A stretch of DNA of 64,000 nucleotides. It comes from an uncultured Gammaproteobacteria bacterium (GTDB lineage Bacteria; Patescibacteriota; Microgenomatia; Levybacterales; GWA1-39-11). Positions 1 to 64,000 of this stretch are shown piece by piece. The translations under genes were made by a program, and so were the position numbers. The DNA is taken from assembly GCA_964485575.1 (NCBI GenBank), contig CAZAJO010000008.1, positions 921-64,920 on the forward strand. Direction: 5' to 3'. Within the stretch, counting starts at the first letter, position 1, and each line of letters starts with the position of its first letter. Below the pieces are notes generated by a model. The model was not told where the DNA came from, searched no databases, and saw only the letters and a program-made list of their open reading frames with translations.

Positions 1-3000
1 CAACATTTCCATTTGTCCCAAGAGTTGAAACCTGAGTCAGGTTACTTAATAAGATTTGGCCGGATCCATTTGGCGCGATGGTAAGATTTTCATTTGTCCC
101 GGTTGTGATATCTGTTGATACTCCATTGAACGTTAGAGTACCTGTTGTCGTTATGGCACCAGAACTTACTGTTCCGATATTAGTAAGGTTACCTGATGCA
201 TCAATTCTTCTGACTCCATTTGTCTGGATATCTGTGACTCCATTTATTGAAGAGGCAGAAAGTGTTGCTGTTGTACCATTGTCAACGAGTGTAAGCAAAG
301 TATTTGGTGATCCTTCAGCATCCTTTATCGTTAAGGTTCCATTGTTCCCTAATGTTGAAAGCGTAATAGTTGGTGTCGTATTTGAAAGTGTCAGGGGTGA
401 GATGCCTGATAATGTGACAGTACCTGACGCGTCAAGCGTTGTTACCCCGCTTACAGCACCGGCATTTGTGATCCCACCATTATTGTTGTTAAATCCACCG
501 GTGATTGAAGCACCCCCTGCTGATACTGTTAGACCTCCGGTACTTACCGTCAAAAGCCCACCGATAGTTTGAGCAGTTGTAAAGTTATTATTTTGGCCTT
601 TGTACGCAACATTAGATAAGGTACCGGTTGTGTTTATATTGGCGCCATTAACCTGAAGTTGAGAGAGAGCATTAATTGTGTCTACTGAAAGTGTAGCAAC
701 TGTGCCGTTGTCAACGAGAGATAACAATGTATTTGGTGAACCGGCTGAGTCTTTTATAGTAAGGGTTCCAGCTGCATCTCCTGCGCCAACGGTAACAACT
801 GGATTCGTGTTTGAAAGGATGATTGGCGTAGCAGATGAGAACGTATTCGTGTTGGTGAACGTATTTGCCTGGTTAAGATACGCTACGTTTGTGAGAGTTC
901 CAGCAGTATTTATATTAAGTCCATTAAGCTGTATAGCGGTTATCGCATTGAGAACATCAGTCTGAACAGTACCAGAAGCTGTTATATTTGTAGCGCCAGC
1001 TATTGCACCCGTGTTAGTGATTCCACCTGTGTTGTTATTTATACCTCCTGTTATGTTGGCACCTCCCGCAGTCGCTACAAACCCATTAGCAGCAGTTATT
1101 GTTCCAGTTCCGGTTGTTACGATATTGCCTGAGGTCGTCAGATTGCCATTCTCATTTATGGCAAGAGTAGCCGAACCACTTGATTGGATCTGTAAAGCGT
1201 TTTGGATCGATGCATTCGTGTCATTAATGACAAGAGCTGCAGAGCCTGTTCCGGCGTTGGTTATTGTAAATTGTCTAGAGTTGAGGTTTGCAAGAGTAAA
1301 GTCAATGTTTCCTTCATTGTCTGTTGCTGAGATAGTGTTTCCGGCCTCATAAGCTTGTTGCAACGTAACATTGTTAACGTTTGCATTACACGAGGCAATT
1401 TGATTTGAAGCATTTCGACAAAGCCCTGAAGTCCCGTTAGTGCCTAAAGTAGGTACCTGTACAAGATTACTCAAAATTATTTCTCCTGTTCCATTTGGAG
1501 CAATTGTTAGATTCTCATTTGTTCCGGTCGTGATATCTGTACTCACGCCATTGAAGGTAAGCGTTCCGGTCGTAGTTATTGCACCAGAGGATACTGTACC
1601 GATATTAGTGAGGTTGCCTGAAGCGTCTATTCTTGTTGTACCATTTGTTTGTACATTTGATGAAGCATTGACTGTCCCTACAGTCAAAGTACCAACTGTT
1701 CCATTGTCTACTAATGTCAACAATGTATTAGGGGAACCGTTTGAATCATTAATCGTTAAAGTTCCAGCCGCGTTTCCGGCTCCCAAAGTTATAACCGGGT
1801 TAGTGTTTGAGAGAACAACCGGTGTTGCTGAAGAGAACGTATTCGTGTTTGTGAAAGTATTGGCTTGATTGAGATACGCAACGTTTGTGAGAGTTCCAGC
1901 TGTGTTGATGTTAGCCCCATTGAGTTGGATTGCAGTAATGGCATTTAGGATATCCGTTTGGGTAGTACCTGAAGCAGTTATATTAGTTGCACCGGTAATT
2001 GCACCAGTATTTGTTACTCCACCATTATTGTTATCGATTCCACCAGTAATTGAAGCCCCACCGGTTGTTACTGTTAAGGCTCCCCCAATGGTCTGACCAA
2101 CGGTGAAGTTATTGTTTTGACCCTTGTAAGCAACGTTTGTGAGCGTTCCAGTTGTATTGATATTAGTACCGTTGAACAAGAATCCGGTAACAGCATTTAC
2201 GCTTCCGGTAAGAGACAAGTTACCGACAGTACCTGCATCAGTCAATGAGAGCAGGGTATTTGCATCACCATCATTTATTGTAAGCGTGCTATCAACTCCA
2301 GCAGTTCCCAAAATTGCTGTTGGAGCGGCATTGGTAAGTGTTAACGGAGATGCTCCAGAAAGAGTGACTGTCCCTGAAGCGGTGATATTGGTCGCACCAG
2401 CAATAGCACCAGTATTTGTGATTCCACCGGTGTTATTGTTGATACCACCTGTTATGGATGCACCACCTGATGATACAGTCAAAAGGCCAGCGATTGTTTG
2501 ACCGACAGTGAAGTTATTGTTCTGACCCTTATAAGCAACATTTGAGAGGGTACCCGTTGTGTTGATATTTGTTCCGTTCAACAAGAATCCGGAAACTGCA
2601 TTTATTGTTCCTGAAAGCGATAGGTTTCCAACAGTCCCAGCATCTGTTAATGTCAGAAGAGTATTTGGTGAACCTTCAGCATCTTTTATTGTCAGTACCC
2701 CGTTGTTTCCGATTGTTGCAAGAGTAACAATCGGCGCGTTGTCAGAAAGTGTTACCGGATTTGCATTCGAGAATATATTATTTTGTGAGAAAGTATTTTG
2801 TTGATTCTGATAAGCGACGTTTGTGAGTGTACCAGCTGTATTGATATCTGTCCCGTTCAATTGTATGACAGACGTTGCATTGACTGTTGCTCCCTGAATC
2901 GTTCCTGAAGCAGTTATGTTGGTTGCACCAGTGATCGCCCCCGTGTTTGAGATACCACCAGTATTGTTATTAATTCCACCGGTTATTGATGCTCCACCTG

Positions 3001-6000
3001 ATGATACCGTCAAAAGACCTGCAATAGTCTGACCAACTGTGAAATTATTGTTCTGATTTCTATACGCAACGTTTGTAAGAGTACCTGCTGTGTTTATATC
3101 AACACCATTCAATTGAAGTGATGTTGTTGCACTTATTGATGATACAGATAGCGATCCACCATCACCATAGTCAGTTAATGTCAACAGATTATTTGGAGAA
3201 AGCTCAGCATCTCTTATTGTAAGGACTCCATTTGTACCCTGGGTTGCAAGTGTCACTATTGGTGATGCGTTTGAGAGTGTGAGAGGGGATACCCCTGACA
3301 ATGTGACAGTACCGGATGCAGCAATAGTTGTAGCACCTGAAATTGCACCTGCGTTTGTTAAGCCACCGGTGTTGTTATTTATCCCTCCTGTTATTGATGC
3401 ACCACCGGTCGACACAGTAAGAAGTCCAGCGATAGTTTGACCAACGGTAAAGTTATTATTCTGGTTCTTATATGCGACATTTGTGAGCGTGCCTGCGGTA
3501 TTTATACTTGTTCCGTTCAACTGGAACGCAGAAACAGCATTTATAATATCCCCCTCAATAGTTCCAGAGGCTGTGATATTGGTTGCCCCGGTTATTGCAC
3601 CGGCATTTGTTATACCACCCAAATTATTGTCAAGACCGGCAGAGATACTTGCTCCATTCGTCGCTGAAAGTAGTCCCGCAGCTGTTATTGCACCAGTTCC
3701 GGTTGTCACGATATTTCCTGAAGTCGTTAGATTTCCAAGCTCATCAATCGTCAAAGTAGAAGTTCCATTAGATTTGACATTGATAGCAATGCCTCCCGTT
3801 CCGGCAGCGGTGTCGTTGAGAATAAAGGCATTAGCTGTTCCAGCATTTGTAAGGGTGAATGATGTGGGAGAGCCAAGGCCACCTGCTAAAGTAAAGGCGA
3901 TATTTCTTCCCGTAGTTGTCGTTATAGTATTTCCATTGTCATATGCTGTCTGAAGCGTAGCGGTTGCAGCATTACAAGTAGCAATTTGGTTCAGAGCATT
4001 TCGACATAGCCCAATAGTGCCGTTCGTCCCCAAAGTTGGAACTTGTGTAAGATTGCTAAGCACAATTTGACCTGTGCCATTAGGGGTCAGTGTCAGATCT
4101 TCATTCGTACCGGTGGTTATGTCTGTCGAAACCCCATCAAAAGTAAGAGTACCGGTTGTGGTTATTGCACCCGATGAGATTGTTCCAATGTTGACCAAAT
4201 TGCCTGATGCATCAATCCTGTCTGTACCTGAGGTCTGGACTGAGGTTGTTGCATCAAGTGTCCCTCCTTGAATAGTGCCACTTGCTGTGATGTTTGTAGC
4301 TCCAGAGACGGCACCAGTGTTTGTGATTCCACCTGCATTATTATTTATTCCACCGGTAATATTAGCCCCGCCTGCACTCACCGTCAACAAACCTCCGATT
4401 GTCTGACCGACTGTGAAGTTGTTATTTTGACCCTTATAAGCGACATTTGATAGTGTTCCAGTTGTATTGATGTTTGTCCCGTTGAATTGTAGCGCTGTCG
4501 TTGCATTTACATTAGCAACAGTTAAAGTTCCGTTTGTTCCATTATCTGTTAAGGTGAGCAATGTATTTGGAGAGACTTCAGCATCTTTGATAGTGAAAAC
4601 GCCATTGTTTCCAGCTGTTGCAAGGGTAAGTACTGGCGCATTGTTTGACAACGTCAGAGGGGAAGCGCTAGATAAGGTAACAGTTCCTGAAGCATCAATT
4701 GTAGTTGCCCCGCTTATCGCCCCGGCACTTGTTATTCCGCCTGTATTGTTGTTTATTCCCCCAGTTATTGAAGCACCACCTGTTGTGACTGTAAGTGCTC
4801 CACCGATGGTCTGACCGACGGTGAAGTTATTATCCTGTCCTTTGTAGGCGACATTTGAAAGTGTTCCTGTAGTGTTAATGCTTGTTCCATTGAGAAGGAA
4901 AGCAGTAGTTGCGTTGATATTGGCTACGGCAAGAGTTGCAGTTGTACCATTATCGGTAAGAGTGAGAAGTGTATTTGGTGCTCCATTTGAATCTCTTATT
5001 GTCAGAACCCCGGCAGCATTTCCGGCTCCTAACGTCACAATAGGATTTGTATTACTAAAAGTAAGTGGACTTGCGCTTGAAAGAGTAACAGTACCTGATG
5101 CATCAATCGTGGTTGCCCCGGCAATAGCTCCGGTTCCGGTTATACCACCTGCATTATTTGCAATTCCACCGGTAATGTTTGCTCCACCGGCATTGATTGT
5201 AAGACCACCAGTTGTGATCGTCTGAAGAGCAGTGAAAGTATTGGCCTGATTTTGGTATGCAACATTTGTGAGTGTACCTGCAGTATTTATGTCTGTACCA
5301 GCAAGTTGAATAACGCTTGTTGCATTAAGAGTCGCACCTTGAATAGTGCCACTGGCTGTGATGTTAGTAGCACCTGTAATGGCGCCGGTATTGGTGATAC
5401 CACCGGTATTATTGTTGATACCCCCCGTTATTGATGCGCCACCTGATGATACAGTTAAAAGACCAGCAATTGTCTGACCTACAGTGAAATTATTGTTCTG
5501 GCCTTTGTAAGCAACGTTAGTAAGAGTACCTGTCGTATTTATATTTGCACCATTTATTTGAAGAGCAGAAAGAGCATTAACTGTCCCAACGGTAAGGGTT
5601 GCATCTGTTCCATTGTCAACCAAAGTCAACAACGTATTTGGTGAACCGGCAGAATCTTTAATAGAAAGCGTGCCATTGGCGTCTCCTGCCCCGAGTGTTA
5701 TATCTGGTGCCGAATTGGTTAACGTTATTGGCGCGGCTGATGAAAGGGTCACGGTTCCAGAAGCTGCAATTGTTGTCGCACCAGCAATTGCACCTGTGCT
5801 TGTTATGCCGCCTGCGTTATTATTGATACCACCATTGATTGATGCGCCACCAGCACTTACCGTAATACCACCAGTCGTAACAGTCAAAAGACCTCCAATT
5901 GTTTGTCCTACGGTAAAGTTATTATTTTGACCCTTGTAAGCAACGTTAGTAAGAGTACCTGTCGTATTTATATCTGTTCCTCCGAGTGTAAATCCTGTAC

Positions 6001-9000
6001 TTGCATTGACAGTTCCAACAGATAAGGTGCCGACAGTTCCATTGTCTGTGAGCGTAAGAAGTGTATTTGGAGACCCTTCAGCATCAGATATTGTCAGAGT
6101 TCCATCTGTACCTGCAGTTGCCAGCCTTATATTTGGATTTGCATTTGAAAGAGTGAGAGGTGATGACCCGGTAAGAGTTGCTGTTCCGCTTGCCGTTAGG
6201 TTTGTTATTCCTGTAATTGAACCTGTGTTTATTATTCCTCCTGAATTGTTATTAATACCACCCTTAAGGTATGCTCCTCCTGAATTAACAGTGAGAGCAC
6301 CTGCAGACGTGATTGTTCCGGTAGCAGTTGTAGTGATATTTCCGCTAGTTGAAATATTTCCAAGCTCTGAAATCGACAATTTTGAAACACCAGCAGATTG
6401 AACATCAAGAGCAACCCCTCCGGTTCCAGCATTGGTGTCATTGATGACAAATGCATTGGCAGACCCGGCATTCGTTAGAGTGAATTGAGTAGAAAGACCA
6501 GAGTCTAATGTGAAGTCAATGTTGCGTCCAGAGGTCGTAAGGATAGTGTTACCGGCATCATATGCTTGCTGTAATGTAACGGCACTTGCGTTTGCTGCAC
6601 AAGTAGAGAGTTGGTTGCTCGCGTTTCGGCAAACTGTTGTTAACCCGGTCGTTGCTGAAAGGGTAGCAACCTGGACGTAGTTGTTTAGGAGTATTTCGCC
6701 CGTTCCATTTGGTGCCAAAGTAAGGTTCTCATTTGGTCCTGTTGTGATATCGGTTGGAACTCCATTAAATGTTAAAACACCACTTGTTGTTATTGCACCT
6801 GAGCTTATTGTATTGATATTTGTCAGGTTACCGATTACATCTAATCTTGTTACTCCATTAGTTTGAATATTATTTGTAGCATTGAGGGTAGCTCCCTCAA
6901 TTGTGCCACTGGCTGTAATGTTTGTTGCACCTGTTATTGCACCGGTATTTGTGATTCCACCTGCGTTATTGTTGATGCCTCCTGTTATTGATGCACCTCC
7001 TGTTGTGACAGTAAGTGCTCCACCGATGGTTTGACCGACGGTGAAGTTGTTATCTTGACCCTTATAAGCAACGTTTGAAAGCGTACCGGTTGTATTAATG
7101 CTTGTTCCATTGAGAAGGAAAGCTGTAGTTGCGTTGATATTGGCTACGGCAAGAGTTGCAGTTGTACCATTATCGGTAAGAGTGAGAAGTGTATTTGGTG
7201 CTCCATTTGAATCTCTTATTGTCAGAACCCCGGCTGCATTTCCAGCTCCAAGTGTGATTATTGGAGTTGTATTTGAAAGGGTTAATGGCGAACCACTGGA
7301 AAGTGTTACCGTTCCAGAAGCAGCAATCGTTGTTGCACCGGCGATTGCACCGGTATTTGTTATACCACCTACATTATTGTCTATACCCCCAGTGATATTT
7401 GCTCCACCAGCACTGATGGTAAGACCGCCCGATGATATTGTTTGAAGAGCGGTGAAAGTATTGGCTTGATTTTGGTATGCAACGTTTGTGAGAGTTCCTG
7501 CTGTGTTGATATCAACTCCATTAAGTTGAATAACTGACGTACCATTAATGGTTGCTCCTTGAATAGTGCCACTGGCTGTGATGTTAGTAGCACCAGTAAT
7601 GGCGCCGGTATTGGTGATACCACCGGTATTATTGTTGATACCTCCAGTTATAGATGCTCCATCCGCACTGATAGTGAGTCCGCCGGTTGTGATCGTCTGA
7701 AGAGCCGTAAAGGTATTTGATTGATTTTGGTAAGCAACGTTTGTTAATGTACCTGCAGTGTTGATATCAACCCCACCGATCTGCAATGTCGTTCCAGCAT
7801 TTACTGATCCTGTAACAGAAAGATTCCCGACAGAACCAGCATCTGTCAAGGTTAGCAGAGTATTTGGAACACCTGCAGAATCTTTGATCGTAAATGTTCC
7901 ATTGGCATTTGCAGCACCCAATGTAACAATCGGATTCGTGTTACTAAATGTAAGAGGGGAGCCAGCAGAGAGTGTTACAAGTCCAGATGCTCCGATTGTT
8001 GTAGCACCTGAGATAGCACCAGTGTTTGTGATGCCACCTGTGTTATTGTTAATTCCTCCAGTTATTGATGCGCCACCCGTTGTAACCGTTAAAGCTCCAC
8101 CGATAGTCTGACCCACGGTGAAGTTGTTATCCTGTCCTTTGTAGGCGACATTACTAAGAGTGCCGGTTGTGTTGATGTTTGTTCCTCCTAGTAAGAATCC
8201 GTTCGCTGCATTTATTGTTCCTGTAACCGAAAGATTTCCAACTGTACCGGCATCGGTAAGAGTCAAAAGTGTATTTGGAGAACCTTCTGCATCTTTTATT
8301 GTTAATACTCCATCAACTCCAGCAGTTGCCAGAGAGATATTTGGAGTCCCGTTGGTAAGAGCAAGAGGATTTGCCCCTGACAATGTAACGACGCCTGATG
8401 CATCAATTGTTGTTGCTCCGGATATTGAAGCCGTGTTTATTATTCCGCCATTGTTGTTGTTGATACCACCAACGACTGAAAGACCACCAGCAGAAATAAT
8501 CTGTGCAGCCGTAAATGTATTTGATTGATTTTTGTATGCAACATTGGACAAAGTGCCTGCTGTGTTAATATTTGTTCCATTCAATTGAATTGCAGTAATT
8601 GCATTGAGTATATCGGTCTGAGTCGTTCCACTTGCTGTAATATTTGTAGCACCCGTAATTGCACCCGTATTTGTAATGCCTCCGGTATTATTATTAATAC
8701 CTCCAGTTATATCGGCTCCACCAGCTTGAATAGCAAGTCCCCCTGTTGTGATTGTTTGACCTGCTGTGAAAATATTAGCTTGGTTGAGATAGGCAACATT
8801 CGTAAGCGTACCTGCAGTATTTATGTTGGTTCCATTCAATAGATAACCGGTCCCAGCATTTATTGTTCCTGTGACTGAAAGATTGCCAACGGTACCGGCG
8901 TCGGTAAGTGTTAGAAGTGTGTTGGGGGAACCTGCAGAATCCCTTATTGTCAAAACACCATTCGCATTACCAGCTCCTAATGTCACTATCGGATTGGTAT

Positions 9001-12000
9001 TACTAAAAGTTAATGGAGATGCAGCAGATAAAGTAACAAGTCCTGATGCTCCAATTGTTGTTGCACCGGAGATAGCACCGGCATTTGTGATACCACCAGT
9101 ATTATTGTTGATGCCCCCGGTTATTGACGCTCCACCCGCACTTACGGTTAATGCTCCTGCTGATGTTATTGTTCCAGTTCCAGTTGTTGCGATGTTTCCA
9201 GATGTTGTGATGGTTCCAAGTTCTGTGATTGTCAAAGCTGAAGCGCTTGCAGACTGTATTTCAAATGCGATTCCACCTGATCCGGTACGTACGTCATTTA
9301 TGACAAACGCGTTCGCGCTTCCGGCATTCATGAGAGTGAAGGACGTTGGAGTTCCCGAATCCGTGTTTTCATCGTAAAGCGTAAAGTCGATATTTCGACC
9401 GGAGGTTGTAAGAATTGTATTCCCAGCATCATAAGCAAGTTGAAGCGTAACGCCATTTGAATTTGGTGCACATGCAGACAAGAAGTCACCTGCATTGCGG
9501 CACAAAGCCGTCGAGCCGTCAGGTGAAGCAAGAGTTGGAATCTGTATCGTATCATTGAGGTTGATAACTCCCGATCCATTAGCAACGAGTGTAAGATCTT
9601 CATTGCTTCCAGTTGTAATGTCTGTTGCAGCACCAGTTATAGTAACGGTTCCTGCGATATTTTGTGCAGTTGTGAAATTGTTGTTCTGGCCTTTGTAAGC
9701 AACATTTGTGAGAGTTCCGGTTGTGTTGATGCTTGTGCCATTCAATTGGAACACTGAGGTAGCATTGATAGTCGCACCTTGAATTGTGCCTGAAGCGGTG
9801 ATGTTTGTCGCTCCTGTTATTGCACCCGTGTTTGTGATACCACCGGTATTATTGTTGATGCCTCCGGTGATATTTGCACCACCAGCATTTATTGTAATAC
9901 CTCCTGTATTTATCGTCTGGCCGATGGCAAAAAGATTTGCCTGATCAAGATATGCAACGTTTGAAAGAGTTGTACCAACATTTATGTTGGTACCGTTCAG
10001 TAAAAATCCGGTTGTTGCATTGATGTTGGCAACTGCAAGTGTTGCATTTGTTCCATTATCGGTAAGTGTCAGAAGGGTATTTGGTGACCCTTGAGCATCT
10101 GCAATAGTGAGGACACCATCAACTCCGGTGGTTGCCAATGTTAGAACTGGTGCTGCATTTGAGAGAGTAAGCGGGGAAGCACCTGATAATGTCACGACAC
10201 CCGAAGCAGTGATATCTGTTACTCCAGAAATAGCTCCTGTGCTTGTTATTCCACCAGCGTTATTATTGATACCTCCGGTTATTGATGCGCCTCCGGTTGT
10301 GACGGTTAAAGCTCCACCGATGGTTTGGCCAACCGTGAAGTTGTTGTTTTGTCCTTTGTATGCGACGTTTGTGAGAGTTCCGGTTGTGTTGATGTTTGTT
10401 CCGTTCAATAGATATCCTCCAACTGCATTGATTGTTCCAGTCACTGAAAGATTTCCTACTGTACCAGTATCGGTTAATGTAAGAAGCGTGTTTGGAGAAC
10501 CCTCTCCATCTCTTATCGTGAGCGTACCATTGGATCCTGCTGCAGCCACAGTTATTGCAGAGGTGGTCGCAGTAAGTGCGAGTGGGGTACTACTTGAGAG
10601 TGTAACAAGGCCAGATGCATCAATCGTTGTTGCACTGCCAATAGCGCCGGTATTTGTTATACCTCCATTGTTGTTATTAATACCCCCAGTGACGGATAGC
10701 CCACCTGATGAGATTATTTGTGCTGCAGTGAATGTATTGGATTGATTCTTGTATGCAACATTTGTGAGAATACCTGCGGTATTTATATCAGTTCCGTTCA
10801 GCTGAAGAGCAGTAATAGCATTGATGATATCTCCCTGAATCGTTCCTGACGCAGTAATATTTGTAGCACCGGTTATAGCACCTGTGTTTGTGATACCACC
10901 AGTATTGTTGTTAATTCCACCGGTTATTGATGCGCCACCGGTTGTGACGGTTAAGGCTCCACCGATGGTTTGGCCAACTGTGAAGTTATTGTTTTGTCCT
11001 TTGTACGCAACGTTTGTGAGAGTTCCGGTTGTGTTGATGTTAGTTCCACCCAAAAGTATTCCTGTTCCTGCATTTATGGACCCTGTCACTGAAAGATTAC
11101 CTGTAGTACCGGTGTCTGTTAATGTTAGAAGGGTATTTGGAGCTCCTTCTGCATCTTTTATAGTAAGGACTCCATTCGTGCCAGCTGTAGCAAGAGTAAT
11201 TACTGGAGCACTATCTGAAAGAGTTAGAGGTGCGGCATTTGAAAGGGTCACAACTCCAGAGGCGTCAATTGAAGTTGCGCCACTTATCGCACCGGCATTT
11301 GTGATACCCCCTGCGTTGTTGTTGATACCACCGGTAACATCAAGCCCACCGGCTTGGATTGCAAGTCCCCCAGTCGTAATGATCTGACCGGCAGTGAAGG
11401 TATTTGATTGGTTTTTATATGCAACGTTTGTGAGGGTGTTTGCAGTATTTATATTTGCACCATTCAATTGAAGAGCACTTGTCGCATTGATCGTGCCAAC
11501 TGTCAAAGTTGCAACAGTTCCGTTGTCAACAAGAGTAAGAAGTGTATTTGGTGTTCCATTTGAATCTTTGATTGTAAGCGTACCGGCAGCATTTCCAGCA
11601 CCCAAAGTGATGATTGGAGTAGTGTTTGAAAGCGTAAGTGGGGAGGCTCCTGATAGCGTCACTACACCTGAAGCAGCAATTGTAGTTGCTCCGGCGATTG
11701 CACCTGTGTTTGTGATGCCACCATTATTATTGTTGATTCCACCAGAAATGTTTGCACCCCCCGCAACAACAGTTATTCCGCCGGTATTGATGGTTTGTCC
11801 CAAGGTGAATGTATTAGCAGTATCAAGGTACGCAACGTTTGATAATGTACCACCGGTATTTATATTTACACCGTTGAGTTGAATTGCTGTTATCGCATTT
11901 AATATATCTGTTTGCGTCGTTCCTGATGCAGTAATATTTGTAGCACCGGTTATGGCACCCGTGTTTGTGATGCCACCAGTGTTATTGTTAATTCCACCTG

Positions 12001-13350
12001 TTATTGAAGCGCCACCTGTTGTGACGGTTAAGGCTCCACCGATGGTTTGGCCAACAGTGAAGTTGTTGTTTTGTCCTTTGTACGCAACGTTTGTGAGAGT
12101 TCCGGTTGTGTTGATGTTTGTTCCGTTGAGTTGGAATCCACTAACAGCATTTATTGTGCCACTTATTGCAAGATTTCCAACGGTACCAGCGTCGGTAAGC
12201 GCAAGAAGGGTATTTGGTGACCCTTCTGCATCCCTGATCCTCAACACTCCATTATTTCCTGCGGTTGCAAGCGTAATATCAGGAGCACTGTTAGACAGAG
12301 TGAGTGGGGCAGCCGAGGAGAAGGTGTTGGTATTAGTAAATACGTTTGCTTGGTCTAGATAGGCAACATTTGATAGTGTTCCACCCACATTTATACTTGT
12401 TCCGTTGAGCTGGAATGCTGTCAATGCGTTGATTGTATCTCCCTGAATAGTTCCCGACGCAGTGATATTTGTTGCTCCTGTTATTGCACCGGTGTTTGTG
12501 ATTCCACCATTGTTGTTGTTGATTCCACCTGTTATTGAAGCGCCCCCCGCACTAACAGTAAGGGCACCTGCTGAGGTTATAGTTCCAGTTCCAGTTGTCG
12601 CGATGTTACCTGATGTTGATATAGTACCTAGCTCAGAAATTGTTAACGCAGAGACACTTGCAGACTGTACCTCAAAAACAATTCCACCCGATCCAACATT
12701 TGAGTCATTGATCACAAAAGCGTTTGCGCTTCCTGCATTTGTAAGTCTTAACTGAGTCGTAAGACCGGAATCAAGAGTGAAGTCGATGTTCTTTCCTGCA
12801 GTTGTAAGGATCGTATTTCCACCGTTATATGCTGATTGTAAGGTTACTCCAAATGCTGTAGGGTCACATTGTGAAAGTTCATTCGTTGCATTTTGACAAA
12901 GGACGGTAAAGCCTTGAACACCTGCAAGTATTGGAATTCCAACTGTATCGTTAAGTACAATCTTACCTGTACCATTTGCTAGCAGTGTAAGATCCTGATT
13001 TGATACTGTTGTTATATCTGTTGAAACTCCACTAAATGTAAGTGTACCTGTGGTGGTGATAGCCCCAGAAGCTATTGTTCCAATGTTGACAAGATTTCCT
13101 GATGCGTCAACCCTTTGCGTTCCATTCGTCTGTATCGAAGTTACTGCATTTAGTATATCCCCCTGGCTAGTGCCAGATGCTGTTATGTTTGTTGCTCCTG
13201 TAATTGAACCAGTGTTTGTTATACCACCTGTGTTATTGTTGATTCCACCGTTGATAGATGCCCCTCCAGCTGTAACAAATAGTCCATTAGCTGAAGTTAT
13301 CGTTCCTGAACCGATTGTCTGGATGCTATTTGAAGATGAAATGTAACCAC
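1..13350 (-). repeat. intragenic repeat zone 3: super-repeats of one Cys-loop module plus 2-9 short NVAY-type beta-strand units
   Basis: C-x9-C pairs lie at 12866/12896, 9470/9500, 6599/6629, 3974/4004 and 1388/1418. About 28 copies of the antisense signature of NVAY(K/L/Q)(G/N)QNN.FT are spaced about 250-285 or 390-430 nt apart. Each carries GGINNNTGGITNTGAI.GATNITASG. Segments 4875-5029 and 7095-7249 are 152/155 identical. Confidence 0.85.
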
Positions 13351-16300
13351 TCGTTGAGGCATTTCCGCTTTCATCAATGGTAAGTCTTCTATTTCCACCA
13401 GACTGGATTTCAAGAGCTACTTGGTTTGGAGCGGCATTATTATCATTGATAATAAATGCCGATGCTGTTCCTTCGTTTGTTAAAGTAAGTGAGGTTGCAG
13501 CATTGAGACCGGAAGCAAGAGTAAAGTCGATGTTTCTACCCGAGTTTGTAAGAATTGTATTTCCGTTGTCATAGGATGATTGCAAGGTGCCTGCTGATGA
13601 GCCAACGTCGCAGAGAACTACTTCATCATCTCCATTAGTACAAAGAGGACTTCCAACAACAGTAACTAAGTTCTCTATGGTTACCGTACTGTTTGCTGCA
13701 AGTGTAGTGAATTTTCCTGATGAGCGCGTAGTGTTTCCGATTGGTGTATTGTCTATAGATCCTCCCGTTATAACAGCGTTACTTGAAGAGAGATTGTTTG
13801 CAGTAACTGCACCAACGAGATTTACCGTATCTGTTCCGGATCCGATATTAATAAAGTCTGGACTCGTGTTGTCTGTTCCGATATTGACGGTGTTACCGGT
13901 CGACAACGTTCCAATATTGATTGAGCCATTGGCTGATGCTCCGGCTCCTGCATTAATTGTGACTGATCCACCGGTTGATCCTCCGGCAGTAGATGTCCCA
14001 GCAACTAGTCTGAGATTTCCACCCGTAGCATCAACAGTAGAGCTTGCCGGATTGATAGTGATATCAGTTCCACCAACGAGGGTAGTAATGTCTGATGTGT
14101 TGTCTCCGGCAAGATATATAACTCCTGCCTCAGACACCTTAAGGGTTGATGCGCCATTTGACTGAAGATCAAAGAATGTACCGCCTCCCCCAGCTGATGT
14201 GTCATTGAGAATGAATGCACTTGCAGTACTTTGATTTTCCAAAGTGAAAGATGTTGGAAGATTAAGACCCGGAGCCAATGTGAATGCAATATTTCGTCCG
14301 TCATTTGTAAGGATTGTATTTCCATTATTGTATGAGGACTGAAGGGTTCCGGTTCCTGATCCTATTGAACATTTGATTATGTTATCGAATGAATCTATAC
14401 ATAGCGCAGTTCCTGAGCTTGTCGTCAAATTTTCGATAAGGACAGTGCTATTGGCAGCAAGTGTTGTGAATGCACCAGAAGAGCGGACGGTAGCACCAAC
14501 GCTCGTTCCATTTATAGTTCCTCCAGTAACAGTCACTCCGCTTGAGTTGAAGTTGTTAGCTGTAACTGACCCGACAAGGTTTATGGTGTCTAACAAAGAC
14601 CCTATATTGACAATATCGGCCAAGGTATCATTTGTTGCTATATTTATGACATTTCCCCCGGTTCCGGTTCCTATATAGATAGTCTTTGCACTATTACCAA
14701 TACCTAGATTAATGTCTCCTGTCGTTCCTGTATCAAGAGTTAGGGAATTGGAACCTGTAGCAGATATCGTTCCGACTCCAGCAAAAGTTAGATCGGTTGC
14801 ACTAACGCCAATTGTGTCAAGACTAATGACGCCCGTTAATGCTCCAAGCGTTGTGACATTTAATCCTCCGTTTGATGTGACCGCAAAAGTACCGGTAGCA
14901 TTGCCAATTGCTACATTTCCTGTTCCGGTTGTTGCGATGTTTACATCGGATGCACCTGAAGTTCCAAGATTTGTCGTACCTGTTGATGAAAGAGTTGTAA
15001 AGGCTCCCGTTGATGGGGTTGTTGCACCAATTGCAGTACTATTTATACCTGTTGCGGTTGCTGTGAAGTTGCCTGAAGTGATCAGTAAATTGTTGACTCC
15101 GGCATTGATAGATGATGCAGACAAACCTGAAAGACTGAGTACCCCGGAAGTTGCGGTAAGATTGATTGCCCCGGTCGTCAGGGTCAACCCATTTGATGCT
15201 GTCAAAAGACCAGCAGATGTTATAGTACCGGTTCCGGTTGTTGCTATATTTCCACTTGTTGTAAGATTTCCAAGCTCATTTATGGTCAAAGTTGCAGATC
15301 CGGAGGACTGAATCTCAAGAGCAGTATTTGTATTCTCGTTATTGTCGTTGATGATAAATGCAGAAGCTGTCCCTTGGTTTGTGAGAGTCAATGAGGTCGT
15401 CTGATCTTGACCCAATGTAAAGTCAATACTTCTTCCAGGAGTCGTTGTTATAGAGTTCCCAGTGTTGTAAGCAGCCTGCAGTCCAAATGGTGCACCGTTA
15501 CAGTACGCAAGGTTGTTACTTACGTCCAAACAAAGGGTGTTCCCATTCTGAGTCTGTAGACCATTGATCTGGATTCTCTCATTAGATGTTGTATTGAACA
15601 CTACGTTGTTACCGGTTGATGGTGTAAATACAGCAGATCCTGAAGCATCAAATGAATTTCCATTTGTGATAATCACATTTCCGTTGAAAGTAGAGATCCC
15701 AGCAACATCTAGAGTACTTCCAAGAGTAGTAGCTCCAGTCCCAACGCTAAAGGTATTGCTACCGGTGACCGTTGTATTCCCGTTCAACGAAACGTTACCG
15801 GTACCCGTGGAGAACGTGTATGCTCCAACTTGGGTAATATTATTATTGAAAGTTCCAACTCCATTGACAGTCAATGCACCTCCAAGAGTCGTAAGACCGG
15901 TTCCTACGGTAAATGTATTTGCTCCCGTTACTGATGTATTTCCATTCAGAAGAGTCAGTGCATTAATGTTGAGGTTCCCAATCCCATTTAATGGGCTTAG
16001 TGTGATTTCACCTGTTGTGTCACCACCGATGGTGAGTGCACTAAGCTCTGTGGTCTGAATAGAACGTGGTGCTCCTGCAAGTGTCAAATTACCAGAGATA
16101 GATGCATTACTGGTCGTCGTAAGCAAAGTGAAATTACCGGTTGAAGGAGTAGTTACTCCAATTGCAGTACCGTTGATACCCGTTGCGGTAGTATTGAAAT
16201 TATTTGATGTGAAAGTCAAATTGTTTCCTCCGGTGTTGATACTTGATGCAGAAAGCCCAGAAAGATTTAATGTTCCCGAAGTTGCGGTTAGATTGAGTGC

Positions 16301-19300
16301 TCCTGTTGTTAATGTCAGTCCGTTTGATGCTGTCAAAAGACCTGCAGAGGTTATTGTTCCAGTGCCGGTTGTAGAAATATTGCCACTAGTTGTTAGATTT
16401 CCAAGCTCATTGATAGTGAGTGTAGCAGATCCCGAGGACTGGATCTCAAGGGACGTATTGGTATTTGCATTGTTATCGTTAATGATAAATGCACTAGCTG
16501 TACCAAGGTTTGTTAGTGTGAGTGAAGTTGTCTGATCCTGACCCAATGTGAATGCCAAATTTCGTCCAGGAGTTGTCGTTATCGTATTTCCTGTATTATA
16601 TGCAGCTTGAAGTCCGAAAGGTGCTCCGTTACAGTACGCAAGGTTGTTACTTACGTCAAGACATAGAGTATTACCATTCTGAGTCTGTAGACCATTTATC
16701 TGTATCCTCTCAGTACCAGTAGTATTGAATACTACATTGTTCCCAGACGAAGGAGCAAAAACAGCAGCGCCTGAAGCGTTGAATGAATTACCTGTTGTTA
16801 TAAATACGTTACTGTTAAATGTTGCAGTGCCCGCAACATCAAGAGTGCTTCCAAGAGTTGTAGCACCGGTTCCGACAGTAAAGGTATTGGATCCGGTAAC
16901 TGAAGTGTTTCCATTGAGTGAAACATTACCAGTTCCTGTTGAGAATGTGCCTGTCCCTGTTTGGGAAATGTTGTTGGTAAATGTGCCGACTCCATTAACT
17001 GTTAGTGCTCCCCCGAGTGTTGTAAGCCCGGTTCCAACAGTTAAAGTGTTCGTACCTGTAACTGATGTATTACCGTTTAGAGTGATTGCGCCAGTTCCAG
17101 TTGTGAATGTGCTAGCACCTACCTGGCTTATGTTGTCATTAAATGTGGATACACCTAAGACATTCAATGTACCGTTGAATGCTGAATTTCCATTGACCGT
17201 AAAGTTACCTGCACCTGAAAGAGGGGATACCACAATATTTCCTGTCGTATTTCCACCAATTGTAAGAGTGTTGTTCTCGGTTGTCTGGATCGAGCGGGGA
17301 GCACCGGCAAGAGTTAGATCTCCAGAGAATGATGCAGTACCAGTTGTTGTTAGATTTGTGAAATTACCCGTCGATGGAGTAGTAGCACCGATGGCAGTGT
17401 TGTTTATGCCAGTAGCAGTGACGGTAAAATTACCGGATCCGATGAGTAAATTATTTCCTCCAAACTGTAGTGATGAAGCAGATAGACCAGACAAATTGAG
17501 TGCTCCTGATGTACCGGTGATATTAACAGCACCAGTCGTTACGCTGAGTCCGTTTGACGCTGTCAATAGCGCATTAGATGTTATAGTGCCTGTTCCGGTA
17601 GTTGCTATATTTCCACTCGTTGTAAGATTTCCAAGCTCGTTTATAGACAAAGTTGCAGATCCCGAAGACTGGATTTCAAGAGATGTATTAGTATTGGCAT
17701 TATTGTCATTGATGATAAATGCTGAAGCAGTACCCAGATTAGTCAGGGTAAGAGATGTTGTCTGATCTTGACCCAATGTAAATGCAAGGTCACGACCCGG
17801 AGTTGTCGTTATCGTGTTTCCGGTGTTGTATGCTGCTTGAAGTCCAAATGGAGCACCGTTACAGTATGCAAGATTATTGCTTACATCCAAACAAAGGGTG
17901 TTCCCATTCTGAGTCTGTAACCCATTGATTTGAATTCTTTCATTTGAGGATGTATTAAATACGACATTATTGCCGGTAGAAGGTGTAAATACAGCTGATC
18001 CTGAAGCATTGAATGAGTTACCAGTTGTTACAAATACGTTGCCATTAAATGTTGCTGTACTAGCAACTGTAAGCGTACTGCCCAACGTTGTCGCACCAGT
18101 TCCGACTGAGAACGTATTGCTTCCTGTGACAGATGTATTTCCATTCAAAGAAACTGTTCCAGTCCCTGTTGAGAATGTACCGGTGCCAACTTGGCTAATA
18201 TTGTTGTTGAATGTTGCAGCCCCTTGTACACTCAAAAGGCCAGTGATGTCGGTGTTACCAGCAATCTGCACAAGTCCAGTCGTATTACCACCGATAGTCA
18301 GAGTGTTAAAGTCGGTCGTCTGAATTGAGCGTGGGGCACCTGCAAGAGTCAGATTCCCAGAGAATGAGGCATTCCCCGTAGTTGTGAGTGTAGTGAAATT
18401 ACCGGTGGAAGGGGTAGTGGCTCCTATTGCAGTATTGTTGATTCCGGTCGCAGTTGTATTGAAGTTTGATGAGGTGAATGTCAGAGCATTTGCACCTGAA
18501 TCAAATGTAGACGCACCAAGTCCAGTAAGAACAATTGCGCCTGAAGAACCAGTTATGTTTACAGCTCCAGCTGTGACTGTAAGGCCATTTGAAGCAGTTA
18601 ATAATCCGTTAGATGTTATTGTTCCCCCTGAGGTTGTGAGGATATTGTCAATAGTTGAAAGAGTTCCATTCTCACTTATTGTAAGCGTAGCCGAACCACT
18701 ACTTTGAATAGACAGTGCATTTTGGATAGAAGCATTGGTGTCATTGATAACAAATGCTGCACTTCCGGTTCCGGCATTGGTGAGCAGGAACTGACGTGAT
18801 GAAAGATCAGCAAGTGTAAAGTCAATATTCCCATGAAGATCGTTAGCAACTATGGTATTTCCTGAATTGTATGCCTGCTGTAGGGTAACATTAAGAGCGT
18901 TTGATGAACAAATAGAAAGCTCGTTTGCCCCATTTCGACAAACAACTGTCGCACCAACGGTTCCTGAAAGATTTGGAATCCTTGTTATAGTATTTAGTAC
19001 TATTTGTCCCGTTCCGTCAGGTGAAAGAGTAAGATCCTCATTTGAATTGGTTGTGATATCTGTTGCAGCACCTGAGAATATGAGCCCTGTAGATCCTATC
19101 GATTTATTTGAAAGAGTCTGGGTCTGATTAGCAAAAATGAATGTGTCATCTGCAGTGAGTGCTGGAATGGTGGCAAATCTTGACGCAGAGGGAGCAAGAG
19201 ATGTGATTGTCGTAGTATTAGTCGTTCCAAGTACTACCTGGTTTGTTGTGTTTGTGAGATTTAGAGACGCAAATGTTGGCGATGATGTCGCAGCGATACT

Positions 19301-22300
19301 TTGAGGTAATGAAAGAGAAATAGTACCAGACCCATTAGCCACGAGAACTTGATTTGAAGTACCCGTAATAGTATTCAAACTAAACCCTGACCCATTCCCT
19401 ATGAGAAGAGCTCCATTTGGAGCAGCAGAACTATCCACCCCGGTTCCACCTCTCAAAGGTGCGAGTTGTTGTTCTGAGGCAAGAACACCTGATGCGTTAT
19501 TGATGACAACTCCAGCTGTTGTAAACGGAGATATGGTGACAGATGTATTTGCCGTAACTGTTGTGAATGCTGCAGTTGACGGAGTAGTGGCTCCAATAGC
19601 AGTGCTATTGATTCCAGTTGCCGTGACGTTTAAGTTTGCTGCTCCGATGAGTAAATTATTTCCCCCAAACTGTAGAGATGAGGCAGATAGACCTGAAAGA
19701 CTGAGGGCTCCTGACGTGCCTGTGATATTGACTGCCCCTGTCGTTACGGTAAATCCATTTTGTGCTGTAAGAAGTCCTGCGGATGTTATGGCACCGGTAC
19801 CAGTAGTCAGGATATTTCCGCTAGTCGAAAGGTTACCAACAGACGTTAAGTTTCCGTTCTCAGAGATAGTAAGAGTTGCGCTACCACTTGATTGAGCTTG
19901 GAATACATCCTGAAGTGAGGCATTCGTGTCGTTTATGACAAAAGCAGCTGACCCAGTCCCTGCATTTGTAAGCAAAAATTGACGGGATGAAAGGTCAGCA
20001 AGAGTAATGTCGATATTACCTTCACCATCGGTTGCGCTAATAGTGTTTCCTGCTTCGTAAGCCAGTTGGAGCGAAATATTAGCAGCATTTGCAGGACACT
20101 CAGTTATCTCGTTTGTTATATCATCACGGCACAAGGTGGTCGCGCTTAGTCCAGCAGCTGGAAGATTAAGTAGTTTGGTTATATTTGAAAGGACGATCTG
20201 ACCCGTTCCATCAGGGGTAATAGTAAGGTCTTGATTCGATACGGTTGTGATATCGGTCCCTACACCATTAAAGGTTAGTGACCCTGTCGCTGTGATTGCT
20301 CCCGTTGACAAGCTATTGCTTGTGATCGAACCAGTTGTTATAAGATTTCCATTCTCAGAAATCGTGAGCGTTGCTGAACCGCTACTTTGAATAGATAGAG
20401 CATTTTGGATAGAGGCATTCGTGTCGTTTATGACAAATGCTGCTGACCCAGTACCGGCATTGGTAAGGAGGAATTGGCGAGATGAAAGGTCAGCAAGAGT
20501 GAAATCGATATTACCTTCACCATCGGTTGCGCTTATAGTGTTTCCTGCTTCGTATGCCAGTTGAAGCGAAATATTAGCAGCATTTGCCGGACACTCAGTG
20601 ATTTCATGAGAAGAATCATCACGGCAAAGTGTTGTTCCACTTACACCTGCTAATGGTAAGTTCTCTAATCGTGCAATATTTGAAAGTACGATTTGACCGG
20701 TTCCATTAGGTGTAAGCGTAAGATCTTCGTTACTGACCGTAATCAGGTCATTTGCAGCTCCAGAGAACACGAGTCCTGATGCTCCAATAGTTTTGTTAGT
20801 CAACGTTTGCGTTTGTGCCGCAAAAATAAAGGTGTCATCAAACGTGAGCGCTGGAAGTGTTGCAATACGTGGAGCACCCGGTGCTGGAGAATTTATTGTT
20901 GTAGTGTTTATTGTTCCTAATGACAATTGGTTTGTCGTTGCAGCAAGTCCGAGATTTCCTGCATATGAAAGTGTCGCAGCGTTGTCTCCCGCATTATTCA
21001 CGAATGCCAATTGGTATGTCGGTGCAGTTGTTAAGATCTGATTTTGGAGACTGAATGTCAGGTTATTTGACGAAGCCCCATTCCAGTAGGATCCTTGTAA
21101 TGACAATAGGTTTGAATTATTCAATGTTGCTCCACTCGTTGATGTGGCAAGTCTCAAAAGAGAGAGGGTATCAACTCCTGTCTGGTCGCCGACATTAAAA
21201 GCTGTCAGAGAAGTTATCGTCGTACCATCGTCTGTAAAATTAGAATCCCCGATATTTGATCCCGTTACGGTAAACTTGGCAAGTCTATTAAGAGTTCCAG
21301 CTCCTCCGACAACTCCACCGGCTCCAGCACAGTTTCCGACAGTAAGACAGACTGTCCCGTCATAGTCTGGAATACTTATTGTCCTCAAAGTTCCAGTTGT
21401 TATTTGACTAAGATCAAATAAGAATTGCTTTGTATTATCACCGTCATCCTGGAATGTGATTGAATTATCTGTAAGTAGTTTGTTTGTTAGAGTCTGGCTT
21501 TGGTTGGCAAAGATAAATGTGTCATTTGCACTAAGTCCTGGGATCGTAGCAATCCTTGAAGCTGCTGGCGCAACCGAGGAGATAGTCGTTGTGTTCCCAG
21601 TTCCCAAAACCAATTGATTTGTTGCCGCAAGGGAAGTAAGAACTCCTGCAGTCGTTAGATTCCCGTTCTCATTAATGGTAAGAGTAGCAGAGCCACTGCT
21701 TTGAATAGATAGGGCATTTTGTACGGACGCATTTGTATCATTTATGACAAATGCAGCACTTCCTGTACCTGCGTTTGTGAGCAGGAACTGTCGTGATGAA
21801 AGATCTGCAAGAGTTAGTGAAATATCACCAAACGAGTTAGAAGCGCTGATTGTGTTTCCAGCTTCGTACGCTAGCTGAAGGGAAATGTTTGCTGCATTTG
21901 CTGGACATTCGGTGACCTGATGAGATAAATCATCGCGGCAAAGTGTCGTTGCGGCAACACCTGCGACTGGCAGGTTCTCAAGACGCGTGATATTGGAAAG
22001 AACAATCTGGCCGGTTCCATTTGGAGTAATGGTAAAGTCCTCGTTGGCAAGCGTTGAGATGTCTGTTGCAGCACCAGAGAAAACAAGACCAGTCGTACCA
22101 ATGGTCTTATTGGTGAGGGTTTGAGTTTGCTGCGCGAAAATAAATGTATCATCGACGGTAAGTGCTGGTAATGTTGCAATTCGTGGGGCAGAAGGCGCAA
22201 CCGAACTTATTGTTGTCGTGTTTCCAGATCCCAAAACCAATTGATTGGTTGCCGCTTGCGCTGTCAAAGTTGTTGCTGAAAGGATAGACCCGGTTCCGGT

Positions 22301-25300
22301 GGTTAGGATATTTCCCGACGTTGATAGGAGCCCATTTTCATTGATGGTAAGAGTTGCGCTACCACTGCTTTGGATAACGAGTGAATTATTGACAGAACCG
22401 CTCGTATCATTGATTACAAAAGCACTTGCTGTTCCGACGTTTGTTAGAAGGAGGGAAGTCGAAAGACCTGATCCTAATGTAAAGTCGATATTCCTATTTG
22501 CTGTTGTAGTTATCGTATTTCCTGAATCATAAGCAAGCTGCAATGAGACGTTGCTAGCATTTGCCGGACATTGTGTAATCTCGTTACTGACGTTATCACG
22601 ACAAAGGGTAGTTGCGGCAACTCCGGCAGCAGGAAGACTACCAAGTCTTACTGTATTCGAAAGAACAATTTGCCCAATCCCTGAAGCAGACAAAGTCAGG
22701 TCTTCATTGCTTGCGGTCGTTATGTCTGTGGCAGCACCTGAAAAGATAAGACCTGTAGATCCGATTGTCTTGTTACTTAATGTCTGCGTTTCGTTTGCAA
22801 ATACAAAAGTGTCTGACGCATTTAAAGCAGGTATCGTTGCTGTCCTTGGGACTGACTGTGAGTTGGAGTTTATAACAAGCGTATTACCGGCAGCACCTAG
22901 CGTAAGCTGATTACTTGTGTTTGAAAGTGTTTGCGATGCGAATGTCGGTGACGAAGTAGCGGCAATATCTTGAGGCGTAGAAAGAACAATTGTTCCACTA
23001 CCGTTCACAACATTTACCTGATTTGATGTACCTGAAATGTAATTAAGACTAAGTCCGGTACCATTGCCTATTAAAATCTGCCCAGGCAAAGCTGCTGATG
23101 TATCAAGGCCTGTTCCTCCTCGAGCCGGATTGAGTTGAGCGATAGTTGAGAAAACTCCCGAAGAATTATTGATTACAACTCCATCTGTTATGAAGCTTGA
23201 AAGAGTAAAAGCACCATTTGCCGACAGGTTAGTAAAAGCACCCGTTGAAGGGGTAGTACTACCCACAGCAGTACTGTTGATTCCGGTAGCTGTTGTGTTG
23301 AGGTTTGCTGATGTAATGAGTAAGTTATTTACTCCAGTTGATATACTTGAACCAGATAGGCCTGACAAATTAAGCGTACCTGCAGTAGCGGTAAGGTTAA
23401 GAGTGCCGGTTGTTAATGTAAGACCGTTTGATGCAGTAAGTGTTCCGGCTGAAGTAATAGTACCTGCTCCGGTTGTTAAGATATTTCCACTCGTTGACAA
23501 AATACCGTTCTCGTTGATGGTAAGTGTCGTTGAACCACCTGATTGCACTTCCAATGCATTCTGGATAGCAGCATTTGTATCATTGATAACAAGTGCTGAA
23601 GAGGCGGTTCCTGCATTTGTTAGGGTTAATGCACGGGCACTATCAGATGCCAACGTAAAGTCTAAGTTGCCGATAGAATCTGAAACGCTTATCGTGTTTC
23701 CGGAATTGTAAGCAAGTTGCAGTGAAATGCCACCAGCGTTTGCTGGACATTGAGTTATCTCGTTGCTGACGTTATCGCGACAAAGAGTTGTAGCACTTAC
23801 CCCAGGCCCTGGAAGATTTAAAAGACGGGTAGTGTTGGAAAGAACGATTTGCCCTGTCCCATTTGGAGTAATGGTGAAGTCTTCATTGGCAAGCGTTGAA
23901 ACATCAGTCGCTGCTCCTGAAAAGGTAAGGCCGGTCGCACCGATAGTCTTGTTGGAAAGAGTCTGTGTTTCATTGGCAAAGACAAATGTGTCATCCGCAG
24001 AAAGTGCTGGTAGTGTCGCAATTCTGGCAGCTCCCGGAGCAGGAGAGGTAATAGTTGTCGTGTTACCGGTCCCCAAGACTATCTGGTTTGTAACAGCCTG
24101 AGCAGTCAATGTTGTTGCAGAGACAATTGTGCCGGCACCAGTCGTTAGGATATTGCCGGATGTTGATAAATTATCTCCAGCAGTTGTTGGGGCGATTGTA
24201 GAGGTTCCATTGTTGCGGGTGAAAAATCCGACAGTACCCGAAGTATTGGTTGTTGTTATATTTCCAGAACATACAAGATTGCCAGTTGCGTCATCAATTG
24301 TACATCCCGTTGTGCCTGATCCCCCTGCAAGAGAAACATCCCCATCAGACGCAATTAGGAGCGCTTGCGCTCCTGTAGTGGTGTTGTATATCGTGAATTG
24401 TGACGTATCCACATTCACGGAATAATCATCCTGACCCACATCACTATCCACGAAAAATACCGAAGGATCAGAATTGGCTATAGTGATATCTCCGCCTGCT
24501 GTAGTTGTACCGGTGAGATAAAGATTTCGATAACGCCTGAGCGCAGAACCGAGATCGTAGGTATCATCAGCACTTGGTCCGATACTTCCAGCAACCTCAA
24601 GCCTAAAAGGATTACCATCAGCATCGAGGTCATCTGGTGCAACACCAATACCGAGACGGCCATTCGGAATCGTGACGAGTCCCGCTCCAATCGTCGCAGT
24701 GTCTAGGGCAGAACCGATATTGATGATATCAGCGGCAGTGTTGTCCGTTGCAATATTTATGACGTTTCCAGCCGTACCTGTGCCGACATTGATGATTTTT
24801 GCATTGTTTCCGGTGCCAAGATTGACTGTGCCGGTCGTGCCACTGTCAAGCGTCAAAGAGCTAGCTCCAGCAGAGAGCACTGACCCTGCACCTGTAAAAC
24901 TAAGGATTGTACCGCCTAGGTTAAAGTTGTTAGCAACGCCTGTTACTGATGTCAAGGTAGAAGATAATTGGATGTTGGCTTCTCCTGATGGACTTTCTGT
25001 GACATCAAAATCTCCACCAAGAAAATCCAGAGCATTTATCACATTCGAGACGACTACATCATTCTCTTTGATAGTTGCAACAGCAAAAGATGTGATATTA
25101 GTCCAAGAAGGAATGCCTGATGGGTCAACTGTTAAAAACTGTCCAGTCGTTCCGATCGGCAGCCCTGCAAGAACGTCAGTGGAAGCTGCATAGATGATGT
25201 CACCGGTCGTGTATGTAGAAAGTCCAGTTCCACCTACACCAACACTTATAAGTCCCGTCTTTATTGCTTCTCCGGCTACCGATCCTCCAGACCCAATTGT

Positions 25301-26113
25301 TAAAGTATTTGCAATATCTGGATCAGTGAGACATGAAGAACAATGTCCACGTGCAACCAAAGTTTCGAGTGTCGTTATGTCGGAAATGGTGAGATCAGTT
25401 ATCTGTATGCCATCACCCGCAAGAAGCTCTATATCACCTGTCTGACCCTGGAGTGAAGTAACCCCACTGGCATCCACAGAAATCGTGGGGGACTGTGGAT
25501 CTCCACTCAAAGTCACATTGTCACCAGCGGTTAGACTGTAGACTACATTTGGAGCTGTGATATTCCCTTTGAAAAGACTCGTACCCTCAACGAGAAGATT
25601 TTTCTTTATCGTTAGGTTCTCACGAGCAACAACCGGCAGTCCAAAAATCACACTACCGGTTAGCTTCAATTTGCTTGTTTGGGTTCCAAGTACTTCCGGT
25701 GTTTCGGTTGCGACATCTGTAGATTTAATTATTTTTGGAGCTGAATTCTTTATTAGCTGTTGCCTTGCAAAAACACCAGTAACGAAAAGTGCTGAGGCTA
25801 AAACACCGAGAACCAGGGTTTTCTTTGTTGGTTTGAGGTATGCGAATTGAAAGAATAGCCTTGTAGCCTCAAAAAGGAGGCTCATACTGTTGATAAATGA
25901 CTGAAATGGGCTTATAGTTTTATCAGCTGATGGAACAGCATCCACCTTAGCTTTGCTAGCTTCTACGAGCTTGGTAAGATCATCTTGCCTGTACTGAAAT
26001 TCTCCTTTTTCGTTGGTAAATGGGGTAAGTGAGTGGCGGTCGCAGAGATACACAAGGGTTTCTACTGAAACACCAAGCTGACGAGCTGCCTGTTTTAACG
26101 TTAATAATTTCAT
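1..26113 (-). CDS. giant N-terminally membrane-anchored repeat (beta-strand-rich, adhesin/fibre-like) protein, partial: >=8,704 codons in window, C-terminus beyond position 1
   Basis: ATG at 26113-26111; hand translation gives MKLLTLKQAARQLGVSVETLVYLCDR... Seventeen Cys-loop motifs between 1388 and 24304 all lie in the ATG frame (lowest codon coordinate = 2 mod 3). The last in-window codons (40-2: LTQVSTLGTNGNV) are in the same frame. The track lists no minus ORF starting at 26113, as expected for an ORF running off the window (ppa at the right edge is omitted the same way). Confidence 0.88.
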   Translation of the reverse strand, partial: MKLLTLKQAARQLGVSVETLVYLCDRHSLTPFTNEKGEFQYRQDDLTKLVEASKAKVDAVPSADKTISPFQSFINSMSLLFEATRLFFQFAYLKPTKKTLVLGVLASALFVTGVFARQQLIKNSAPKIIKSTDVATETPEVLGTQTSKLKLTGSVIFGLPVVARENLTIKKNLLVEGTSLFKGNITAPNVVYSLTAGDNVTLSGDPQSPTISVDASGVTSLQGQTGDIELLAGDGIQITDLTISDITTLETLVARGHCSSCLTDPDIANTLTIGSGGSVAGEAIKTGLISVGVGGTGLSTYTTGDIIYAASTDVLAGLPIGTTGQFLTVDPSGIPSWTNITSFAVATIKENDVVVSNVINALDFLGGDFDVTESPSGEANIQLSSTLTSVTGVANNFNLGGTILSFTGAGSVLSAGASSLTLDSGTTGTVNLGTGNNAKIINVGTGTAGNVINIATDNTAADIINIGSALDTATIGAGLVTIPNGRLGIGVAPDDLDADGNPFRLEVAGSIGPSADDTYDLGSALRRYRNLYLTGTTTAGGDITIANSDPSVFFVDSDVGQDDYSVNVDTSQFTIYNTTTGAQALLIASDGDVSLAGGSGTTGCTIDDATGNLVCSGNITTTNTSGTVGFFTRNNGTSTIAPTTAGDNLSTSGNILTTGAGTIVSATTLTAQAVTNQIVLGTGNTTTITSPAPGAARIATLPALSADDTFVFANETQTLSNKTIGATGLTFSGAATDVSTLANEDFTITPNGTGQIVLSNTTRLLNLPGPGVSATTLCRDNVSNEITQCPANAGGISLQLAYNSGNTISVSDSIGNLDFTLASDSARALTLTNAGTASSALVINDTNAAIQNALEVQSGGSTTLTINENGILSTSGNILTTGAGTITSAGTLTASNGLTLTTGTLNLTATAGTLNLSGLSGSSISTGVNNLLITSANLNTTATGINSTAVGSTTPSTGAFTNLSANGAFTLSSFITDGVVINNSSGVFSTIAQLNPARGGTGLDTSAALPGQILIGNGTGLSLNYISGTSNQVNVVNGSGTIVLSTPQDIAATSSPTFASQTLSNTSNQLTLGAAGNTLVINSNSQSVPRTATIPALNASDTFVFANETQTLSNKTIGSTGLIFSGAATDITTASNEDLTLSASGIGQIVLSNTVRLGSLPAAGVAATTLCRDNVSNEITQCPANASNVSLQLAYDSGNTITTTANRNIDFTLGSGLSTSLLLTNVGTASAFVINDTSGSVNNSLVIQSSGSATLTINENGLLSTSGNILTTGTGSILSATTLTAQAATNQLVLGSGNTTTISSVAPSAPRIATLPALTVDDTFIFAQQTQTLTNKTIGTTGLVFSGAATDISTLANEDFTITPNGTGQIVLSNITRLENLPVAGVAATTLCRDDLSHQVTECPANAANISLQLAYEAGNTISASNSFGDISLTLADLSSRQFLLTNAGTGSAAFVINDTNASVQNALSIQSSGSATLTINENGNLTTAGVLTSLAATNQLVLGTGNTTTISSVAPAASRIATIPGLSANDTFIFANQSQTLTNKLLTDNSITFQDDGDNTKQFLFDLSQITTGTLRTISIPDYDGTVCLTVGNCAGAGGVVGGAGTLNRLAKFTVTGSNIGDSNFTDDGTTITSLTAFNVGDQTGVDTLSLLRLATSTSGATLNNSNLLSLQGSYWNGASSNNLTFSLQNQILTTAPTYQLAFVNNAGDNAATLSYAGNLGLAATTNQLSLGTINTTTINSPAPGAPRIATLPALTFDDTFIFAAQTQTLTNKTIGASGLVFSGAANDLITVSNEDLTLTPNGTGQIVLSNIARLENLPLAGVSGTTLCRDDSSHEITECPANAANISLQLAYEAGNTISATDGEGNIDFTLADLSSRQFLLTNAGTGSAAFVINDTNASIQNALSIQSSGSATLTISENGNLITTGSITSNSLSTGAITATGSLTFNGVGTDITTVSNQDLTITPDGTGQIVLSNITKLLNLPAAGLSATTLCRDDITNEITECPANAANISLQLAYEAGNTISATDGEGNIDITLADLSSRQFLLTNAGTGSAAFVINDTNASLQDVFQAQSSGSATLTISENGNLTSVGNLSTSGNILTTGTGAITSAGLLTAQNGFTVTTGAVNITGTSGALSLSGLSASSLQFGGNNLLIGAANLNVTATGINSTAIGATTPSTAAFTTVTANTSVTISPFTTAGVVINNASGVLASEQQLAPLRGGTGVDSSAAPNGALLIGNGSGFSLNTITGTSNQVLVANGSGTISLSLPQSIAATSSPTFASLNLTNTTNQVVLGTTNTTTITSLAPSASRFATIPALTADDTFIFANQTQTLSNKSIGSTGLIFSGAATDITTNSNEDLTLSPDGTGQIVLNTITRIPNLSGTVGATVVCRNGANELSICSSNALNVTLQQAYNSGNTIVANDLHGNIDFTLADLSSRQFLLTNAGTGSAAFVINDTNASIQNALSIQSSGSATLTISENGTLSTIDNILTTSGGTITSNGLLTASNGLTVTAGAVNITGSSGAIVLTGLGASTFDSGANALTFTSSNFNTTATGINNTAIGATTPSTGNFTTLTTTGNASFSGNLTLAGAPRSIQTTDFNTLTIGGNTTGLVQIAGNTDITGLLSVQGAATFNNNISQVGTGTFSTGTGTVSLNGNTSVTGSNTFSVGTGATTLGSTLTVASTATFNGNVFVTTGNSFNASGSAVFTPSTGNNVVFNTSSNERIQINGLQTQNGNTLCLDVSNNLAYCNGAPFGLQAAYNTGNTITTTPGRDLAFTLGQDQTTSLTLTNLGTASAFIINDNNANTNTSLEIQSSGSATLSINELGNLTTSGNIATTGTGTITSNALLTASNGLSVTTGAVNITGTSGALNLSGLSASSLQFGGNNLLIGSGNFTVTATGINNTAIGATTPSTGNFTNLTTTGTASFSGDLTLAGAPRSIQTTENNTLTIGGNTTGNIVVSPLSGAGNFTVNGNSAFNGTLNVLGVSTFNDNISQVGASTFTTGTGAITLNGNTSVTGTNTLTVGTGLTTLGGALTVNGVGTFTNNISQTGTGTFSTGTGNVSLNGNTSVTGSNTFTVGTGATTLGSTLDVAGTATFNSNVFITTGNSFNASGAAVFAPSSGNNVVFNTTGTERIQINGLQTQNGNTLCLDVSNNLAYCNGAPFGLQAAYNTGNTITTTPGRNLAFTLGQDQTTSLTLTNLGTASAFIINDNNANTNTSLEIQSSGSATLTINELGNLTTSGNISTTGTGTITSAGLLTASNGLTLTTGALNLTATSGTLNLSGLSASSINTGGNNLTFTSNNFNTTATGINGTAIGVTTPSTGNFTLLTTTSNASISGNLTLAGAPRSIQTTELSALTIGGDTTGEITLSPLNGIGNLNINALTLLNGNTSVTGANTFTVGTGLTTLGGALTVNGVGTFNNNITQVGAYTFSTGTGNVSLNGNTTVTGSNTFSVGTGATTLGSTLDVAGISTFNGNVIITNGNSFDASGSAVFTPSTGNNVVFNTTSNERIQINGLQTQNGNTLCLDVSNNLAYCNGAPFGLQAAYNTGNSITTTPGRSIDFTLGQDQTTSLTLTNQGTASAFIINDNNENTNTALEIQSSGSATLTINELGNLTTSGNIATTGTGTITSAGLLTASNGLTLTTGAINLTATSGVLSLSGLSASSINAGVNNLLITSGNFTATATGINSTAIGATTPSTGAFTTLSSTGTTNLGTSGASDVNIATTGTGNVAIGNATGTFAVTSNGGLNVTTLGALTGVISLDTIGVSATDLTFAGVGTISATGSNSLTLDTGTTGDINLGIGNSAKTIYIGTGTGGNVINIATNDTLADIVNIGSLLDTINLVGSVTANNFNSSGVTVTGGTINGTSVGATVRSSGAFTTLAANSTVLIENLTTSSGTALCIDSFDNIIKCSIGSGTGTLQSSYNNGNTILTNDGRNIAFTLAPGLNLPTSFTLENQSTASAFILNDTSAGGGGTFFDLQSNGASTLKVSEAGVIYLAGDNTSDITTLVGGTDITINPASSTVDATGGNLRLVAGTSTAGGSTGGSVTINAGAGASANGSINIGTLSTGNTVNIGTDNTSPDFINIGSGTDTVNLVGAVTANNLSSSNAVITGGSIDNTPIGNTTRSSGKFTTLAANSTVTIENLVTVVGSPLCTNGDDEVVLCDVGSSAGTLQSSYDNGNTILTNSGRNIDFTLASGLNAATSLTLTNEGTASAFIINDNNAAPNQVALEIQSGGNRRLTIDESGNASTSGYISSSNSIQTIGSGTITSANGLFVTAGGASINGGINNNTGGITNTGSITGATNITASGTSQGDILNAVTSIQTNGTQRVDASGNLVNIGTIASGAITTTGTLTFSGVSTDITTVSNQDLTLLANGTGKIVLNDTVGIPILAGVQGFTVLCQNATNELSQCDPTAFGVTLQSAYNGGNTILTTAGKNIDFTLDSGLTTQLRLTNAGSANAFVINDSNVGSGGIVFEVQSASVSALTISELGTISTSGNIATTGTGTITSAGALTVSAGGASITGGINNNNGGITNTGAITGATNITASGTIQGDTINALTAFQLNGTSINVGGTLSNVAYLDQANVFTNTNTFSSAAPLTLSNSAPDITLATAGNNGVLRIRDAEGSPNTLLALTDAGTVGNLAISGTINAVSGFQLNGTNINTTGTLTNVAYKGQNNNFTVGQTIGGALTVTTGGASITGGINNNTGGITNTGAITGATNITASGTTQTDILNAITAIQLNGVNINTGGTLSNVAYLDTANTFTLGQTINTGGITVVAGGANISGGINNNNGGITNTGAIAGATTIAASGVVTLSGASPLTLSNTTPIITLGAGNAAGTLTIKDSNGTPNTLLTLVDNGTVATLTVGTINATSALQLNGANINTANTLTNVAYKNQSNTFTAGQIITTGGLAIQAGGLDVTGGINNNAGGITNAGAISGATSIDASGVVTLSNAAPLTLSDSAPVITLATAGTNGVLTIKDAEGAPNTLLTLTDTGTTGNLSVTGSINAGTGILLGGTNINTTGTLTNVAYKGQNNNFTVGQTIGGALTVTTGGASITGGINNNTGGITNTGAITGATNITASGTIQGDIINAITALQLNGTDINTAGILTNVAYKNQSNTFTAAQIISSGGLSVTGGINNNNGGITNTGAIGSATTIDASGLVTLSSSTPLALTATTSAITVAAAGSNGTLTIRDGEGSPNTLLTLTDTGTVGNLSVTGTINAVGGYLLNGTNINTTGTLTNVAYKGQNNNFTVGQTIGGALTVTTGGASITGGINNNAGGITSTGAISGVTDITASGVVTLSGASPLTLSNAAPVLTLATTGVDGVLTIADAQGSPNTLLTLTDNGTNATLAVANINATTGFLLNGTNINVGTTLSNVAYLDQANLFAIGQTINTGGITINAGGANITGGINNNTGGITNTGAITGATNITASGTIQGATINATSVFQLNGTSINTTGTLTNVAYKGQNNNFTTAQNIAGTVTITGAATDITTGSNEDLTLVANGSGVINLNDTIQIPTLASPDGSTALCRNAGDFLSACAPNSNGVTLQLAYDAGNTILTTSGRNIDFTLYDENTDSGTPTSFTLMNAGSANAFVINDVRTGSGGIAFEIQSASASALTITELGTITTSGNIATTGTGTITSAGALTVSAGGASITGGINNNTGGITNAGAISGATTIGASGLVTLSAASPLTFSNTNPIVTLGAGNANGVLTIRDSAGSPNTLLTLTDAGTVGNLSVTGTINAGTGYLLNGTNINTAGTLTNVAYLNQANIFTAGQTITTGGLAIQAGGADITGGINNNTGGITNTGAITGATNITASGTTQTDILNAITAIQLNGTNINTAGTLSNVAYKNQSNTFTAAQIISAGGLSVVGGINNNNGGIINTASISGATTIDASGVVTLSGANPLALTNGTPNISLATAGVDGVLTIKDAEGSPNTLLTLTDAGTVGNLSVTGTINAANGFLLGGTNINTTGTLSNVAYKGQDNNFTVGQTIGGALTVTTGGASITGGINNNTGGITNTGAISGATTIGASGLVTLSAGSPLTFSNTNPIVTLGAANANGTFTIKDSAGVPNTLLTLTDAGSVGNLSVTGSVNAGTTLQIGGVDINTAGTLTNVAYQNQSNTFTALQTITTGGLTISADGASITGGINNNTGGITNTGAITGATNITASGTIQGATINGTSVIQLNGVDINTAGTLTNVAYQNQANTFTALQTISSGGLTISAGGANITGGIDNNVGGITNTGAIAGATTIAASGTVTLSSGSPLTLSNTTPIITLGAGNAAGVLTIRDSNGAPNTLLTLTDNGTTATLAVANINATTAFLLNGTSINTTGTLSNVAYKGQDNNFTVGQTIGGALTVTTGGASITGGINNNAGGITNTGAITGATNITASGTIEGATLNATNNIQTNGVTRLDVIGNLTNINTISSGAITTSGVLTFNGVPTDITTGPNENLTLAPNGTGEILLNNYVQVATLSATTGLTTVCRNASNQLSTCAANASAVTLQQAYDAGNTILTTSGRNIDFTLDSGLSTQFTLTNAGSANAFVINDTNAGTGGVALDVQSAGVSKLSISELGNISTSGNITTTATGTITSAGALTVNSGGAYLKGGINNNSGGIINTGSITGITNLTASGTATLTGSSPLTLSNANPNIRLATAGTDGTLTISDAEGSPNTLLTLTDNGTVGTLSVGTVNASTGFTLGGTDINTTGTLTNVAYKGQNNNFTVGQTIGGLLTVTTGGITVSAGGASINGGINNNAGGITSTGAIAGATTIAASGTVTLSSAAPITLTNSAPDITLGAGDANGTLSIKDSAGSPNTLLTLVDNGTDATLTVGTVNALSALQINGANINTTGTLTNVAYKGQNNNFTVGQTIAGLLTVSSGGASITGGINNNTGGITNTGAITGATNITASGTIQGATLNATSVIQLAGTDINTAGTLTNVAYQNQANTFTALQTITTGGLTINAGGANITGGIANNAGGITGTGAIAGATTIDASGTVTLSSASPLTFSNTNPIVTLGAGNAAGVLTIRDSNGAPNTLLTLTDNGTTATLAVANINATTAFLLNGTSINTTGTLSNVAYKGQDNNFTVGQTIGGALTVTTGGASITGGINNNTGGITSAGAISGATTIDASGTVTLSSASPLTLSNNAPVLTLATAGNNGVFTIKDAEVSPNTLLTLTDNGTNGTLTVANVNATTALQFNGTNINTTGTLSNVAYKGQNNNFTVGQTIGGLLTVSAGGANITGGINNNAGGITNTGAVSGATNITASGTIQGGTLDATTSVQTSGTDRIDASGNLVNIGTISSGAITTTGTLTFDGVSTDITTGTNEDLTLTPNGTGQIVLSNLTQVPTLGTNGTIGLCRNALNQIATCNAATATLQTAYDNGNTITTTTGRNIAFTLAGGLGSPTSFTLTNAGTANAFILNDTAAGTGGIAINVKSNGTSTLTIDELGNLTTSGNIVTTGTGAITAAGLLSATNGASISAGLDNNLGGITNAGAITGATNITASGTIEGDIINAVSAFQLNGTSINTAGTLTNVAYKNQNNNFTVGQTIAGLLTVSTGGASITGGINNNTGGLTNAGAISGATTIAASGTVTLSGVSPLTLSNASPIVTLATQGTNGVLTIRDAELSPNNLLTLTDYGDGGSLSVSSISATTSLQLNGVDINTAGTLTNVAYRNQNNNFTVGQTIAGLLTVSSGGASITGGINNNTGGISNTGAITGATNITASGTIQGATVNATSVIQLNGTDINTAGTLTNVAYQNQQNTFSQNNIFSNANPVTLSDNAPIVTLATIGNNGVLTIKDAEGSPNTLLTLTDAGTVGNLSLSGTINAVSGFLLNGTNINTTGTLSNVAYKGQNNNFTVGQTIAGLLTVSSGGASITGGINNNTGGITNTGAIAGATNITASGTVTLSGASPLTLTNAAPTAILGTAGVDSTLTINDGDANTLLSLTDAGTVGNLSLTGSVNAVTGFLFNGTNINTTGTLTNVAYKGQNNNFTVGQTIGGALTVTTGGASITGGIDNNNGGVTNTGAITGATNITASGTTQTDILNAITAIQLNGANINTAGTLTNVAYLNQANTFTNTNTFSSATPVVLSNTNPVITLGAGNAAGTLTINDSNGSPNTLLTLVDNGTVGTLTVGTVNASSNVQTNGTTRIDASGNLTNIGTVSSGAITTTGTLTFNGVSTDITTGTNENLTIAPNGTGEIILSNLVQVPTLGTNGTSGLCRNASNQIASCNANVNNVTLQQAYEAGNTISATDNEGNIDFTLANLNSRQFTITNAGTGSAALVINDTNASIQNALQIQSSGSATLAINENGNLTTSGNIVTTGTGTITAANGFVATAGGANITGGINNNTGGITNTGAIAGATNITASGTVQTDVLNAITAIQLNGLNINTAGTLTNVAYLNQANTFTNTNTFSSATPIILSNTNPVVTVGAGDAAGTLTIKDSAGSPNTLLSLVDNGTVATLSVDTINALSQLQVNGANINTTGTLSNVAYKGQNNNFTTAQTIGGLLTVSTGGLTVSAGGASITGGFNNNNGGITNAGAVSGVTTLDASGTVTLSGISPLTLSNTTPTITLSTLGNNGTLTIKDAEGSPNTLLTLVDNGTTATLSASSINGVTDIQTNGVRRIDASGNLTNIGTVSSGAITTTGTLTFNGVSTDITTGTNENLTIAPNGSGQILLSNLTQVSTLGTNGNV
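15300..18700 (-). repeat. intragenic repeat zone 2: three tandem units of about 1.13-1.23 kb
   Basis: The anchor motif LCLDVSNNLAYCNGAPFGLQAAYNTGN (Cys pairs 17861/17891, 16631/16661, 15500/15530) gives periods of 1230 and 1131 nt (both divisible by 3). Long DNA stretches around each anchor are near-identical. Confidence 0.85.
18700..24310 (-). repeat. intragenic repeat zone 1: seven Cys-loop modules (C-x10-C x6, then C-x9-C)
   Basis: Cys pairs at 24269/24302, 23747/23780, 22568/22601, 21905/21938, 20591/20624, 20096/20129 and 18908/18938. The last six are followed by the conserved (S/T)LQxAYxxGNTI..IDFTL..SRQFLLTNAGTGSAAFVINDTNAS.QNALSIQSSGSATLTI.ENGN; the first (24269/24302) is not. 19860-20115 and 20350-20610 are highly similar at DNA level; the minimal module is about 165 aa. 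Confidence 0.8.
25766..25819 (-). other. single transmembrane signal-anchor helix of the giant protein
   Basis: aa 99-116 TLVLGVLASALFVTGVFA is preceded by KPTKK (positive-inside). This implies an N-in/C-out topology with about 8,600 aa outside. Confidence 0.6.
25955..26113 (-). other. N-terminal helix-turn-helix segment (excisionase/MerR-like, HTH_17-type) of the giant protein
   Basis: aa 1-53 MKLLTLKQAARQLGVSVETLVYLCDRHSLTPFTNEKGEFQYRQDDLTKLVEAS fits the LTxxEAAxxLGVSxxT...LxP...GxxxFxxxDL pattern of HTH_17 domains (pattern from memory, not searched). Confidence 0.55.
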
Positions 26114-26158
26114 TGACGAGTTTTGACTATCGCGTATATATAAAACGGGTGTATATCT

Positions 26159-26188
26159 AATGTATCTATTTTCGATAAAACTAGTCAA
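26159..26188 (-). promoter_or_regulatory. candidate promoter of the giant gene
   Basis: Minus strand TTGACT (26188-26183) - N18 - TACATT (26164-26159), 45 nt upstream of the ATG. No obvious SD. Confidence 0.3.
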
Positions 26189-26600
26189 CGTATGTTAATG
26201 ATAGGTACTGTAACAAACTGTACTGTTTTTCATAAAAAAATATATAACGTGTAGAAGCGGTTAAAAAGCGAAAAAAAATGATGATGCATTATGTTATAGA
26301 AAGTAGTAGTCATCCTAAACCGTATCAAATCTTAAAAAACAGAATATATTTCACAAAAACTTTTCACGCACATTAATCTTATAGTAACTATTCAGCAAAT
26401 TTTAATATTTTTATTTTCTCAAAATTGCAGAAAAAAATATTTCATTTTTCGCAAAATTAAAATTGACTTTTCACAGAATTGCGATATTTGAAGCTAATTA
26501 TTTTACGGTATTATAAATTGCTTTGATATAACAGAATAAAATGCATTATTGAGTTTATTAGTAGTACATAATGTAATTTAGCTTGGATTCAAGGCCAAAT

Positions 26601-26873
26601 TTATTTATCCATGAAGAGAACTTCGATTCCTAAGAAGATATTAGCGCTGTCTTGTTTGACTTTCATGACAGCTTGTTCGAATTTCAACTCTTTTACTTTC
26701 TGACGGTTATCGTAAAGAACTAACTCTTGGCGTATGATAGAGATGAAGTTAGCATGCATCGGGTATATATCAAATGGTCCAACTTCATTGAAAGAACTTA
26801 TACGTTCAACCTCACCTTCATAGATAATGTTTTCAGTATCTCTGACTTTAACTTTGAATTTTTTCTCACTCAT
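26601..26873 (-). CDS. atpC: F1 ATP synthase epsilon subunit, N-terminal beta-sandwich only (90 aa)
   Basis: EVGPFDIYPMHANFISII matches the epsilon GxxGILPGHAPL region. It is the last gene of the atp cluster and has no C-terminal helical hairpin. Confidence 0.8.
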   Translation of the reverse strand: MSEKKFKVKVRDTENIIYEGEVERISSFNEVGPFDIYPMHANFISIIRQELVLYDNRQKVKELKFEQAVMKVKQDSANIFLGIEVLFMDK

Positions 26874-26883
26874 AAGATCCTAT

Positions 26884-29287
<2,404 letters not shown>

Positions 29288-29290
29288 ATG

Positions 29291-30925
29291 TTAATTTTTT
29301 GGACCTCCTTCTTGAGGTATGGGTGCAATTGGGGCTACAGATGGCATAGCGTGTTGAGGTGTAGACTCGTGGGGAACTGCGGATTGGGGTGGTGATGCAA
29401 CCTGATGAGTAGGTTGTAGTGGGGCTTGTGCTGCAAATTGTGGCTGGACTATTTCTGCTCCTTTTATCGACATGGCAAGAAGAGCATCTTTATTATCCAT
29501 TATCTTTTTATTGAATTCCTTCAGGTCATTCGTAGCAGTTACATCATACAATATTTTTTGCCTACCTCTGTCATAATAAGCTGTTATCAAGCCCCTCTTT
29601 ACATCTTCGAGATCCTCAACTTTTTCGATGAGGTTTTGTAGTATCAGGGATATGACTACTAACTGCACAATTCGTGGAACTGACTCCTGATAAGGCTGGT
29701 TGAAGAATTTTTGGATAAGCTCTCCAAGTCTTAAGTTTTTCTTCACATCCTCAGTTAACTCTTGCCCAAAGTGGGAAATATTTTGCAATTTATCATTTTG
29801 TGAGATGAATGCTGTCAATTCTTTATTGATTTCCCGTGTCAATTTATCCAATGTCTGACGGCCAACACGGGTAACTGAAAGTGGAATGTTAACAGCCGGC
29901 CTCATTCCTTGAAAATAGATATTGCTGTCCAAATAGATGTGACCATCAGTAATTCCCATAACATTTGTTGTTATATATCCGGTAAAATCACCTTCAACAA
30001 TTTCAATGACAGGAAGGCAAGTCAGGCTCACTTCTCCTTTTGTTTTATGTTTGAAATTTCCTCCACGCTCGAGTAATCTTGAATGTACATAAAAGATATC
30101 CCCAGGATATGAATCACGACCAGGAAATCTACGGGCAAGAAGAGAAATCTCGCGGTAAAATTTTGCATGAGATGAAAGATCATCCAGTATCAAAAGTGTG
30201 TCTGTTCCTTGTTCTTTAAAATATTCAGCAATGGTCATTGCAGCATAAGGTGTCTGATAAATGAGAGTCGGAGAGTCATAGGAGCTTGTCGCTACAATTA
30301 TTATTTTATTCATGATTTTCTCTTCGATAAAAAATTGTTGTAGCTTTTTGATATCGCTTTTCTTTTTGGCGATAGCTGCATAAATCACTGTATTACCCTC
30401 AAATATCTGGGTTTTTATGATATTCATGATAAGAGATGTCTTTCCGGTCTTTCTGTCCCCGATAAGAAGTTCCCGTTGACCTCGCCCTAAGGGAATCATA
30501 AGATCCAAAAGTGCAACTCCTGTCACCAATTGCTTTGTAATCTTTTGACGGCCAGATATTCCGACCGGTTTTGCCTCAATATCTCGCATTGTTGTTGGAG
30601 GAGTGAAAGGAATACTTGGATCTAGAGGTTCTCCCAATGGATTTATGGCATGTCCCAGAAGTTCCGGACCGACCGGAACAGATAAAAGTGTATCGGTTCT
30701 TGTTACCATCGTACCCACTCGGACAGGCTCATGGGAAAAAACACGAGCCTCGACTTTCCCCCTATTGATGGCAAACACCTCAGCCTTCTGACCGGTCTCA
30801 AAAAGTATGACCTCGTGAGTTCTGACTTTTGGTAGCCCCTCGATAAATGCGATAGGATGGCTAACCTGATAAACAACACCGTATTCTCCTGATTTTTGTA
30901 GTAAAGCGTCAAATTGAGCGTTCAT
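29291..30925 (-). CDS. atpA: F1 ATP synthase alpha subunit with a roughly 50-aa Pro/Gln-rich C-terminal tail
   Basis: Walker A GDRKTGKT. 544 aa; the tail reads QPQFAAQAPLQPTHQVASPPQSAVPHESTPQHAMPSVAPIAPIPQEGGPKN. The TAATG overlap with atpH suggests translational coupling. Confidence 0.95.
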   Translation of the reverse strand: MNAQFDALLQKSGEYGVVYQVSHPIAFIEGLPKVRTHEVILFETGQKAEVFAINRGKVEARVFSHEPVRVGTMVTRTDTLLSVPVGPELLGHAINPLGEPLDPSIPFTPPTTMRDIEAKPVGISGRQKITKQLVTGVALLDLMIPLGRGQRELLIGDRKTGKTSLIMNIIKTQIFEGNTVIYAAIAKKKSDIKKLQQFFIEEKIMNKIIIVATSSYDSPTLIYQTPYAAMTIAEYFKEQGTDTLLILDDLSSHAKFYREISLLARRFPGRDSYPGDIFYVHSRLLERGGNFKHKTKGEVSLTCLPVIEIVEGDFTGYITTNVMGITDGHIYLDSNIYFQGMRPAVNIPLSVTRVGRQTLDKLTREINKELTAFISQNDKLQNISHFGQELTEDVKKNLRLGELIQKFFNQPYQESVPRIVQLVVISLILQNLIEKVEDLEDVKRGLITAYYDRGRQKILYDVTATNDLKEFNKKIMDNKDALLAMSIKGAEIVQPQFAAQAPLQPTHQVASPPQSAVPHESTPQHAMPSVAPIAPIPQEGGPKN

Positions 30926-31425
30926 TATTGTTTTGGTGGCAATGTCACCATGCCTGACGAGACAAGCATTTCGCTTGTGACTTTTGTAAGGATAGGCCGT
31001 ATCGAAAAGTCCAGATATTTACCACCTGATTTGATAGCAGCGCCTGCAACAAGGGACTTATCTACACTTACTTCAAAAAGGACTTGCTTATTAACATTTA
31101 TGACAAACCATCTTGAGAAAGCTTGTAGTGTCTCTTCTTTAGGCTCAAAAGCGAGAATGAGCGAGATGATAGGAAGACCGGTTATTTTTATCTGTATCTT
31201 CTCTATAAAGTCTTTAATGGCAAGCCGAGACTCTGGATTTACGTTGTTGTTGCGAAGCAATGTCATAAAAGCATCCTTTTTCTTGATCCCAAAATTATCC
31301 AAAAGTGCAGCCTCCGGATTGAACTGAGTCGCAAATATCTTTTGAGAGATAAGGTTGAGGCGGTTTGAGAAATCCTCCGCTTGAGCCTTTGTGTTAAATA
31401 GTTCTGATAGGTCAAGTGTATCCAT
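30925..31425 (-). CDS. atpH: ATP synthase delta (OSCP) subunit
   Basis: Called from position and size. The ATG at 31425 (MDTLDLSELF...) sits 1 nt after the atpF stop (31427-31429), so it is preferred over the track start at 31461. Confidence 0.7.
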   Translation of the reverse strand: MDTLDLSELFNTKAQAEDFSNRLNLISQKIFATQFNPEAALLDNFGIKKKDAFMTLLRNNNVNPESRLAIKDFIEKIQIKITGLPIISLILAFEPKEETLQAFSRWFVINVNKQVLFEVSVDKSLVAGAAIKSGGKYLDFSIRPILTKVTSEMLVSSGMVTLPPKQ

Positions 31426-31426
31426 A

Positions 31427-32161
31427 TTAGTCGAATAATCCGTCTTTTTTAGCTCGTTCAAGTGACTTTATGACTAGATTTTGATGATCCTCAAGTGACA
31501 GTGATTTGTTGAGGATCTCTTGAGCCACTTTCTGAACAATCCCATTACTTGCTTGCTCGATCCTATGCATTTTTGCTGTCTTGTATGTTTCTATTTCCTT
31601 CTCAAGATTGTTCAGTAACGTCTGTCTAAAGTCTCTTATCTGCTGCTGTAGGGCAAGCTCTAATTCACTTGTGACATTCTGAAACCCGCTCAGAGACAGA
31701 GTTGTTATCTGCTTTAAAGAGGCTTGGTAGCTTGCTGTAAAAGCATTTCCCGTGTCATATGCCTCCTTGTGGACATCAACTACTATCTTTTGCAATGCTT
31801 GGTCTAAAGCCATTTTTGAACTCGAGCTCACATTGCCAACGTCAACTACCATCCGCTCCAAAGCATTGTCCAAAGATGCCTTTGAAGTCTGACTGATATA
31901 CTGCGCTCCTGCAAGAACTTGGTTGGCCTGATGGGTCGCAATCTGCATAATCTGATTGGACTGATTGACCGCGTTGTCTAGTATCTGACGCTCGCGGGCC
32001 ATCCCATTGCCGACTATCTCACTGTAGTCAGTTTCGAGCTTATTCTCACGCTTGTCGATGTTTTTTTCTTTATTTCTTACTCCAAGCAAGTAAAAAACAA
32101 CAAAAACGACGATTACCAGGTCAAACACAACACTAATAACCTGGAAGAGCAGGTTGGGCAT
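31427..32161 (-). CDS. atpF: ATP synthase b subunit, long form
   Basis: N-terminal TM helix (LLFQVISVVFDLVIVVFVVFYLL) plus a long coiled coil with an internal duplication (ALDNALERMVVDV / ALDQALQKIVVDV). The ATG at 32161 lies 8 nt after a -10 box. Confidence 0.75.
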   Translation of the reverse strand: MPNLLFQVISVVFDLVIVVFVVFYLLGVRNKEKNIDKRENKLETDYSEIVGNGMARERQILDNAVNQSNQIMQIATHQANQVLAGAQYISQTSKASLDNALERMVVDVGNVSSSSKMALDQALQKIVVDVHKEAYDTGNAFTASYQASLKQITTLSLSGFQNVTSELELALQQQIRDFRQTLLNNLEKEIETYKTAKMHRIEQASNGIVQKVAQEILNKSLSLEDHQNLVIKSLERAKKDGLFD

Positions 32162-32169
32162 ATACATCC

Positions 32170-32198
32170 ATAGTACGGTAAAACGTGAATTTTGTGAA
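32170..32198 (-). promoter_or_regulatory. atp operon promoter candidate
   Basis: Minus strand TTCACA (32198-32193) - N17 - TACTAT (32175-32170), then 8 nt to ATG 32161. Confidence 0.45.
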
Positions 32199-32313
32199 GA
32201 TGTCAGTATATATAACTGAAGGAAGAATTGAATTTTGAGGTCATTAGACCTATAACTTTTCGCGCCTTACAAATGTCACAAGCCTATAGGTTGCATGCTG
32301 TATAATTACTGTT

Positions 32314-32463
32314 ATGCAAGCAGAAGTAAAAGTCATTCACCTCTTAGAACCTATGGAGGAAGGGAAGGGTACTGTTGCGCTATTTTTAAATGATGAATAT
32401 GGATTTACGGTATTCGAGCTTTATTCTAAAATTCGAAGCTTTTTTACTAACAATCAGTTATAA
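32314..32463 (+). CDS. small hypothetical ORF (49 aa), below the track threshold
   Basis: ATG..TAA, MQAEVKVIHLLEPMEEGKGTVALFLNDEYGFTVFELYSKIRSFFTNNQL. A TATAAT lies 7 nt upstream. No homology recognised. Confidence 0.25.
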   Translation: MQAEVKVIHLLEPMEEGKGTVALFLNDEYGFTVFELYSKIRSFFTNNQL

Positions 32464-32492
32464 TTTCTTACACATGAAAGGGGGTGAACTAC

Positions 32493-32909
32493 ATGACAAA
32501 ACTTAATCCTTATATAAATTTTAAAGACAACACGCGAGAGGCAATGGAATTCTACAAATCAGTATTTGGAGGAGAACTTACCATGAGCACTTTTAAAGAG
32601 GGCATGGGCCAGGACGGACCTGAGGCAGATTTGATAATGCATGCCATGCTTATCGTCGGACCTGAAATGACACTTATGGCATCTGACACTCCATCTCATA
32701 TGGAATACAAACCAGCTGCTGGAATCGGGATGTCTTTGAGTGGTGAAAGCTCAGATGAAGAGCAACTTACCAATTATTGGAACAAACTGTCTGTTGGCGG
32801 TACACCATTTATGCCACTTGGAAAAGCTCCATGGGGAGATACATTTGGAATGTTGACTGATAAATTCGGTATCAACTGGATGGTAAATATAGCTGGCAAG
32901 AAAGAATAA
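32493..32909 (+). CDS. VOC/glyoxalase-fold protein, PhnB/YjdN-like
   Basis: The N-terminal NPYINF..AMEFYKSVFGG and C-terminal FGMLTDKFGINWMVN are typical of this family. The SD AAAGGGGGTGA precedes ATG 32493. Confidence 0.7.
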   Translation: MTKLNPYINFKDNTREAMEFYKSVFGGELTMSTFKEGMGQDGPEADLIMHAMLIVGPEMTLMASDTPSHMEYKPAAGIGMSLSGESSDEEQLTNYWNKLSVGGTPFMPLGKAPWGDTFGMLTDKFGINWMVNIAGKKE

Positions 32910-32933
32910 AATTTCTTGATTCTATAACTAAAA

Positions 32934-32960
32934 AGCTCACTTTACGTGAGCTTTTTTTTG
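32934..32960 (+). terminator. Rho-independent terminator (bidirectional shape)
   Basis: Stem AGCTCAC (32934-40), loop TTTAC, stem GTGAGCT (32946-52), then a T-run 32953-32960. An A-run precedes the stem. Confidence 0.75.
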
Positions 32961-32992
32961 AATCTGATAGCGGTCAGTAGTATAATCGCCGC

Positions 32993-33442
32993 ATGAGAGA
33001 AATTTTTCCTGATTACGAGCTTACCGAAGACCATTTCATGGAAGTGATTAAGGACAGGATATCCAAACTAAAGATAAAAAATGGTGAATTAAAGACAGGT
33101 AATGGATTTGAAGACCCCGCAGAAAAAGAGAAAGATTGCAAAGGTAGATCAAAACACTATATTGCCTTGAACGGAAAAGATACACCAAGACAACAGGCTG
33201 TGTCTCTTGTTCATGAAGCTATACATATAGATATTTCTGAAAGATTTTGGGAGCAACCCATGTATGGAACGTTCATAGAAATGAGATCTGATGAGGAAAG
33301 GTTAGTCGCATCTAGAACTGAAAAGTTTTTAGGTGAAAATTTGTCACTTGCTTTAGCTGGACTATATTTTACAAAGATGAAGCATGGCAATGGTATCCAA
33401 ATTCCCCTCATTCCCGAATCTATGCTACCAACTACAGCCTGA
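32993..33442 (+). CDS. hypothetical protein with an HExxH motif (possible small SprT/ImmA-like zinc metallopeptidase)
   Basis: SLVHEAIHID at about aa 71-80. There is no other recognisable signature. Confidence 0.4.
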   Translation: MREIFPDYELTEDHFMEVIKDRISKLKIKNGELKTGNGFEDPAEKEKDCKGRSKHYIALNGKDTPRQQAVSLVHEAIHIDISERFWEQPMYGTFIEMRSDEERLVASRTEKFLGENLSLALAGLYFTKMKHGNGIQIPLIPESMLPTTA

Positions 33443-34238
33443 GGATGAGAAATGCTACACCAAGACCTGCAAGGGCAATTGCTGCTACTATCGTGACATT
33501 AAAGATAATCCCGAGATGAATTATGCGTGACGCCGCGGGATTTCGACCCAACGCCTCAACACCTTTTGCAGCTGCACGTCCAAAACTCAAAAATCCAAGT
33601 ATCATAGAACCTAAGACCACAATTGCGGCCATTATGTATTTAAATATTGCTGAAGGTCCTTCTTTTGTAGGAGTCAGTACTAACTTGAATACATCAGAAA
33701 GTGTACCTGGAAAGGTTGGCTTAGAGTTGAAATAGTGAAGATCAAGACTTATCGCTATCTTGTCAGACGCTTTCTTATTTGAGTTTGTATAGTCCTCAGC
33801 CGCAGTTCCCAATACATATCCCTCTTTTGTCGCTTTGACAGCAACCCCTGGCATTGTTGATGAAGTGACCAGATCTCCCTTTTTTATATTCCCCTCCAGT
33901 GAAGAGACATAAACATATACTGTTCCTGTTGAAATGACAGGCACACCATTTGTGATATTTGTGGTGTTTATAATAATTGCAGCATCCCGCGCAACTACTC
34001 CAAGGACTTGAGAATCGTATGGTATTGTGGTTGCTACTGCACCCTTTGACCCTGCCGAAAGAATAATACCATCCTTCACATTTTTATCCTTCACATCAAC
34101 CATATGAGCAACCCCCAAAGTAGCCCCGGTGTCAGTCGTTGAATTAACCGCAGGGGTAGCAGTCTGAGCTTCAATTTTTACAACGTTCGTTACAAAAACC
34201 AAAAACATCAATACTACAAATAGGAATAATCTTTTCAT
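33432..34238 (-). CDS. secreted/membrane protein with a C-terminal two-helix hairpin resembling the F/V-ATPase c subunit (no carboxylate)
   Basis: Signal peptide MKRLFLFVVLMFLVFVTNVVKIEAQT from ATG 34238. The C-terminus YIMAAIVVLGSMILGFLSFGRAAAKGVEALGRNPAASRIIHLGIIFNVTIVAAIALAGLGVAFLILRL aligns without gaps to the E. coli c subunit (K..E...RxP loop). Confidence 0.6.
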   Translation of the reverse strand: MKRLFLFVVLMFLVFVTNVVKIEAQTATPAVNSTTDTGATLGVAHMVDVKDKNVKDGIILSAGSKGAVATTIPYDSQVLGVVARDAAIIINTTNITNGVPVISTGTVYVYVSSLEGNIKKGDLVTSSTMPGVAVKATKEGYVLGTAAEDYTNSNKKASDKIAISLDLHYFNSKPTFPGTLSDVFKLVLTPTKEGPSAIFKYIMAAIVVLGSMILGFLSFGRAAAKGVEALGRNPAASRIIHLGIIFNVTIVAAIALAGLGVAFLILRL

Positions 34239-34257
34239 ATATCTACTATAGCAATTT

Positions 34258-35211
34258 TTACCTTTGACCAGAAACAATTTCGGAAAGACTTTGGCTATTG
34301 TTAACCTTTTGCGTTACGTCATCCTTTTCCCGTTGAAGTTCATTCACTTTTATATTTAAGTCTTCTGATTTTATCTCTAGTTCAATATTGTTGACTCGAA
34401 GTGCCTCTCCAATGAGATACCTTTCCAGTTCAAATTTATATAATAATTTCGTGTTTAGCCAGTTCACTGTCAGAGACATCAAATTCAGAAAAATGATAAG
34501 AAGTGGAATCGTCAATTCTTTATCAAACAGTTTCATATAACCTGCAGTCAAAAGTGCAAAACTCATAACAGGTGGAACAACAATCAAATAGATAAGAAAC
34601 CTGAGAGACAATCTACTGCTAGGACTGTCTATCGTTAGCATACCTAAAAATCCTCTATCAGGCTTACTTAGCAACAAGGACTGGCAACTTATGATAAATA
34701 GTGCAGAAATCATGAGTTGATTAACTTTTGTATGAAGATCTTGCTTTGTTATGACAGCATAAACAGATTCATAAAAAGTAAGTGCAACCAGTAGTATCGT
34801 GAAAAAGAGTATTAGTTGACTGAAAAAATGCCTATGGACTAATTTAGTGTAAAGCAAAATCATGGTAATACCAAAAACACAAAGAGCGACACCATAATAG
34901 AAATTACTTTGAGAACTGAGAATAGATAACACTCCAAAAAGAATAATAAGAACCAATAAAACAACACTAATAATCTTGCGTACGTTAGAAAGTTGAATGG
35001 TACTATACTTTTTCTTCTGGATTAACAAAAACAATGCTGAAGAAATAACCCCTGCAAAAATAAATAGATGAATCAAACCAAATAAAAACATCACAAAAGC
35101 TGCTCCCGCCGATAAAACACCACTAACATCTGAAATCCTTCTAATGAGGGTAACAGCGCCTGTATTTGCAGGAACATTTATATTTGAAGCGGGGTATACG
35201 ACTTGAGTCAT
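34258..35211 (-). CDS. polytopic membrane protein with a C-terminal coiled coil (hypothetical)
   Basis: About 7-8 hydrophobic helices, then ELEIKSEDLNIKVNELQREKDDVTQK. The ATG at 35211 lies 6 nt after a TATACT box; the track start at 35250 is a TTG. Confidence 0.6.
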   Translation of the reverse strand: MTQVVYPASNINVPANTGAVTLIRRISDVSGVLSAGAAFVMFLFGLIHLFIFAGVISSALFLLIQKKKYSTIQLSNVRKIISVVLLVLIILFGVLSILSSQSNFYYGVALCVFGITMILLYTKLVHRHFFSQLILFFTILLVALTFYESVYAVITKQDLHTKVNQLMISALFIISCQSLLLSKPDRGFLGMLTIDSPSSRLSLRFLIYLIVVPPVMSFALLTAGYMKLFDKELTIPLLIIFLNLMSLTVNWLNTKLLYKFELERYLIGEALRVNNIELEIKSEDLNIKVNELQREKDDVTQKVNNSQSLSEIVSGQR

Positions 35212-35217
35212 ACTAAA

Positions 35218-35246
35218 AGTATAGGTAAAATTACTATGGAATACAA
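35218..35246 (-). promoter_or_regulatory. promoter candidate, leaderless geometry
   Basis: TTGTAT (35246-35241) - N17 - TATACT (35223-35218) - N6 - ATG 35211. Confidence 0.45.
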
Positions 35247-35255
35247 ACAATCAAG

Positions 35256-35285
35256 TTCATAATTATTCACATAAAGGAGTATAAT
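35256..35285 (+). promoter_or_regulatory. promoter candidate for the receiver gene
   Basis: TTCATA (35256-61) - N18 - TATAAT (35280-85) - N6 - GTG 35292. An AAGGAG inside the spacer offers an alternative SD reading. Confidence 0.3.
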
Positions 35286-35291
35286 TTTAGG

Positions 35292-35663
35292 GTGACAAAA
35301 ATACTCTTGATTGATGATGATCCACTAATACGTCGGCTTTATTTAAAGGCACTTCAATTTTCAGGGTTTGAGACAAAAATTGCATCAGATGGAGAATTGG
35401 GAATAACAATGGCACGTACTTATCTTCCGGATCTTATCCTACTTGATATCATGTTGCCTAAAAAAAATGGGTTTGAAGTCTTAAGAGAATTAAAGATTGA
35501 TCCACAAACAGCCTCAATCCCAGTAATAATCCTGTCTAATCTCTCACACGAAAGTGATGCAGAAACTGCGCTTGATAGTGGAGCTATCAACTACTTAATA
35601 AAGAGTGATCACGAACCAAATGAAGTTGTGCAATTGATTCAAAAAACTCTTAGCATAAGTTAG
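35292..35663 (+). CDS. single-domain response regulator receiver (CheY-like)
   Basis: ILLIDDD..., DLILLDIMLPKKNG (phospho-acceptor Asp), and the ...ILSNL... and ...YLIK motifs. Confidence 0.9.
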   Translation: MTKILLIDDDPLIRRLYLKALQFSGFETKIASDGELGITMARTYLPDLILLDIMLPKKNGFEVLRELKIDPQTASIPVIILSNLSHESDAETALDSGAINYLIKSDHEPNEVVQLIQKTLSIS

Positions 35664-36673
35664 TTAGGTTGAAGAACTTCAAGTAATCCTGACAAAGACA
35701 TCGTTGCAACACATATCACCGAATCACAACCACCATAGTAAAGATATATAGTGTCATCTCTCACAATAGCACCACATGAGAATACAAGATTTGGAATTGT
35801 TCCTTGCATCTCATAATCTTTTTCTGGCTCAAGAAGGGGAGCATTCGTTCTTGAAATTATTTTACGAGGGTCAGAAGGGTCAAGTAGCATAGCTCCAATC
35901 TTATAAACAAATCCTGGATTGCAAGCAGCATGGTAGAACAAAAGAAGTCCTTTTTCAGTCTCTATTGGTGGTCCTGCAATACCAATCTTTATGTTGTCCC
36001 AGTTGTCTAGTCTGGCTTGGGCCATAATGCCGCCGGTTAAGAATTTGACATCAGGAAATGATAAATCTCTCAACTTATCAAACCAAATAGAATGGCCAAG
36101 TCTATGGAAAGCATAATACCCATTTTCAAGTTTAAAAACGCTTGCATCTTTATCATCAACCCCCGGCGGTGAGATAAGCTTTGGACTGTCCCAATTCCAG
36201 TTTTTGGCGACAAAATCACTGACAGAGATGGAGGTAAATGCGACTCTTGGAGGATTGGTTCCATCATATGCTGTATAGGTCATATAAAATCTGTTCTCGA
36301 TCTTTGTAATGCGGGGATCTTCGCATCCTGAATTCCATCCCGGTTTTGTGCTCATCTCAAAATCCTGGGTAGGACGGTAGATAGGCTCATCGAGATTTTC
36401 ATTAATGGTTAATCCATCAACGGATGAAGCGTATCCCAGACAGCTTACACCATCATATCCTTGAGCTCTATATATAAGATGGACTCTCCCTTCCTCATAT
36501 ACTACAGCCGGGTTGAATGTCGCTTTTGCCCGCCATGAAAAATTAGGATCCGGAGTGATGATAGGATTTCCGTCAAACTTTGTAAACTTCGTCTGGATTA
36601 CATCCTGAGGCTCACTTTCATTAATGGATTTTTTTGTGTTGTTTGAGGATGAAAATCCTAAGAACTCGAACAT
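35660..36673 (-). CDS. GH130-like glycosidase/phosphorylase (DUF377 beta-propeller)
   Basis: FNPAVVYEEGRVHLIYRAQG, GCEDPRITKIENRFYMTYTAYDG and YLYYGGCD are typical of the family. Confidence 0.7.
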   Translation of the reverse strand: MFEFLGFSSSNNTKKSINESEPQDVIQTKFTKFDGNPIITPDPNFSWRAKATFNPAVVYEEGRVHLIYRAQGYDGVSCLGYASSVDGLTINENLDEPIYRPTQDFEMSTKPGWNSGCEDPRITKIENRFYMTYTAYDGTNPPRVAFTSISVSDFVAKNWNWDSPKLISPPGVDDKDASVFKLENGYYAFHRLGHSIWFDKLRDLSFPDVKFLTGGIMAQARLDNWDNIKIGIAGPPIETEKGLLLFYHAACNPGFVYKIGAMLLDPSDPRKIISRTNAPLLEPEKDYEMQGTIPNLVFSCGAIVRDDTIYLYYGGCDSVICVATMSLSGLLEVLQPN

Positions 36674-36679
36674 ATATTT

Positions 36680-36708
36680 ATAGTAGCACTAATTGACCAC
36701 CGTGGTAA
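36680..36708 (-). promoter_or_regulatory. promoter candidate, leaderless geometry (GH130 gene)
   Basis: TTACCA (36708-03) - N17 - TACTAT (36685-80) - N6 - ATG 36673. Confidence 0.45.
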
Positions 36709-36721
36709 AATCAACTACATA
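36693..36721 (+). promoter_or_regulatory. divergent promoter candidate (NUDIX gene)
   Basis: TTGACC (36693-98) - N17 - TACATA (36716-21). This box overlaps the track start ATG 36721, which favours the start at 36742 (SD-like AAGGAAA upstream). Confidence 0.4.
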
Positions 36722-36741
36722 TGCAAAAGGAAAAATTTAAG

Positions 36742-37161
36742 ATGATTGTCTCTGTTTATCTACTTCTTATGAAGGAAGGAAAAATTTATCTTCAAAAAAG
36801 AAAAGGTACAGGATTTAGGGATGGACAATGGGGGCTTATTGCCGGTCATCATGATGGAGGCCAAACTCTCAAAGAAGCGATGATTCGGGAGGCCAAAGAA
36901 GAAGCAAACATTGAAATTTTGCACTCGGATCTTCAATTTGTTCATGCTCTCCATAAAAGAGAAAATGACGAGAGACTCGAAATATTTTTCAGAACTGATA
37001 CTTGGGTAGGTGAACCGATCATTGCCGAACCGCATAAGGCAGAAAGCGCAGAGTGGTTTGACCCAAATCAACTTCCTGAAAGAACAATAGACTACATTGC
37101 AGATGTCATCAAGAATGTTACAGCTGGAACTAACTATAGTGATTATGGTTTTGAATCATGA
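36742..37161 (+). CDS. NUDIX hydrolase
   Basis: Nudix box GLIAGHHDGGQTLKEAMIREAKEEANI. The track start 36721 is also possible. Confidence 0.85.
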   Translation: MIVSVYLLLMKEGKIYLQKRKGTGFRDGQWGLIAGHHDGGQTLKEAMIREAKEEANIEILHSDLQFVHALHKRENDERLEIFFRTDTWVGEPIIAEPHKAESAEWFDPNQLPERTIDYIADVIKNVTAGTNYSDYGFES

Positions 37162-37622
37162 ATAAGCTTGCGACTCTTTGCTATCTTCAAAAAAATGGGC
37201 GCACACTTATGATATGCCCCCACAAAAAGAAAGTCACAGAATATAATGGGAAATGGAATGGATTGGGAGGAAAAGTGCAGAATGGAGAGACCCCTGAAGA
37301 ATGTGCGATACGTGAAGTGTATGAAGAATCCAATTTAAAGGTTAAAAAGCTCCAGTTTGCGGGTATCCTTACGTTCCCTAAGATTTTTGATGATCAAGAT
37401 TGGTATTGTGTAGTTTATAAAAGCTCAGATTTTTCCGGAAAGTTAATTGAGTCTGATGAGGGAAACCTGGAATGGATAAAGAATGAGAAAGTTTTGGAAA
37501 AAAACCTTTGGGAAGGTGATCATTTTTTTCTTCCGTATCTTTTTTCAGGTAAATTATTCAATGGGAAATTCTTTTACAAGAAGGGTACATTGTTAAAGCA
37601 TTCAATATCCCTTATGGAGTAG
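37158..37622 (+). CDS. NUDIX hydrolase (MutT-like)
   Basis: Nudix box GLGGKVQNGETPEECAIREVYEESNL. ATGA overlap with the previous gene. Confidence 0.85.
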   Translation: MNKLATLCYLQKNGRTLMICPHKKKVTEYNGKWNGLGGKVQNGETPEECAIREVYEESNLKVKKLQFAGILTFPKIFDDQDWYCVVYKSSDFSGKLIESDEGNLEWIKNEKVLEKNLWEGDHFFLPYLFSGKLFNGKFFYKKGTLLKHSISLME

Positions 37623-39957
37623 GTGTTGGACTTGGCGTCGGCGTATTTGTCGGACTATTATTGTCATAATGATAATTCGATTTGTCAGATGGCCTTTTGT
37701 ATTTGTTGTCATCTTTATAGTGCTCGTTAACCCACGCATCAATCGCTTCTTGCCATCTATTCTTTCCGTCAGTTGAGACCGGATCATCTTCGACAAAATT
37801 TATCACTTCAATTGTATCGTAATCATTGCGAGACACTTCTTCGTCAGATGCCAATTTTCCTTGATCGTGTTTTGACATTTTCAGCGTTTTAAATATTGGA
37901 GATTTTGTTGTTGGCTCAGTCCCTTTGATGAAATATTCAACCCTTGTTGGTTGTCCATCAATTGGAAGACCCCCTGAGAAAGCATCAATTTGCTTATCAA
38001 TAATGCTATCAGGCTTTTTGAATTCTTCTTTTGAGGTTCCCTTAAGGACTCGTGTCATAACTTTATTCCAGATAGGAGATGCACCTGTTACACCTGACGC
38101 AATACGGGGATCGAGTGGTGTGTTGTCATTATTTCCAACCCAGACACCCACTGCAAATGATGGAGTATATCCGATTGTCCAGTTATCTCTTTTCTGGTCA
38201 GTTGTACCGGTTTTGACTGCAACAGTTCTCCCAGAGACATTGAGCCATGAATTTGGTCCAAAGGCTTCAGTTCTAGCATTATTATCAAGAAGAATGTGGG
38301 ATATTAAAAATGCCACTGACTCCTCAAGAACCTGCTGTTGACCTTTATCTTGATGCTTATAAAGAGTCTTTCCATGAGTGTCTTTTACTTCTTCTATTCC
38401 AAATGTTTCCTTCTTTTGACCGCCTCTCGCAAACACCGAGTAAGCAGAGGTTATCTGCACAAGACTTGCTTCACGTCCACCCAAAACAAGAGACAATCCA
38501 ACACTCTTAAGATGATCTGCGGTTGGCTCCCAATTTGAGATTCCCATATCAAAACCTTTTTGCATTACAGGCTTTATTCCAACCCGGGCAAGCATTTTCA
38601 CAGCTGGAATGTTAAGAGAATTACCTAGTGAGAAGCGTAGTTGGACAGGTCCTCTAAATTTACCGTCGTAATTGACAGGGGTATACGCTGTGTTGTTTCC
38701 GCTTCCATCGTTGACTGGAAAATCTGTCTTTACATCCATAATAAGAGTTGAAGGGGTATAACCCTTTTCAAGGGCAACAGCATACATTATCGGCTTTAGA
38801 CTTGATCCCGGTTGACGAAGCGAAGTTGCTGCGTTGAATTGCCCGTCGATATCGTCATTAAAATAATCGCGACTCCCAAGCATTGCAAGAATTCCTCCCG
38901 TTTTGACATCCAATACCATAACCGCTGCATTCTGGACTTTAAAATTCTTAAATCCCTCAAATTCTTTTGTAACAATTCCCTCTGCATCATCCTGAATGTC
39001 AGAATCCAGAGTAGTTTTGATAGTTAAGTTTCCATTACTGACATAATTCTCTCCAAACATATCCACTAATTGTTGTCGTACCCACATAACAAAATGGGGG
39101 GCCTTAATAGCTTCTGTCTTATGCTCTTTGAATGTGAAATTTGATATTTCCTTTAACGATTCGTCGGCTTGTTTTTGGGAAATATACCCTTCATCCTTCA
39201 TGCGTCTTAAAACGTCTTTGGAACGTCCAATGTAATTCTTGTCACTGTTTGAGAAAGGAGAATAATATGAAGGTAACTGTGGAAGACCTCCTAAGAATGC
39301 GCTTTGGGCGAGTGTCAGGTCTTTTGCGTGCTTGTTAAAATATAAATTGCTCGCCGCCTCAATTCCTACAGATGTTCCTCCATAAGGAATGTTGTTAAGG
39401 TACATCTCCAAGATCTGATCTTTAGAATATTTACTGTCAACCTGAACGGCTAAAATGAGTTCTTTCAGTTTTCTTGTGATACTTCGCTCTGATGTCAGAA
39501 GGGCAATTTTTACTAATTGTTGCGTAATAGTAGATCCTCCAGTTGCACGCTTTCTTAATAGTGGATCTAAAATCACTCCCCGGAACATACCGGTCAGAGA
39601 AAATCCTTTATTGCGCATAAAGTCCTTATCTTCAGTTGCGATTGTGGCATTTCGTAAATCCTGTGGAATTTGGTCAAGTTTTACATAAATACGATTGTAG
39701 TCTTTGTAGAAAGAGTAGAGGAGCTTTCCATTTTTGTCCAAAATTCTTGTCGAATCCTTTATGTTTCCGTTTGCTAATTTTCCGGGAGTTGGAAGATCTC
39801 GGCTTACCCAAAGAACATAAACAAACCCAAATAAAATTAATCCCACTAAACCAAAGAAGAGGTATTTAGCAAGCTTTGCTTCTAAAAATGCCGTTTTTGA
39901 AGCGAAAAATGGACGTTTTCTTTGTGCGGTTCGGCGCAGACGACTATAATGCTGCAT
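37612..39957 (-). CDS. class A penicillin-binding protein (PBP1A-type transglycosylase/transpeptidase) with a Pro/Thr C-terminal tail
   Basis: GT51 motifs ATEDKDF and GGSTITQQL. Transpeptidase motifs SSLKP, SLN and KTGTT. The tail is SPTNTPTPSPTPTP. ATG 39957 is preferred over TTG 39975. Confidence 0.92.
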   Translation of the reverse strand: MQHYSRLRRTAQRKRPFFASKTAFLEAKLAKYLFFGLVGLILFGFVYVLWVSRDLPTPGKLANGNIKDSTRILDKNGKLLYSFYKDYNRIYVKLDQIPQDLRNATIATEDKDFMRNKGFSLTGMFRGVILDPLLRKRATGGSTITQQLVKIALLTSERSITRKLKELILAVQVDSKYSKDQILEMYLNNIPYGGTSVGIEAASNLYFNKHAKDLTLAQSAFLGGLPQLPSYYSPFSNSDKNYIGRSKDVLRRMKDEGYISQKQADESLKEISNFTFKEHKTEAIKAPHFVMWVRQQLVDMFGENYVSNGNLTIKTTLDSDIQDDAEGIVTKEFEGFKNFKVQNAAVMVLDVKTGGILAMLGSRDYFNDDIDGQFNAATSLRQPGSSLKPIMYAVALEKGYTPSTLIMDVKTDFPVNDGSGNNTAYTPVNYDGKFRGPVQLRFSLGNSLNIPAVKMLARVGIKPVMQKGFDMGISNWEPTADHLKSVGLSLVLGGREASLVQITSAYSVFARGGQKKETFGIEEVKDTHGKTLYKHQDKGQQQVLEESVAFLISHILLDNNARTEAFGPNSWLNVSGRTVAVKTGTTDQKRDNWTIGYTPSFAVGVWVGNNDNTPLDPRIASGVTGASPIWNKVMTRVLKGTSKEEFKKPDSIIDKQIDAFSGGLPIDGQPTRVEYFIKGTEPTTKSPIFKTLKMSKHDQGKLASDEEVSRNDYDTIEVINFVEDDPVSTDGKNRWQEAIDAWVNEHYKDDNKYKRPSDKSNYHYDNNSPTNTPTPSPTPTP

Positions 39958-39966
39958 GAGTAGTCT

Positions 39967-39995
39967 AGTATACAATTTTTGAGAGTAACAATCAA
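39967..39995 (-). promoter_or_regulatory. promoter candidate, leaderless geometry (PBP1A)
   Basis: TTGATT (39995-90) - N17 (contains CTCAAA) - TATACT (39972-67) - N9 - ATG 39957. Confidence 0.45.
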
Positions 39996-40004
39996 AAATG
40001 AAGC

Positions 40005-40460
40005 TTATTTCATGTATTTTTTGAGGTAATTTATTCTTTCAGTTTGGATGATGTATCTTCTGAAAGCGGAGTGGAGTGGGCGGGGCAAATTGTCGAGAGT
40101 GAACCATCCGATATCATCAATCTTATCCTTTTCCATGATTTTTACATTCCTTGGATCAACTTTAACGATAAATCCAATTGCTAGCCAGTGAGTCTTTATT
40201 CCTTTTTGAATACGTATCGCCGAGATTGCCGGAATCTGTTCCAGAATTTCTGCTTTACACCCCAATTCTTCTTTAACCTCTCGCAAAACTCCCTGCTCAG
40301 GCGTCTCTCCAAACTCTAATTGTCCACCCCCATTATCCCACCGTCCAACCTCATCTCTACAGGCTTTACCCCTTTTATGTAATAGGATGTTGCCTTTTCC
40401 ATCCATGCAATAAAAATTCATGGTAACTCCAATATAATCAATCCCAACTTTACGTTTCAT
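40005..40460 (-). CDS. NUDIX hydrolase
   Basis: Nudix box GGGQLEFGETPEQGVLREVKEELG. ATG 40460 (MKRKVGIDY...) is preferred over the TTG at 40478. Confidence 0.85.
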   Translation of the reverse strand: MKRKVGIDYIGVTMNFYCMDGKGNILLHKRGKACRDEVGRWDNGGGQLEFGETPEQGVLREVKEELGCKAEILEQIPAISAIRIQKGIKTHWLAIGFIVKVDPRNVKIMEKDKIDDIGWFTLDNLPRPLHSAFRRYIIQTERINYLKKYMK

Positions 40461-40468
40461 AGTACAGC

Positions 40469-40496
40469 AGTATACCAAATGAGAATGTTATGGCAA
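40469..40496 (-). promoter_or_regulatory. promoter candidate, leaderless geometry (NUDIX)
   Basis: TTGCCA (40496-91) - N16 - TATACT (40474-69) - N8 - ATG 40460. Confidence 0.45.
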
Positions 40497-40518
40497 AAAA
40501 ATCTAAATTGACTATAAT
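40490..40518 (+). promoter_or_regulatory. promoter candidate, leaderless geometry (tyrS)
   Basis: TATAAT (40513-18) - N6 - ATG 40525. The -35 is weak (ATGGCA 40490-95). Confidence 0.4.
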
Positions 40519-40524
40519 CTATAT

Positions 40525-41718
40525 ATGGACGAAATAGAGCAATTACTGACCCGTGGCGTTGACAAGGTATACCCCTCAAAGGACGCTTTGGAGAAAGAAC
40601 TCCGTTCTGGCAAAAAATTAAAACTTTATGAAGGGTTTGATCCAACAGGAACAGATCTTCACATTGGGCACATGATAGGCCTTCGCAAATTGGCGCAATG
40701 GCAAAAATTGGGACATCATGTCATTTTTCTCATCGGAACAGGAACAGGGCAAGCTGGGGATCCATCCGGAAAGCTATCATCTCGTGAAAAATTCTTTAAC
40801 GAAGAGGAGTTAAAGAAAAACGCTAAAGACTATGTAATGCAGGCAAAAAAGCTTCTTGAATTTGAAGGGCCCAATCCTGTTGAAATCCTTTATAACGGCG
40901 ACTGGTTGAACAAACTTACACTTACCCAAATCTTAGAGATTTTTGGACACATTACCCATCAACAACTCATCGAACGAGATATGTTCCAGGAGAGGATAAA
41001 AGCAAACAGTGATATTAATATGAGGGAATTCATCTATCCGGTTCTTCAAGGGTATGATTCTGTTGCCATGAATGTCGATCTTGAGTTAGGAGGAACCGAT
41101 CAAACATTTAATATGCTTGTTGGTCGAAAACTCCAACGATCTATTAATAACCGGGAGAAATTTGTGATGACAACGCCACTTCTTACCGACTCAAAAGGTA
41201 CAAAAATTGGAAAATCTGAAGGCAATGTAATCGGTCTTACTGACAAGCCGGAGGACCTTTTCGGTAAAATCATGAGCCTTTCAGATGATGTAATTGTTAA
41301 GGCAATGGAGTATCTGACAGACATTCCGATGAGTGAGATACGTGAGATTGAAGAGAAAATAAAGCATGAGAATCCAATTATTTTTAAGAAAAGGTTGGCA
41401 TTTGAGATTGTGAAGCAATTGAATACCGAGAGTGACGCAAAAAGTGCAGAAGAAACATTTAGAAGCGTGGTGCAAGAAAAAACTGTACCATCAGATATAC
41501 CTGAATTTGATTTTCCAAACGGTACAACGGTTTCGGCATCAGCCACTTCAAACAACCTTGTTGATTCAAATTCTGAGTGGAAAAGACTCGTTTCCCAAGG
41601 TGCAGTTTCAGTAGATGGAAAGCGGATAGAAAATCCATTCATGAAAAATGATGAACTGCCCGCTGGCGGAATTCTCAAAATAGGAAACAGAAATTATGCT
41701 AAAATAAAAAAAAGCTAA
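40525..41718 (+). CDS. tyrS: tyrosyl-tRNA synthetase
   Basis: HIGH motif (DLHIGH), a KMSKS-type KIGKS, and a C-terminal S4-like domain. Confidence 0.93.
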   Translation: MDEIEQLLTRGVDKVYPSKDALEKELRSGKKLKLYEGFDPTGTDLHIGHMIGLRKLAQWQKLGHHVIFLIGTGTGQAGDPSGKLSSREKFFNEEELKKNAKDYVMQAKKLLEFEGPNPVEILYNGDWLNKLTLTQILEIFGHITHQQLIERDMFQERIKANSDINMREFIYPVLQGYDSVAMNVDLELGGTDQTFNMLVGRKLQRSINNREKFVMTTPLLTDSKGTKIGKSEGNVIGLTDKPEDLFGKIMSLSDDVIVKAMEYLTDIPMSEIREIEEKIKHENPIIFKKRLAFEIVKQLNTESDAKSAEETFRSVVQEKTVPSDIPEFDFPNGTTVSASATSNNLVDSNSEWKRLVSQGAVSVDGKRIENPFMKNDELPAGGILKIGNRNYAKIKKS

Positions 41719-41719
41719 C

Positions 41720-41821
41720 ATGGAAACAATACGGAAGAAAAAATGGATTATGCGCACCCTTATGGTCATCGTGACACTGGCTATGGTCGCAACCATCATT
41801 TTACCCTACGTCATACAATAG
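41720..41821 (+). CDS. small hydrophobic ORF (33 aa), below the track threshold
   Basis: METIRKKKWIMRTLMVIVTLAMVATIILPYVIQ. It starts 1 nt after the tyrS stop, and its stop abuts the recG ATG. Confidence 0.35.
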   Translation: METIRKKKWIMRTLMVIVTLAMVATIILPYVIQ

Positions 41822-43864
41822 ATGAATCTTGATACTCCTGTTGGAGAACTCGGACTTACATTCCGACTTAAAAAATCAGCACTTGCTAGACTCAACATTT
41901 TCACTCTAGGAGATCTCCTTTTTCATCTCCCATTCAGGTACGAGGACTTCACAAATGCCGTTACCATTAGAAATCTTAAGATAGGGCAACAATCTGTGAT
42001 AAGAGGAAAGGTTCTTGATATAAAGAACGAGTACACAAAAAAAAGGTTTGTTCTTCAAAAAGCAAAAATCATGGATGACACGGGAACTGTCGAATGCACT
42101 TGGTTCAATCAAACATATATAACCCGAATTATCCATAAAGGTGACGAAATAGGACTTGTCGGAAAGCTTGATTTTTTTGGGAAAAAACCCACCTTTCAAG
42201 TAAAAGAATATGAAGTCATATCCAACGAATCTGGGCTTCATACAACTGGATTTGTACCTGTTTACAATGAAACGAAAGGACTTTCATCCAAATGGTTACG
42301 AAACAGAATAAATGACATCCTCACTAATAATAAAACGACTGTTCAGGAATATTTACCTCTACAAGAATTGAAAAAACTCAACTTCGCCGATTTGTATACT
42401 GCTCTTAAGACTTGTCATTTTCCCCAAGATATAAAATCAGCTGACCTTGCACGAGCGCGACTAGCTTTTGATGAATTATTACTTTCACACTTAGCAGCAA
42501 TTAAAAGAAGACGCGAATGGGAAGAAAAAAATAAAGGAGTACCATTCCAAACTGCAAATTACAAACTGCAAACTACAAAATTTATAAACTCCTTGCCATT
42601 TGAGCTAACAGGTGGACAGAAAAAAGCACTCTCAGATATTGAAAATGATTTACAAAGGGATATACCAATGAATAGACTCTTGGAGGGGGATGTAGGTAGT
42701 GGAAAAACAGTTGTTGCAGCGATTTCGATGTATATAGCACACCTCAATTCTTTCCAGTCAGTACTAATGGCACCCACGGAGATTCTTGCCAACCAACATT
42801 ACGATACTATTTCAAAACTCTTCGAACCCCTAGGTGTTTCAGTCGGCCTCCTCACCGGTTCGTCCAAAACAGGTTCTAAACTCTCAACTCTCAACTCTCA
42901 ATTCTCAATTCTTGTAGGTACTCACGCTCTTATTCAAAAAAATGTGAATTTTGAAAAACTAGGACTTGTTGTCATTGATGAGCAGCAGCGGTTTGGGGTA
43001 GAACAGCGCTCGATCTTACGAGAAAAAGGTACTAACCCTCATTTCTTGACGATGACTGCAACACCTATCCCAAGAACAATTCTCTTGGCTGTATATAAAG
43101 ACCTTGATATTTCATTATTAAATGAATTGCCGAAGGGAAGGCAAAAGATAAAGACTTGGCTTGTCCCCAACAAAAAAAGAGAGAAAGCATACGAATGGAT
43201 AAAAAAACAGATTGTCGAAAGTGAATTTGCCGATCAAGCATTTATTGTTTGTCCATTTATAGAAGATTCTGAAAGCATGGACACCATCAAAGCAGCAAAA
43301 TCAGAGTTTGAAAGGTTGCAGCATGAGGATCTGAAAGGACTCAAGCTTGGATTGTTACATGGAAAAATGACAGGAAAAGAAAAAGATCAGGTGCTTATGG
43401 ACTTTAAGGATAAAAAAACACACGTACTTGTCGCAACACCTGTTGTTGAGGTAGGAATTGATATACCAGGTGCCACAATCATGGTAATTGAGGCCGCCGA
43501 GCGATTTGGACTTTCCCAGCTACACCAGCTCCGAGGTAGGGTAGGCCGGGGTGACAAGCAGTCTTATTGTCTCTTATTCACCGAATCTGAATCTGAGATT
43601 GCTACAAAAAGACTATCATTTATGGAAACTTCCCATAGTGGTTTTGAACTTGCAGAGTTGGATCTAAAACTTCGTGGTGGAGGAGACCTTTTCGGTACAC
43701 GCCAACACGGAGCAGGCGGCATGAAAATTGCAGATTTTTCAAATTTTGAACTTGTTGAAAAAGCAAAAAACGAAGCTGAATATTTGATCAAAGATCTGGA
43801 AAATAATCCGAAGCTTTTAGAAAAAGTGGAAAGTGTCTCGCAAAAATTAGTCCACCCCGACTAG
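41822..43864 (+). CDS. recG: ATP-dependent DNA helicase RecG
   Basis: Wedge/OB N-terminus, GDVGSGKT, DEQQRFG, TATPIPRT and QLRGRVGRG motifs. Confidence 0.93.
   Translation: MNLDTPVGELGLTFRLKKSALARLNIFTLGDLLFHLPFRYEDFTNAVTIRNLKIGQQSVIRGKVLDIKNEYTKKRFVLQKAKIMDDTGTVECTWFNQTYITRIIHKGDEIGLVGKLDFFGKKPTFQVKEYEVISNESGLHTTGFVPVYNETKGLSSKWLRNRINDILTNNKTTVQEYLPLQELKKLNFADLYTALKTCHFPQDIKSADLARARLAFDELLLSHLAAIKRRREWEEKNKGVPFQTANYKLQTTKFINSLPFELTGGQKKALSDIENDLQRDIPMNRLLEGDVGSGKTVVAAISMYIAHLNSFQSVLMAPTEILANQHYDTISKLFEPLGVSVGLLTGSSKTGSKLSTLNSQFSILVGTHALIQKNVNFEKLGLVVIDEQQRFGVEQRSILREKGTNPHFLTMTATPIPRTILLAVYKDLDISLLNELPKGRQKIKTWLVPNKKREKAYEWIKKQIVESEFADQAFIVCPFIEDSESMDTIKAAKSEFERLQHEDLKGLKLGLLHGKMTGKEKDQVLMDFKDKKTHVLVATPVVEVGIDIPGATIMVIEAAERFGLSQLHQLRGRVGRGDKQSYCLLFTESESEIATKRLSFMETSHSGFELAELDLKLRGGGDLFGTRQHGAGGMKIADFSNFELVEKAKNEAEYLIKDLENNPKLLEKVESVSQKLVHPD
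42881..42908 (+). repeat. heptanucleotide array (CTCTCAA x3 + TTCTCAA) inside recG
   Basis: The sequence at 42878-42913 is aaaCTCTCAACTCTCAACTCTCAATTCTCAAttctt and encodes KLSTLNSQFSIL. It is about 80% identical to the pilin leader coding sequence at 51626-51664. Confidence 0.9.
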
Positions 43865-43866
43865 TA

Positions 43867-43895
43867 TTGCCATTAAGCCTCAAATTCTGTATAAT
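43867..43895 (+). promoter_or_regulatory. promoter candidate (rpmF)
   Basis: TTGCCA - N17 (ttaagcCTCAAAttctg) - TATAAT (43890-95) - N10 - ATG 43906. Confidence 0.5.
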
Positions 43896-43905
43896 ACTGA
43901 GAAGT

Positions 43906-44082
43906 ATGCCACAAGAGCCAAAGAGAAGACATTCTAGACAAAGAAAGGGGAAAAGACGAAGCTCTATTTCTCTTGATTCAATTGCAGCCTCAGTTTGCAA
44001 AAACTGTGGATCTGTAGTTGTACCTCACACTATCTGCAAAGCATGCGGATATTACAAAGGCCGCCAAGTACTTTCTAAATAA
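43906..44082 (+). CDS. rpmF: 50S ribosomal protein L32
   Basis: MPQEPKRRHSRQRKGKRR...CKNCG...H..CKACGYYKGRQV. The track ORF begins upstream at a non-ATG codon. Confidence 0.85.
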   Translation: MPQEPKRRHSRQRKGKRRSSISLDSIAASVCKNCGSVVVPHTICKACGYYKGRQVLSK

Positions 44083-44091
44083 TATAACTTC

Positions 44092-44445
44092 ATGAAAACT
44101 GCTCTTGATCCAAGGCATAAGAAGAGACAGGACATTGTTCAACTTCTTTTTTCCTACAGTTTTTTAGAACAAAAAATTTCTGATCCAAAAGCTCGAGAAG
44201 TAATATCAAAAATTCCGGAATTGGATCTACAAATAAATAATATAGCTCCCGAATTCCCAATAGACAAAATCAACAAAGTTGACCTGTCTATTTTACGTCT
44301 GGCTATTTATGAGTTACAATTTGAGAAGAGCACTCCACCGAAAGTAATCATTGATGAAGCAATTGAGTTAGCTAAAGAATTTGGAGGAGAATCGTCTCCA
44401 GGCTTTATAAATGGAGCTCTTGGGAAGTTGTTAAAAAGTCTATGA
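44092..44445 (+). CDS. nusB: transcription antitermination factor NusB
   Basis: DLSILRLAIYEL...VIIDEAIELAKEFGGESSPGFINGALGKL. Confidence 0.85.
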   Translation: MKTALDPRHKKRQDIVQLLFSYSFLEQKISDPKAREVISKIPELDLQINNIAPEFPIDKINKVDLSILRLAIYELQFEKSTPPKVIIDEAIELAKEFGGESSPGFINGALGKLLKSL

Positions 44446-45113
44446 ATGTTAAATTACCAGAATTCAAGGATGAAAAAATCCGAAAACTAGTTTTTACCCA
44501 TAGGTCATACCTTAACGAAAATAAAGAGGTACAAGAGTCAAATGAGCGTCTTGAATTTTTGGGGGATAGTATCCTTTCATTTGTCGTTTCATCCCACATC
44601 TACTCACAACACCCGGACATAAAAGAAGGGGATCTGACTAGTCTCAGATCAGTTCTAACAAATACGCAGACTCTGTATCTCGTCTCAGAAGCTTTAGGAC
44701 TTGGCAATCTACTTACTATGAGTAAAGGGGAGGAAGACGGCGGTGGAAGGACGAACAAGACTATTCTTGCAAATACTTACGAGGCTGTTGTGGGAGGTCT
44801 TTATCTTGATCAAGGGATAGATGCAGCTCGGGAATTCATTACTCAAACTATTATTGAGAATGCTAATGAATTCGTAGGATCTCAAGGACTAAAAGACGCA
44901 AAAAGCATGCTGCAAGAATATATGCAAGAAAAGTTTAAAGTCAGTCCTGATTATAGAATCTTGGATGAGCAAGGACCTGATCACGACAAAAATTATACTT
45001 CAGGCGTATTTTTGAATGGTGAATTGATAGCCAAAGGGGTAGGACATTCAAAACAAGAGGCTGAAAAAGACGCTGCACAAAAGGCTCTTGAGACAATGAA
45101 CGTTTCATATTAA
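44442..45113 (+). CDS. rnc: ribonuclease III
   Basis: Catalytic ERLEFLGDSIL and a C-terminal dsRBD (GPDHDKNYTSGVFLNGELIAKGVGHSKQEAEKDAA). Confidence 0.92.
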   Translation: MNVKLPEFKDEKIRKLVFTHRSYLNENKEVQESNERLEFLGDSILSFVVSSHIYSQHPDIKEGDLTSLRSVLTNTQTLYLVSEALGLGNLLTMSKGEEDGGGRTNKTILANTYEAVVGGLYLDQGIDAAREFITQTIIENANEFVGSQGLKDAKSMLQEYMQEKFKVSPDYRILDEQGPDHDKNYTSGVFLNGELIAKGVGHSKQEAEKDAAQKALETMNVSY

Positions 45114-45121
45114 TTAAATGC

Positions 45122-45150
45122 TTGTAATTGAGCCTCAAAAATAGTACAAT
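45122..45150 (+). promoter_or_regulatory. promoter candidate (rpsP operon)
   Basis: TTGTAA - N17 (ttgagcCTCAAAaatag) - TACAAT (45145-50) - N11 - ATG 45162. Confidence 0.5.
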
Positions 45151-45161
45151 TACACCTTACT

Positions 45162-45428
45162 ATGTTAGTTATTAGATTTACAAGAACAGGAAAAAGAGGA
45201 GAGAGAAAATACAGACTCGTCGTCAAAGAAAAGAGAAGTAAAAGAGACGGCAAGCCTGTAGATTTGCTTGGCTTCTACGAAAAAACAGTTAATTCCGTAA
45301 CGAAGGAATTCGATGCTGACAAAATAAAGTACTGGATTTCAAAAGGCGCACAAATGACACCTTCTGTTAAGGACGTTATTGAAGGTGTTAAAAGAGAAAA
45401 AAAGGTAAAGGCTCCAAAAACAAATTAA
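45162..45428 (+). CDS. rpsP: 30S ribosomal protein S16
   Basis: MLVIRFTRTGKRGERKYRLVV... Confidence 0.9.
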   Translation: MLVIRFTRTGKRGERKYRLVVKEKRSKRDGKPVDLLGFYEKTVNSVTKEFDADKIKYWISKGAQMTPSVKDVIEGVKREKKVKAPKTN

Positions 45429-45429
45429 C

Positions 45430-45678
45430 ATGAAAGAAACACTCGAATATATTCTTGCTGCAATCATTGACAATAAAGATGTTACTGTTACAGAAAGCGA
45501 GGAAGAGGGAAGCATTATCCTAACAATTCACGCTCCACAAGAAGAAATAGGAAGAATCATCGGAAAAGGCGGAAAAGTCATCAACGCTATGAAGCAGTTA
45601 GTAAAAATTCAGGCAATCCGCGAGAACAAAAGAGTTGAAATAAATGTAGAAGAGTCAGAATCAGAACCCCAAGAGTAA
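45430..45678 (+). CDS. KH-domain RNA-binding protein (YlqC-like)
   Basis: GRIIGKGGKVINAMKQL, plus the conserved rpsP-KH-trmD gene order. Confidence 0.85.
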   Translation: MKETLEYILAAIIDNKDVTVTESEEEGSIILTIHAPQEEIGRIIGKGGKVINAMKQLVKIQAIRENKRVEINVEESESEPQE

Positions 45679-45679
45679 C

Positions 45680-46366
45680 GTGAAAATCTCCGTTATAACA
45701 CTGTTCCCAGAAATATTTGAACCTATTCTCAATCATTCTATTCTAAAACGTGCCACTGAAAAAGGGCTGGTCGAATTTAATATCGTCAGTCACAGAGATT
45801 TTGGAATAGGAGCTCACAAAACGGTTGATGATAGACCATATGGAGGGGGAGCTGGGATGGTTTTACGAGTTGACGTCTTAAGTCAAGCAATTGATTCCGT
45901 AAAAATGAACCTAGAAGGCGAAGTTGTGGCTCTTATGGATCCACAAGGAGAAGTCTATTCTCAAGAAAAGTCAGAAGATTTTTCAAAACTCAATCATCTT
46001 ATTTTAGTTTGTGGACACTATGAAGGATTTGATGAGAGAGTACGGGATCTGGTAGACGTTGAGATATCTGTAGGAGACTATGTCCTTACCGGAGGCGAAA
46101 TTCCTGCAATGATCATTCTAGACAGCGTGACAAGACTTGTTGATGGGGTACTTAAAGACAAAAATGCAACCAGATTTGAATCACATTCAAAAACAGAAGA
46201 GGGTAGAATCCTTGAAGGTCCAACGTACACAAGACCGGAAGAATACAATTCAAAGAAGGTACCGGAGGTATTATTGTCAGGCGATCCAAAGAAAATAGCT
46301 GAATTTAAAAAAAACGAGGCCATCAAAACTACGAAGAGCAAGAGACCCGATCTTCTCAAAGACTAA
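45680..46366 (+). CDS. trmD: tRNA (guanine37-N1)-methyltransferase
   Basis: VDDRPYGGGAGMVL, CGHYEGFDERV and GDYVLTGGE motifs. GTG start. Confidence 0.92.
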   Translation: MKISVITLFPEIFEPILNHSILKRATEKGLVEFNIVSHRDFGIGAHKTVDDRPYGGGAGMVLRVDVLSQAIDSVKMNLEGEVVALMDPQGEVYSQEKSEDFSKLNHLILVCGHYEGFDERVRDLVDVEISVGDYVLTGGEIPAMIILDSVTRLVDGVLKDKNATRFESHSKTEEGRILEGPTYTRPEEYNSKKVPEVLLSGDPKKIAEFKKNEAIKTTKSKRPDLLKD

Positions 46367-47019
46367 CGCCAACTCTTAAGAGTGTTAAGTTGAGATTCTT
46401 CTGCTTTCGTTAAGTTTTTAACAGCAGTAGTATCGGCGTTTAAGGGTCTTATCGTTACCGGTTTATAATAGAAATTAACGTCAAGTCTTGCATCAGATTT
46501 TGCCAAATCAATAGCCTTTATATCCACCAACGGAATACTTTTATACAATTCTTGAGCAAATTTGCGTAGATTAACATTTTCTCCTGAAGCATTCACTAGA
46601 ATATTAAGAAATGGTATGCCATTCACTACTTTAGCAGTAGGCTGCACCTTCTTATCAGTTTCTGAAGCATAAATTCCACCTACTTTAATACTAAAACCAC
46701 CGAGCTTTACTCCTGCTCTTTCTGCTGCCTTATTGAGCTCAGTGTATATCAAAACTACGTCTTTTTGTAAAGGGAGCGCTGTAGTTACTACTTCATAATT
46801 CTCGTCAACGACTGCTTGCGGAAGAGAATTGAGTAGGGTTACGCTTTGGTCTTTTGCATCGACTGTCGAAGATTTTGTGGTCAATAATGATTGCACGTCT
46901 TGGATGTCGGACCACTGGGGCATTACAATCCGGAAAAACACGAAAAAGGAAGCAAAGCCAAATATCAAAGGCAACAATTGTTTCTTTCTTTTTCTGTAAA
47001 TCAATTCTAACTCGTGCAT
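46363..47019 (-). CDS. pilO: PilO-like type IV pilus assembly protein
   Basis: N-terminal TM plus a periplasmic domain, positioned after pilM-pilN. Called on context only. Confidence 0.5.
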   Translation of the reverse strand: MHELELIYRKRKKQLLPLIFGFASFFVFFRIVMPQWSDIQDVQSLLTTKSSTVDAKDQSVTLLNSLPQAVVDENYEVVTTALPLQKDVVLIYTELNKAAERAGVKLGGFSIKVGGIYASETDKKVQPTAKVVNGIPFLNILVNASGENVNLRKFAQELYKSIPLVDIKAIDLAKSDARLDVNFYYKPVTIRPLNADTTAVKNLTKAEESQLNTLKSWR

Positions 47020-47022
47020 ATA

Positions 47023-47559
47023 TTATTTGAATGTTATCCCGAATGTCAGACTGTATCTTAAGGTCTTTGGATTTAAGCCAAACGATCTCATATCGATTTT
47101 CTTGATCCCTCTTTTTTTGTCTGACGCAAGCTGGGCAATTTTACTTTCAATAAGATCATTGAGAGAAGAGAGGCTTTCAGATTCCAATGTAACCTGCATC
47201 TCCGTATCTGTACCATTGATTGCATCGACTTCTGAATCTTGTGGTATAACACCGGATATTGAATCAAGTCTTGCGACAACTGGAGATCTCTTGCTCAAAA
47301 CTTTTTGTACATCTATTATTCTGCTTTTTATTTCTATCAACTTGTCTTTCTTATCTTGCATAGCAAGTAGTTGAGCATTAAGTTTTTGCTCCTTTTGATC
47401 AAGACTGTCGTAAACTCCCCTCAGAACAAGTCTGTAGACGATTAGTCCCAATGAGATAACAACCGTGAAGCAAAAAACTCCGGCAGTGATATAGAAGAAT
47501 TTCTTTAAAGCGTTATCTACACGTTTACGACCTAATGAGAGATTGATTCCTTGTTTCAT
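47023..47559 (-). CDS. pilN: PilN-like type IV pilus assembly protein
   Basis: Short cytoplasmic INLS... N-terminus, a TM helix and a coiled coil, directly after pilM. Confidence 0.55.
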   Translation of the reverse strand: MKQGINLSLGRKRVDNALKKFFYITAGVFCFTVVISLGLIVYRLVLRGVYDSLDQKEQKLNAQLLAMQDKKDKLIEIKSRIIDVQKVLSKRSPVVARLDSISGVIPQDSEVDAINGTDTEMQVTLESESLSSLNDLIESKIAQLASDKKRGIKKIDMRSFGLNPKTLRYSLTFGITFK

Positions 47560-47564
47560 AGAGG

Positions 47565-48590
47565 CTAAATTGCGTCCTTTAATGCAAGTCCTGAGACTAC
47601 ATTAAAACTCAATGAGTCGGCACCGATTTCCGGAGGAACATTTTTCATATCATAAACCTGAAATGAACTTCCGAGAACTACCTGAATATTTAGTTGGTTT
47701 GTAAAATATATGTCAACACCAGGCAACTGAGCAGAGCCACCTGAAAGGATCATCTGGGTTATCGGTTGATTTGGATTCTTTTCTTTATACAATAACATTG
47801 TCTTTCTTATGTCTCCCAATATAGACTCCAAAATAGGGAAGAGTGATTTTCCTATTTTACCCTCAAATGCATCTTTATTGAGACCATAGGCTTTTTTGTA
47901 TGAATCTGCCTGGGTAACATCAATACCAAGATCCAATGATATTGCACGTGTTATCGCAATACCTCCCTTATCAACCGTAAATACCATTATCAGTTCCCCA
48001 TTCTCAACAACAGCAATGTTTGTGGTTGCTGCCCCCATGTGAACAATCATATTAGAGGTACCGGTATTTACGAGTGGAAAGATGGATCTATGGACTGAGA
48101 GCATTTCAGTCTCAATAGTAGAAGGTACTAGACCAAGTTCATCAAGTACTGTTTCGTATTTCTTGATGAGCGAAAGTGACGCAGCTACCAGAAGTATTCT
48201 AGATGTTTTGTTTTGCGCAGTTGAAGGACTAAGTACTTGCCAATCAGTCTTGACTTGATCCAATGGAAGAGGAATGTATTGCTCCATTTCATATTTAAGA
48301 GCCGCTGCCAATTCCTTTTCGGAAAGCGCAGGCATCTCAATAATTTTTGTATATACCTGGCTTTCAGGCAGAGCAACATTTACCTCTTTCTGTTTTATAT
48401 TTGCACTTGCAATGATTTGCTTTACTGCTTCAGCAAACTTATGAAGATCCTCTGGGGATTCGGACATGATTCCCTTTTGTGGAGCTGGACCCAGGCCCAT
48501 CGACTCTATAGCAAAAGAGTTTCCTCCTTTTTTAAGAGAAAGCGCCTTGATAGACGTCGTTCCAATGTCTAACCCAAATGTATCGCTCAT
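47565..48590 (-). CDS. pilM: type IV pilus assembly ATPase-fold protein PilM
   Basis: Actin-like FGLDIGTTSIKAL and ...VHMGAATTNIAV... motifs. Confidence 0.85.
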   Translation of the reverse strand: MSDTFGLDIGTTSIKALSLKKGGNSFAIESMGLGPAPQKGIMSESPEDLHKFAEAVKQIIASANIKQKEVNVALPESQVYTKIIEMPALSEKELAAALKYEMEQYIPLPLDQVKTDWQVLSPSTAQNKTSRILLVAASLSLIKKYETVLDELGLVPSTIETEMLSVHRSIFPLVNTGTSNMIVHMGAATTNIAVVENGELIMVFTVDKGGIAITRAISLDLGIDVTQADSYKKAYGLNKDAFEGKIGKSLFPILESILGDIRKTMLLYKEKNPNQPITQMILSGGSAQLPGVDIYFTNQLNIQVVLGSSFQVYDMKNVPPEIGADSLSFNVVSGLALKDAI

Positions 48591-49468
48591 TGTGACAGTA
48601 ATGAATAGGGAAATATCTCAAGTGGCAGTTGGGGATATGACTGGAAATAAACAACTTTTCTGACCGTGTCCCCGGATGTACCCGTTGAAGTTACCACGGA
48701 TCCTTGAGCTGGAAAGACTACCCCTGAAGACTGAAAACCAACAAGACTTGAGTTAAATATTGGGATGACTTTCATGATAAGACCATTTGATAGACTTGCT
48801 CCTCCAAAAGTGAGTGAGGCTGAATTTCTAAATGTTACTCCTTTTAGAGTGAATGGCCCACCCGAGGTGGTGCCAGTTGCCGCACCGGAAATTCTTGAAC
48901 ATCCGGATGCTTCATACACATTTTTTTGAATTGTAGGATTGGCAACCGTTCCTCTCAACAAAACTACTTCGATTGCAGGAGCGACACTGTCACCACTTGA
49001 AGCTGAACAAGAAGTCTGTGACACATTGCCCCAATATAGAGTGATACCCACGGGATTTCCTGCTCCCATTTGATTGAGGAAAAGGTTTGCTGGATTTGCT
49101 GAATAATCAGATAGCCATACATCTGCTCCTGAAGCTTGATCAACCTCCTGTCCATTGTTTATGACAATAGCAGTTCCATTGTCTGTCGTAAAAGTAGTTG
49201 AGAAAGAGGCGTTATTATCTAGATTTATTGGGGAATTTAAAGTACCGATACCACTTTGTCTCTCGATTGTTTGTTGAATGCCTGATTCAGCAGCCTGAAA
49301 AGCTCTTTGAGATTCTTCATTTTGCTTTGAAAGTTTTAATTCAGTTACAACCCGGGCTGCAATGGATAATCCAACTGTTAATGCAACGATCATGGTCAAT
49401 ACCACAATGAGGAGGATTTGTCCTTTCTGACCACCACGAATAATCCCATTTCTAAAAGACATAGACAT
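48587..49468 (-). CDS. PilX-N-domain minor pilin-like protein
   Basis: A hydrophobic N-terminus GQILLIVVLTMIVALTVGLSIA is followed by SQRAFQAAESGIQ (the PilX_N A.yaAEaG signature). Confidence 0.65.
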   Translation of the reverse strand: MSMSFRNGIIRGGQKGQILLIVVLTMIVALTVGLSIAARVVTELKLSKQNEESQRAFQAAESGIQQTIERQSGIGTLNSPINLDNNASFSTTFTTDNGTAIVINNGQEVDQASGADVWLSDYSANPANLFLNQMGAGNPVGITLYWGNVSQTSCSASSGDSVAPAIEVVLLRGTVANPTIQKNVYEASGCSRISGAATGTTSGGPFTLKGVTFRNSASLTFGGASLSNGLIMKVIPIFNSSLVGFQSSGVVFPAQGSVVTSTGTSGDTVRKVVYFQSYPQLPLEIFPYSLLSQ

Positions 49469-49472
49469 ATCA

Positions 49473-49502
49473 ATAATACGGTCAAAGCGGAGACGATGTC
49501 AA
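49473..49502 (-). promoter_or_regulatory. internal promoter candidate
   Basis: TTGACA (49502-497) - N18 - TATTAT (49478-73) - N4 - ATG 49468 (N10 to the second ATG). Confidence 0.3.
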
Positions 49503-49556
49503 GCTACGACCTGCTATTCAGGTTGCGCTACGACCTGCTATGCAGGTTGCGCTATG
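49503..49556. repeat. 24-nt tandem direct repeat (2.2 copies), each copy hairpin-forming
   Basis: GCTACGACCTGCTATTCAGGTTGC (49503-26) and GCTACGACCTGCTATGCAGGTTGC (49527-50) are 23/24 identical, followed by a partial GCTATGGAC. Copy 2 contains the palindrome ACCTGC-TAT-GCAGGT. The array overlaps the stop codon at 49552-54. Confidence 0.85.
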
Positions 49557-50136
49557 GACTAAAGTTTCTCATCGTAACTGATGTATTGAATGGACTATTT
49601 GCTGTATTTTCACTTGTAGTATTTGCTCTTTGTGAAACGGTGAAAGATACGCTTATGATAGGCTGAGAATAAGGGTTTGCATTATTTTGTAAACACGAAA
49701 AAGTACAGCTAGCAGGATCAACTTTTACTGAATTATTGTCTATTAGATAGGTAGTTATAGAACCACTGGAGGAAGCTATGCTTGCTGATTGAATATCGCA
49801 AGAAAACGCTACGAGTGAGTTATCGGATTGCTTGAATTCGATTGACGTGCCTGACTTAAGAGTAGTGCAATCTGAGATGGCAACACCTCCAACTTTTGTC
49901 ACTGACTCAGCCAATCTTGCAGTATTTGAAATAATTGAAAGAGCATAATTACCATTTTGAGAAACATCATTTGTTACTTTAGTCTTATTACCACCACGAA
50001 GAGTAGAGTAGAGAATACCGACTATTAGCCCCGACACAATCACAATGATACTTGTAACAGCCAAAAGCTCAACAAGAGTGTAGCCCTTTTGGCCATTTTT
50101 TAGTTTGTAGTTTATAGTTTTTAGTTTGGTAATCAT
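49552..50136 (-). CDS. minor pilin / pseudopilin (prepilin-type N-terminus)
   Basis: ...NGQKG|YTLVELLAVTSIIVIVSGLIVGIL. Confidence 0.7.
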   Translation of the reverse strand: MITKLKTINYKLKNGQKGYTLVELLAVTSIIVIVSGLIVGILYSTLRGGNKTKVTNDVSQNGNYALSIISNTARLAESVTKVGGVAISDCTTLKSGTSIEFKQSDNSLVAFSCDIQSASIASSSGSITTYLIDNNSVKVDPASCTFSCLQNNANPYSQPIISVSFTVSQRANTTSENTANSPFNTSVTMRNFSP

Positions 50137-50615
50137 GGATTACTGGCAGGATACGCATATGGCATACATGCAATAAGTTCTGACTTGTGACAAAATGTGT
50201 TTGTCGAGGGACATTTCGTCGAAATCCATTTGACTCGTACAGTTACTTTTATTTCAGTGTTTGGACATTGCCCCCCACTTGGGGAAAAAACAACTGTCCT
50301 GTTAAAAGTTGTTCCCAGGTTGATTCCAGTATCGCTACAAGATGTAGTTGTTAAAGTATTGTTATCTTCATCAATACAGTATGTTGCATTTTGGTTAAAT
50401 GAAGCAAAGGTTGAAAGATCGTTTTTCTGTATGTTCCTTACGAATTCGATTCCTTGTTGCGCATACTTATTGGCTTGGTTTTGTTTTTTTATGAAAGTAG
50501 AATTATATAGTCCATTCACAATCACAATAGCTATAGCTGTAATGATAAGAAGGATAGTCATAAGCGCAACTATCGCTTCAATAATTGTTTGACCCCTTTG
50601 AAGTTTGTGTTTCAT
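50133..50615 (-). CDS. minor pilin / pseudopilin
   Basis: MKHKLQRG|QTIIEAIVALMTILLIITAIAIV. ATG 50615 lies 1 nt after the upstream stop; the track start 50678 is a TTG. Confidence 0.6.
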   Translation of the reverse strand: MKHKLQRGQTIIEAIVALMTILLIITAIAIVIVNGLYNSTFIKKQNQANKYAQQGIEFVRNIQKNDLSTFASFNQNATYCIDEDNNTLTTTSCSDTGINLGTTFNRTVVFSPSGGQCPNTEIKVTVRVKWISTKCPSTNTFCHKSELIACMPYAYPASNP

Positions 50616-50616
50616 A

Positions 50617-51168
50617 TCATTGAACAGAAATATTTCCACCGGAATCAATAGTGATAGTTTTTGTCTGACCGTATCCAATCACTACGATATTACATGGAGC
50701 CCCACCAACCGTTGACGACAAAGGACTAAAATGAACCTGAGTACAAGTAGTTGCAGCAGAAAAAGTTAAATTGTTGGGTAAAACAAGAAGTCTTATGCGT
50801 GAGGGGCTTACATTCTCGCACAATTGATTGAGTTCCATCTGAGAATTACCAAGCATATTTATTGTGTATCCCCCAAGAGAATCAGAACCACAAGAGATGG
50901 TATTGCCATTGAGGTCTTGATTGGTCTTGACTGCAGATAGTGCGTTGAATCGAGCCTGACTAACAAGAAGTTTTATATTATTGCCGGTTTGATTGACTTG
51001 TTGGGAGTGACTATACGTAACGAAAGACACAATTCCTATGCCAGAAAGTACAGCAATTATGCTAAACACAACAAGAAGCTCAATTAGGGTGAAACCACGA
51101 GAATTTGAGAGTTGAGATTTGAGAATTAAGAATTTTAAATTTGTGATCTTCTGGGTAAAACATTTCAT
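50617..51168 (-). CDS. pilin-like protein (GspH/FimT-like), long leader
   Basis: ...LKFLILKSQLSNSRG|FTLIELLVVFSIIAVLSGIGIV. The leader is encoded by a heptamer array. Confidence 0.75.
   Translation of the reverse strand: MKCFTQKITNLKFLILKSQLSNSRGFTLIELLVVFSIIAVLSGIGIVSFVTYSHSQQVNQTGNNIKLLVSQARFNALSAVKTNQDLNGNTISCGSDSLGGYTINMLGNSQMELNQLCENVSPSRIRLLVLPNNLTFSAATTCTQVHFSPLSSTVGGAPCNIVVIGYGQTKTITIDSGGNISVQ
51104..51136 (-). repeat. heptamer array (NTCTCAA on the coding strand) in the pilin leader
   Basis: The + strand reads tttgagaGTTGAGATTTGAGAATTAAGAatttt. Confidence 0.85.
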
Positions 51169-51176
51169 ACTTAAAT

Positions 51177-51205
51177 ATCAATTCTCAATTTTCAATTATC
51201 AATTT
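51177..51205. repeat. intergenic heptamer array, inverted relative to the leader arrays
   Basis: The + strand reads ATCAATT CTCAATT TTCAATT ATCAATT, directly after the pilin stop (51206-08). Confidence 0.85.
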
Positions 51206-51667
51206 TTATGGGCTGGTTAATTTGAAAGGTACATTCGGGGAAGTACAAACGTTAGCGTCGGCTTGATCAGTATCCTTCTCAGAGTCATTTGAATTCTCAA
51301 GGCAACCAAATAGTGTGTAGGTAGATCCGTCAACTGCTGCAGTATATATATAAGGGTCACCCGTAACTGGATCACATGGTACTTTCTGCATATATACGGT
51401 CCCATTTACTGAAATCCCATTACCACAAGTAGATAGATTTGCAGTAGCAGGGTAGTCACCATTATCTGCTCTGTAAAGCTCTAAAGCAGACTGCATTTGG
51501 TACATATTTGACTTTCTTTGCCCGTCTCTTCCTCGTTGTCTTGCACCAATGAAATTTGCTGTCAAAAGAGCTGTGAGAATAGCAATTATAGAGATTGAAA
51601 CCAATAATTCGATGAGCGTGAAACCTCGAGGGTTTGAGAGTTGAGATTTGAGAGTTGAGAATTTCAT
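51206..51667 (-). CDS. type IV pilin / T2SS-G-like pilin
   Basis: MKFSTLKSQLSNPRG|FTLIELLVSISIIAILTALLTANFIGARQRGRDGQRKS. Confidence 0.85.
   Translation of the reverse strand: MKFSTLKSQLSNPRGFTLIELLVSISIIAILTALLTANFIGARQRGRDGQRKSNMYQMQSALELYRADNGDYPATANLSTCGNGISVNGTVYMQKVPCDPVTGDPYIYTAAVDGSTYTLFGCLENSNDSEKDTDQADANVCTSPNVPFKLTSP
51634..51663 (-). repeat. heptamer array (TCTCAAC TCTCAAA x2) in the pilin leader
   Basis: The coding strand reads atgaaatTCTCAACTCTCAAATCTCAACTCTCAAAccc. Confidence 0.9.
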
Positions 51668-52029
51668 GATTGATTCTTAAGTTTATTAATTATAGAAACC
51701 AGTATGGCTACAATCTCATTTGATTCACTTTTAAGTTTAGATAGTTCTTTTGCCGAAAGCAAGCCTGATACCTCAATGACTTCAAGCCAATAGTATGTCT
51801 CCTTAGCTTCTCGAAGAGAAATGAGCATTTTTTGCCTAAAATCCTTAGGTGATGATGCATCTTGCGCCTCGTAAACATTCGCCCCAATTGAAGTAGCAGA
51901 CCTAACAATTTGAGATGCTAACGCGTAACCTGCAGGAGTTTTTGGAAACATATTAGACAACCTTATAGTATCTGAAGAAAAAGAAATCAAACGTTGCATA
52001 AATTCTTTTTTCCATTGATTTCTGTCCAT
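51664..52029 (-). CDS. four-helix-bundle protein (23S rRNA intervening-sequence protein / Avd family)
   Basis: IVRSATSIGANVYEAQDASSPKDFRQKMLISLREAKETYYWLEV matches the family signature (IGANIAEG...S..DF...L.IA.GS..E). ATGA overlap with the pilin start. Confidence 0.75.
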   Translation of the reverse strand: MDRNQWKKEFMQRLISFSSDTIRLSNMFPKTPAGYALASQIVRSATSIGANVYEAQDASSPKDFRQKMLISLREAKETYYWLEVIEVSGLLSAKELSKLKSESNEIVAILVSIINKLKNQS

Positions 52030-52050
52030 AATGTGAACATTTTTAAATTT

Positions 52051-52070
52051 TCAAATCTCAATTCTCAATT
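52051..52070. repeat. intergenic heptamer array, inverted copy of the pilin-leader sequence
   Basis: The + strand TCAAATCTCAATTCTCAA (52051-68) matches the reverse complement of 51634-51651 at 17/18 positions. Confidence 0.9.
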
Positions 52071-52717
52071 CATGGCGATATATTTGGGCTTGTAACTCCA
52101 TAGGTGCAGGGCACATTTGTTCCGCAGGTTATATCTGTTCCGCCAATTCCGGTCCCAATCGTACTTTGGCAAGCACTTCCGCCATTGCAAGCCTGAGGAT
52201 CATTGCCACCTCTGTCTAAAGATGCATAAAGTGCATACGACTGCCCGGTAGAATCTGACCAGTACGCATAATTCTTAGCAACCTTTGGATCTATTGGGAG
52301 TACATCCATATATGGACTCCATGTGTGTCCCCATGCAACTGCGGTACCGCTTGTCCCATCTGTGGATATCTCATTTATGTTTGCAGCTTGGTAGGCTGGA
52401 GGATATCTATGGAAGTCGTTATAATAGACCTCAAGTGCTCTTTGGACCTGTGCAAGGTCTCCTTTTCTTTTTGAGTCCTGGCTTTTATTGAACTGCTCAA
52501 CTGGATTGACAACGGCAAGGATGAGTGCGGACAAAACTCCAAGAACACCGATGACCGTAATTAGCTCGATGAGAGTAAATCCACCACTTACCCCTACAAG
52601 AAGTTGTTGACGAAGATATTGAGGATTTGTTCTCCCCAAAAAAGGGATATCACGACTGAAACAACCAAAAAAGGTCCGAACGGAATTGTGCTTCCAAAAA
52701 AGTGCAATTTGCGCCAT
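52070..52717 (-). CDS. pilin-like protein, start uncertain
   Basis: ...LLVGVSGG|FTLIELITVIGVLGVLSALILAVV. The only in-frame starts are ATG 52717 (46-aa leader) and TTG 52639 (20-aa leader), and both overlap the 3' end of pilD. Confidence 0.7.
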   Translation of the reverse strand: MAQIALFWKHNSVRTFFGCFSRDIPFLGRTNPQYLRQQLLVGVSGGFTLIELITVIGVLGVLSALILAVVNPVEQFNKSQDSKRKGDLAQVQRALEVYYNDFHRYPPAYQAANINEISTDGTSGTAVAWGHTWSPYMDVLPIDPKVAKNYAYWSDSTGQSYALYASLDRGGNDPQACNGGSACQSTIGTGIGGTDITCGTNVPCTYGVTSPNISP

Positions 52718-53355
52718 ACAACCAGTATGATTGAGACCAAAGCACCTGTCAAGAAAGCCATATATAAGGCTACGATGACTGATGGAAATCCCAATAAAAA
52801 CCCTAATACGAAGGAAAATTTAACATCCCCAAACCCCATTCCCCTCCCCTTTGTAATTGCGAAAAGTATAAGAAAAAACAGCAGTGCACCGATTCCTGCA
52901 TATAGATGATTTGTTAGCGGCACATGCTTCTCGTAAAGATAAAAGATGCTTGCTATCGTTGACACTATGACTAATAAGTCAGGTATAATCCCGTATTCGA
53001 TATCGGCAAAAAAGATTCCTATAAGACTCCACAATATCACAGCTAAAAACAAGGCAGAAAACATAGTAATTGTCTGCGCCATAAATAGTGTGGCAACAAG
53101 CGTAAATGTTATACCAGTCAAAACTTCAACAATGATGAGCCTTCGCGGAATTTTTTTCTTACAAAATCTACATTTTCCACCCAAGATAAGATAAGAGACT
53201 ATAGGGATAAGATCTTGTGGGGAGAGTATTCTTTTACAGTGTTCACAGTACGATCTTCCACCAACAATACCACGCCCCGTTGAAAGTCTATCAATAACAA
53301 CGTTTAGAAAACTCCCCAAGACGCTACCAATTATAAAAGAGAGTAGTAGAACCAT
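52594..53355 (-). CDS. pilD: prepilin peptidase (A24 family)
   Basis: Zn-finger CEHC...CRFC. The catalytic Asp lies in GFGDVKF. Multiple TM helices. Confidence 0.9.
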   Translation of the reverse strand: MVLLLSFIIGSVLGSFLNVVIDRLSTGRGIVGGRSYCEHCKRILSPQDLIPIVSYLILGGKCRFCKKKIPRRLIIVEVLTGITFTLVATLFMAQTITMFSALFLAVILWSLIGIFFADIEYGIIPDLLVIVSTIASIFYLYEKHVPLTNHLYAGIGALLFFLILFAITKGRGMGFGDVKFSFVLGFLLGFPSVIVALYMAFLTGALVSIILVVWRKLHFFGSTIPFGPFLVVSVVISLFWGEQILNIFVNNFL

Positions 53356-53368
53356 TCCTTAAGTATAC

Positions 53369-55393
53369 CTATTTTTGTACTTCTTTTGTTATGGCTTTCT
53401 TTATATCTTCATTGAAAATACTCTTGTAGTATTTAGCAACCTCATCTACCTTCTTTTTATCTTTGTAACAATTTAATGCGTTGAAGTACCAGAAATAATA
53501 ATAACTTTTCTCGATAGGGTACAGATCTATTGCTTTTTTCATATCCGTATCTGCATCCGAGCAGTTACCGTATTGGCTTTCAACTCTGGATTTGCCTGCA
53601 TATCCTTTAGAAAACTCAGGATCAATAACAGTTGCGTATTTATAGTATTTAGCCGCGGCGCTAAAATCAGCATACTCACTAAAAAAAACATCCCCAATTT
53701 TGACGAATGCATCAGCATAATATGTAGGAATGTCTGACGTTGTAAGATTCCTCTCACTTGGTAGTAGTTTTGCCCGTTCTGGGATGTCGATACTGGCAAA
53801 ATCGTGTGGGAACATCCTCCTATAATCTTCAACGGAGGGTAAATTTTTTCTTTCAATAAGTTGATAACCTATTCCCCTCGGTAACCACATAAATTCGCTA
53901 TTGTTGAGTTTGATCTGCGTTGTCGCAAAAACGGGACGACTCTTTGATATTTTTTCGATAGTCCTAAAAAAGGCGTACAGATCGTCTTTTTTGTATTCTT
54001 TCTTTGATTGCTCAAAGAGAGGTGTGAAATAGTCATTTCTTATGGCAAAATTTCCTATTTCAACAAGCTCTATGTCTGGCCTTGTCTTCTTCACAAAGTG
54101 CATGTACCACGTATTGAATGATTTCGTATCCCCCTCTGCAACAAGTATTGATCCTTTAGGTAAATTTCTCATGAAATTGGCTCCAAATTCATTTCCAATC
54201 GACATGCTTGAGAGGTTTGTTTTTTGATAATTTTTAGTGAACTGCAGTAGTGGAATCAATATAAAAACCGCCAAAAGAATCATTGAATATATCTTTTTTG
54301 AAAAGACTCTTGCAAAAAAAGTGTAGATAAATAGTAATCCCCACGGAAAAAATATGACCAACATGACCTCAGAAAGAAGATAAAAACGTTCAACTGTTGC
54401 AAGAACAAAATTGTTGGTTATAGGAAAAGCTGCATAAAGGATAAATACTGGACCTAGAAGTAGGATAGACCCCATCATCAAAAACCCTAAATATTTTTCT
54501 TTACGAATCATGTTATATATTCCAAGTAGTGAAATAATTACAACTGGTATAGTTAATGAAGAACTGAGTGATTCAAAATAGTTTTTCAATAGGAAACTCC
54601 TCAATTCAAATGCAGGTCTAGGAAATATTCCTGCTGAAAATGTACCATAATCTCTTCTTAATACAAGGTTGATGAAATTCGGAAGGTTTTTTGCGTCATC
54701 CCAGTTTACGACCGGATTTCTAACAGCTGCTATTGGGATGTAAAGATATGGAAGCAGCCCTAAAAGAAAAACAGGGGGTAACCATAGTAATTTTTTGCGG
54801 AAAGAAAAAATTTCCCGTCTTTTGTTTATAGCCAAAAAGACAACTAGTGGGACCAGCATGAGAATAGTCATGTGGTTTGCCAACCCAAGGCCCAAAAATA
54901 ATACTGTCAAAGCTAAGTTTTTAAATCTCACCTTCTTATAAAAAATGAAAATATTGTAAACCATGCAAAGGGAAAGAAATATATTGAGCATAAAAACCTC
55001 AGGTATTTCGCTAAAAAGCCAGAAATGATAGGAAAATGCCAGCGCTCCGATACTTATGATTTGGATCATCTTATCCGATATGAAGATTTTTGTGATTTTC
55101 CAAAAAACGAAAAGTGAACCTATCGCTGCAAAAGCAGAGATCAGTCCAACTTTAGTAACAGGCTCAAGATTTAGTTGCAAATGACTTAAAGCAAAACCAA
55201 GCACTGTAAAGAGTGGGTATCCCGGAGGGTGAGCAACACCACCAACTACAGCAGCAGTAACGAGATCTCCAACATCCCCACCATAAATATCACTTGTCAA
55301 TCCAGATATATAGAAAAATAAGATTATGGACAGAAAAATAGAGACGAAGAAGGAAAAAAAGCCGATTGTTATTTTTATTCCACCAATAGACAT
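53369..55393 (-). CDS. DUF2723/TMEM260-like GT-C glycosyltransferase with C-terminal TPR repeats
   Basis: GGDVGDLVTAAVVGGVAHPPGYPLFTVLG signature, about 11 TM helices, and a TPR-like C-terminus (AAKYYKYATVIDPEF...). Confidence 0.7.
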   Translation of the reverse strand: MSIGGIKITIGFFSFFVSIFLSIILFFYISGLTSDIYGGDVGDLVTAAVVGGVAHPPGYPLFTVLGFALSHLQLNLEPVTKVGLISAFAAIGSLFVFWKITKIFISDKMIQIISIGALAFSYHFWLFSEIPEVFMLNIFLSLCMVYNIFIFYKKVRFKNLALTVLFLGLGLANHMTILMLVPLVVFLAINKRREIFSFRKKLLWLPPVFLLGLLPYLYIPIAAVRNPVVNWDDAKNLPNFINLVLRRDYGTFSAGIFPRPAFELRSFLLKNYFESLSSSLTIPVVIISLLGIYNMIRKEKYLGFLMMGSILLLGPVFILYAAFPITNNFVLATVERFYLLSEVMLVIFFPWGLLFIYTFFARVFSKKIYSMILLAVFILIPLLQFTKNYQKTNLSSMSIGNEFGANFMRNLPKGSILVAEGDTKSFNTWYMHFVKKTRPDIELVEIGNFAIRNDYFTPLFEQSKKEYKKDDLYAFFRTIEKISKSRPVFATTQIKLNNSEFMWLPRGIGYQLIERKNLPSVEDYRRMFPHDFASIDIPERAKLLPSERNLTTSDIPTYYADAFVKIGDVFFSEYADFSAAAKYYKYATVIDPEFSKGYAGKSRVESQYGNCSDADTDMKKAIDLYPIEKSYYYFWYFNALNCYKDKKKVDEVAKYYKSIFNEDIKKAITKEVQK

Positions 55394-55443
55394 TATTGAA
55401 AGTTATATCAAAAAAAAGAAATTAAGAGAAGACTAAAGATGAA

Positions 55444-56010
55444 TTACTGTGTACACCAGTAGCAGTTGGCATTATTAGGAGCTACTGGATTGTTTGGACC
55501 TCCTACGCAAGCTGCATTTGAGCTTGGAGTAGTACCATCCTGGTTATACTTTGTATTAATATCACGCTCTTGAGATTTTGATTTTGGCTGATAGCACATT
55601 GTTATATTCCCACCTGTCTCACTAGCATATAGATTGGCAAGTATTCCGGTAGCTGTTGTGAAGGCTGGTTTGAGTTCTCCCTCAGTTATAAGAACTCCGA
55701 GACATGTTGTGAACATAGCAGAATCGGTAAATAAATTGACTGCTGACAACGTATTGTTGCCTACGCCCATACATTCAGCACCTGCTGCCCCCCAAGGCAT
55801 AGCACTATGAGTAGTGTAGTAGCGAATGTTTGCATTCAGAAACTCAACCGCAGTATTTTTAGAATTTGAATCTTGTGCTTTATTCAACTGCTCGAAAGGG
55901 TCAATAGTCGCAACCAAAGCAGCAGCGAGGATACCGAGAATACCAATAACAACGAGAAGCTCGATGAGGGTGAAACCTTTCTGTAACTGTCGGACAGGTG
56001 ACAATTTCAT
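55444..56010 (-). CDS. type IV pilin (major-pilin candidate)
   Basis: MKLSPVRQLQKG|FTLIELLVVIGILGILAAALVATIDP. It has its own strong promoter and C-terminal Cys pairs. Confidence 0.85.
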   Translation of the reverse strand: MKLSPVRQLQKGFTLIELLVVIGILGILAAALVATIDPFEQLNKAQDSNSKNTAVEFLNANIRYYTTHSAMPWGAAGAECMGVGNNTLSAVNLFTDSAMFTTCLGVLITEGELKPAFTTATGILANLYASETGGNITMCYQPKSKSQERDINTKYNQDGTTPSSNAACVGGPNNPVAPNNANCYWCTQ

Positions 56011-56019
56011 ATTAAGTCA

Positions 56020-56049
56020 ATCATAACCACAATGAATTTCCCTTGTCAA
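56020..56049 (-). promoter_or_regulatory. promoter candidate (major pilin)
   Basis: TTGACA (56049-44, inside the palindrome CCCTTGTCAAGGG) - N18 - TATGAT (56025-20) - N9 - ATG 56010. Confidence 0.5.
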
Positions 56050-56064
56050 GGGGTACTTTCACGC

Positions 56065-56673
56065 TTAAAGGAAGATAGATTCAATGGCAATTTTTCTATT
56101 TATGTTATTGGTTTTGGTAAGACTCAAAAGAGGTAAAGCTTTCTTACAATAATGAAAATAACTGACTACGTTTTCATCATCGATGCTTTCAAGAAGTAGT
56201 GTCCTTAAAACAGGGATAATTTCATCTAAAGAATAATCCTCTAGAAAAATTGCTGCATCATCTATCGTTCCCCAATCTCCTTTTGTCTTGCATATGTTCC
56301 TTATCAGGCTAGGGAGCTCTTTAATAATAGTTGTTTCAAATCCCACTCTGACAACCGAACATCTGGAACGAATCGTCGGCAACAAATAATCTTCGTTCAT
56401 TGATACAAAAATGAAATAAATATTCTCATTTGCTTCTTCAATATTTTTAAGAAGAGCATTCTGTGCCTCAATAGTAAGAGTACCTCTAAAAACGATCAGT
56501 TTTTTTGTTGGCGTTTTGTAGTTGAGGGATTTTTTTATATTTCTTGCATCTTCAATCTTGATGATTTCATCAATATATTCAGTCTCGAAAGGGGAGAAGA
56601 GATTTTCTATCTGGTATCTCTCTAAATATTCATCCGTAAGTCTTTTGTCACCGATTAATAAGATGCTATTCAT
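56065..56673 (-). CDS. holB: DNA polymerase III delta'-like subunit (no Walker A)
   Basis: EAQNALLKNIEE and LPTIRSRC motifs. Confidence 0.7.
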   Translation of the reverse strand: MNSILLIGDKRLTDEYLERYQIENLFSPFETEYIDEIIKIEDARNIKKSLNYKTPTKKLIVFRGTLTIEAQNALLKNIEEANENIYFIFVSMNEDYLLPTIRSRCSVVRVGFETTIIKELPSLIRNICKTKGDWGTIDDAAIFLEDYSLDEIIPVLRTLLLESIDDENVVSYFHYCKKALPLLSLTKTNNINRKIAIESIFL

Positions 56674-56707
56674 TCAATTTATTTTATACCATATATAGAA
56701 AGTGTTG

Positions 56708-56760
56708 TTGACGGCAATGGCAATTTCAACTACGATAAATGTACCGCTTTTAGGAAGCGG
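56708..56760 (+). promoter_or_regulatory. pilB promoter candidate plus 5'-UTR hairpin
   Basis: TTGACG (56708-13) - N17 - TACGAT (56731-36). The hairpin is CCGCTT-TTAGG-AAGCGG (56744-60). The SD is GAGGAAAA. Confidence 0.4.
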
Positions 56761-56781
56761 GGTTTGTAGTGAGGAAAAACT

Positions 56782-58527
56782 ATGCCTACTGTCCAAAATC
56801 AATTTAACGCCCCTGTTGATAGTGCTGGGCCAAGTATTGGAAGTATCCTTGTCCAAGAAAAACTCTTAAGCCCAGAACAATTCGCAAATCTTAAGGTTGA
56901 GGCAGCAAAGCAAAATATTGATATTGATAAGCTTATCCACGATCTTCAGATCATCCCCGAAGAGAAATATTTCGAAGCACAAGCAAAAATGCTCAATGTC
57001 CCCTTTACAAGCGTAACTACTCTTCCTTTTTCACCTGAAGCTCTTGGATTTATTCCAAAATCTGTGGCAGAAAGGTTTAATCTCATTCCGTTCGCATTTG
57101 ATAGGGAGGCAAAAGTTCTATCTGTTGTCATGAGCAACACAAATGATGTTGAGGCTATTGAATTTATTAAGCAAAAAACTGGCGCAACTATCAAGGTGTT
57201 CCAGGGAATTCCTACCGAAGTTACACAGGCTATACAGACCCAATACAGTTTCGGGCTGGTTGGTGAAGTTAAAGCAGCTCTCAAAGAAAGCGAGAAAATC
57301 CAAAAAGTTAAAACTTTTGATTTACAAAGCATTTCAGAGGTTATTAAAGAAGCACCTATAGCCAAAATAGTTTCTACAATTCTTGAGTATGCTGTTAAGA
57401 GTAGAGCTTCTGATATACATCTTGAGCCTCAAGAGGATAGAGTGAGAGTGAGATACAGGATAGATGGCATCCTTTATGAGAGGCTATCTTTGCCGTTAGG
57501 AGTAAGTGAAGCCGTTATTTCTCGTGTCAAAATTTTATCGGGTCTTAAAATTGACGAGCATAGAACTCCCCAGGATGGTCGTTTTAATTTTAAGGTTGCA
57601 GAAGAGGAGGTTGATCTTCGTGTAAGTTCACTTCCGACTGTTTTTGGTGAAAAAATTGTCATGAGGTTGCTTCGAAAATCCGGGGGAGTACCGACTCTTA
57701 ATGACCTTGGCCTGGGAGGAACATCCCTAAGGACACTTGAAGCTGCCATGCTTCGTCCTCATGGAATCATTCTTGTCTGCGGACCTACCGGATCTGGTAA
57801 AACAACGACTCTTTATGCAGTCCTGTCAAAACTCAATACGACAAGAGTAAATATTCTCACCCTAGAAGATCCTGTCGAATACCAAATTCCTGGCGCCAAT
57901 CAAGTTCAGATCAATGATGATGTAGGCCTTACTTTTGCCACAGGTCTCCGGGCATTTTTGAGGCAAGATCCGAATATCATACTCGTAGGAGAGATTCGTG
58001 ACAAAGAGACGACAGAACTTGCCATACAGGCTTCATTGACCGGACATTTAGTGTTCTCGACACTTCACACTGATAGCGCATCAGGAGCTCTTCCTCGTCT
58101 TATCGATATGGGTGCAGAAACTTTTCTTCTTGCCTCAACGATCAATGCGACGATGGGACAACGTATCGCAAGAAAGATATGCTCTCATTGCAAGATTGAA
58201 TACACCCCGCCACCTGAGATCATTGAAGAGATGAGAAAAGTTCTCGGCCCACTGATGCCAAAAGGTAATGGTGCACCTATAAAACTATTTAAAGGTTCAG
58301 GATGCGAGGTTTGTGGCCACTCAGGATTCTTGGGTCGGGTCGGAATCTATGAAGTAATGGCTATCAGTGAAGGGATTGCAAAACTCATCTTAGAGAGAAA
58401 AGACAGTACGACAATTGAGACAAAAGCCAAGGAAGAGGGAATGATTACAATGAAACAAGATGGATACCTCAAGGTTCTTTCCGGAGTAACAACAATCGAT
58501 GAGATTCTAAGAGTTGCGCAGGAATAA
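56782..58527 (+). CDS. pilB: type IV pilus assembly ATPase PilB (GspE family)
   Basis: T2SSE N-domain, Walker A GPTGSGKTTT, and a tetra-Cys CSHC...CEVC. Confidence 0.93.
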   Translation: MPTVQNQFNAPVDSAGPSIGSILVQEKLLSPEQFANLKVEAAKQNIDIDKLIHDLQIIPEEKYFEAQAKMLNVPFTSVTTLPFSPEALGFIPKSVAERFNLIPFAFDREAKVLSVVMSNTNDVEAIEFIKQKTGATIKVFQGIPTEVTQAIQTQYSFGLVGEVKAALKESEKIQKVKTFDLQSISEVIKEAPIAKIVSTILEYAVKSRASDIHLEPQEDRVRVRYRIDGILYERLSLPLGVSEAVISRVKILSGLKIDEHRTPQDGRFNFKVAEEEVDLRVSSLPTVFGEKIVMRLLRKSGGVPTLNDLGLGGTSLRTLEAAMLRPHGIILVCGPTGSGKTTTLYAVLSKLNTTRVNILTLEDPVEYQIPGANQVQINDDVGLTFATGLRAFLRQDPNIILVGEIRDKETTELAIQASLTGHLVFSTLHTDSASGALPRLIDMGAETFLLASTINATMGQRIARKICSHCKIEYTPPPEIIEEMRKVLGPLMPKGNGAPIKLFKGSGCEVCGHSGFLGRVGIYEVMAISEGIAKLILERKDSTTIETKAKEEGMITMKQDGYLKVLSGVTTIDEILRVAQE

Positions 58528-58529
58528 AT

Positions 58530-59597
58530 ATGGACATCAATCAATTATTAGAAAAGGCCATCACAACAAATGCTTCAGACCTTCATCTTATGGTCGGTGT
58601 ACCTCCCGTGTACAGAATAAATGGAGCACTCCAGCAGCTATCTACTGTACCACCACTTACGGATCAACAACTTGAGCAAATGGTCATGTCTTTGCTCTCC
58701 CCAGCACAAAAAGATATGTTTGTCACCAACCGCGCTCTGGATTTCTCGTATGGGTATGGGGGTGGAAATTTTGGAGATAAAGGTAGATTTAGGGTCAACG
58801 TTTATTACCAAAGAAATTCAGTTGCTGCAGCATTTAGACTACTTCCTCCGAAAGTAAAGACAATAGAAGAACTTCGCCTCCCCCCTATTTGTCACAAGCT
58901 AGCTACTCTAAAGCATGGATTTGTATTGATCACAGGACCGACCGGACATGGTAAGACAACTACAATTGCCTCAATAGTTAATGAAATAAATATGACAAGA
59001 GCCGCAAACATTCTAACAGTTGAGGATCCAATAGAATATGTCTTTCCCAAGGGAAGAAGCATAATATCTCAAAGAGAACTTGGACACGACACATTATCCT
59101 GGGCTGAAAGTCTTAAAAGCGCACTACGGGAAGACCCCGATGTTGTTATTGTAGGCGAAATGAGGGACCCCGAAAGCATAGCAAGTGCTATAACTATTGC
59201 CGAAACTGGCCACTTAGTACTGTCAACGCTTCACACAAATTCGGCTGCACAAACAATAGACAGAATAATCGACTCATTTCCAGAAGCCCAACAAAATCAG
59301 GTAAAGATCCAACTCGCGGCAACACTTGAAGCAGTAGTATCCCAAAGACTGATTCCAACGATTGATGGTCTAAGGATTGTTGCAACTGAAGTTCTTCTTG
59401 CCACAAATGCAGTCAGGGCCAACATCCGAGAAGGTAAGACTCACTTGATAGATTCGACGATCGAGACGTCTTCAGAAGAGGGAATGAACTCACTTGAAGC
59501 ATCTCTCGCACAACTCGTTAAGGAAGGCATCATAACCCTTGATGTTGCACAAGCTTATGCATTAAGACCTGATAGCCTTGCCCGCATGATGGGATAG
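58530..59597 (+). CDS. pilT: type IV pilus retraction ATPase PilT
   Basis: ASDLHL, Walker A GPTGHGKTTT, and the GHLVLSTLHT and AIRNLIRE-like AVRANIRE motifs. Confidence 0.9.
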   Translation: MDINQLLEKAITTNASDLHLMVGVPPVYRINGALQQLSTVPPLTDQQLEQMVMSLLSPAQKDMFVTNRALDFSYGYGGGNFGDKGRFRVNVYYQRNSVAAAFRLLPPKVKTIEELRLPPICHKLATLKHGFVLITGPTGHGKTTTIASIVNEINMTRAANILTVEDPIEYVFPKGRSIISQRELGHDTLSWAESLKSALREDPDVVIVGEMRDPESIASAITIAETGHLVLSTLHTNSAAQTIDRIIDSFPEAQQNQVKIQLAATLEAVVSQRLIPTIDGLRIVATEVLLATNAVRANIREGKTHLIDSTIETSSEEGMNSLEASLAQLVKEGIITLDVAQAYALRPDSLARMMG

Positions 59598-59601
59598 AAC
59601 T

Positions 59602-60804
59602 ATGGATTATTCATTCGTTGCAGCTGACAAGCAAGGACTCAAACAAAAAGGAAAACTTGAGGCCAATGATCAAAAAGAGGTAGTTGATTACCTTCGGTCG
59701 AAAGAGTTAACCCCACTTGAAGTAAAGAGTCTTGAGAAGAGGGAAAGTAGTCTCATGGGTTATTTTTCCCGTGTCAAAGGGAATGACATCGTTCTTTTTA
59801 CCAGACAACTTGCTTCAATGATCCTAACCGGTCTTACCGTTATTGAGAGCTTGAATATTCTAAAGCAACAGAACAATAAACCACAGATGCAAAAGATTGT
59901 CGATGATCTTATAGCAAATCTTTCAGAAGGAAAACCATTATCAACTGCTCTTGCAAATTATCCGGCAGTTTTTTCGACCACCTATATTGCCCTTATAAAA
60001 TCGGCAGAAGAGGGTGGTATCTTGGATAAAGTGCTTGCCCGTCTTGCCGACAATCTTGAAAAGTCAGAAGAAATCCACAAACGGGTAAAATCAGCTCTCT
60101 TTTACCCAGGGATCATTATCTCCGGTGTAGTAATTGTTATCGTCATGATGAATGTTTTTGTTATCCCACAAATGGGTGCATTATACGAAAGTCTTGATCT
60201 TCAGTTGCCTATCATGACTAGGATTGTTCTTGCTGGATCAAAATTGACGACAACACTTCTTCCTTTCTCTATCTTTTTTATTATTGGCGGGTATTTTGGT
60301 TTTAAGAGATTTGCAAAAACAGTAACAGGCATTCGGATTATCGATAAAATAAAGTTAAGAGCTCCAGTTTTTGGGGACATCATGAGGTTATCTATCTTAA
60401 GTGAGGTATCAAGAACCATCTCATTGCTGGTAAATTCCGGCGCATCCCTTATTGGAGCATTAAATATTGCCGCAGATGTTTCAGGAAATGTCTATTACAA
60501 AAGCGCTCTCAAAGGAACGAGCTCTCTTGTTGAAAAAGGAGCTGGACTGTCGGTCGCTTTACAAAATCAGATGATATTTCCACCTTTAATGATACAAATG
60601 GTAAAAGTTGGAGAATCTACCGGAAAAATTGACGAATCCCTTCTGAAAGTAAGTGAATATTTTGAAAGAGATCTTGATATTAAGGTAAAGACTCTTACGA
60701 CCTCCATAGAACCTATCCTTATCATCATTCTAGGAGTCTCTGTAGCATTCCTTATTATCTCAGTTATTACCCCTATATATTCACTGGTATCTCAAATCCA
60801 GTAG
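59602..60804 (+). CDS. pilC: type IV pilus platform protein PilC (GspF family)
   Basis: Duplicated T2SSF domains and 3 TM segments. Confidence 0.9.
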   Translation: MDYSFVAADKQGLKQKGKLEANDQKEVVDYLRSKELTPLEVKSLEKRESSLMGYFSRVKGNDIVLFTRQLASMILTGLTVIESLNILKQQNNKPQMQKIVDDLIANLSEGKPLSTALANYPAVFSTTYIALIKSAEEGGILDKVLARLADNLEKSEEIHKRVKSALFYPGIIISGVVIVIVMMNVFVIPQMGALYESLDLQLPIMTRIVLAGSKLTTTLLPFSIFFIIGGYFGFKRFAKTVTGIRIIDKIKLRAPVFGDIMRLSILSEVSRTISLLVNSGASLIGALNIAADVSGNVYYKSALKGTSSLVEKGAGLSVALQNQMIFPPLMIQMVKVGESTGKIDESLLKVSEYFERDLDIKVKTLTTSIEPILIIILGVSVAFLIISVITPIYSLVSQIQ

Positions 60805-61342
60805 GAAGCGGGTAGGTATAAAGAGTCGCATTTTTAACATCATATCCATCTCTGCGCTCATCAGTTGACGGGAGTACACCATCCAAAACCCCTATCACCC
60901 AACCATGACAGACAAATAAAGGTTTTTCATTAGGATACTCCTCTAGAATATCCCTAAATTCTCCAATAATACGAGTCCTAAAATCCTCGTGCGATTCGCC
61001 GTTTGGAGGCGTTAGTAGGTGCCATTGCCTTCCATGGGTTTCTTCCATTTCAGAAACATATCTCGTCTCGAAATCTCCTAGATTTCTTTCTGATAAGTTG
61101 GGGCGTACTACTATCGGTAGGTTGTCGAATGCAAAAGAAATCATCTGGGCGGACGTAAGGGCTCTTCTGAGAGGGGACGTAAAGATTTTCGTTATTTCAA
61201 CATCTTTAAGCTCTCTGATAAGTTGTTCTACCTGTTCTATGCCAGTAGGAGACAAGGGTCTATCCTGACTTCCCTGAACACGCTTGATCTTATTCCATTC
61301 AGTTTCACCGTGCCTGACTAAATGTATAACTCGTTCACTCAT
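60773..61342 (-). CDS. histidine phosphatase family protein (phosphoglycerate-mutase-like)
   Basis: LVRHGETEWN and a downstream ...VCHG... motif. Its 3' end converges on and overlaps pilC by 32 nt. Confidence 0.85.
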   Translation of the reverse strand: MSERVIHLVRHGETEWNKIKRVQGSQDRPLSPTGIEQVEQLIRELKDVEITKIFTSPLRRALTSAQMISFAFDNLPIVVRPNLSERNLGDFETRYVSEMEETHGRQWHLLTPPNGESHEDFRTRIIGEFRDILEEYPNEKPLFVCHGWVIGVLDGVLPSTDERRDGYDVKNATLYTYPLPTGFEIPVNI

Positions 61343-61350
61343 AAGGGAAT

Positions 61351-61379
61351 ATTATACATCGCTATGAGCTCAAAACCAA
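61351..61379 (-). promoter_or_regulatory. promoter candidate, leaderless geometry
   Basis: TTGGTT (61379-74) - N17 - TATAAT (61356-51) - N8 - ATG 61342. Confidence 0.45.
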
Positions 61380-61390
61380 TACCGTGAAGT

Positions 61391-61504
61391 TTGCCATATC
61401 GCTTCAAATCTGATACAATATTTTATATTCTTATAATCTTTTGAATTCATTTTGAAACTAAAAACACTTCCCAACTTGCAACATCCAAATCATTTCTATA
61501 CAAT
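61391..61504 (+). promoter_or_regulatory. two tandem promoter candidates upstream of gyrB
   Basis: P1 is TTGCCA (61391-96) - N17 (tatcgcTTCAAAtctga) - TACAAT (61414-19). P2 is TTGCAA (61476-81) - N17 - TACAAT (61499-504), 16 nt before ATG 61521. Confidence 0.4.
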
Positions 61505-61517
61505 TGTTTTTTGTTGA

Positions 61518-63473
<1,956 letters not shown>

Positions 63474-63491
63474 GGGGGTGACAATTAAATT

Positions 63492-64000
63492 ATGAAATTA
63501 ACAACAGGAGACAAAGCGCCAGAGTTAGTAAACGTACTAATTGAGGTGCCTTTAGACAGCAAAGTAAAATACGAGTTTGATAAAGAAACAGAGATGGTTA
63601 CCGTTGACCGGTTCCTTTATTTTGACAAAGGTTATCCAGCAAACTATGGTTTCATTCCAAACACATTGTCAGGAGATGGTGACCCAGTTGATGTTTTGGT
63701 CCTTGCACCTTACTCTTTAGCGCCAGGGGTTGTCATTGTTGCAAAACCGATTGGGATGCTTGAGACTGAGGATGAAAAAGGAATGGACGCCAAGCTTGTT
63801 GCAGTACCAACAGAAAAAGCAAACCCAGAATTTGGAAAGTATAATGACATTTCCGAACTTCCGGCAGAAATTACAGAATCAATCAAATACTTTTTTGAGA
63901 ACTACAAGAAAAATGAACCTGGTAAATGGGTGAAAGTAAGTGGATGGAAGGGTAGAGAAGACGCTTTAAAGGAAATTACTGACGGCATAACCAATGCCGC
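63492..64000 (+). CDS. ppa: inorganic pyrophosphatase (family I), 3'-truncated by the window
   Basis: Hand translation MKLTTGDKAPELVNVLIEVPLDSKVKYEFDKE...DGDPVDVLVL. The SD AAGGGGGTGA is upstream. It is absent from the track because it runs off the edge. Confidence 0.9.
   Translation, partial: MKLTTGDKAPELVNVLIEVPLDSKVKYEFDKETEMVTVDRFLYFDKGYPANYGFIPNTLSGDGDPVDVLVLAPYSLAPGVVIVAKPIGMLETEDEKGMDAKLVAVPTEKANPEFGKYNDISELPAEITESIKYFFENYKKNEPGKWVKVSGWKGREDALKEITDGITNA

Follow-up and report, generated by a model that had tools for sequence, protein, structure and literature searches.

The present study analyzes heptanucleotide arrays at a pilin locus in a 64,000-nucleotide stretch of Patescibacteria DNA (hereafter the window). 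Type IV pili are central to host attachment and DNA uptake in Patescibacteria, and pilin genes of this group often have long, odd, repeat-like leaders such as KSKIKNQKSK. All genes of the array locus are on the minus strand. Read along that strand, a PilD prepilin peptidase gene of family A24 (52594-53355) is followed by a first pilin-like gene with T2SSG/N_methyl similarity (52070-52639), whose probable TTG start (52637-52639) overlaps the 3′ end of pilD and whose TGA stop (52070-52072) abuts the first array. Next are a gene for a 121-aa four-helix-bundle (4HB) protein (51664-52029), a second prepilin gene (51206-51667, 153 aa) in which the leader MKFSTLKSQLSNPRG precedes FTLIELL, a third, prepilin-like gene (50617-51168, 183 aa) with a 25-residue leader, MKCFTQKITNLKFLILKSQLSNSRG, also before FTLIELL, and a further pilin-like gene (49552-50136) with leader MITKLKTINYKLKNGQKG before YTLVELL. 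The leaders of the second and third pilins both match N_methyl (PF07963), and the locus has the characteristics of type IV prepilins, i.e. a leader ending in Gly, then F/Y-T-L-I/V-E with Glu at +5, and a nearby PilD peptidase, the predicted remover of the array-encoded leaders. An RNase III gene lies on the plus strand at 44442-45113, and its L001 orthologue has Ribonuclease_3 and dsrm domains. An Rfam scan of 47000-56500 matched no rRNA or other family.

Heptamer arrays in the window

A sequence-only reading of this DNA had described TCTCAAN arrays in two pilin leaders, and these were confirmed by direct reading and by TRF. The array at 51634-51660 reads TTGAGAG TTGAGAT TTGAGAG TTGAGA on the plus strand and TCTCAAC TCTCAAA TCTCAAC TCTCAAA on the coding strand, and a variant of it occupies 51104-51136. 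Complementary TTGAGAN-type arrays are found at 51176-51205 and 52045-52069, each abutting the preceding stop codon (51206-51208 and 52070-52072). The 9-mers quoted in that reading were also accurate, 51119-51127 and 51655-51663 both being TTGAGAATT and 51180-51188 being AATTCTCAA. Period-7 repeats were called by TRF at 51105-51124, 51176-51204, 51634-51660, and 52046-52071; the coding arrays have 2.9-3.9 copies with 84-92% matches, short of a long homogeneous tract. Across 151 kb of Levybacteria-type loci there were 54 TRF rows with period 7, compared with 1-2 for periods 8, 10, and 11.

The same reading had proposed a genome-wide count of the motif. Within the window, TCTCAANTCTCAA with up to 2 mismatches occurred 28 times, in excess of shuffles (11.4 +/- 3.4, with at least 28 in 0 of 100), and exact matches were concentrated in the pilin-locus arrays and in recG. 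There are two plus-strand recG arrays, both in frame and both equal in length in the window and L001. One, at 42547-42580, is of CAAACTG/CAAATTA type and lies in a linker; the other, at 42875-42911, is (TCTCAAC)x5, encodes SKLSTLNSQFSIL, and differs from L001 by substitutions only. TTGAGAN has TGA in every frame and TCTCAAN has no stop in any, and it is the latter orientation that is found in leaders, recG, and pilD; the former, with TGA in all three frames, is therefore non-coding and confined to the spacer after the previous gene. The further pilin-like gene has an unpaired coding array in its leader (50097-50127, minus strand, AAACTAN x4, unit CAAACTA); this gene overlaps its upstream neighbor, which leaves no space for a partner arm.

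Two inverted-repeat cassettes and their relatives

The first arm pair spans 52069 to 51633 on the minus strand, 437 nt in all. The upstream (5′) arm (52045-52069, ATTGAGA ATTGAGA TTTGAAA ATTT in mRNA sense) and downstream (3′) arm (51633-51661, TTCTCAA CTCTCAA ATCTCAA CTCTCAA A) are paired at 21 of 24 positions and enclose the 4HB gene, which matches PF05635, the “23S rRNA intervening sequence protein” (E=5.1e-23), TIGR02436 (E=1.9e-28), and PDB 2RLD (E=3.5e-17). The 4HB stop overlaps the start of the second pilin as ATGA, and the downstream arm is translated as residues 3-12 of that pilin's leader (FSTLKSQLSN). The complementarity score of the arms was 15, against a shuffle maximum of 13, and was equaled in 0 of 2000 shuffles and at 3 of 3000 random window positions. 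Inverted arrays after upstream stop codons were thus correctly reported before, but the gene that follows the array at 52045-52069 is the PF05635 gene rather than a pilin, and the presence of this overlooked gene between one pair of arms changes the nature of the structure.

The second pair, from 51205 to 51098 on the minus strand, is a version of the cassette without an ORF. Its upstream arm (51176-51205, AAATTGA TAATTGA AAATTGA GAATTGA TA in mRNA sense) starts 0-2 nt 3′ of the stop codon of the second pilin, its downstream arm (51098-51132, TTCTTAA TTCTCAA ATCTCAA CTCTCAA ATTCTCG) encodes the distal part of the third pilin's leader, and the loop contains only the start codon of that pilin (51166-51168). 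The arm score of 11 was equaled in 17 of 2000 shuffles and at 1 of 3000 random window positions. RNA folding of both array regions had been suggested, and the arrays pair in each predicted fold: around the start codon in 51085-51215 (z=-2.9), and, in 51615-52085, across the entire 4HB gene in both the MFE and the centroid structure.

The 4HB cassette has the size and layout of an S23p-containing intervening sequence (IVS) of 23S rRNA such as that of Coxiella, a target of RNase III that measures 428-444 nt, contains an S23p ORF, and is closed by a terminal stem of 28 bp (PMC4990558). In Coxiella burnetii and Leptospira, as here, a PF05635 ORF of ~120 aa lies in the loop, the termini are complementary (stem ~25-30 bp, total ~430-440 nt compared with 437 nt), and the host encodes RNase III. 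Unlike the IVS, which sits in helix 45 of 23S rRNA, the present cassette lies between two pilin cistrons of a type IV pilus operon, its arms are tandem heptamers with the 3′ arm translated as a prepilin leader, and its ORF stop overlaps the start codon of the next gene.

The module of array, 4HB gene, and inverted array as prepilin leader was found in six distinct Patescibacteria contexts. The upstream array, 4HB gene, ATGA overlap, and leader array recur in L099, L101-106, L107-110, L111-114, where the module precedes a different pilin, and the Saccharimonadales loci L115-117, where it follows pilC. Arms vary jointly across contexts (TTGAGA with TCTCAA, GTGAGA with TCTCAC, ATGAGA with TCTCAT), and the 4HB proteins of module-bearing lineages are 49-76% identical. 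When six cassettes were aligned, with the register set by hand and the units within one arm not independent of each other, 87% of cells were paired, compared with 80% in shuffles (as high in 0 of 500), and both sides had changed in 7 of 21 pairs; sliding the register reduced pairing to 33-52%. At unit position 1 the six cassettes have T/A, G/C, and A/T pairs. In relatives, the ORF-less cassettes at this site are built of other matched heptamers (TTTATAG with CTACAAA, CTAWTAG with CTACYAG, ATTAGTA with AATCACT), and duplex energies are strong inside a heptamer family and weak across families. A single operon, L089, holds three unrelated matched families (TCTCAA, CTACAAA, AATCACT) and one 4HB gene. 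In all cases the arms start 0-9 nt after a stop codon. As judged from these sequence comparisons, the cassettes make up a conserved module in which arm complementarity has been kept through sequence change.

Changes in length were limited to non-coding arms in all comparisons with relatives. L007 and L089 match the window in the length of the second pilin's coding array, the leader of the third has 25 codons in the window and in L090, and the CAAACTA leader array has the same length in the window, L001, and L002. In the non-coding upstream arm, by comparison, there are 5 units in L007, 6 in L089, and 7 in L001, and L107 and L109 differ by a 32-nt indel in a non-coding arm and are otherwise identical over 853 nt. 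The five assemblies L101-L105 were identical. Mature pilins 96-97% identical have unrelated leaders and upstream regions, i.e. mosaic 5′ ends, and the recombination or shuffling among pilin genes raised by the sequence-only reading is compatible with this. Leader arrays without a partner, where genes overlap, occur in L095, L097, L100, and L101 as well as at 50097-50127 of the window. An exact-match search with the window's pilin retrieved no contig, and scanning metagenomes for the mature pilin domain yielded only 7 loci. In a profile scan of genome contigs with a pilin alignment, the matches listed were mostly distant non-CPR loci found through the generic GFTLIELLV pattern, and these served only as a period-7 control. 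The matches to synthetic (TCTCAAC)n/(AATCTCA)n peptides were short, spurious ORFs lying across long arrays in Microcoleus, Tychonema, and Flavobacterium, and provide no census of pilins.

Pairing of the arms and competing explanations

Arm-arm pairing is the best-supported mechanism, and the evidence is compatible with pairing at either the RNA or the DNA level. There is in our judgment about an even chance that the arrays are the arms, each of about four tandem heptamers, of inverted-repeat cassettes that pair in the polycistronic transcript and gate the downstream pilin. The TCTCAAN orientation, being open in all frames, would have been taken over as coding sequence for the prepilin leader, which is tolerant of sequence and would be removed by PilD. 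Arms pairing in the polycistronic transcript would form a long stem from the stop codon of the upstream gene to a few codons before the Gly-1 cleavage site. The initiation region would then lie within the stem, and how well the downstream pilin is translated, or how stable it is, could depend on opening of the stem by a ribosome that terminates upstream or on its cleavage by RNase III, as occurs in IVSs and the hmw1A 5′-UTR; the number of units in the non-coding arm may tune stem length. A counterpoint to the RNase III step is that a cut within the stem would part the second pilin from its start codon. A close parallel to such a gate may be the hairpin of Haemophilus influenzae hmw1A/hmw2A, where a heptamer SSR that varies in unit number between strains lies upstream of a surface-adhesion gene and supplies one side of a long hairpin; RNase III cuts this hairpin and is the proposed effector (PMC12721329). 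Those tracts have at least 11 units compared with 3.5-7 here, where in addition the partner arm is itself a heptamer array and is coding, there are several families, and the hairpin is predicted.

The earlier interpretation survives in part, in its pairing but not in its slippage. Pairing of the arrays is supported by matched arms that co-vary in at least five heptamer families and in six homologous 4HB cassettes, but simple selection on the mRNA strand is not, given the spectrum of mismatches. Non-Watson-Crick arm positions on that strand were A·C in 19 cases and G·U in 2, and the antisense strand paired better in 10 of 10 cassettes. Selection on an mRNA helix would be expected to leave the opposite pattern, and the predominance of A·C argues against it; a strand bias in C-to-T decay that affects the non-coding arm, or a structure formed by the other DNA strand, would fit the observed spectrum. 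Folding z-scores were modest (-2.9, -1.1, and -0.95). Partnerless leader arrays and arrays inside recG and pilD indicate that arrays also arise or persist without pairing.

An alternative explanation, less probable but a serious contender, is a palindrome in the DNA that is selfish or neutral. The arrays would be the terminal inverted repeats of a mobile, foldback-like element, present or former, that carries the 4HB gene as cargo, and the copies lacking an ORF would be its MITE-like derivatives. Similarity of the arms would then come from slippage and template switching, not selection on a regulatory stem, and the leader arm would be no more than tolerated, as almost any sequence will do in a prepilin leader. 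Foldback/MITE-type elements likewise have inverted termini of tandem units in variable number, a loop that is short or gene-bearing, and a presence that differs between close relatives; here, L001, L002, and L091 lack the 4HB cassette, and L001 alone has array insertions in the pilB-pilT spacer, the L32 5′-UTR, and upstream of trmD. The cassette precedes different pilin paralogues in different lineages, arrays are in recG and pilD too, the A·C asymmetry and stronger antisense pairing need no selection on RNA, and the IVS literature itself weighs a transposon origin (PMC4990558). Against this, there is no transposase, no second identical copy in the window, and no sign of recent transposition, and target-site duplications looked for at indel boundaries were not seen. 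Moreover, the module persists, with compensatory changes in its arms, among lineages that share only 49-76% identity in the 4HB protein, which would be hard to obtain without selection or continuous homogenisation, and the arms always start within 9 nt of a stop codon.

It is also conceivable, though improbable, that the arms match because both must fit the same protein, a 4HB pentamer that would occupy one array unit with each subunit, on DNA or single-stranded RNA, and would thereby control itself and the adjacent pilin. Arms are consistently ~4-5 units (31-33 nt in the best-preserved copies), the PDB relatives 2RLD and 2GSC were each deposited with five chains, the relative Avd, which works with nucleic acid, forms a pentameric barrel with positive charge (PMC6182149), and 4HB genes accompany heptamer arrays across four phyla. 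This would not account for the three matched families beside one 4HB gene in L089, for 4HB proteins 69-75% identical with unrelated heptamers (AAGTCGG and TAATTCG), or for the difference in sequence between the two arms on a single strand. The narrower idea that 4HB protein sequence sets heptamer identity was not supported.

Two further explanations are very improbable. The sequence-only reading had raised a classical contingency locus, in which loss or gain of one or two heptamers by slippage of the coding array would frameshift the pilin gene ON or OFF. As in intragenic-SSR loci such as Neisseria opa (CTCTT), the unit is not a multiple of three and lies in the leader region of a surface-structure gene, here within the first 10-25 codons, and slippage does occur, since non-coding arms differ by whole units between strains. 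The coding tracts, however, are short, with ~4 imperfect units (period-14 structure, 90% matches) compared with at least 11 in hmw (PMC12721329), the relatives compared showed no frameshifting length variants, and such arrays also occur within recG and pilD, two genes for which ON/OFF switching would be implausible. With coding arms fixed in length and non-coding arms variable, phase variation by frameshift is not supported. Equally doubtful are TTGAGA/TTGAAA/TTGATA arrays acting as overlapping -35-like hexamers, or as heptad operators like those of the omega repressor of pSM19035, at promoters inside the pilin operon. Omega operators are heptads in direct and inverted orientation, weak sigma-70-like matches place the arrays as -35 (52068-52039 and 51202-51174, 9 of 12 positions), and local genes seem to have very short 5′-UTRs behind clear TTGACA promoters (56049, 49502). 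However, a promoter and terminator scan was not above chance (34 promoter-like matches compared with 27.9 +/- 5.6), heptamers of other cassettes (ATTAGTA, TTTATAG) do not resemble a -35, and several heptad families per operon cannot serve one regulator; the single heptad consensus shared by omega-type operators is lacking in the L089 operon with its three unrelated families. Four more ideas were rejected: a DNA-uptake sequence, since the arrays are not scattered across the window; single-strand binding of the HutP/TRAP type as a general account, since the two arms are unlike in sequence on any one strand and several families occur together; an antisense-RNA hairpin, since the putative antisense promoter would fall inside one arm; and a DNA inversion switch, since orientation is the same in every relative.

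PF05635 genes and heptamer repeats in other phyla

Outside Patescibacteria, plasmid PF05635 genes were sampled by homology from cyanobacteria, Chloroflexota, and Treponema, and 8 of 10 were flanked by heptamer arrays. In seven, the arrays formed clear inverted pairs, 15-38 nt long and, at their best, 31-33 nt; the Treponema gene was flanked by heptamer arrays with weaker complementarity. Co-occurrence of 4HB genes and heptamer arrays thus extends to four phyla. The TAACTGA repeats of Beggiatoaceae, Cyanobacteria, and Bacteroidetes and the cyanobacterial STRR are similar in having 2-6 tandem heptamers directly upstream of start codons without a Shine-Dalgarno sequence, with a stop-rich “forward” orientation that is intergenic and a translatable “reverse” orientation inside ORFs. 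They differ in their heptamers, and the matched inverted pairs around a start codon or 4HB gene are particular to the present arrays; a link to PF05635 is not mentioned in the TAACTGA work (PMC4679880).

It is possible, but rather unlikely, that PF05635 4HB genes and heptanucleotide arrays are two halves of one widespread, undescribed element. Inverted arrays of ~4.5 heptamers, about one unit per subunit of a pentamer, would bracket each gene, the protein would act on the arrays or the stem, and 23S rRNA IVSs, many cyanobacterial STRR-type repeats, and the odd Patescibacteria pilin leaders would be the same element, domesticated in candidate-phyla bacteria to gate pilin synthesis. To our knowledge, bacterial heptanucleotide repeats have had no known function since they were first described, and a full-text literature search of incomplete coverage found no paper joining the PF05635 family, rRNA IVS, and heptanucleotide repeats. 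That inverted heptamer arrays bracket PF05635 genes in cyanobacteria, Chloroflexota, and a spirochaete as well as in Patescibacteria links these three, the first being the S23p/Avd-like protein family. Within Patescibacteria, odd pilin leaders are explained as translated arms of inverted-repeat cassettes, which bears on gene calling, signal-peptide prediction, and ideas of pilin regulation. The occurrence in cyanobacteria suggests that the link is accessible to experiment in cultivable members of that group. In the Nostoc plasmid control region a second, likewise flanked 4HB paralogue was met, and 2 of the 60 CDS in the 50-kb stretch had such flanks, both of them 4HB genes (scores 31 and 32, the next best being 12).

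Inverted heptamer cassettes in the pilus operon

The arrays lie in a type IV pilus operon whose genes are all on the minus strand, transcribed from high to low coordinates, and have their nearest homologues in Levybacteria/Microgenomates (Patescibacteria) assemblies. It comprises a pilin (55444-56010), a TMEM260-like gene between this pilin and the prepilin peptidase PilD (52594-53355), pilin-like genes #1 (52070 to about 52639), #2 (51206-51667) and #3 (50617-51168), a 121-aa gene (51664-52029), two more pilin-like genes (50133-50678 and 49552-50136), a PilX-like gene (48587-49468) and PilM (47565-48590). Direct reading of the sequence bore out the array positions and 9-nt complementarities of the sequence-only reading. 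TRF reported period-7 arrays at the pilin sites (51105-51124, 51176-51204, 51634-51660 and 52046-52071), in the leader of the 49552-50136 gene (50097-50128, unit CAAACTA) and twice, in frame, within recG (about 42544-42580 and 42875-42912). Occurrences of TCTCAANTCTCAA with at most two mismatches numbered 28 in the window against 11.4 +/- 3.4 in shuffles. Period 7 stood out: TRF gave 54 rows at this period across 151 kb of Levybacteria-type loci but 1-2 rows for periods 8, 10 and 11, and it showed no period-7 enrichment across 430 kb of pilin loci unrelated to these. One recG array occupies the linker that precedes the helicase motifs and the other precedes the VGTHAL motif; both heptamer families are shared with the pilin leaders, and in L001, a syntenic relative of about 80-85% nucleotide identity, the recG arrays keep position and length and differ by substitutions only.

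The array at 52045-52069 does follow an upstream pilin stop codon, as had been claimed, but the next gene is not a pilin; it is the 121-aa gene, a four-helix-bundle (4HB) gene of PF05635/TIGR02436, "23S rRNA intervening sequence protein" or S23p, whose stop codon and the start codon of pilin #2 overlap in ATGA. The array 52045-52069 and the leader array 51633-51661 are thus inverted repeats bracketing this gene, forming a cassette of 437 nt. Complementarity of the arms scored 15, a value reached in 0 of 2000 shuffles, and in both MFE and centroid folds of the transcript the arrays paired across the entire 4HB gene. The architecture is the same as that of the Coxiella 23S rRNA intervening sequence (IVS), which is 428-444 nt long, carries an S23p ORF in its loop and has a 28-bp terminal stem that is cut by RNase III (PMC4990558).

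L001 has neither the 4HB gene nor TCTCAA arrays before pilin #2, and its homology with the window ends at the pilin #1 stop codon and restarts at the pilin #2 codon for Gly-1, the last leader residue. Homologues of the 4HB protein in Patescibacteria (49-78% identity) are all encoded directly 5' of a prepilin gene and overlapping it, whether before pilin #2 (L099, L101-106, L107-110), before a different pilin (L111-114) or, in Saccharimonadales, after pilC (L115-117). In every such cassette examined one array follows the preceding stop codon and the complementary array codes for the leader, with arm pairs TTGAGA/TCTCAA (window, L101, L111), TTGAAA/TTTCAA (L107), GTGAGA/TCTCAC (L099) and ATGAGA/TCTCAT (L115). 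When six cassettes were aligned with three units per arm, in a hand-chosen register and with units within an arm not independent, 87% of cells paired, whereas shuffles gave 80% and none of 500 reached the observed value; both sides had changed in 7 of 21 pairs, and shifting the partner by 1-3 columns lowered pairing to 33-52%.

An ORF-less cassette is found between pilins #2 and #3, with arms 51176-51205 and 51098-51132 around about 43 nt that hold the pilin #3 start codon (predicted hairpin, z=-2.9). At the orthologous site in relatives the arms belong to other, again matched families, upstream TTTATAG/CTGATAG with leader AAACTAC in L001, L007 and L089, and CTAWTAG with CTACYAG in L002, and before another pilin (L089, L090, L092) upstream ATTAGTA goes with leader AATCACT/ATTCACT. 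Duplex energies in a 12 x 12 matrix indicated strong pairing within a heptamer family and weak pairing across families, two cassettes without leader arrays behaving as negative controls. Since several unrelated matched families occur in one operon, the matched arms point to nucleic-acid pairing rather than to a common protein site.

Orientation of the arms follows a simple rule. TCTCAAN is open in all three frames, while TTGAGAN carries TGA and is untranslatable because a 7-nt period passes through all three frames, the same argument that MacGregor made for TAACTGA repeats (PMC4679880). The coding arm reads CTACAAA or CTATTCA where the perfect complement (CTATAAA, CTAATCA) would introduce an in-frame stop. 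In Microcoleus, Tychonema and Flavobacterium, among others, long arrays of (TCTCAAC)n and (AATCTCA)n are annotated as 'hypothetical proteins' of 35-98 aa (P0226-P0345) with QLSTLNS and KSQISNL repeats, and these are likely spurious ORFs.

4HB genes beyond the Patescibacteria

Searching plasmids with the 4HB protein (tblastn) gave homologues chiefly in Nostocales. Heptamer arrays flanked 8 of the 10 plasmid 4HB genes inspected and none were seen at the other two, in Bernardetia and Pseudanabaena. Inverted pairs were clear in seven: TAATTCG in Nostoc flagelliforme (32-nt perfect arms) and Dolichospermum, AATCGTA in Planktothrix, AAGTCGG in N. punctiforme, AATTCAA in Aulosira, and AAATCTA in Gloeocapsa and the Chloroflexota member Chlorohelix; Treponema (CTCTCCG) had a more complex layout with less complementary arms. 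As a control, flank complementarity was scored for each of the 60 CDS on a 50-kb stretch of the N. flagelliforme plasmid; the two 4HB genes alone exceeded 12 (31 and 32; median 7), and the second paralogue has a CAATTCG arm with the other arm changed to match. The AAATCTA-flanked gene has a DUF1156 gene on one side and a Swt1-family HEPN gene on the other in both Chlorohelix (L122) and Gloeocapsa (L124), a neighbourhood shared by two phyla; the Pseudanabaena copy (L127) adjoins cas1 and the N. punctiforme copy (L121) xisH/xisI.

Heptamer repeats beside start codons, hairpins formed by heptamer SSRs and IVSs with S23p are already known, each on its own. In the full-text literature, mostly of non-subscription journals, we found no description of inverted heptamer arrays on both sides of a PF05635 gene, of such a cassette in Patescibacteria pilus operons, of its recurrence in cyanobacteria, Chloroflexota and Treponema, or of an array arm serving as prepilin leader; earlier descriptions of any of these may exist elsewhere.

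Pairing, instability and alternative explanations

Comparison among relatives establishes the arrays as arms of conserved inverted-repeat cassettes in which complementarity is kept and one arm is translated as leader, and restricts length change to the non-coding arm. The arms would pair in the polycistronic transcript, with the stem base 0-9 nt past the stop codon of the preceding gene and its far end 2-4 codons before the PilD cleavage site. A ribosome terminating upstream could melt the base and expose the start codon downstream, which would couple translation of the two genes. The stem may instead be cut by RNase III (gene 44442-45113), as in IVSs and the hmw1A 5'-UTR (PMC12721329). Stem length would be set by the number of units in the non-coding arm. 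As cleavage would remove the pilin #2 start codon, periodic arm mismatches may reflect its avoidance, which is speculation.

Where the best ungapped alignments of the arms depart from Watson-Crick pairing on the mRNA strand, the pairs are 19 A·C and 2 G·U, and pairing is better on the antisense strand in all cassettes compared (10 of 10), which is the opposite of what selection for an mRNA helix should give. G-to-A decay of the non-coding arm, equivalent to C-to-T on the plus strand (whose cumulative GC skew in the window is mildly positive), can account for the pattern, and so would a structure on the other DNA strand.

A rival to transcript pairing is a selfish or neutral foldback-type DNA element. 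Partnerless arrays occur in leaders of overlapping genes, in recG and in pilD of L095 and L100, and L001 has array insertions that the window lacks in the pilB-pilT spacer, between a KH-domain gene and trmD and in the L32 5'-UTR after recG (L001:3340-3420, 15968-15991 and 17776-17824), with no target-site duplication seen at them. In these genomes the arrays thus act, in addition, like a general class of repeats, comparable to STRR/TAACTGA repeats in other organisms. Translated arrays within PilD (L095:2862-2957, L100:2210-2394) use TTTCCAA, TTATCAT, AATGGTC and TTAATCA, and make the L095 protein about 21 residues longer than that of the window. Another rival, in which the 4HB protein binds the arrays, would fit its relatives 2RLD and 2GSC in the PDB (five chains each), the pentameric barrel of Avd (PMC6182149) and arms of about 4.5 units, but heptamers are unrelated between proteins 69-75% identical.

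Frameshift phase variation, proposed in the sequence-only reading as ON/OFF slippage, fares worse. Coding-array length is constant among all relatives examined, being identical for pilin #2 in the window, L007 and L089, for pilin #3 in the window and L090 (25 codons each), for the CAAACTA leader in the window, L001 and L002, for both recG arrays in the window and L001, and in the five identical assemblies L101-L105. The non-coding arm has 5 units in L007, 6 in L089 and 7 in L001, and a 32-nt indel in this arm is the sole difference over 853 nt between L107/L108/L110 and L109. On these alignments the variation is instability of the slippage type, placed where a frameshift is impossible, and with instability so confined and the tracts short and imperfect, a classical contingency locus is argued against. 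A promoter or operator function is a further rival, but promoter-like matches were not above chance.

Further modules and repeats

In the pilin #3 leader a 33-nt in-frame tandem repeat coding SAGFSVLKGRE, a duplicated pseudo-cleavage site, has 2 copies in L101 (3345-3470) and 3 in L106 (1264-1420), and four assemblies break at it; 'KKKQTGFTFS' leaders are similarly duplicated in P0010, P0012 and P0015. L099 has a GIY-YIG nuclease domain fused in frame 5' of a prepilin cleavage site and a 'GFYPAPxK' leader module in three pilin genes of one operon (L099:2727-3590, 1311-1934 and 5627-6274). Such sequences make it seem that selfish or repeated modules accumulate at the 5' ends of pilin genes. Promoters rated strong lie a few bases 5' of the ATG of the major pilin (TTGACA-N18-TATGAT, window 55444-56049) and of the PilX-like gene (TTGACA-N18-TATTAT, 49468-49502), a proximity that suggests that this organism makes near-leaderless mRNAs. 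At 49503-49554, directly after the stop of 49552-50136 and 5' of the latter promoter, there are 2.2 copies of a 24-nt unit, GCAACCTGCATAGCAGGTCGTAGC, which is missing in L001. A single minus-strand ORF of >8,700 codons (2-26194) runs off the window start and fills 40% of the window.

Follow-up and report, generated by a model that had tools for sequence, protein, structure and literature searches.

An Avd-like four-helix-bundle gene bracketed by inverted heptamer arrays in a pilin operon of Levybacteria

We analyzed a 64,000-nucleotide stretch of Levybacteria (CPR) DNA, called the window below, and focused attention on a pilin operon in which a gene for a four-helix-bundle protein lies between two pilin genes. 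The explanation that we prefer, to which we give about an even chance, is that an intervening sequence (IVS)-type cassette resides here in an mRNA operon and not in rRNA, its S23p/Avd-like ORF being enclosed by a stem of ∼28 bp built from heptamer arrays. Judged by comparison with related loci, the cassette is an old resident of the pilin slot across the whole clade. The 3' arm of the stem now forms part of the prepilin leader, which is cleavable, and in the model set out below expression of Avd and pilin 2 is probably under the control of the stem.

Results

Pilin operon and four-helix-bundle ORF

The genes of the pilin operon all lie on the minus strand. The features considered here are the following.

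52594 to 53355, minus strand: PilD prepilin peptidase (A24_N_bact, E=3.5e-28; Peptidase_A24, E=5e-15)
52070 to 52717, minus strand: pilin 1, T2SSG-like; overlaps the 3' end of pilD at its 5' end and abuts the 5' arm with its stop
52041 to 52072, minus strand: 5' arm, purine-rich heptamers (GAATTGA, GAATTGA, GATTTGA, AAATTTA and so on)
51664 to 52029, minus strand: Avd-like ORF of 121 aa in the loop of the long-range stem (PF05635, TIGR02436)
51634 to 51661, minus strand: 3' arm, pyrimidine-rich heptamers (TTCTCAA, CTCTCAA, ATCTCAA, CTCTCAA), pairing with the 5' arm
51206 to 51667, minus strand: pilin 2, a minor pilin (N_methyl and T2SSG-like); its ATG overlaps the Avd stop
51102 to 51205, minus strand: ORF-less hairpin before pilin 3 (arms 51173-51205 and 51102-51134, 33 nt, 76% complementary)
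50617 to 51168, minus strand: pilin 3; its leader, with LKFLILKSQLSNSRG directly before FTLIELL, is paralogous to the pilin-2 leader
50095 to 50128, minus strand: array of a second heptamer family, (CTACAAA)n as read on the coding strand, that codes for part of the pilin-4 leader (MITKLKTINYKLKN...)
44442 to 45113, plus strand: rnc, encoding RNase III and dsRBD domains (E=9e-35), a candidate nuclease for the stem

An earlier note on this DNA had placed the 121-aa ORF in the IVS-protein/Avd family and had proposed a search with the PF05635 profile, and the match was strong. ORF 51664-52029 scored 81.8 bits against PF05635 (E=5.1e-23; curated cutoff 33.8) and 98.8 bits against TIGR02436, "four helix bundle protein" (curated cutoff 24). 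Compared with the PDB as a single sequence, it found 2rld (E=3.5e-17), and a clade profile of the Avd-like protein found 2rld at 4e-33 and 2gsc (XCC0516) at 0.0033. By sequence and profile comparison, these two solved four-helix-bundle pentamers are homologues of the ORF; bAvd was not reached by the clade profile that finds both. The window holds a single copy of a PF05635-type gene in its 64 kb. As judged from substitution rates (dN of 0.19 against dS of 2.4 between the window gene and its ortholog in L008), the Avd-like protein is under purifying selection and is clearly kept.

The presence of rnc in the window and the overlap of the Avd stop with the pilin-2 start, both reported in the earlier note, were borne out; read directly in the sequence, the Avd TGA (51666-51664) and the pilin-2 ATG (51667-51665) share the four letters ATGA. 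The cassette occupies the entire gap from the pilin-1 stop to about codon 12 of pilin 2. Consensus scans placed both promoter-like sites (26 versus 20.9±5.1) and terminator-like sites (3 versus 4.3) within the cassette at chance level, and a clear Shine-Dalgarno sequence was absent at most Avd starts read in the window and the orthologous loci. The leader regions of pilin 3 and pilin 2 form a 56-nt direct repeat (86% identical). No complementary partner was found for the (CTACAAA)n array at 50095-50128. An element inside an rRNA or a known RNA family was rejected, the window having no Rfam match and pilin ORFs lying on both sides.

Both arms are heptamer arrays

The 17/18 inverted repeat described in the earlier note is real. 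The sequence TCAAATCTCAATTCTCAA (52051-52068) returns at 51634-51651 as its reverse complement with a single mismatch, the two being 399 nt apart; around this 17/18 core the inverted repeat lengthens to 28 nt with 82% complementarity (51634-51661 versus 52041-52068). The flank-to-flank repeat score around the ORF reached z=12.5 relative to shuffles, the 18-mer occurred 12 times in the window at 3 or fewer mismatches (0.29 expected), and 7 heptamer arrays were counted in the window compared with 0.15 in shuffles.

Both arms consist of 7-nt units in tandem, (TTGAGAN)n upstream and (TCTCAAN)n within the pilin-2 leader codons. The 5' arm begins 1-2 nt past the pilin-1 stop and ends 11 nt ahead of the Avd ATG, and the 3' arm doubles as part of the pilin-2 leader peptide (MKFSTLKSQLSNPRG, directly before FTLIELL). 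The earlier note had the stem covering pilin codons 6-11; the overlap exists and is wider, the 18-mer spanning codons ∼6-12 and the 28-nt arm codons ∼3-12. We infer that a leader encoded by an array is tolerated because PilD cuts leader peptides off.

The repeat does bracket the ORF, but the bracket is not unique, since the arm motif recurs at 51102-51135, 51173-51208 and 42873-42914 and the 7-nt arrays return in the ORF-less hairpin and in RecG. The ORF-less hairpin has a loop of 38 nt that contains the pilin-3 ATG (51168-51166), and folding of its RNA gave -21.5 kcal/mol (z=-2.9) with this ATG within the inner helix.

Bracket across the PF05635 family

We compared 73 unrelated metagenomic PF05635 genes with 69 control ORFs. 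A repeat score of at least 12 was found at 74% of the former and 6% of the latter (p=2e-17). The array periods around PF05635 genes were mostly 7 or 14 and the median arm length was 30 nt; typically ∼10 nt separated the end of the 5' arm from the ATG, and ∼11 nt the stop from the 3' arm. Neighboring genes were on the same strand in ∼80% of cases. Arm sequences differed completely from locus to locus, and the 5' arm was purine-rich in 53 of 55 cases, a polarity that argues for a strand-specific, transcript-level role.

None of the 51 downstream genes in the distant PF05635 loci was a pilin gene. Rfam placed none of 20 other bracketed loci in rRNA, and the only Rfam matches among those 20 cassettes were two unrelated Acido-Lenti-1 matches, both in L096. 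Across the loci compared, these data indicate that the hairpin bracket is a family-wide property of PF05635 and not specific to pili. No published description of such a family-wide bracket was found in the literature searched.

Orthologous cassettes in the pilin slot

The same slot holds an Avd gene in at least eight diverged Levybacteria/Microgenomates lineages (cassettes L008, L071, L165-172 and L173-179), among which Avd identity falls to 50%, and the ATGA overlap recurs in L008, L071, L165 and L173-L178. RNAalifold returned a consensus stem of 23 pairs, 7 of which had changed on both sides; the paired units are, for example, TTGAGAA/TTCTCAA in the window, TTGTGAA/TTCACAA in L176 and GAAATGA/TCATCTT in L071. 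In these alignments, the stem is conserved across lineages through compensatory changes. In L015 the ORF is dead (a pseudogene), yet a 25-nt repeat is kept with 92% complementarity.

Many relatives are without the Avd gene, and its presence is patchy across the PilD tree. The synteny comparison proposed in the earlier note, which had allowed for the gene being a stable, repeat-free member of the operon, found the cassette with repeats, absent or as a pseudogene, and a stable repeat-free member was never seen. Relatives lacking Avd have short, plain pilin-2 leaders (for example, MKNKKTIRG), and heptamer-encoded pilin-2 leaders are confined to loci with Avd. In L004, a 96%-identical strain, the 5' arm is longer by 14 nt, which corresponds to two units. 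Copy number differed between near-identical strains only in the non-coding 5' arm; among the strains compared, the coding 3' arm had neither frame-shifted alleles nor copy-number differences.

The earlier note had concluded that an IVS-like cassette was inserted between pilin genes. Its description as IVS-like holds for ORF family, stem, size and heptamers, but the cassette is not specific to pili, and a recent insertion is ruled out because the slot is occupied throughout a deep clade. Across the few orthologs compared (window, L008 and L071), Avd and PilD divergence ranked alike, as is expected for vertical descent. Comparison of Avd-plus with Avd-less junctions revealed no target-site duplications at the arm borders.

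RNA folding

Folding of the 471-nt RNA gave the stem between the 5' and 3' arms in the MFE structure and again in the centroid. The overall stability of this RNA was not in excess of shuffles (z=-1.05), arm mismatches had no wobble bias (36 G·U-compatible and 37 A·C), and family-wide the sense and antisense duplex energies were equal (-33.1 and -33.2 kcal/mol, respectively). In the window itself, the antisense duplex was predicted to be more stable (-47.7 versus -29.0 for sense). The lack of wobble bias, the lack of sense/antisense asymmetry, the more stable antisense duplex of the window, the z value of the 471-nt RNA and the scarcity of clear Shine-Dalgarno sequences at the Avd starts stand against the explanation that we prefer.

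Alternative explanations

The cassette could instead be a selfish or mobile element acting at the DNA level, its inverted arrays being substrates for recombination or hairpin formation (MITE/REPIN-like), the ORF a cargo or helper, and the RNA structure a by-product. The missing wobble signature of RNA selection, the patchy distribution across the PilD tree with a decaying copy in L015, and the change in array copy number between near-identical strains agree with this explanation. So do the heptamer arrays inserted in frame in loops of RecG and PilD, the recurrence of one unit at several places of a genome (5 sites for TCTCAAN in the window and 4-5 for TCATCTY in L071), and the occurrence of the same bracket around selfish-type genes, namely GxxExxY/PDDEXK_3 genes and an IS200-like gene (L141, among the controls); in the older literature, IVSs were proposed to be transposition remnants (PMC4990558). 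Within the clade, however, no movement is seen, the same slot and the same ATGA overlap being retained while Avd identity drops to 50% and the divergence of Avd and PilD ranks as in vertical descent. The arms, wholly different between loci, contain no conserved recognition site, target-site duplications are not visible, the protein is missing a catalytic family signature, and purine polarity relative to the ORF (53/55) is unexpected for a symmetric DNA element. We consider it unlikely that the cassette acts in this way.

It is likewise improbable, in our estimate, that the hairpin serves mainly to regulate the pilin genes or to make them phase-variable, comparable to that of Haemophilus hmw (precedent, PMC12721329), with the Avd ORF a passenger in one loop. 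ORF-less heptamer hairpins before pilin 3 occur in the window and, built from different units, in L009, L018 and L071, and in 80 PilD loci 30 of the 75 heptamer arrays lay immediately ahead of pilin cleavage sites, in territory that makes up 3.4% of the sequence (p=1e-24); arrays in a coding leader would shift the frame unless units changed in threes. Against a primary role in pilin control, the bracket follows PF05635 whatever the neighbors (no pilin among the 51 distant downstream genes), leaders encoded by heptamers are restricted to Avd loci while Avd-less ones are short and plain, and the 3' arm is without frame-shifted alleles among strains.

CPR genomes are rich in diversity-generating retroelements (DGRs), which counts toward the idea of an orphan Avd from a DGR that diversifies the pilins. 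Among Pfam families, PF05635 is also the commonest neighbor of DGR reverse transcriptases (PMC10053308). However, Pfam scans of the neighboring genes and of the ORFs annotated in the non-repetitive part of the window gave no reverse transcriptase, no template/variable repeat pairs lay near the gene, the orthologous loci have no adjacent reverse transcriptase, and the family profile finds 2rld and 2gsc, not bAvd. A search for direct repeats of at least 45 nt involving the pilin operon returned none, only the short leader paralogy. With neither a reverse transcriptase nor a template/variable repeat pair, a DGR at this locus is effectively refuted, and we hold an orphan Avd of this kind to be very improbable.

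A chance inverted repeat in AT-rich, low-complexity sequence, for which one could cite the 41% GC of the window and the simple-repeat nature of the arms, has a negligible probability and is ruled out by the shuffles (12 motif matches versus 0.29 expected, 7 arrays versus 0.15, flanking-repeat z=12.5), by the enrichment of the bracket at PF05635 genes relative to control ORFs, and by the orthologs, which keep the stem through compensatory change.

Discussion

Proposed mechanism

In the preferred explanation, a cassette resident in an mRNA operon, the operon transcript would fold such that the purine-rich 5' arm near the Avd start pairs with the coding start of pilin 2, and would hide both the initiation site of Avd and the beginning of the pilin-2 message. 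Ribosomes that terminate on pilin 1 at the foot of the stem, or that proceed through Avd as far as the ATGA overlap, would open the stem and thereby couple pilin-2 translation to translation upstream. By analogy with the IVSs of Coxiella and Leptospira and with the Haemophilus hmw heptamer hairpin, a stem that persists would be a substrate for RNase III, and cleavage would sever the start codon and leader from pilin 2. Slippage of the arrays would alter stem length and so produce heritable variation in control. The Avd-like protein may bind its own heptamer RNA. Cutting within the 3' arm would come at the cost of the pilin-2 message, which weighs against this explanation.

Comparison with known systems

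The 23S IVS of Coxiella is 428-444 nt long, has a 28-bp stem with one mismatch and (GACAGAT)3-4 repeats, and is cut in the stem by RNase III (PMC4990558). The cassette in the pilin operon resembles the ORF-bearing 23S IVSs of Coxiella burnetii and Leptospira in its protein family (PF05635/TIGR02436) and in holding the ORF in the loop of a terminal-repeat stem. It is nearly equal in size to that of Coxiella (∼435 nt compared with 428-444 nt), with 28-nt arms and a 17/18 core, and both have tandem heptamers of strain-variable copy number directly before the ATG, poor Shine-Dalgarno sequences and a genome-encoded RNase III. Unlike the 23S IVSs, it lies outside rRNA, between pilin genes, its 3' arm is translated into the leader of a prepilin, and its ORF translationally overlaps the next gene. 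The Coxiella ORF is decaying, whereas the protein here is under purifying selection; excision by RNase III is known for Coxiella and is a proposal for the pilin cassette.

In the 5'-UTR of Haemophilus influenzae hmw1A, a transcribed (ATCTTTC)n array upstream of a surface-adhesin gene forms a long hairpin with a complementary arm; RNase III processes this hairpin, and the number of repeats is variable (PMC12721329). A long heptamer-array hairpin at or upstream of the start of a surface-structure gene is present here as well, and the 3' arm of L071 has the same unit, (CATCTTT)n. However, the Haemophilus loop is without an ORF, only one of its arms is an array (the other is a G-rich stretch), its polarity is opposite, with the pyrimidine-rich arm first, and its array is untranslated.

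Relative to bAvd, the Avd-like protein has a related four-helix-bundle pentamer fold at the superfamily level, but the pilin locus has no reverse transcriptase or template/variable repeat pair, and a heptamer-array bracket is not described for DGRs. Xanthomonas and Nostoc also carry PF05635 genes. Genome-specific heptamer arrays occur there at many sites (GGGAATC in Xanthomonas and GGGGA(C/T)T in Nostoc), ∼70 Xanthomonas arrays being convergent inverted pairs (PMC4692102); in contrast to the units described here, theirs are G-rich and have been studied as quadruplexes. That paper draws no link to PF05635 genes, the terms "S23" and "four helix" being absent from it. REPIN/RAYT systems are similar in that a gene is bracketed by an inverted short repeat that also recurs gene-free, but RAYT belongs to the Y1 transposases and its REP sequences are conserved, whereas the Avd-like protein bears no signature of a nuclease or transposase and the arms vary by locus.

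Significance

An explanation for IVS elements and their S23p ORF has been wanting since about 1990. The fold of the protein is shared with Avd, on which DGR reverse transcriptases depend as an obligatory partner that is itself poorly understood. From the loci compared, hairpin-bracketed elements look like a general type of cassette rather than an rRNA oddity. If the cassette is indeed general and lies mostly between protein genes, its function is open to study away from the ribosome. The comparison also links three separate literatures, those on rRNA IVSs, on hairpins of heptamer simple sequence repeats processed by RNase III, and on the genome-specific heptamers of Xanthomonas and Nostoc. CPR episymbionts are believed to attach to their hosts and take up DNA by means of type IV pili, and for the biology of CPR the locus points to post-transcriptional, possibly slippage-variable, control of minor pilins.

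A broader proposal, which we advance tentatively and regard as possible but doubtful, is that PF05635 genes with inverted heptamer arrays form a widespread, unrecognized class of cassette, of which the rRNA IVSs are the minority that landed in rRNA helices, with arrays spread and homogenized within genomes and with the Levybacteria cassette built into minor-pilin control. Spread of the arrays would give rise to genome-specific units, to ORF-less hairpins and to in-frame insertions in pilin leaders, PilD and RecG, and it may depend on a pentameric protein that binds 4-5 heptamer units. The role of the cassette in the minor pilins of Levybacteria would possibly include phase variation of type IV minor pilins.

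An Avd-like Gene in the Pilin Operon Is Bracketed by Heptamer Arrays

The Avd-like gene lies in a minor-pilin operon, whose genes are given here in the order of transcription.

53369-55393, minus strand, TMEM260-like gene upstream of pilD
52594-53355, minus strand, pilD (prepilin peptidase)
52070-52717, minus strand, pilin 1
51664-52029, minus strand, 121-aa Avd ORF (PF05635, TIGR02436)
51206-51667, minus strand, pilin 2
50617-51168, minus strand, pilin 3
50133-50678, minus strand, ORF between pilin 3 and pilin 4
49552-50136, minus strand, pilin 4
after pilin 4, minus strand, 293-aa ORF
after the 293-aa ORF, minus strand, pilM

The sequences nearest to PilD identify the organism as a member of Candidatus Levyibacteriota, a CPR lineage. 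The earlier note had placed the 121-aa ORF in the Avd/IVS family, and an HMM search bore this out with matches to PF05635 (E=5e-23) and to TIGR02436, "four helix bundle protein" (98.8 bits). The ORF is also similar to 2rld, a pentameric protein of solved structure (E=3.5e-17), and a profile of the Avd clade reaches 2gsc/XCC0516 too; bAvd was not reached by this profile. As had been noticed, the TGA of the ORF shares bases with the ATG of pilin 2, and the RNase III gene rnc is present in the window (44442-45113). The flanking 17/18 inverted repeat lies at the positions first given and proved to be longer than described, extending over 28 nt with 82% complementarity. Its arms lie close against the ends of the ORF and, on the upstream side, against the stop of the preceding gene, and the 3' arm serves as leader codons, which PilD cuts from the mature pilin.

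The pilin-1 ORF and the 3' end of pilD share 124 nt in different frames (52594-52717, minus strand). The pre-cleavage leader of pilin 1 is long (∼46 aa) and conserved in sequence among relatives (MxxxxxFxxxxSxRxxF…); a gene caller set the start 26 codons further downstream.

Tandem Repeats Finder and a lag-7 scan showed each arm to be a tandem array of 7-nt units, reading GAATTGA/GATTTGA… in the 5' arm and TTCTCAA/CTCTCAA/ATCTCAA in the 3' arm in the sense of the transcript. The window contains seven such arrays compared with 0.15 expected from shuffles, five of them in the minor-pilin operon and two in a RecG-like gene. In a 471-nt RNA spanning the cassette, the long-range stem is present in both the predicted MFE and centroid structures, and the overall stability of the RNA is unremarkable (z=-1.05). 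Pilin 2 and pilin 3 are paralogs whose similarity takes in the leader region (86% identity over 56 nt), and pilin 3 has a matching array pair (51173-51205 and 51102-51134) with the pilin-3 ATG in the 38-nt spacer. The predicted folding energy of this hairpin is -21.5 kcal/mol (z=-2.9), and an inner helix contains the start codon. The Avd ORF thus sits in a kind of hairpin that is also found ORF-less.

The RecG-like ORF (41822-43864) carries its arrays in frame at 42555-42579 and 42873-42914 (plus strand), with no complementary partner nearby. Their units are the two of the pilin leaders and encode like peptides, PFQTANYKLQTTK, which resembles the pilin-4 leader, and GSKLSTLNSQFSILV, which resembles the pilin-2 leaders of relatives. 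This sharing of units and peptides suggests copying of arrays between loci.

The Cassette Is Conserved with Compensatory Changes

The synteny comparison proposed earlier showed that the slot is shared. Among PilD-anchored loci of GTDB genomes, L008 and L071 have a PF05635 gene in the identical slot, also with the ATGA overlap, and in L015 the slot is taken by a pseudogene that a stop interrupts at the invariant Trp; five further Avd homologs of 59-78% identity (P0002, P0005, P0006, P0009, and P0016) all lie in the same pilin-operon slot. The bracket is retained at every one of these loci, and changes in the unit are compensated: the 5' and 3' arm units are TTGAGAA and TTCTCAA in the window, TTGTGAA and TTCACAA in L176, and GAAATGA/GAGAGAG and TCATCTT in L071. 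The consensus stem from seven lineages (RNAalifold) has 23 pairs, 7 of them with changes on both sides. We regard as established how the cassette is built, that it is conserved with compensating changes, and that its arms have a strand polarity. Between the window and L008, the Avd protein shows a dN of 0.19 and a dS of ∼2.4, values indicative of purifying selection on the protein.

Four metagenomic contigs encode an identical Avd protein. One of them, L001, represents a lineage ∼80% identical in the flanks; over window positions 50000-53400, its pilD and Avd with arms are 100% identical, whereas the globular pilin bodies are 89-95% identical and the remaining locus 65-88%. The region is therefore a mosaic, a pattern suggesting that the pilD/minor-pilin segment was recently exchanged and that the pilin bodies are diversifying. 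In L004, a 96%-identical strain, the 5' arm is longer by two heptamers. Separate assemblies of the L008 type (L170, L171, and L172, and also L166 and L167) end 28-65 nt past the Avd stop, beyond the 3' arm, which may reflect differences between strains at the junction of array and pilin 2, or difficulty in assembling it.

Many relatives are without the gene (L006, L007, L009, L011, L014, L017, L018, L020, L022-24, L051, and L078). In these, the leader of pilin 2 is short and plain, e.g. MKNKKTIRG, and in L006 and L009 the stop of pilin 1 is still followed by a lone (GTATTAA)n array. Carriers are scattered on a rough PilD tree, and Avd divergence ranks like PilD divergence among the few orthologs compared. 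From these patterns we read the cassette as an old resident that has probably been lost repeatedly, with L015 as a loss in progress; alternatively, it may have been gained repeatedly at one site.

Bracketing Extends across the PF05635 Family

In each of 80 distant PF05635 loci sampled from metagenomes (35-47% identity), we compared the 150 nt before the start with the 150 nt after the stop and took the highest-scoring ungapped inverted repeat between them. Some two thirds of the loci carry a flanking repeat with z≥5 relative to shuffles, with arms of up to 55 nt, and a score ≥12 was reached by 74% of 73 PF05635 genes compared with 6% of 69 control ORFs on the same contigs (Mann-Whitney p=2e-17). 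The arms are mostly tandem repeats of period 7 or 14, with units that vary between loci (GAAGTGA, AATGTCA, AATTACG, AGTTCGG, and others). Arms have a median length of 30 nt; a gap of ∼10 nt separates the 5' arm from the ATG and one of ∼11 nt the stop from the 3' arm, and the 5' arm is purine-rich in 53/55 brackets (p=9e-14). Neighbors of these distant loci are diverse housekeeping genes, ∼80% co-oriented and ∼40 nt off on either side, with no pilin among them; none of the 20 best bracketed loci lies in rRNA. The wider result is that PF05635 genes in general are bracketed by inverted heptamer arrays. No paper describing this was found in the literature searched, an absence that is no proof of novelty, and we consider the family-wide bracket the part most deserving of further work.

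Control ORFs with a high score include a GxxExxY/PDDEXK_3 (TIGR04256) gene (L111 3068-3484) and an IS200-like Y1 transposase gene (L141 1246-1878). Two small genes with no family match have a similar flanking inverted repeat (L107 929-1378 and L144 1410-1772), and two inverted Acido-Lenti-1 RNA (RF01687) matches lie near a PF05635 cassette (L096 296-341, minus strand, and 432-477, plus strand).

The Coxiella IVS is 428-444 nt long, with a 28-bp terminal stem containing one mismatch, an S23p ORF in the loop, and 3-4 tandem heptamers (GACAGAT), strain-dependent in number, directly before the ATG (PMC4990558). The window cassette agrees on all these structural points but lies outside rRNA, the location that defines an rRNA IVS; we therefore class it as a cassette of IVS type that resides in an operon of protein genes and has one of its arms translated. 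PF05635 ORFs are known among CPR rRNA insertions (PMC11270868). The earlier observation is borne out, and its reading as an IVS-like cassette holds, on more evidence than it was first based on.

A Model for Control by the Stem

We hypothesize that the stem is processed and regulates the operon, a model to which we give about an even chance. On the operon transcript, the stem would mask the Avd start region together with some 12 codons at the beginning of pilin 2. Ribosomes translating pilin 1 as far as the stem base, and Avd as far as the ATGA overlap, would open it, so that pilin-2 synthesis would be coupled to this translation; RNase III would cut a persistent stem, removing the start codon from pilin 2, and array slippage could tune stem length. 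In Haemophilus, a long hairpin is formed by an (ATCTTTC)n array that lies in the 5'-UTR of hmw1A. RNase III processes it, and expression as well as changes in repeat number depend on it (PMC12721329).

Two observations count against a purely RNA-level view: G·U is not favored among the arm mismatches (36 vs 37), and duplex energies are symmetric between strands. RecG and, in relatives, the loops of PilD carry arrays inserted in frame, e.g. NGSQFLISNFKFLINFQLL and NNFQFSISNFQSISNFQLLNFQ by comparison with array-free PilD orthologs (pilD arrays at L071 6283-6354, L010 6279-6528, and ∼6270-6310 in L012, L018, and L022), and units are common to several arrays within one genome, which suggests that arrays are copied or homogenized at the DNA level. 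Units tend toward genome specificity (TCTCAAN in the window, TCATCTY in L071). A paper on Xanthomonas describes ∼70 pairs of convergent heptamer arrays whose unit is specific to the genome, and draws no PF05635 connection (PMC4692102). Weighing the mismatches, the energies, and the DNA-level signs, we consider a selfish DNA-level cassette unlikely as the explanation and clearly behind control by the stem.

Across 80 PilD loci (L005-L084), 30/75 heptamer arrays fall ≤130 nt upstream of the pilin G|FTLIE cleavage site, a zone making up 3.4% of the sequence (p=1e-24); a pilin-specific SSR hairpin with Avd as a passenger is, on the same weighing, just as doubtful as the selfish cassette. The three explanations are not mutually exclusive.

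Other Features of the Window

From 2 to 26194 on the minus strand, one frame stays open for at least 8,731 aa and extends past the window start. It is composed of many diverged 100-300-nt repeats and is therefore read as a giant repetitive protein gene, probably for a surface protein. Three NUDIX hydrolase genes, two of them adjacent, lie within 4 kb (36721-37622, plus strand, and 40005-40478, minus strand).
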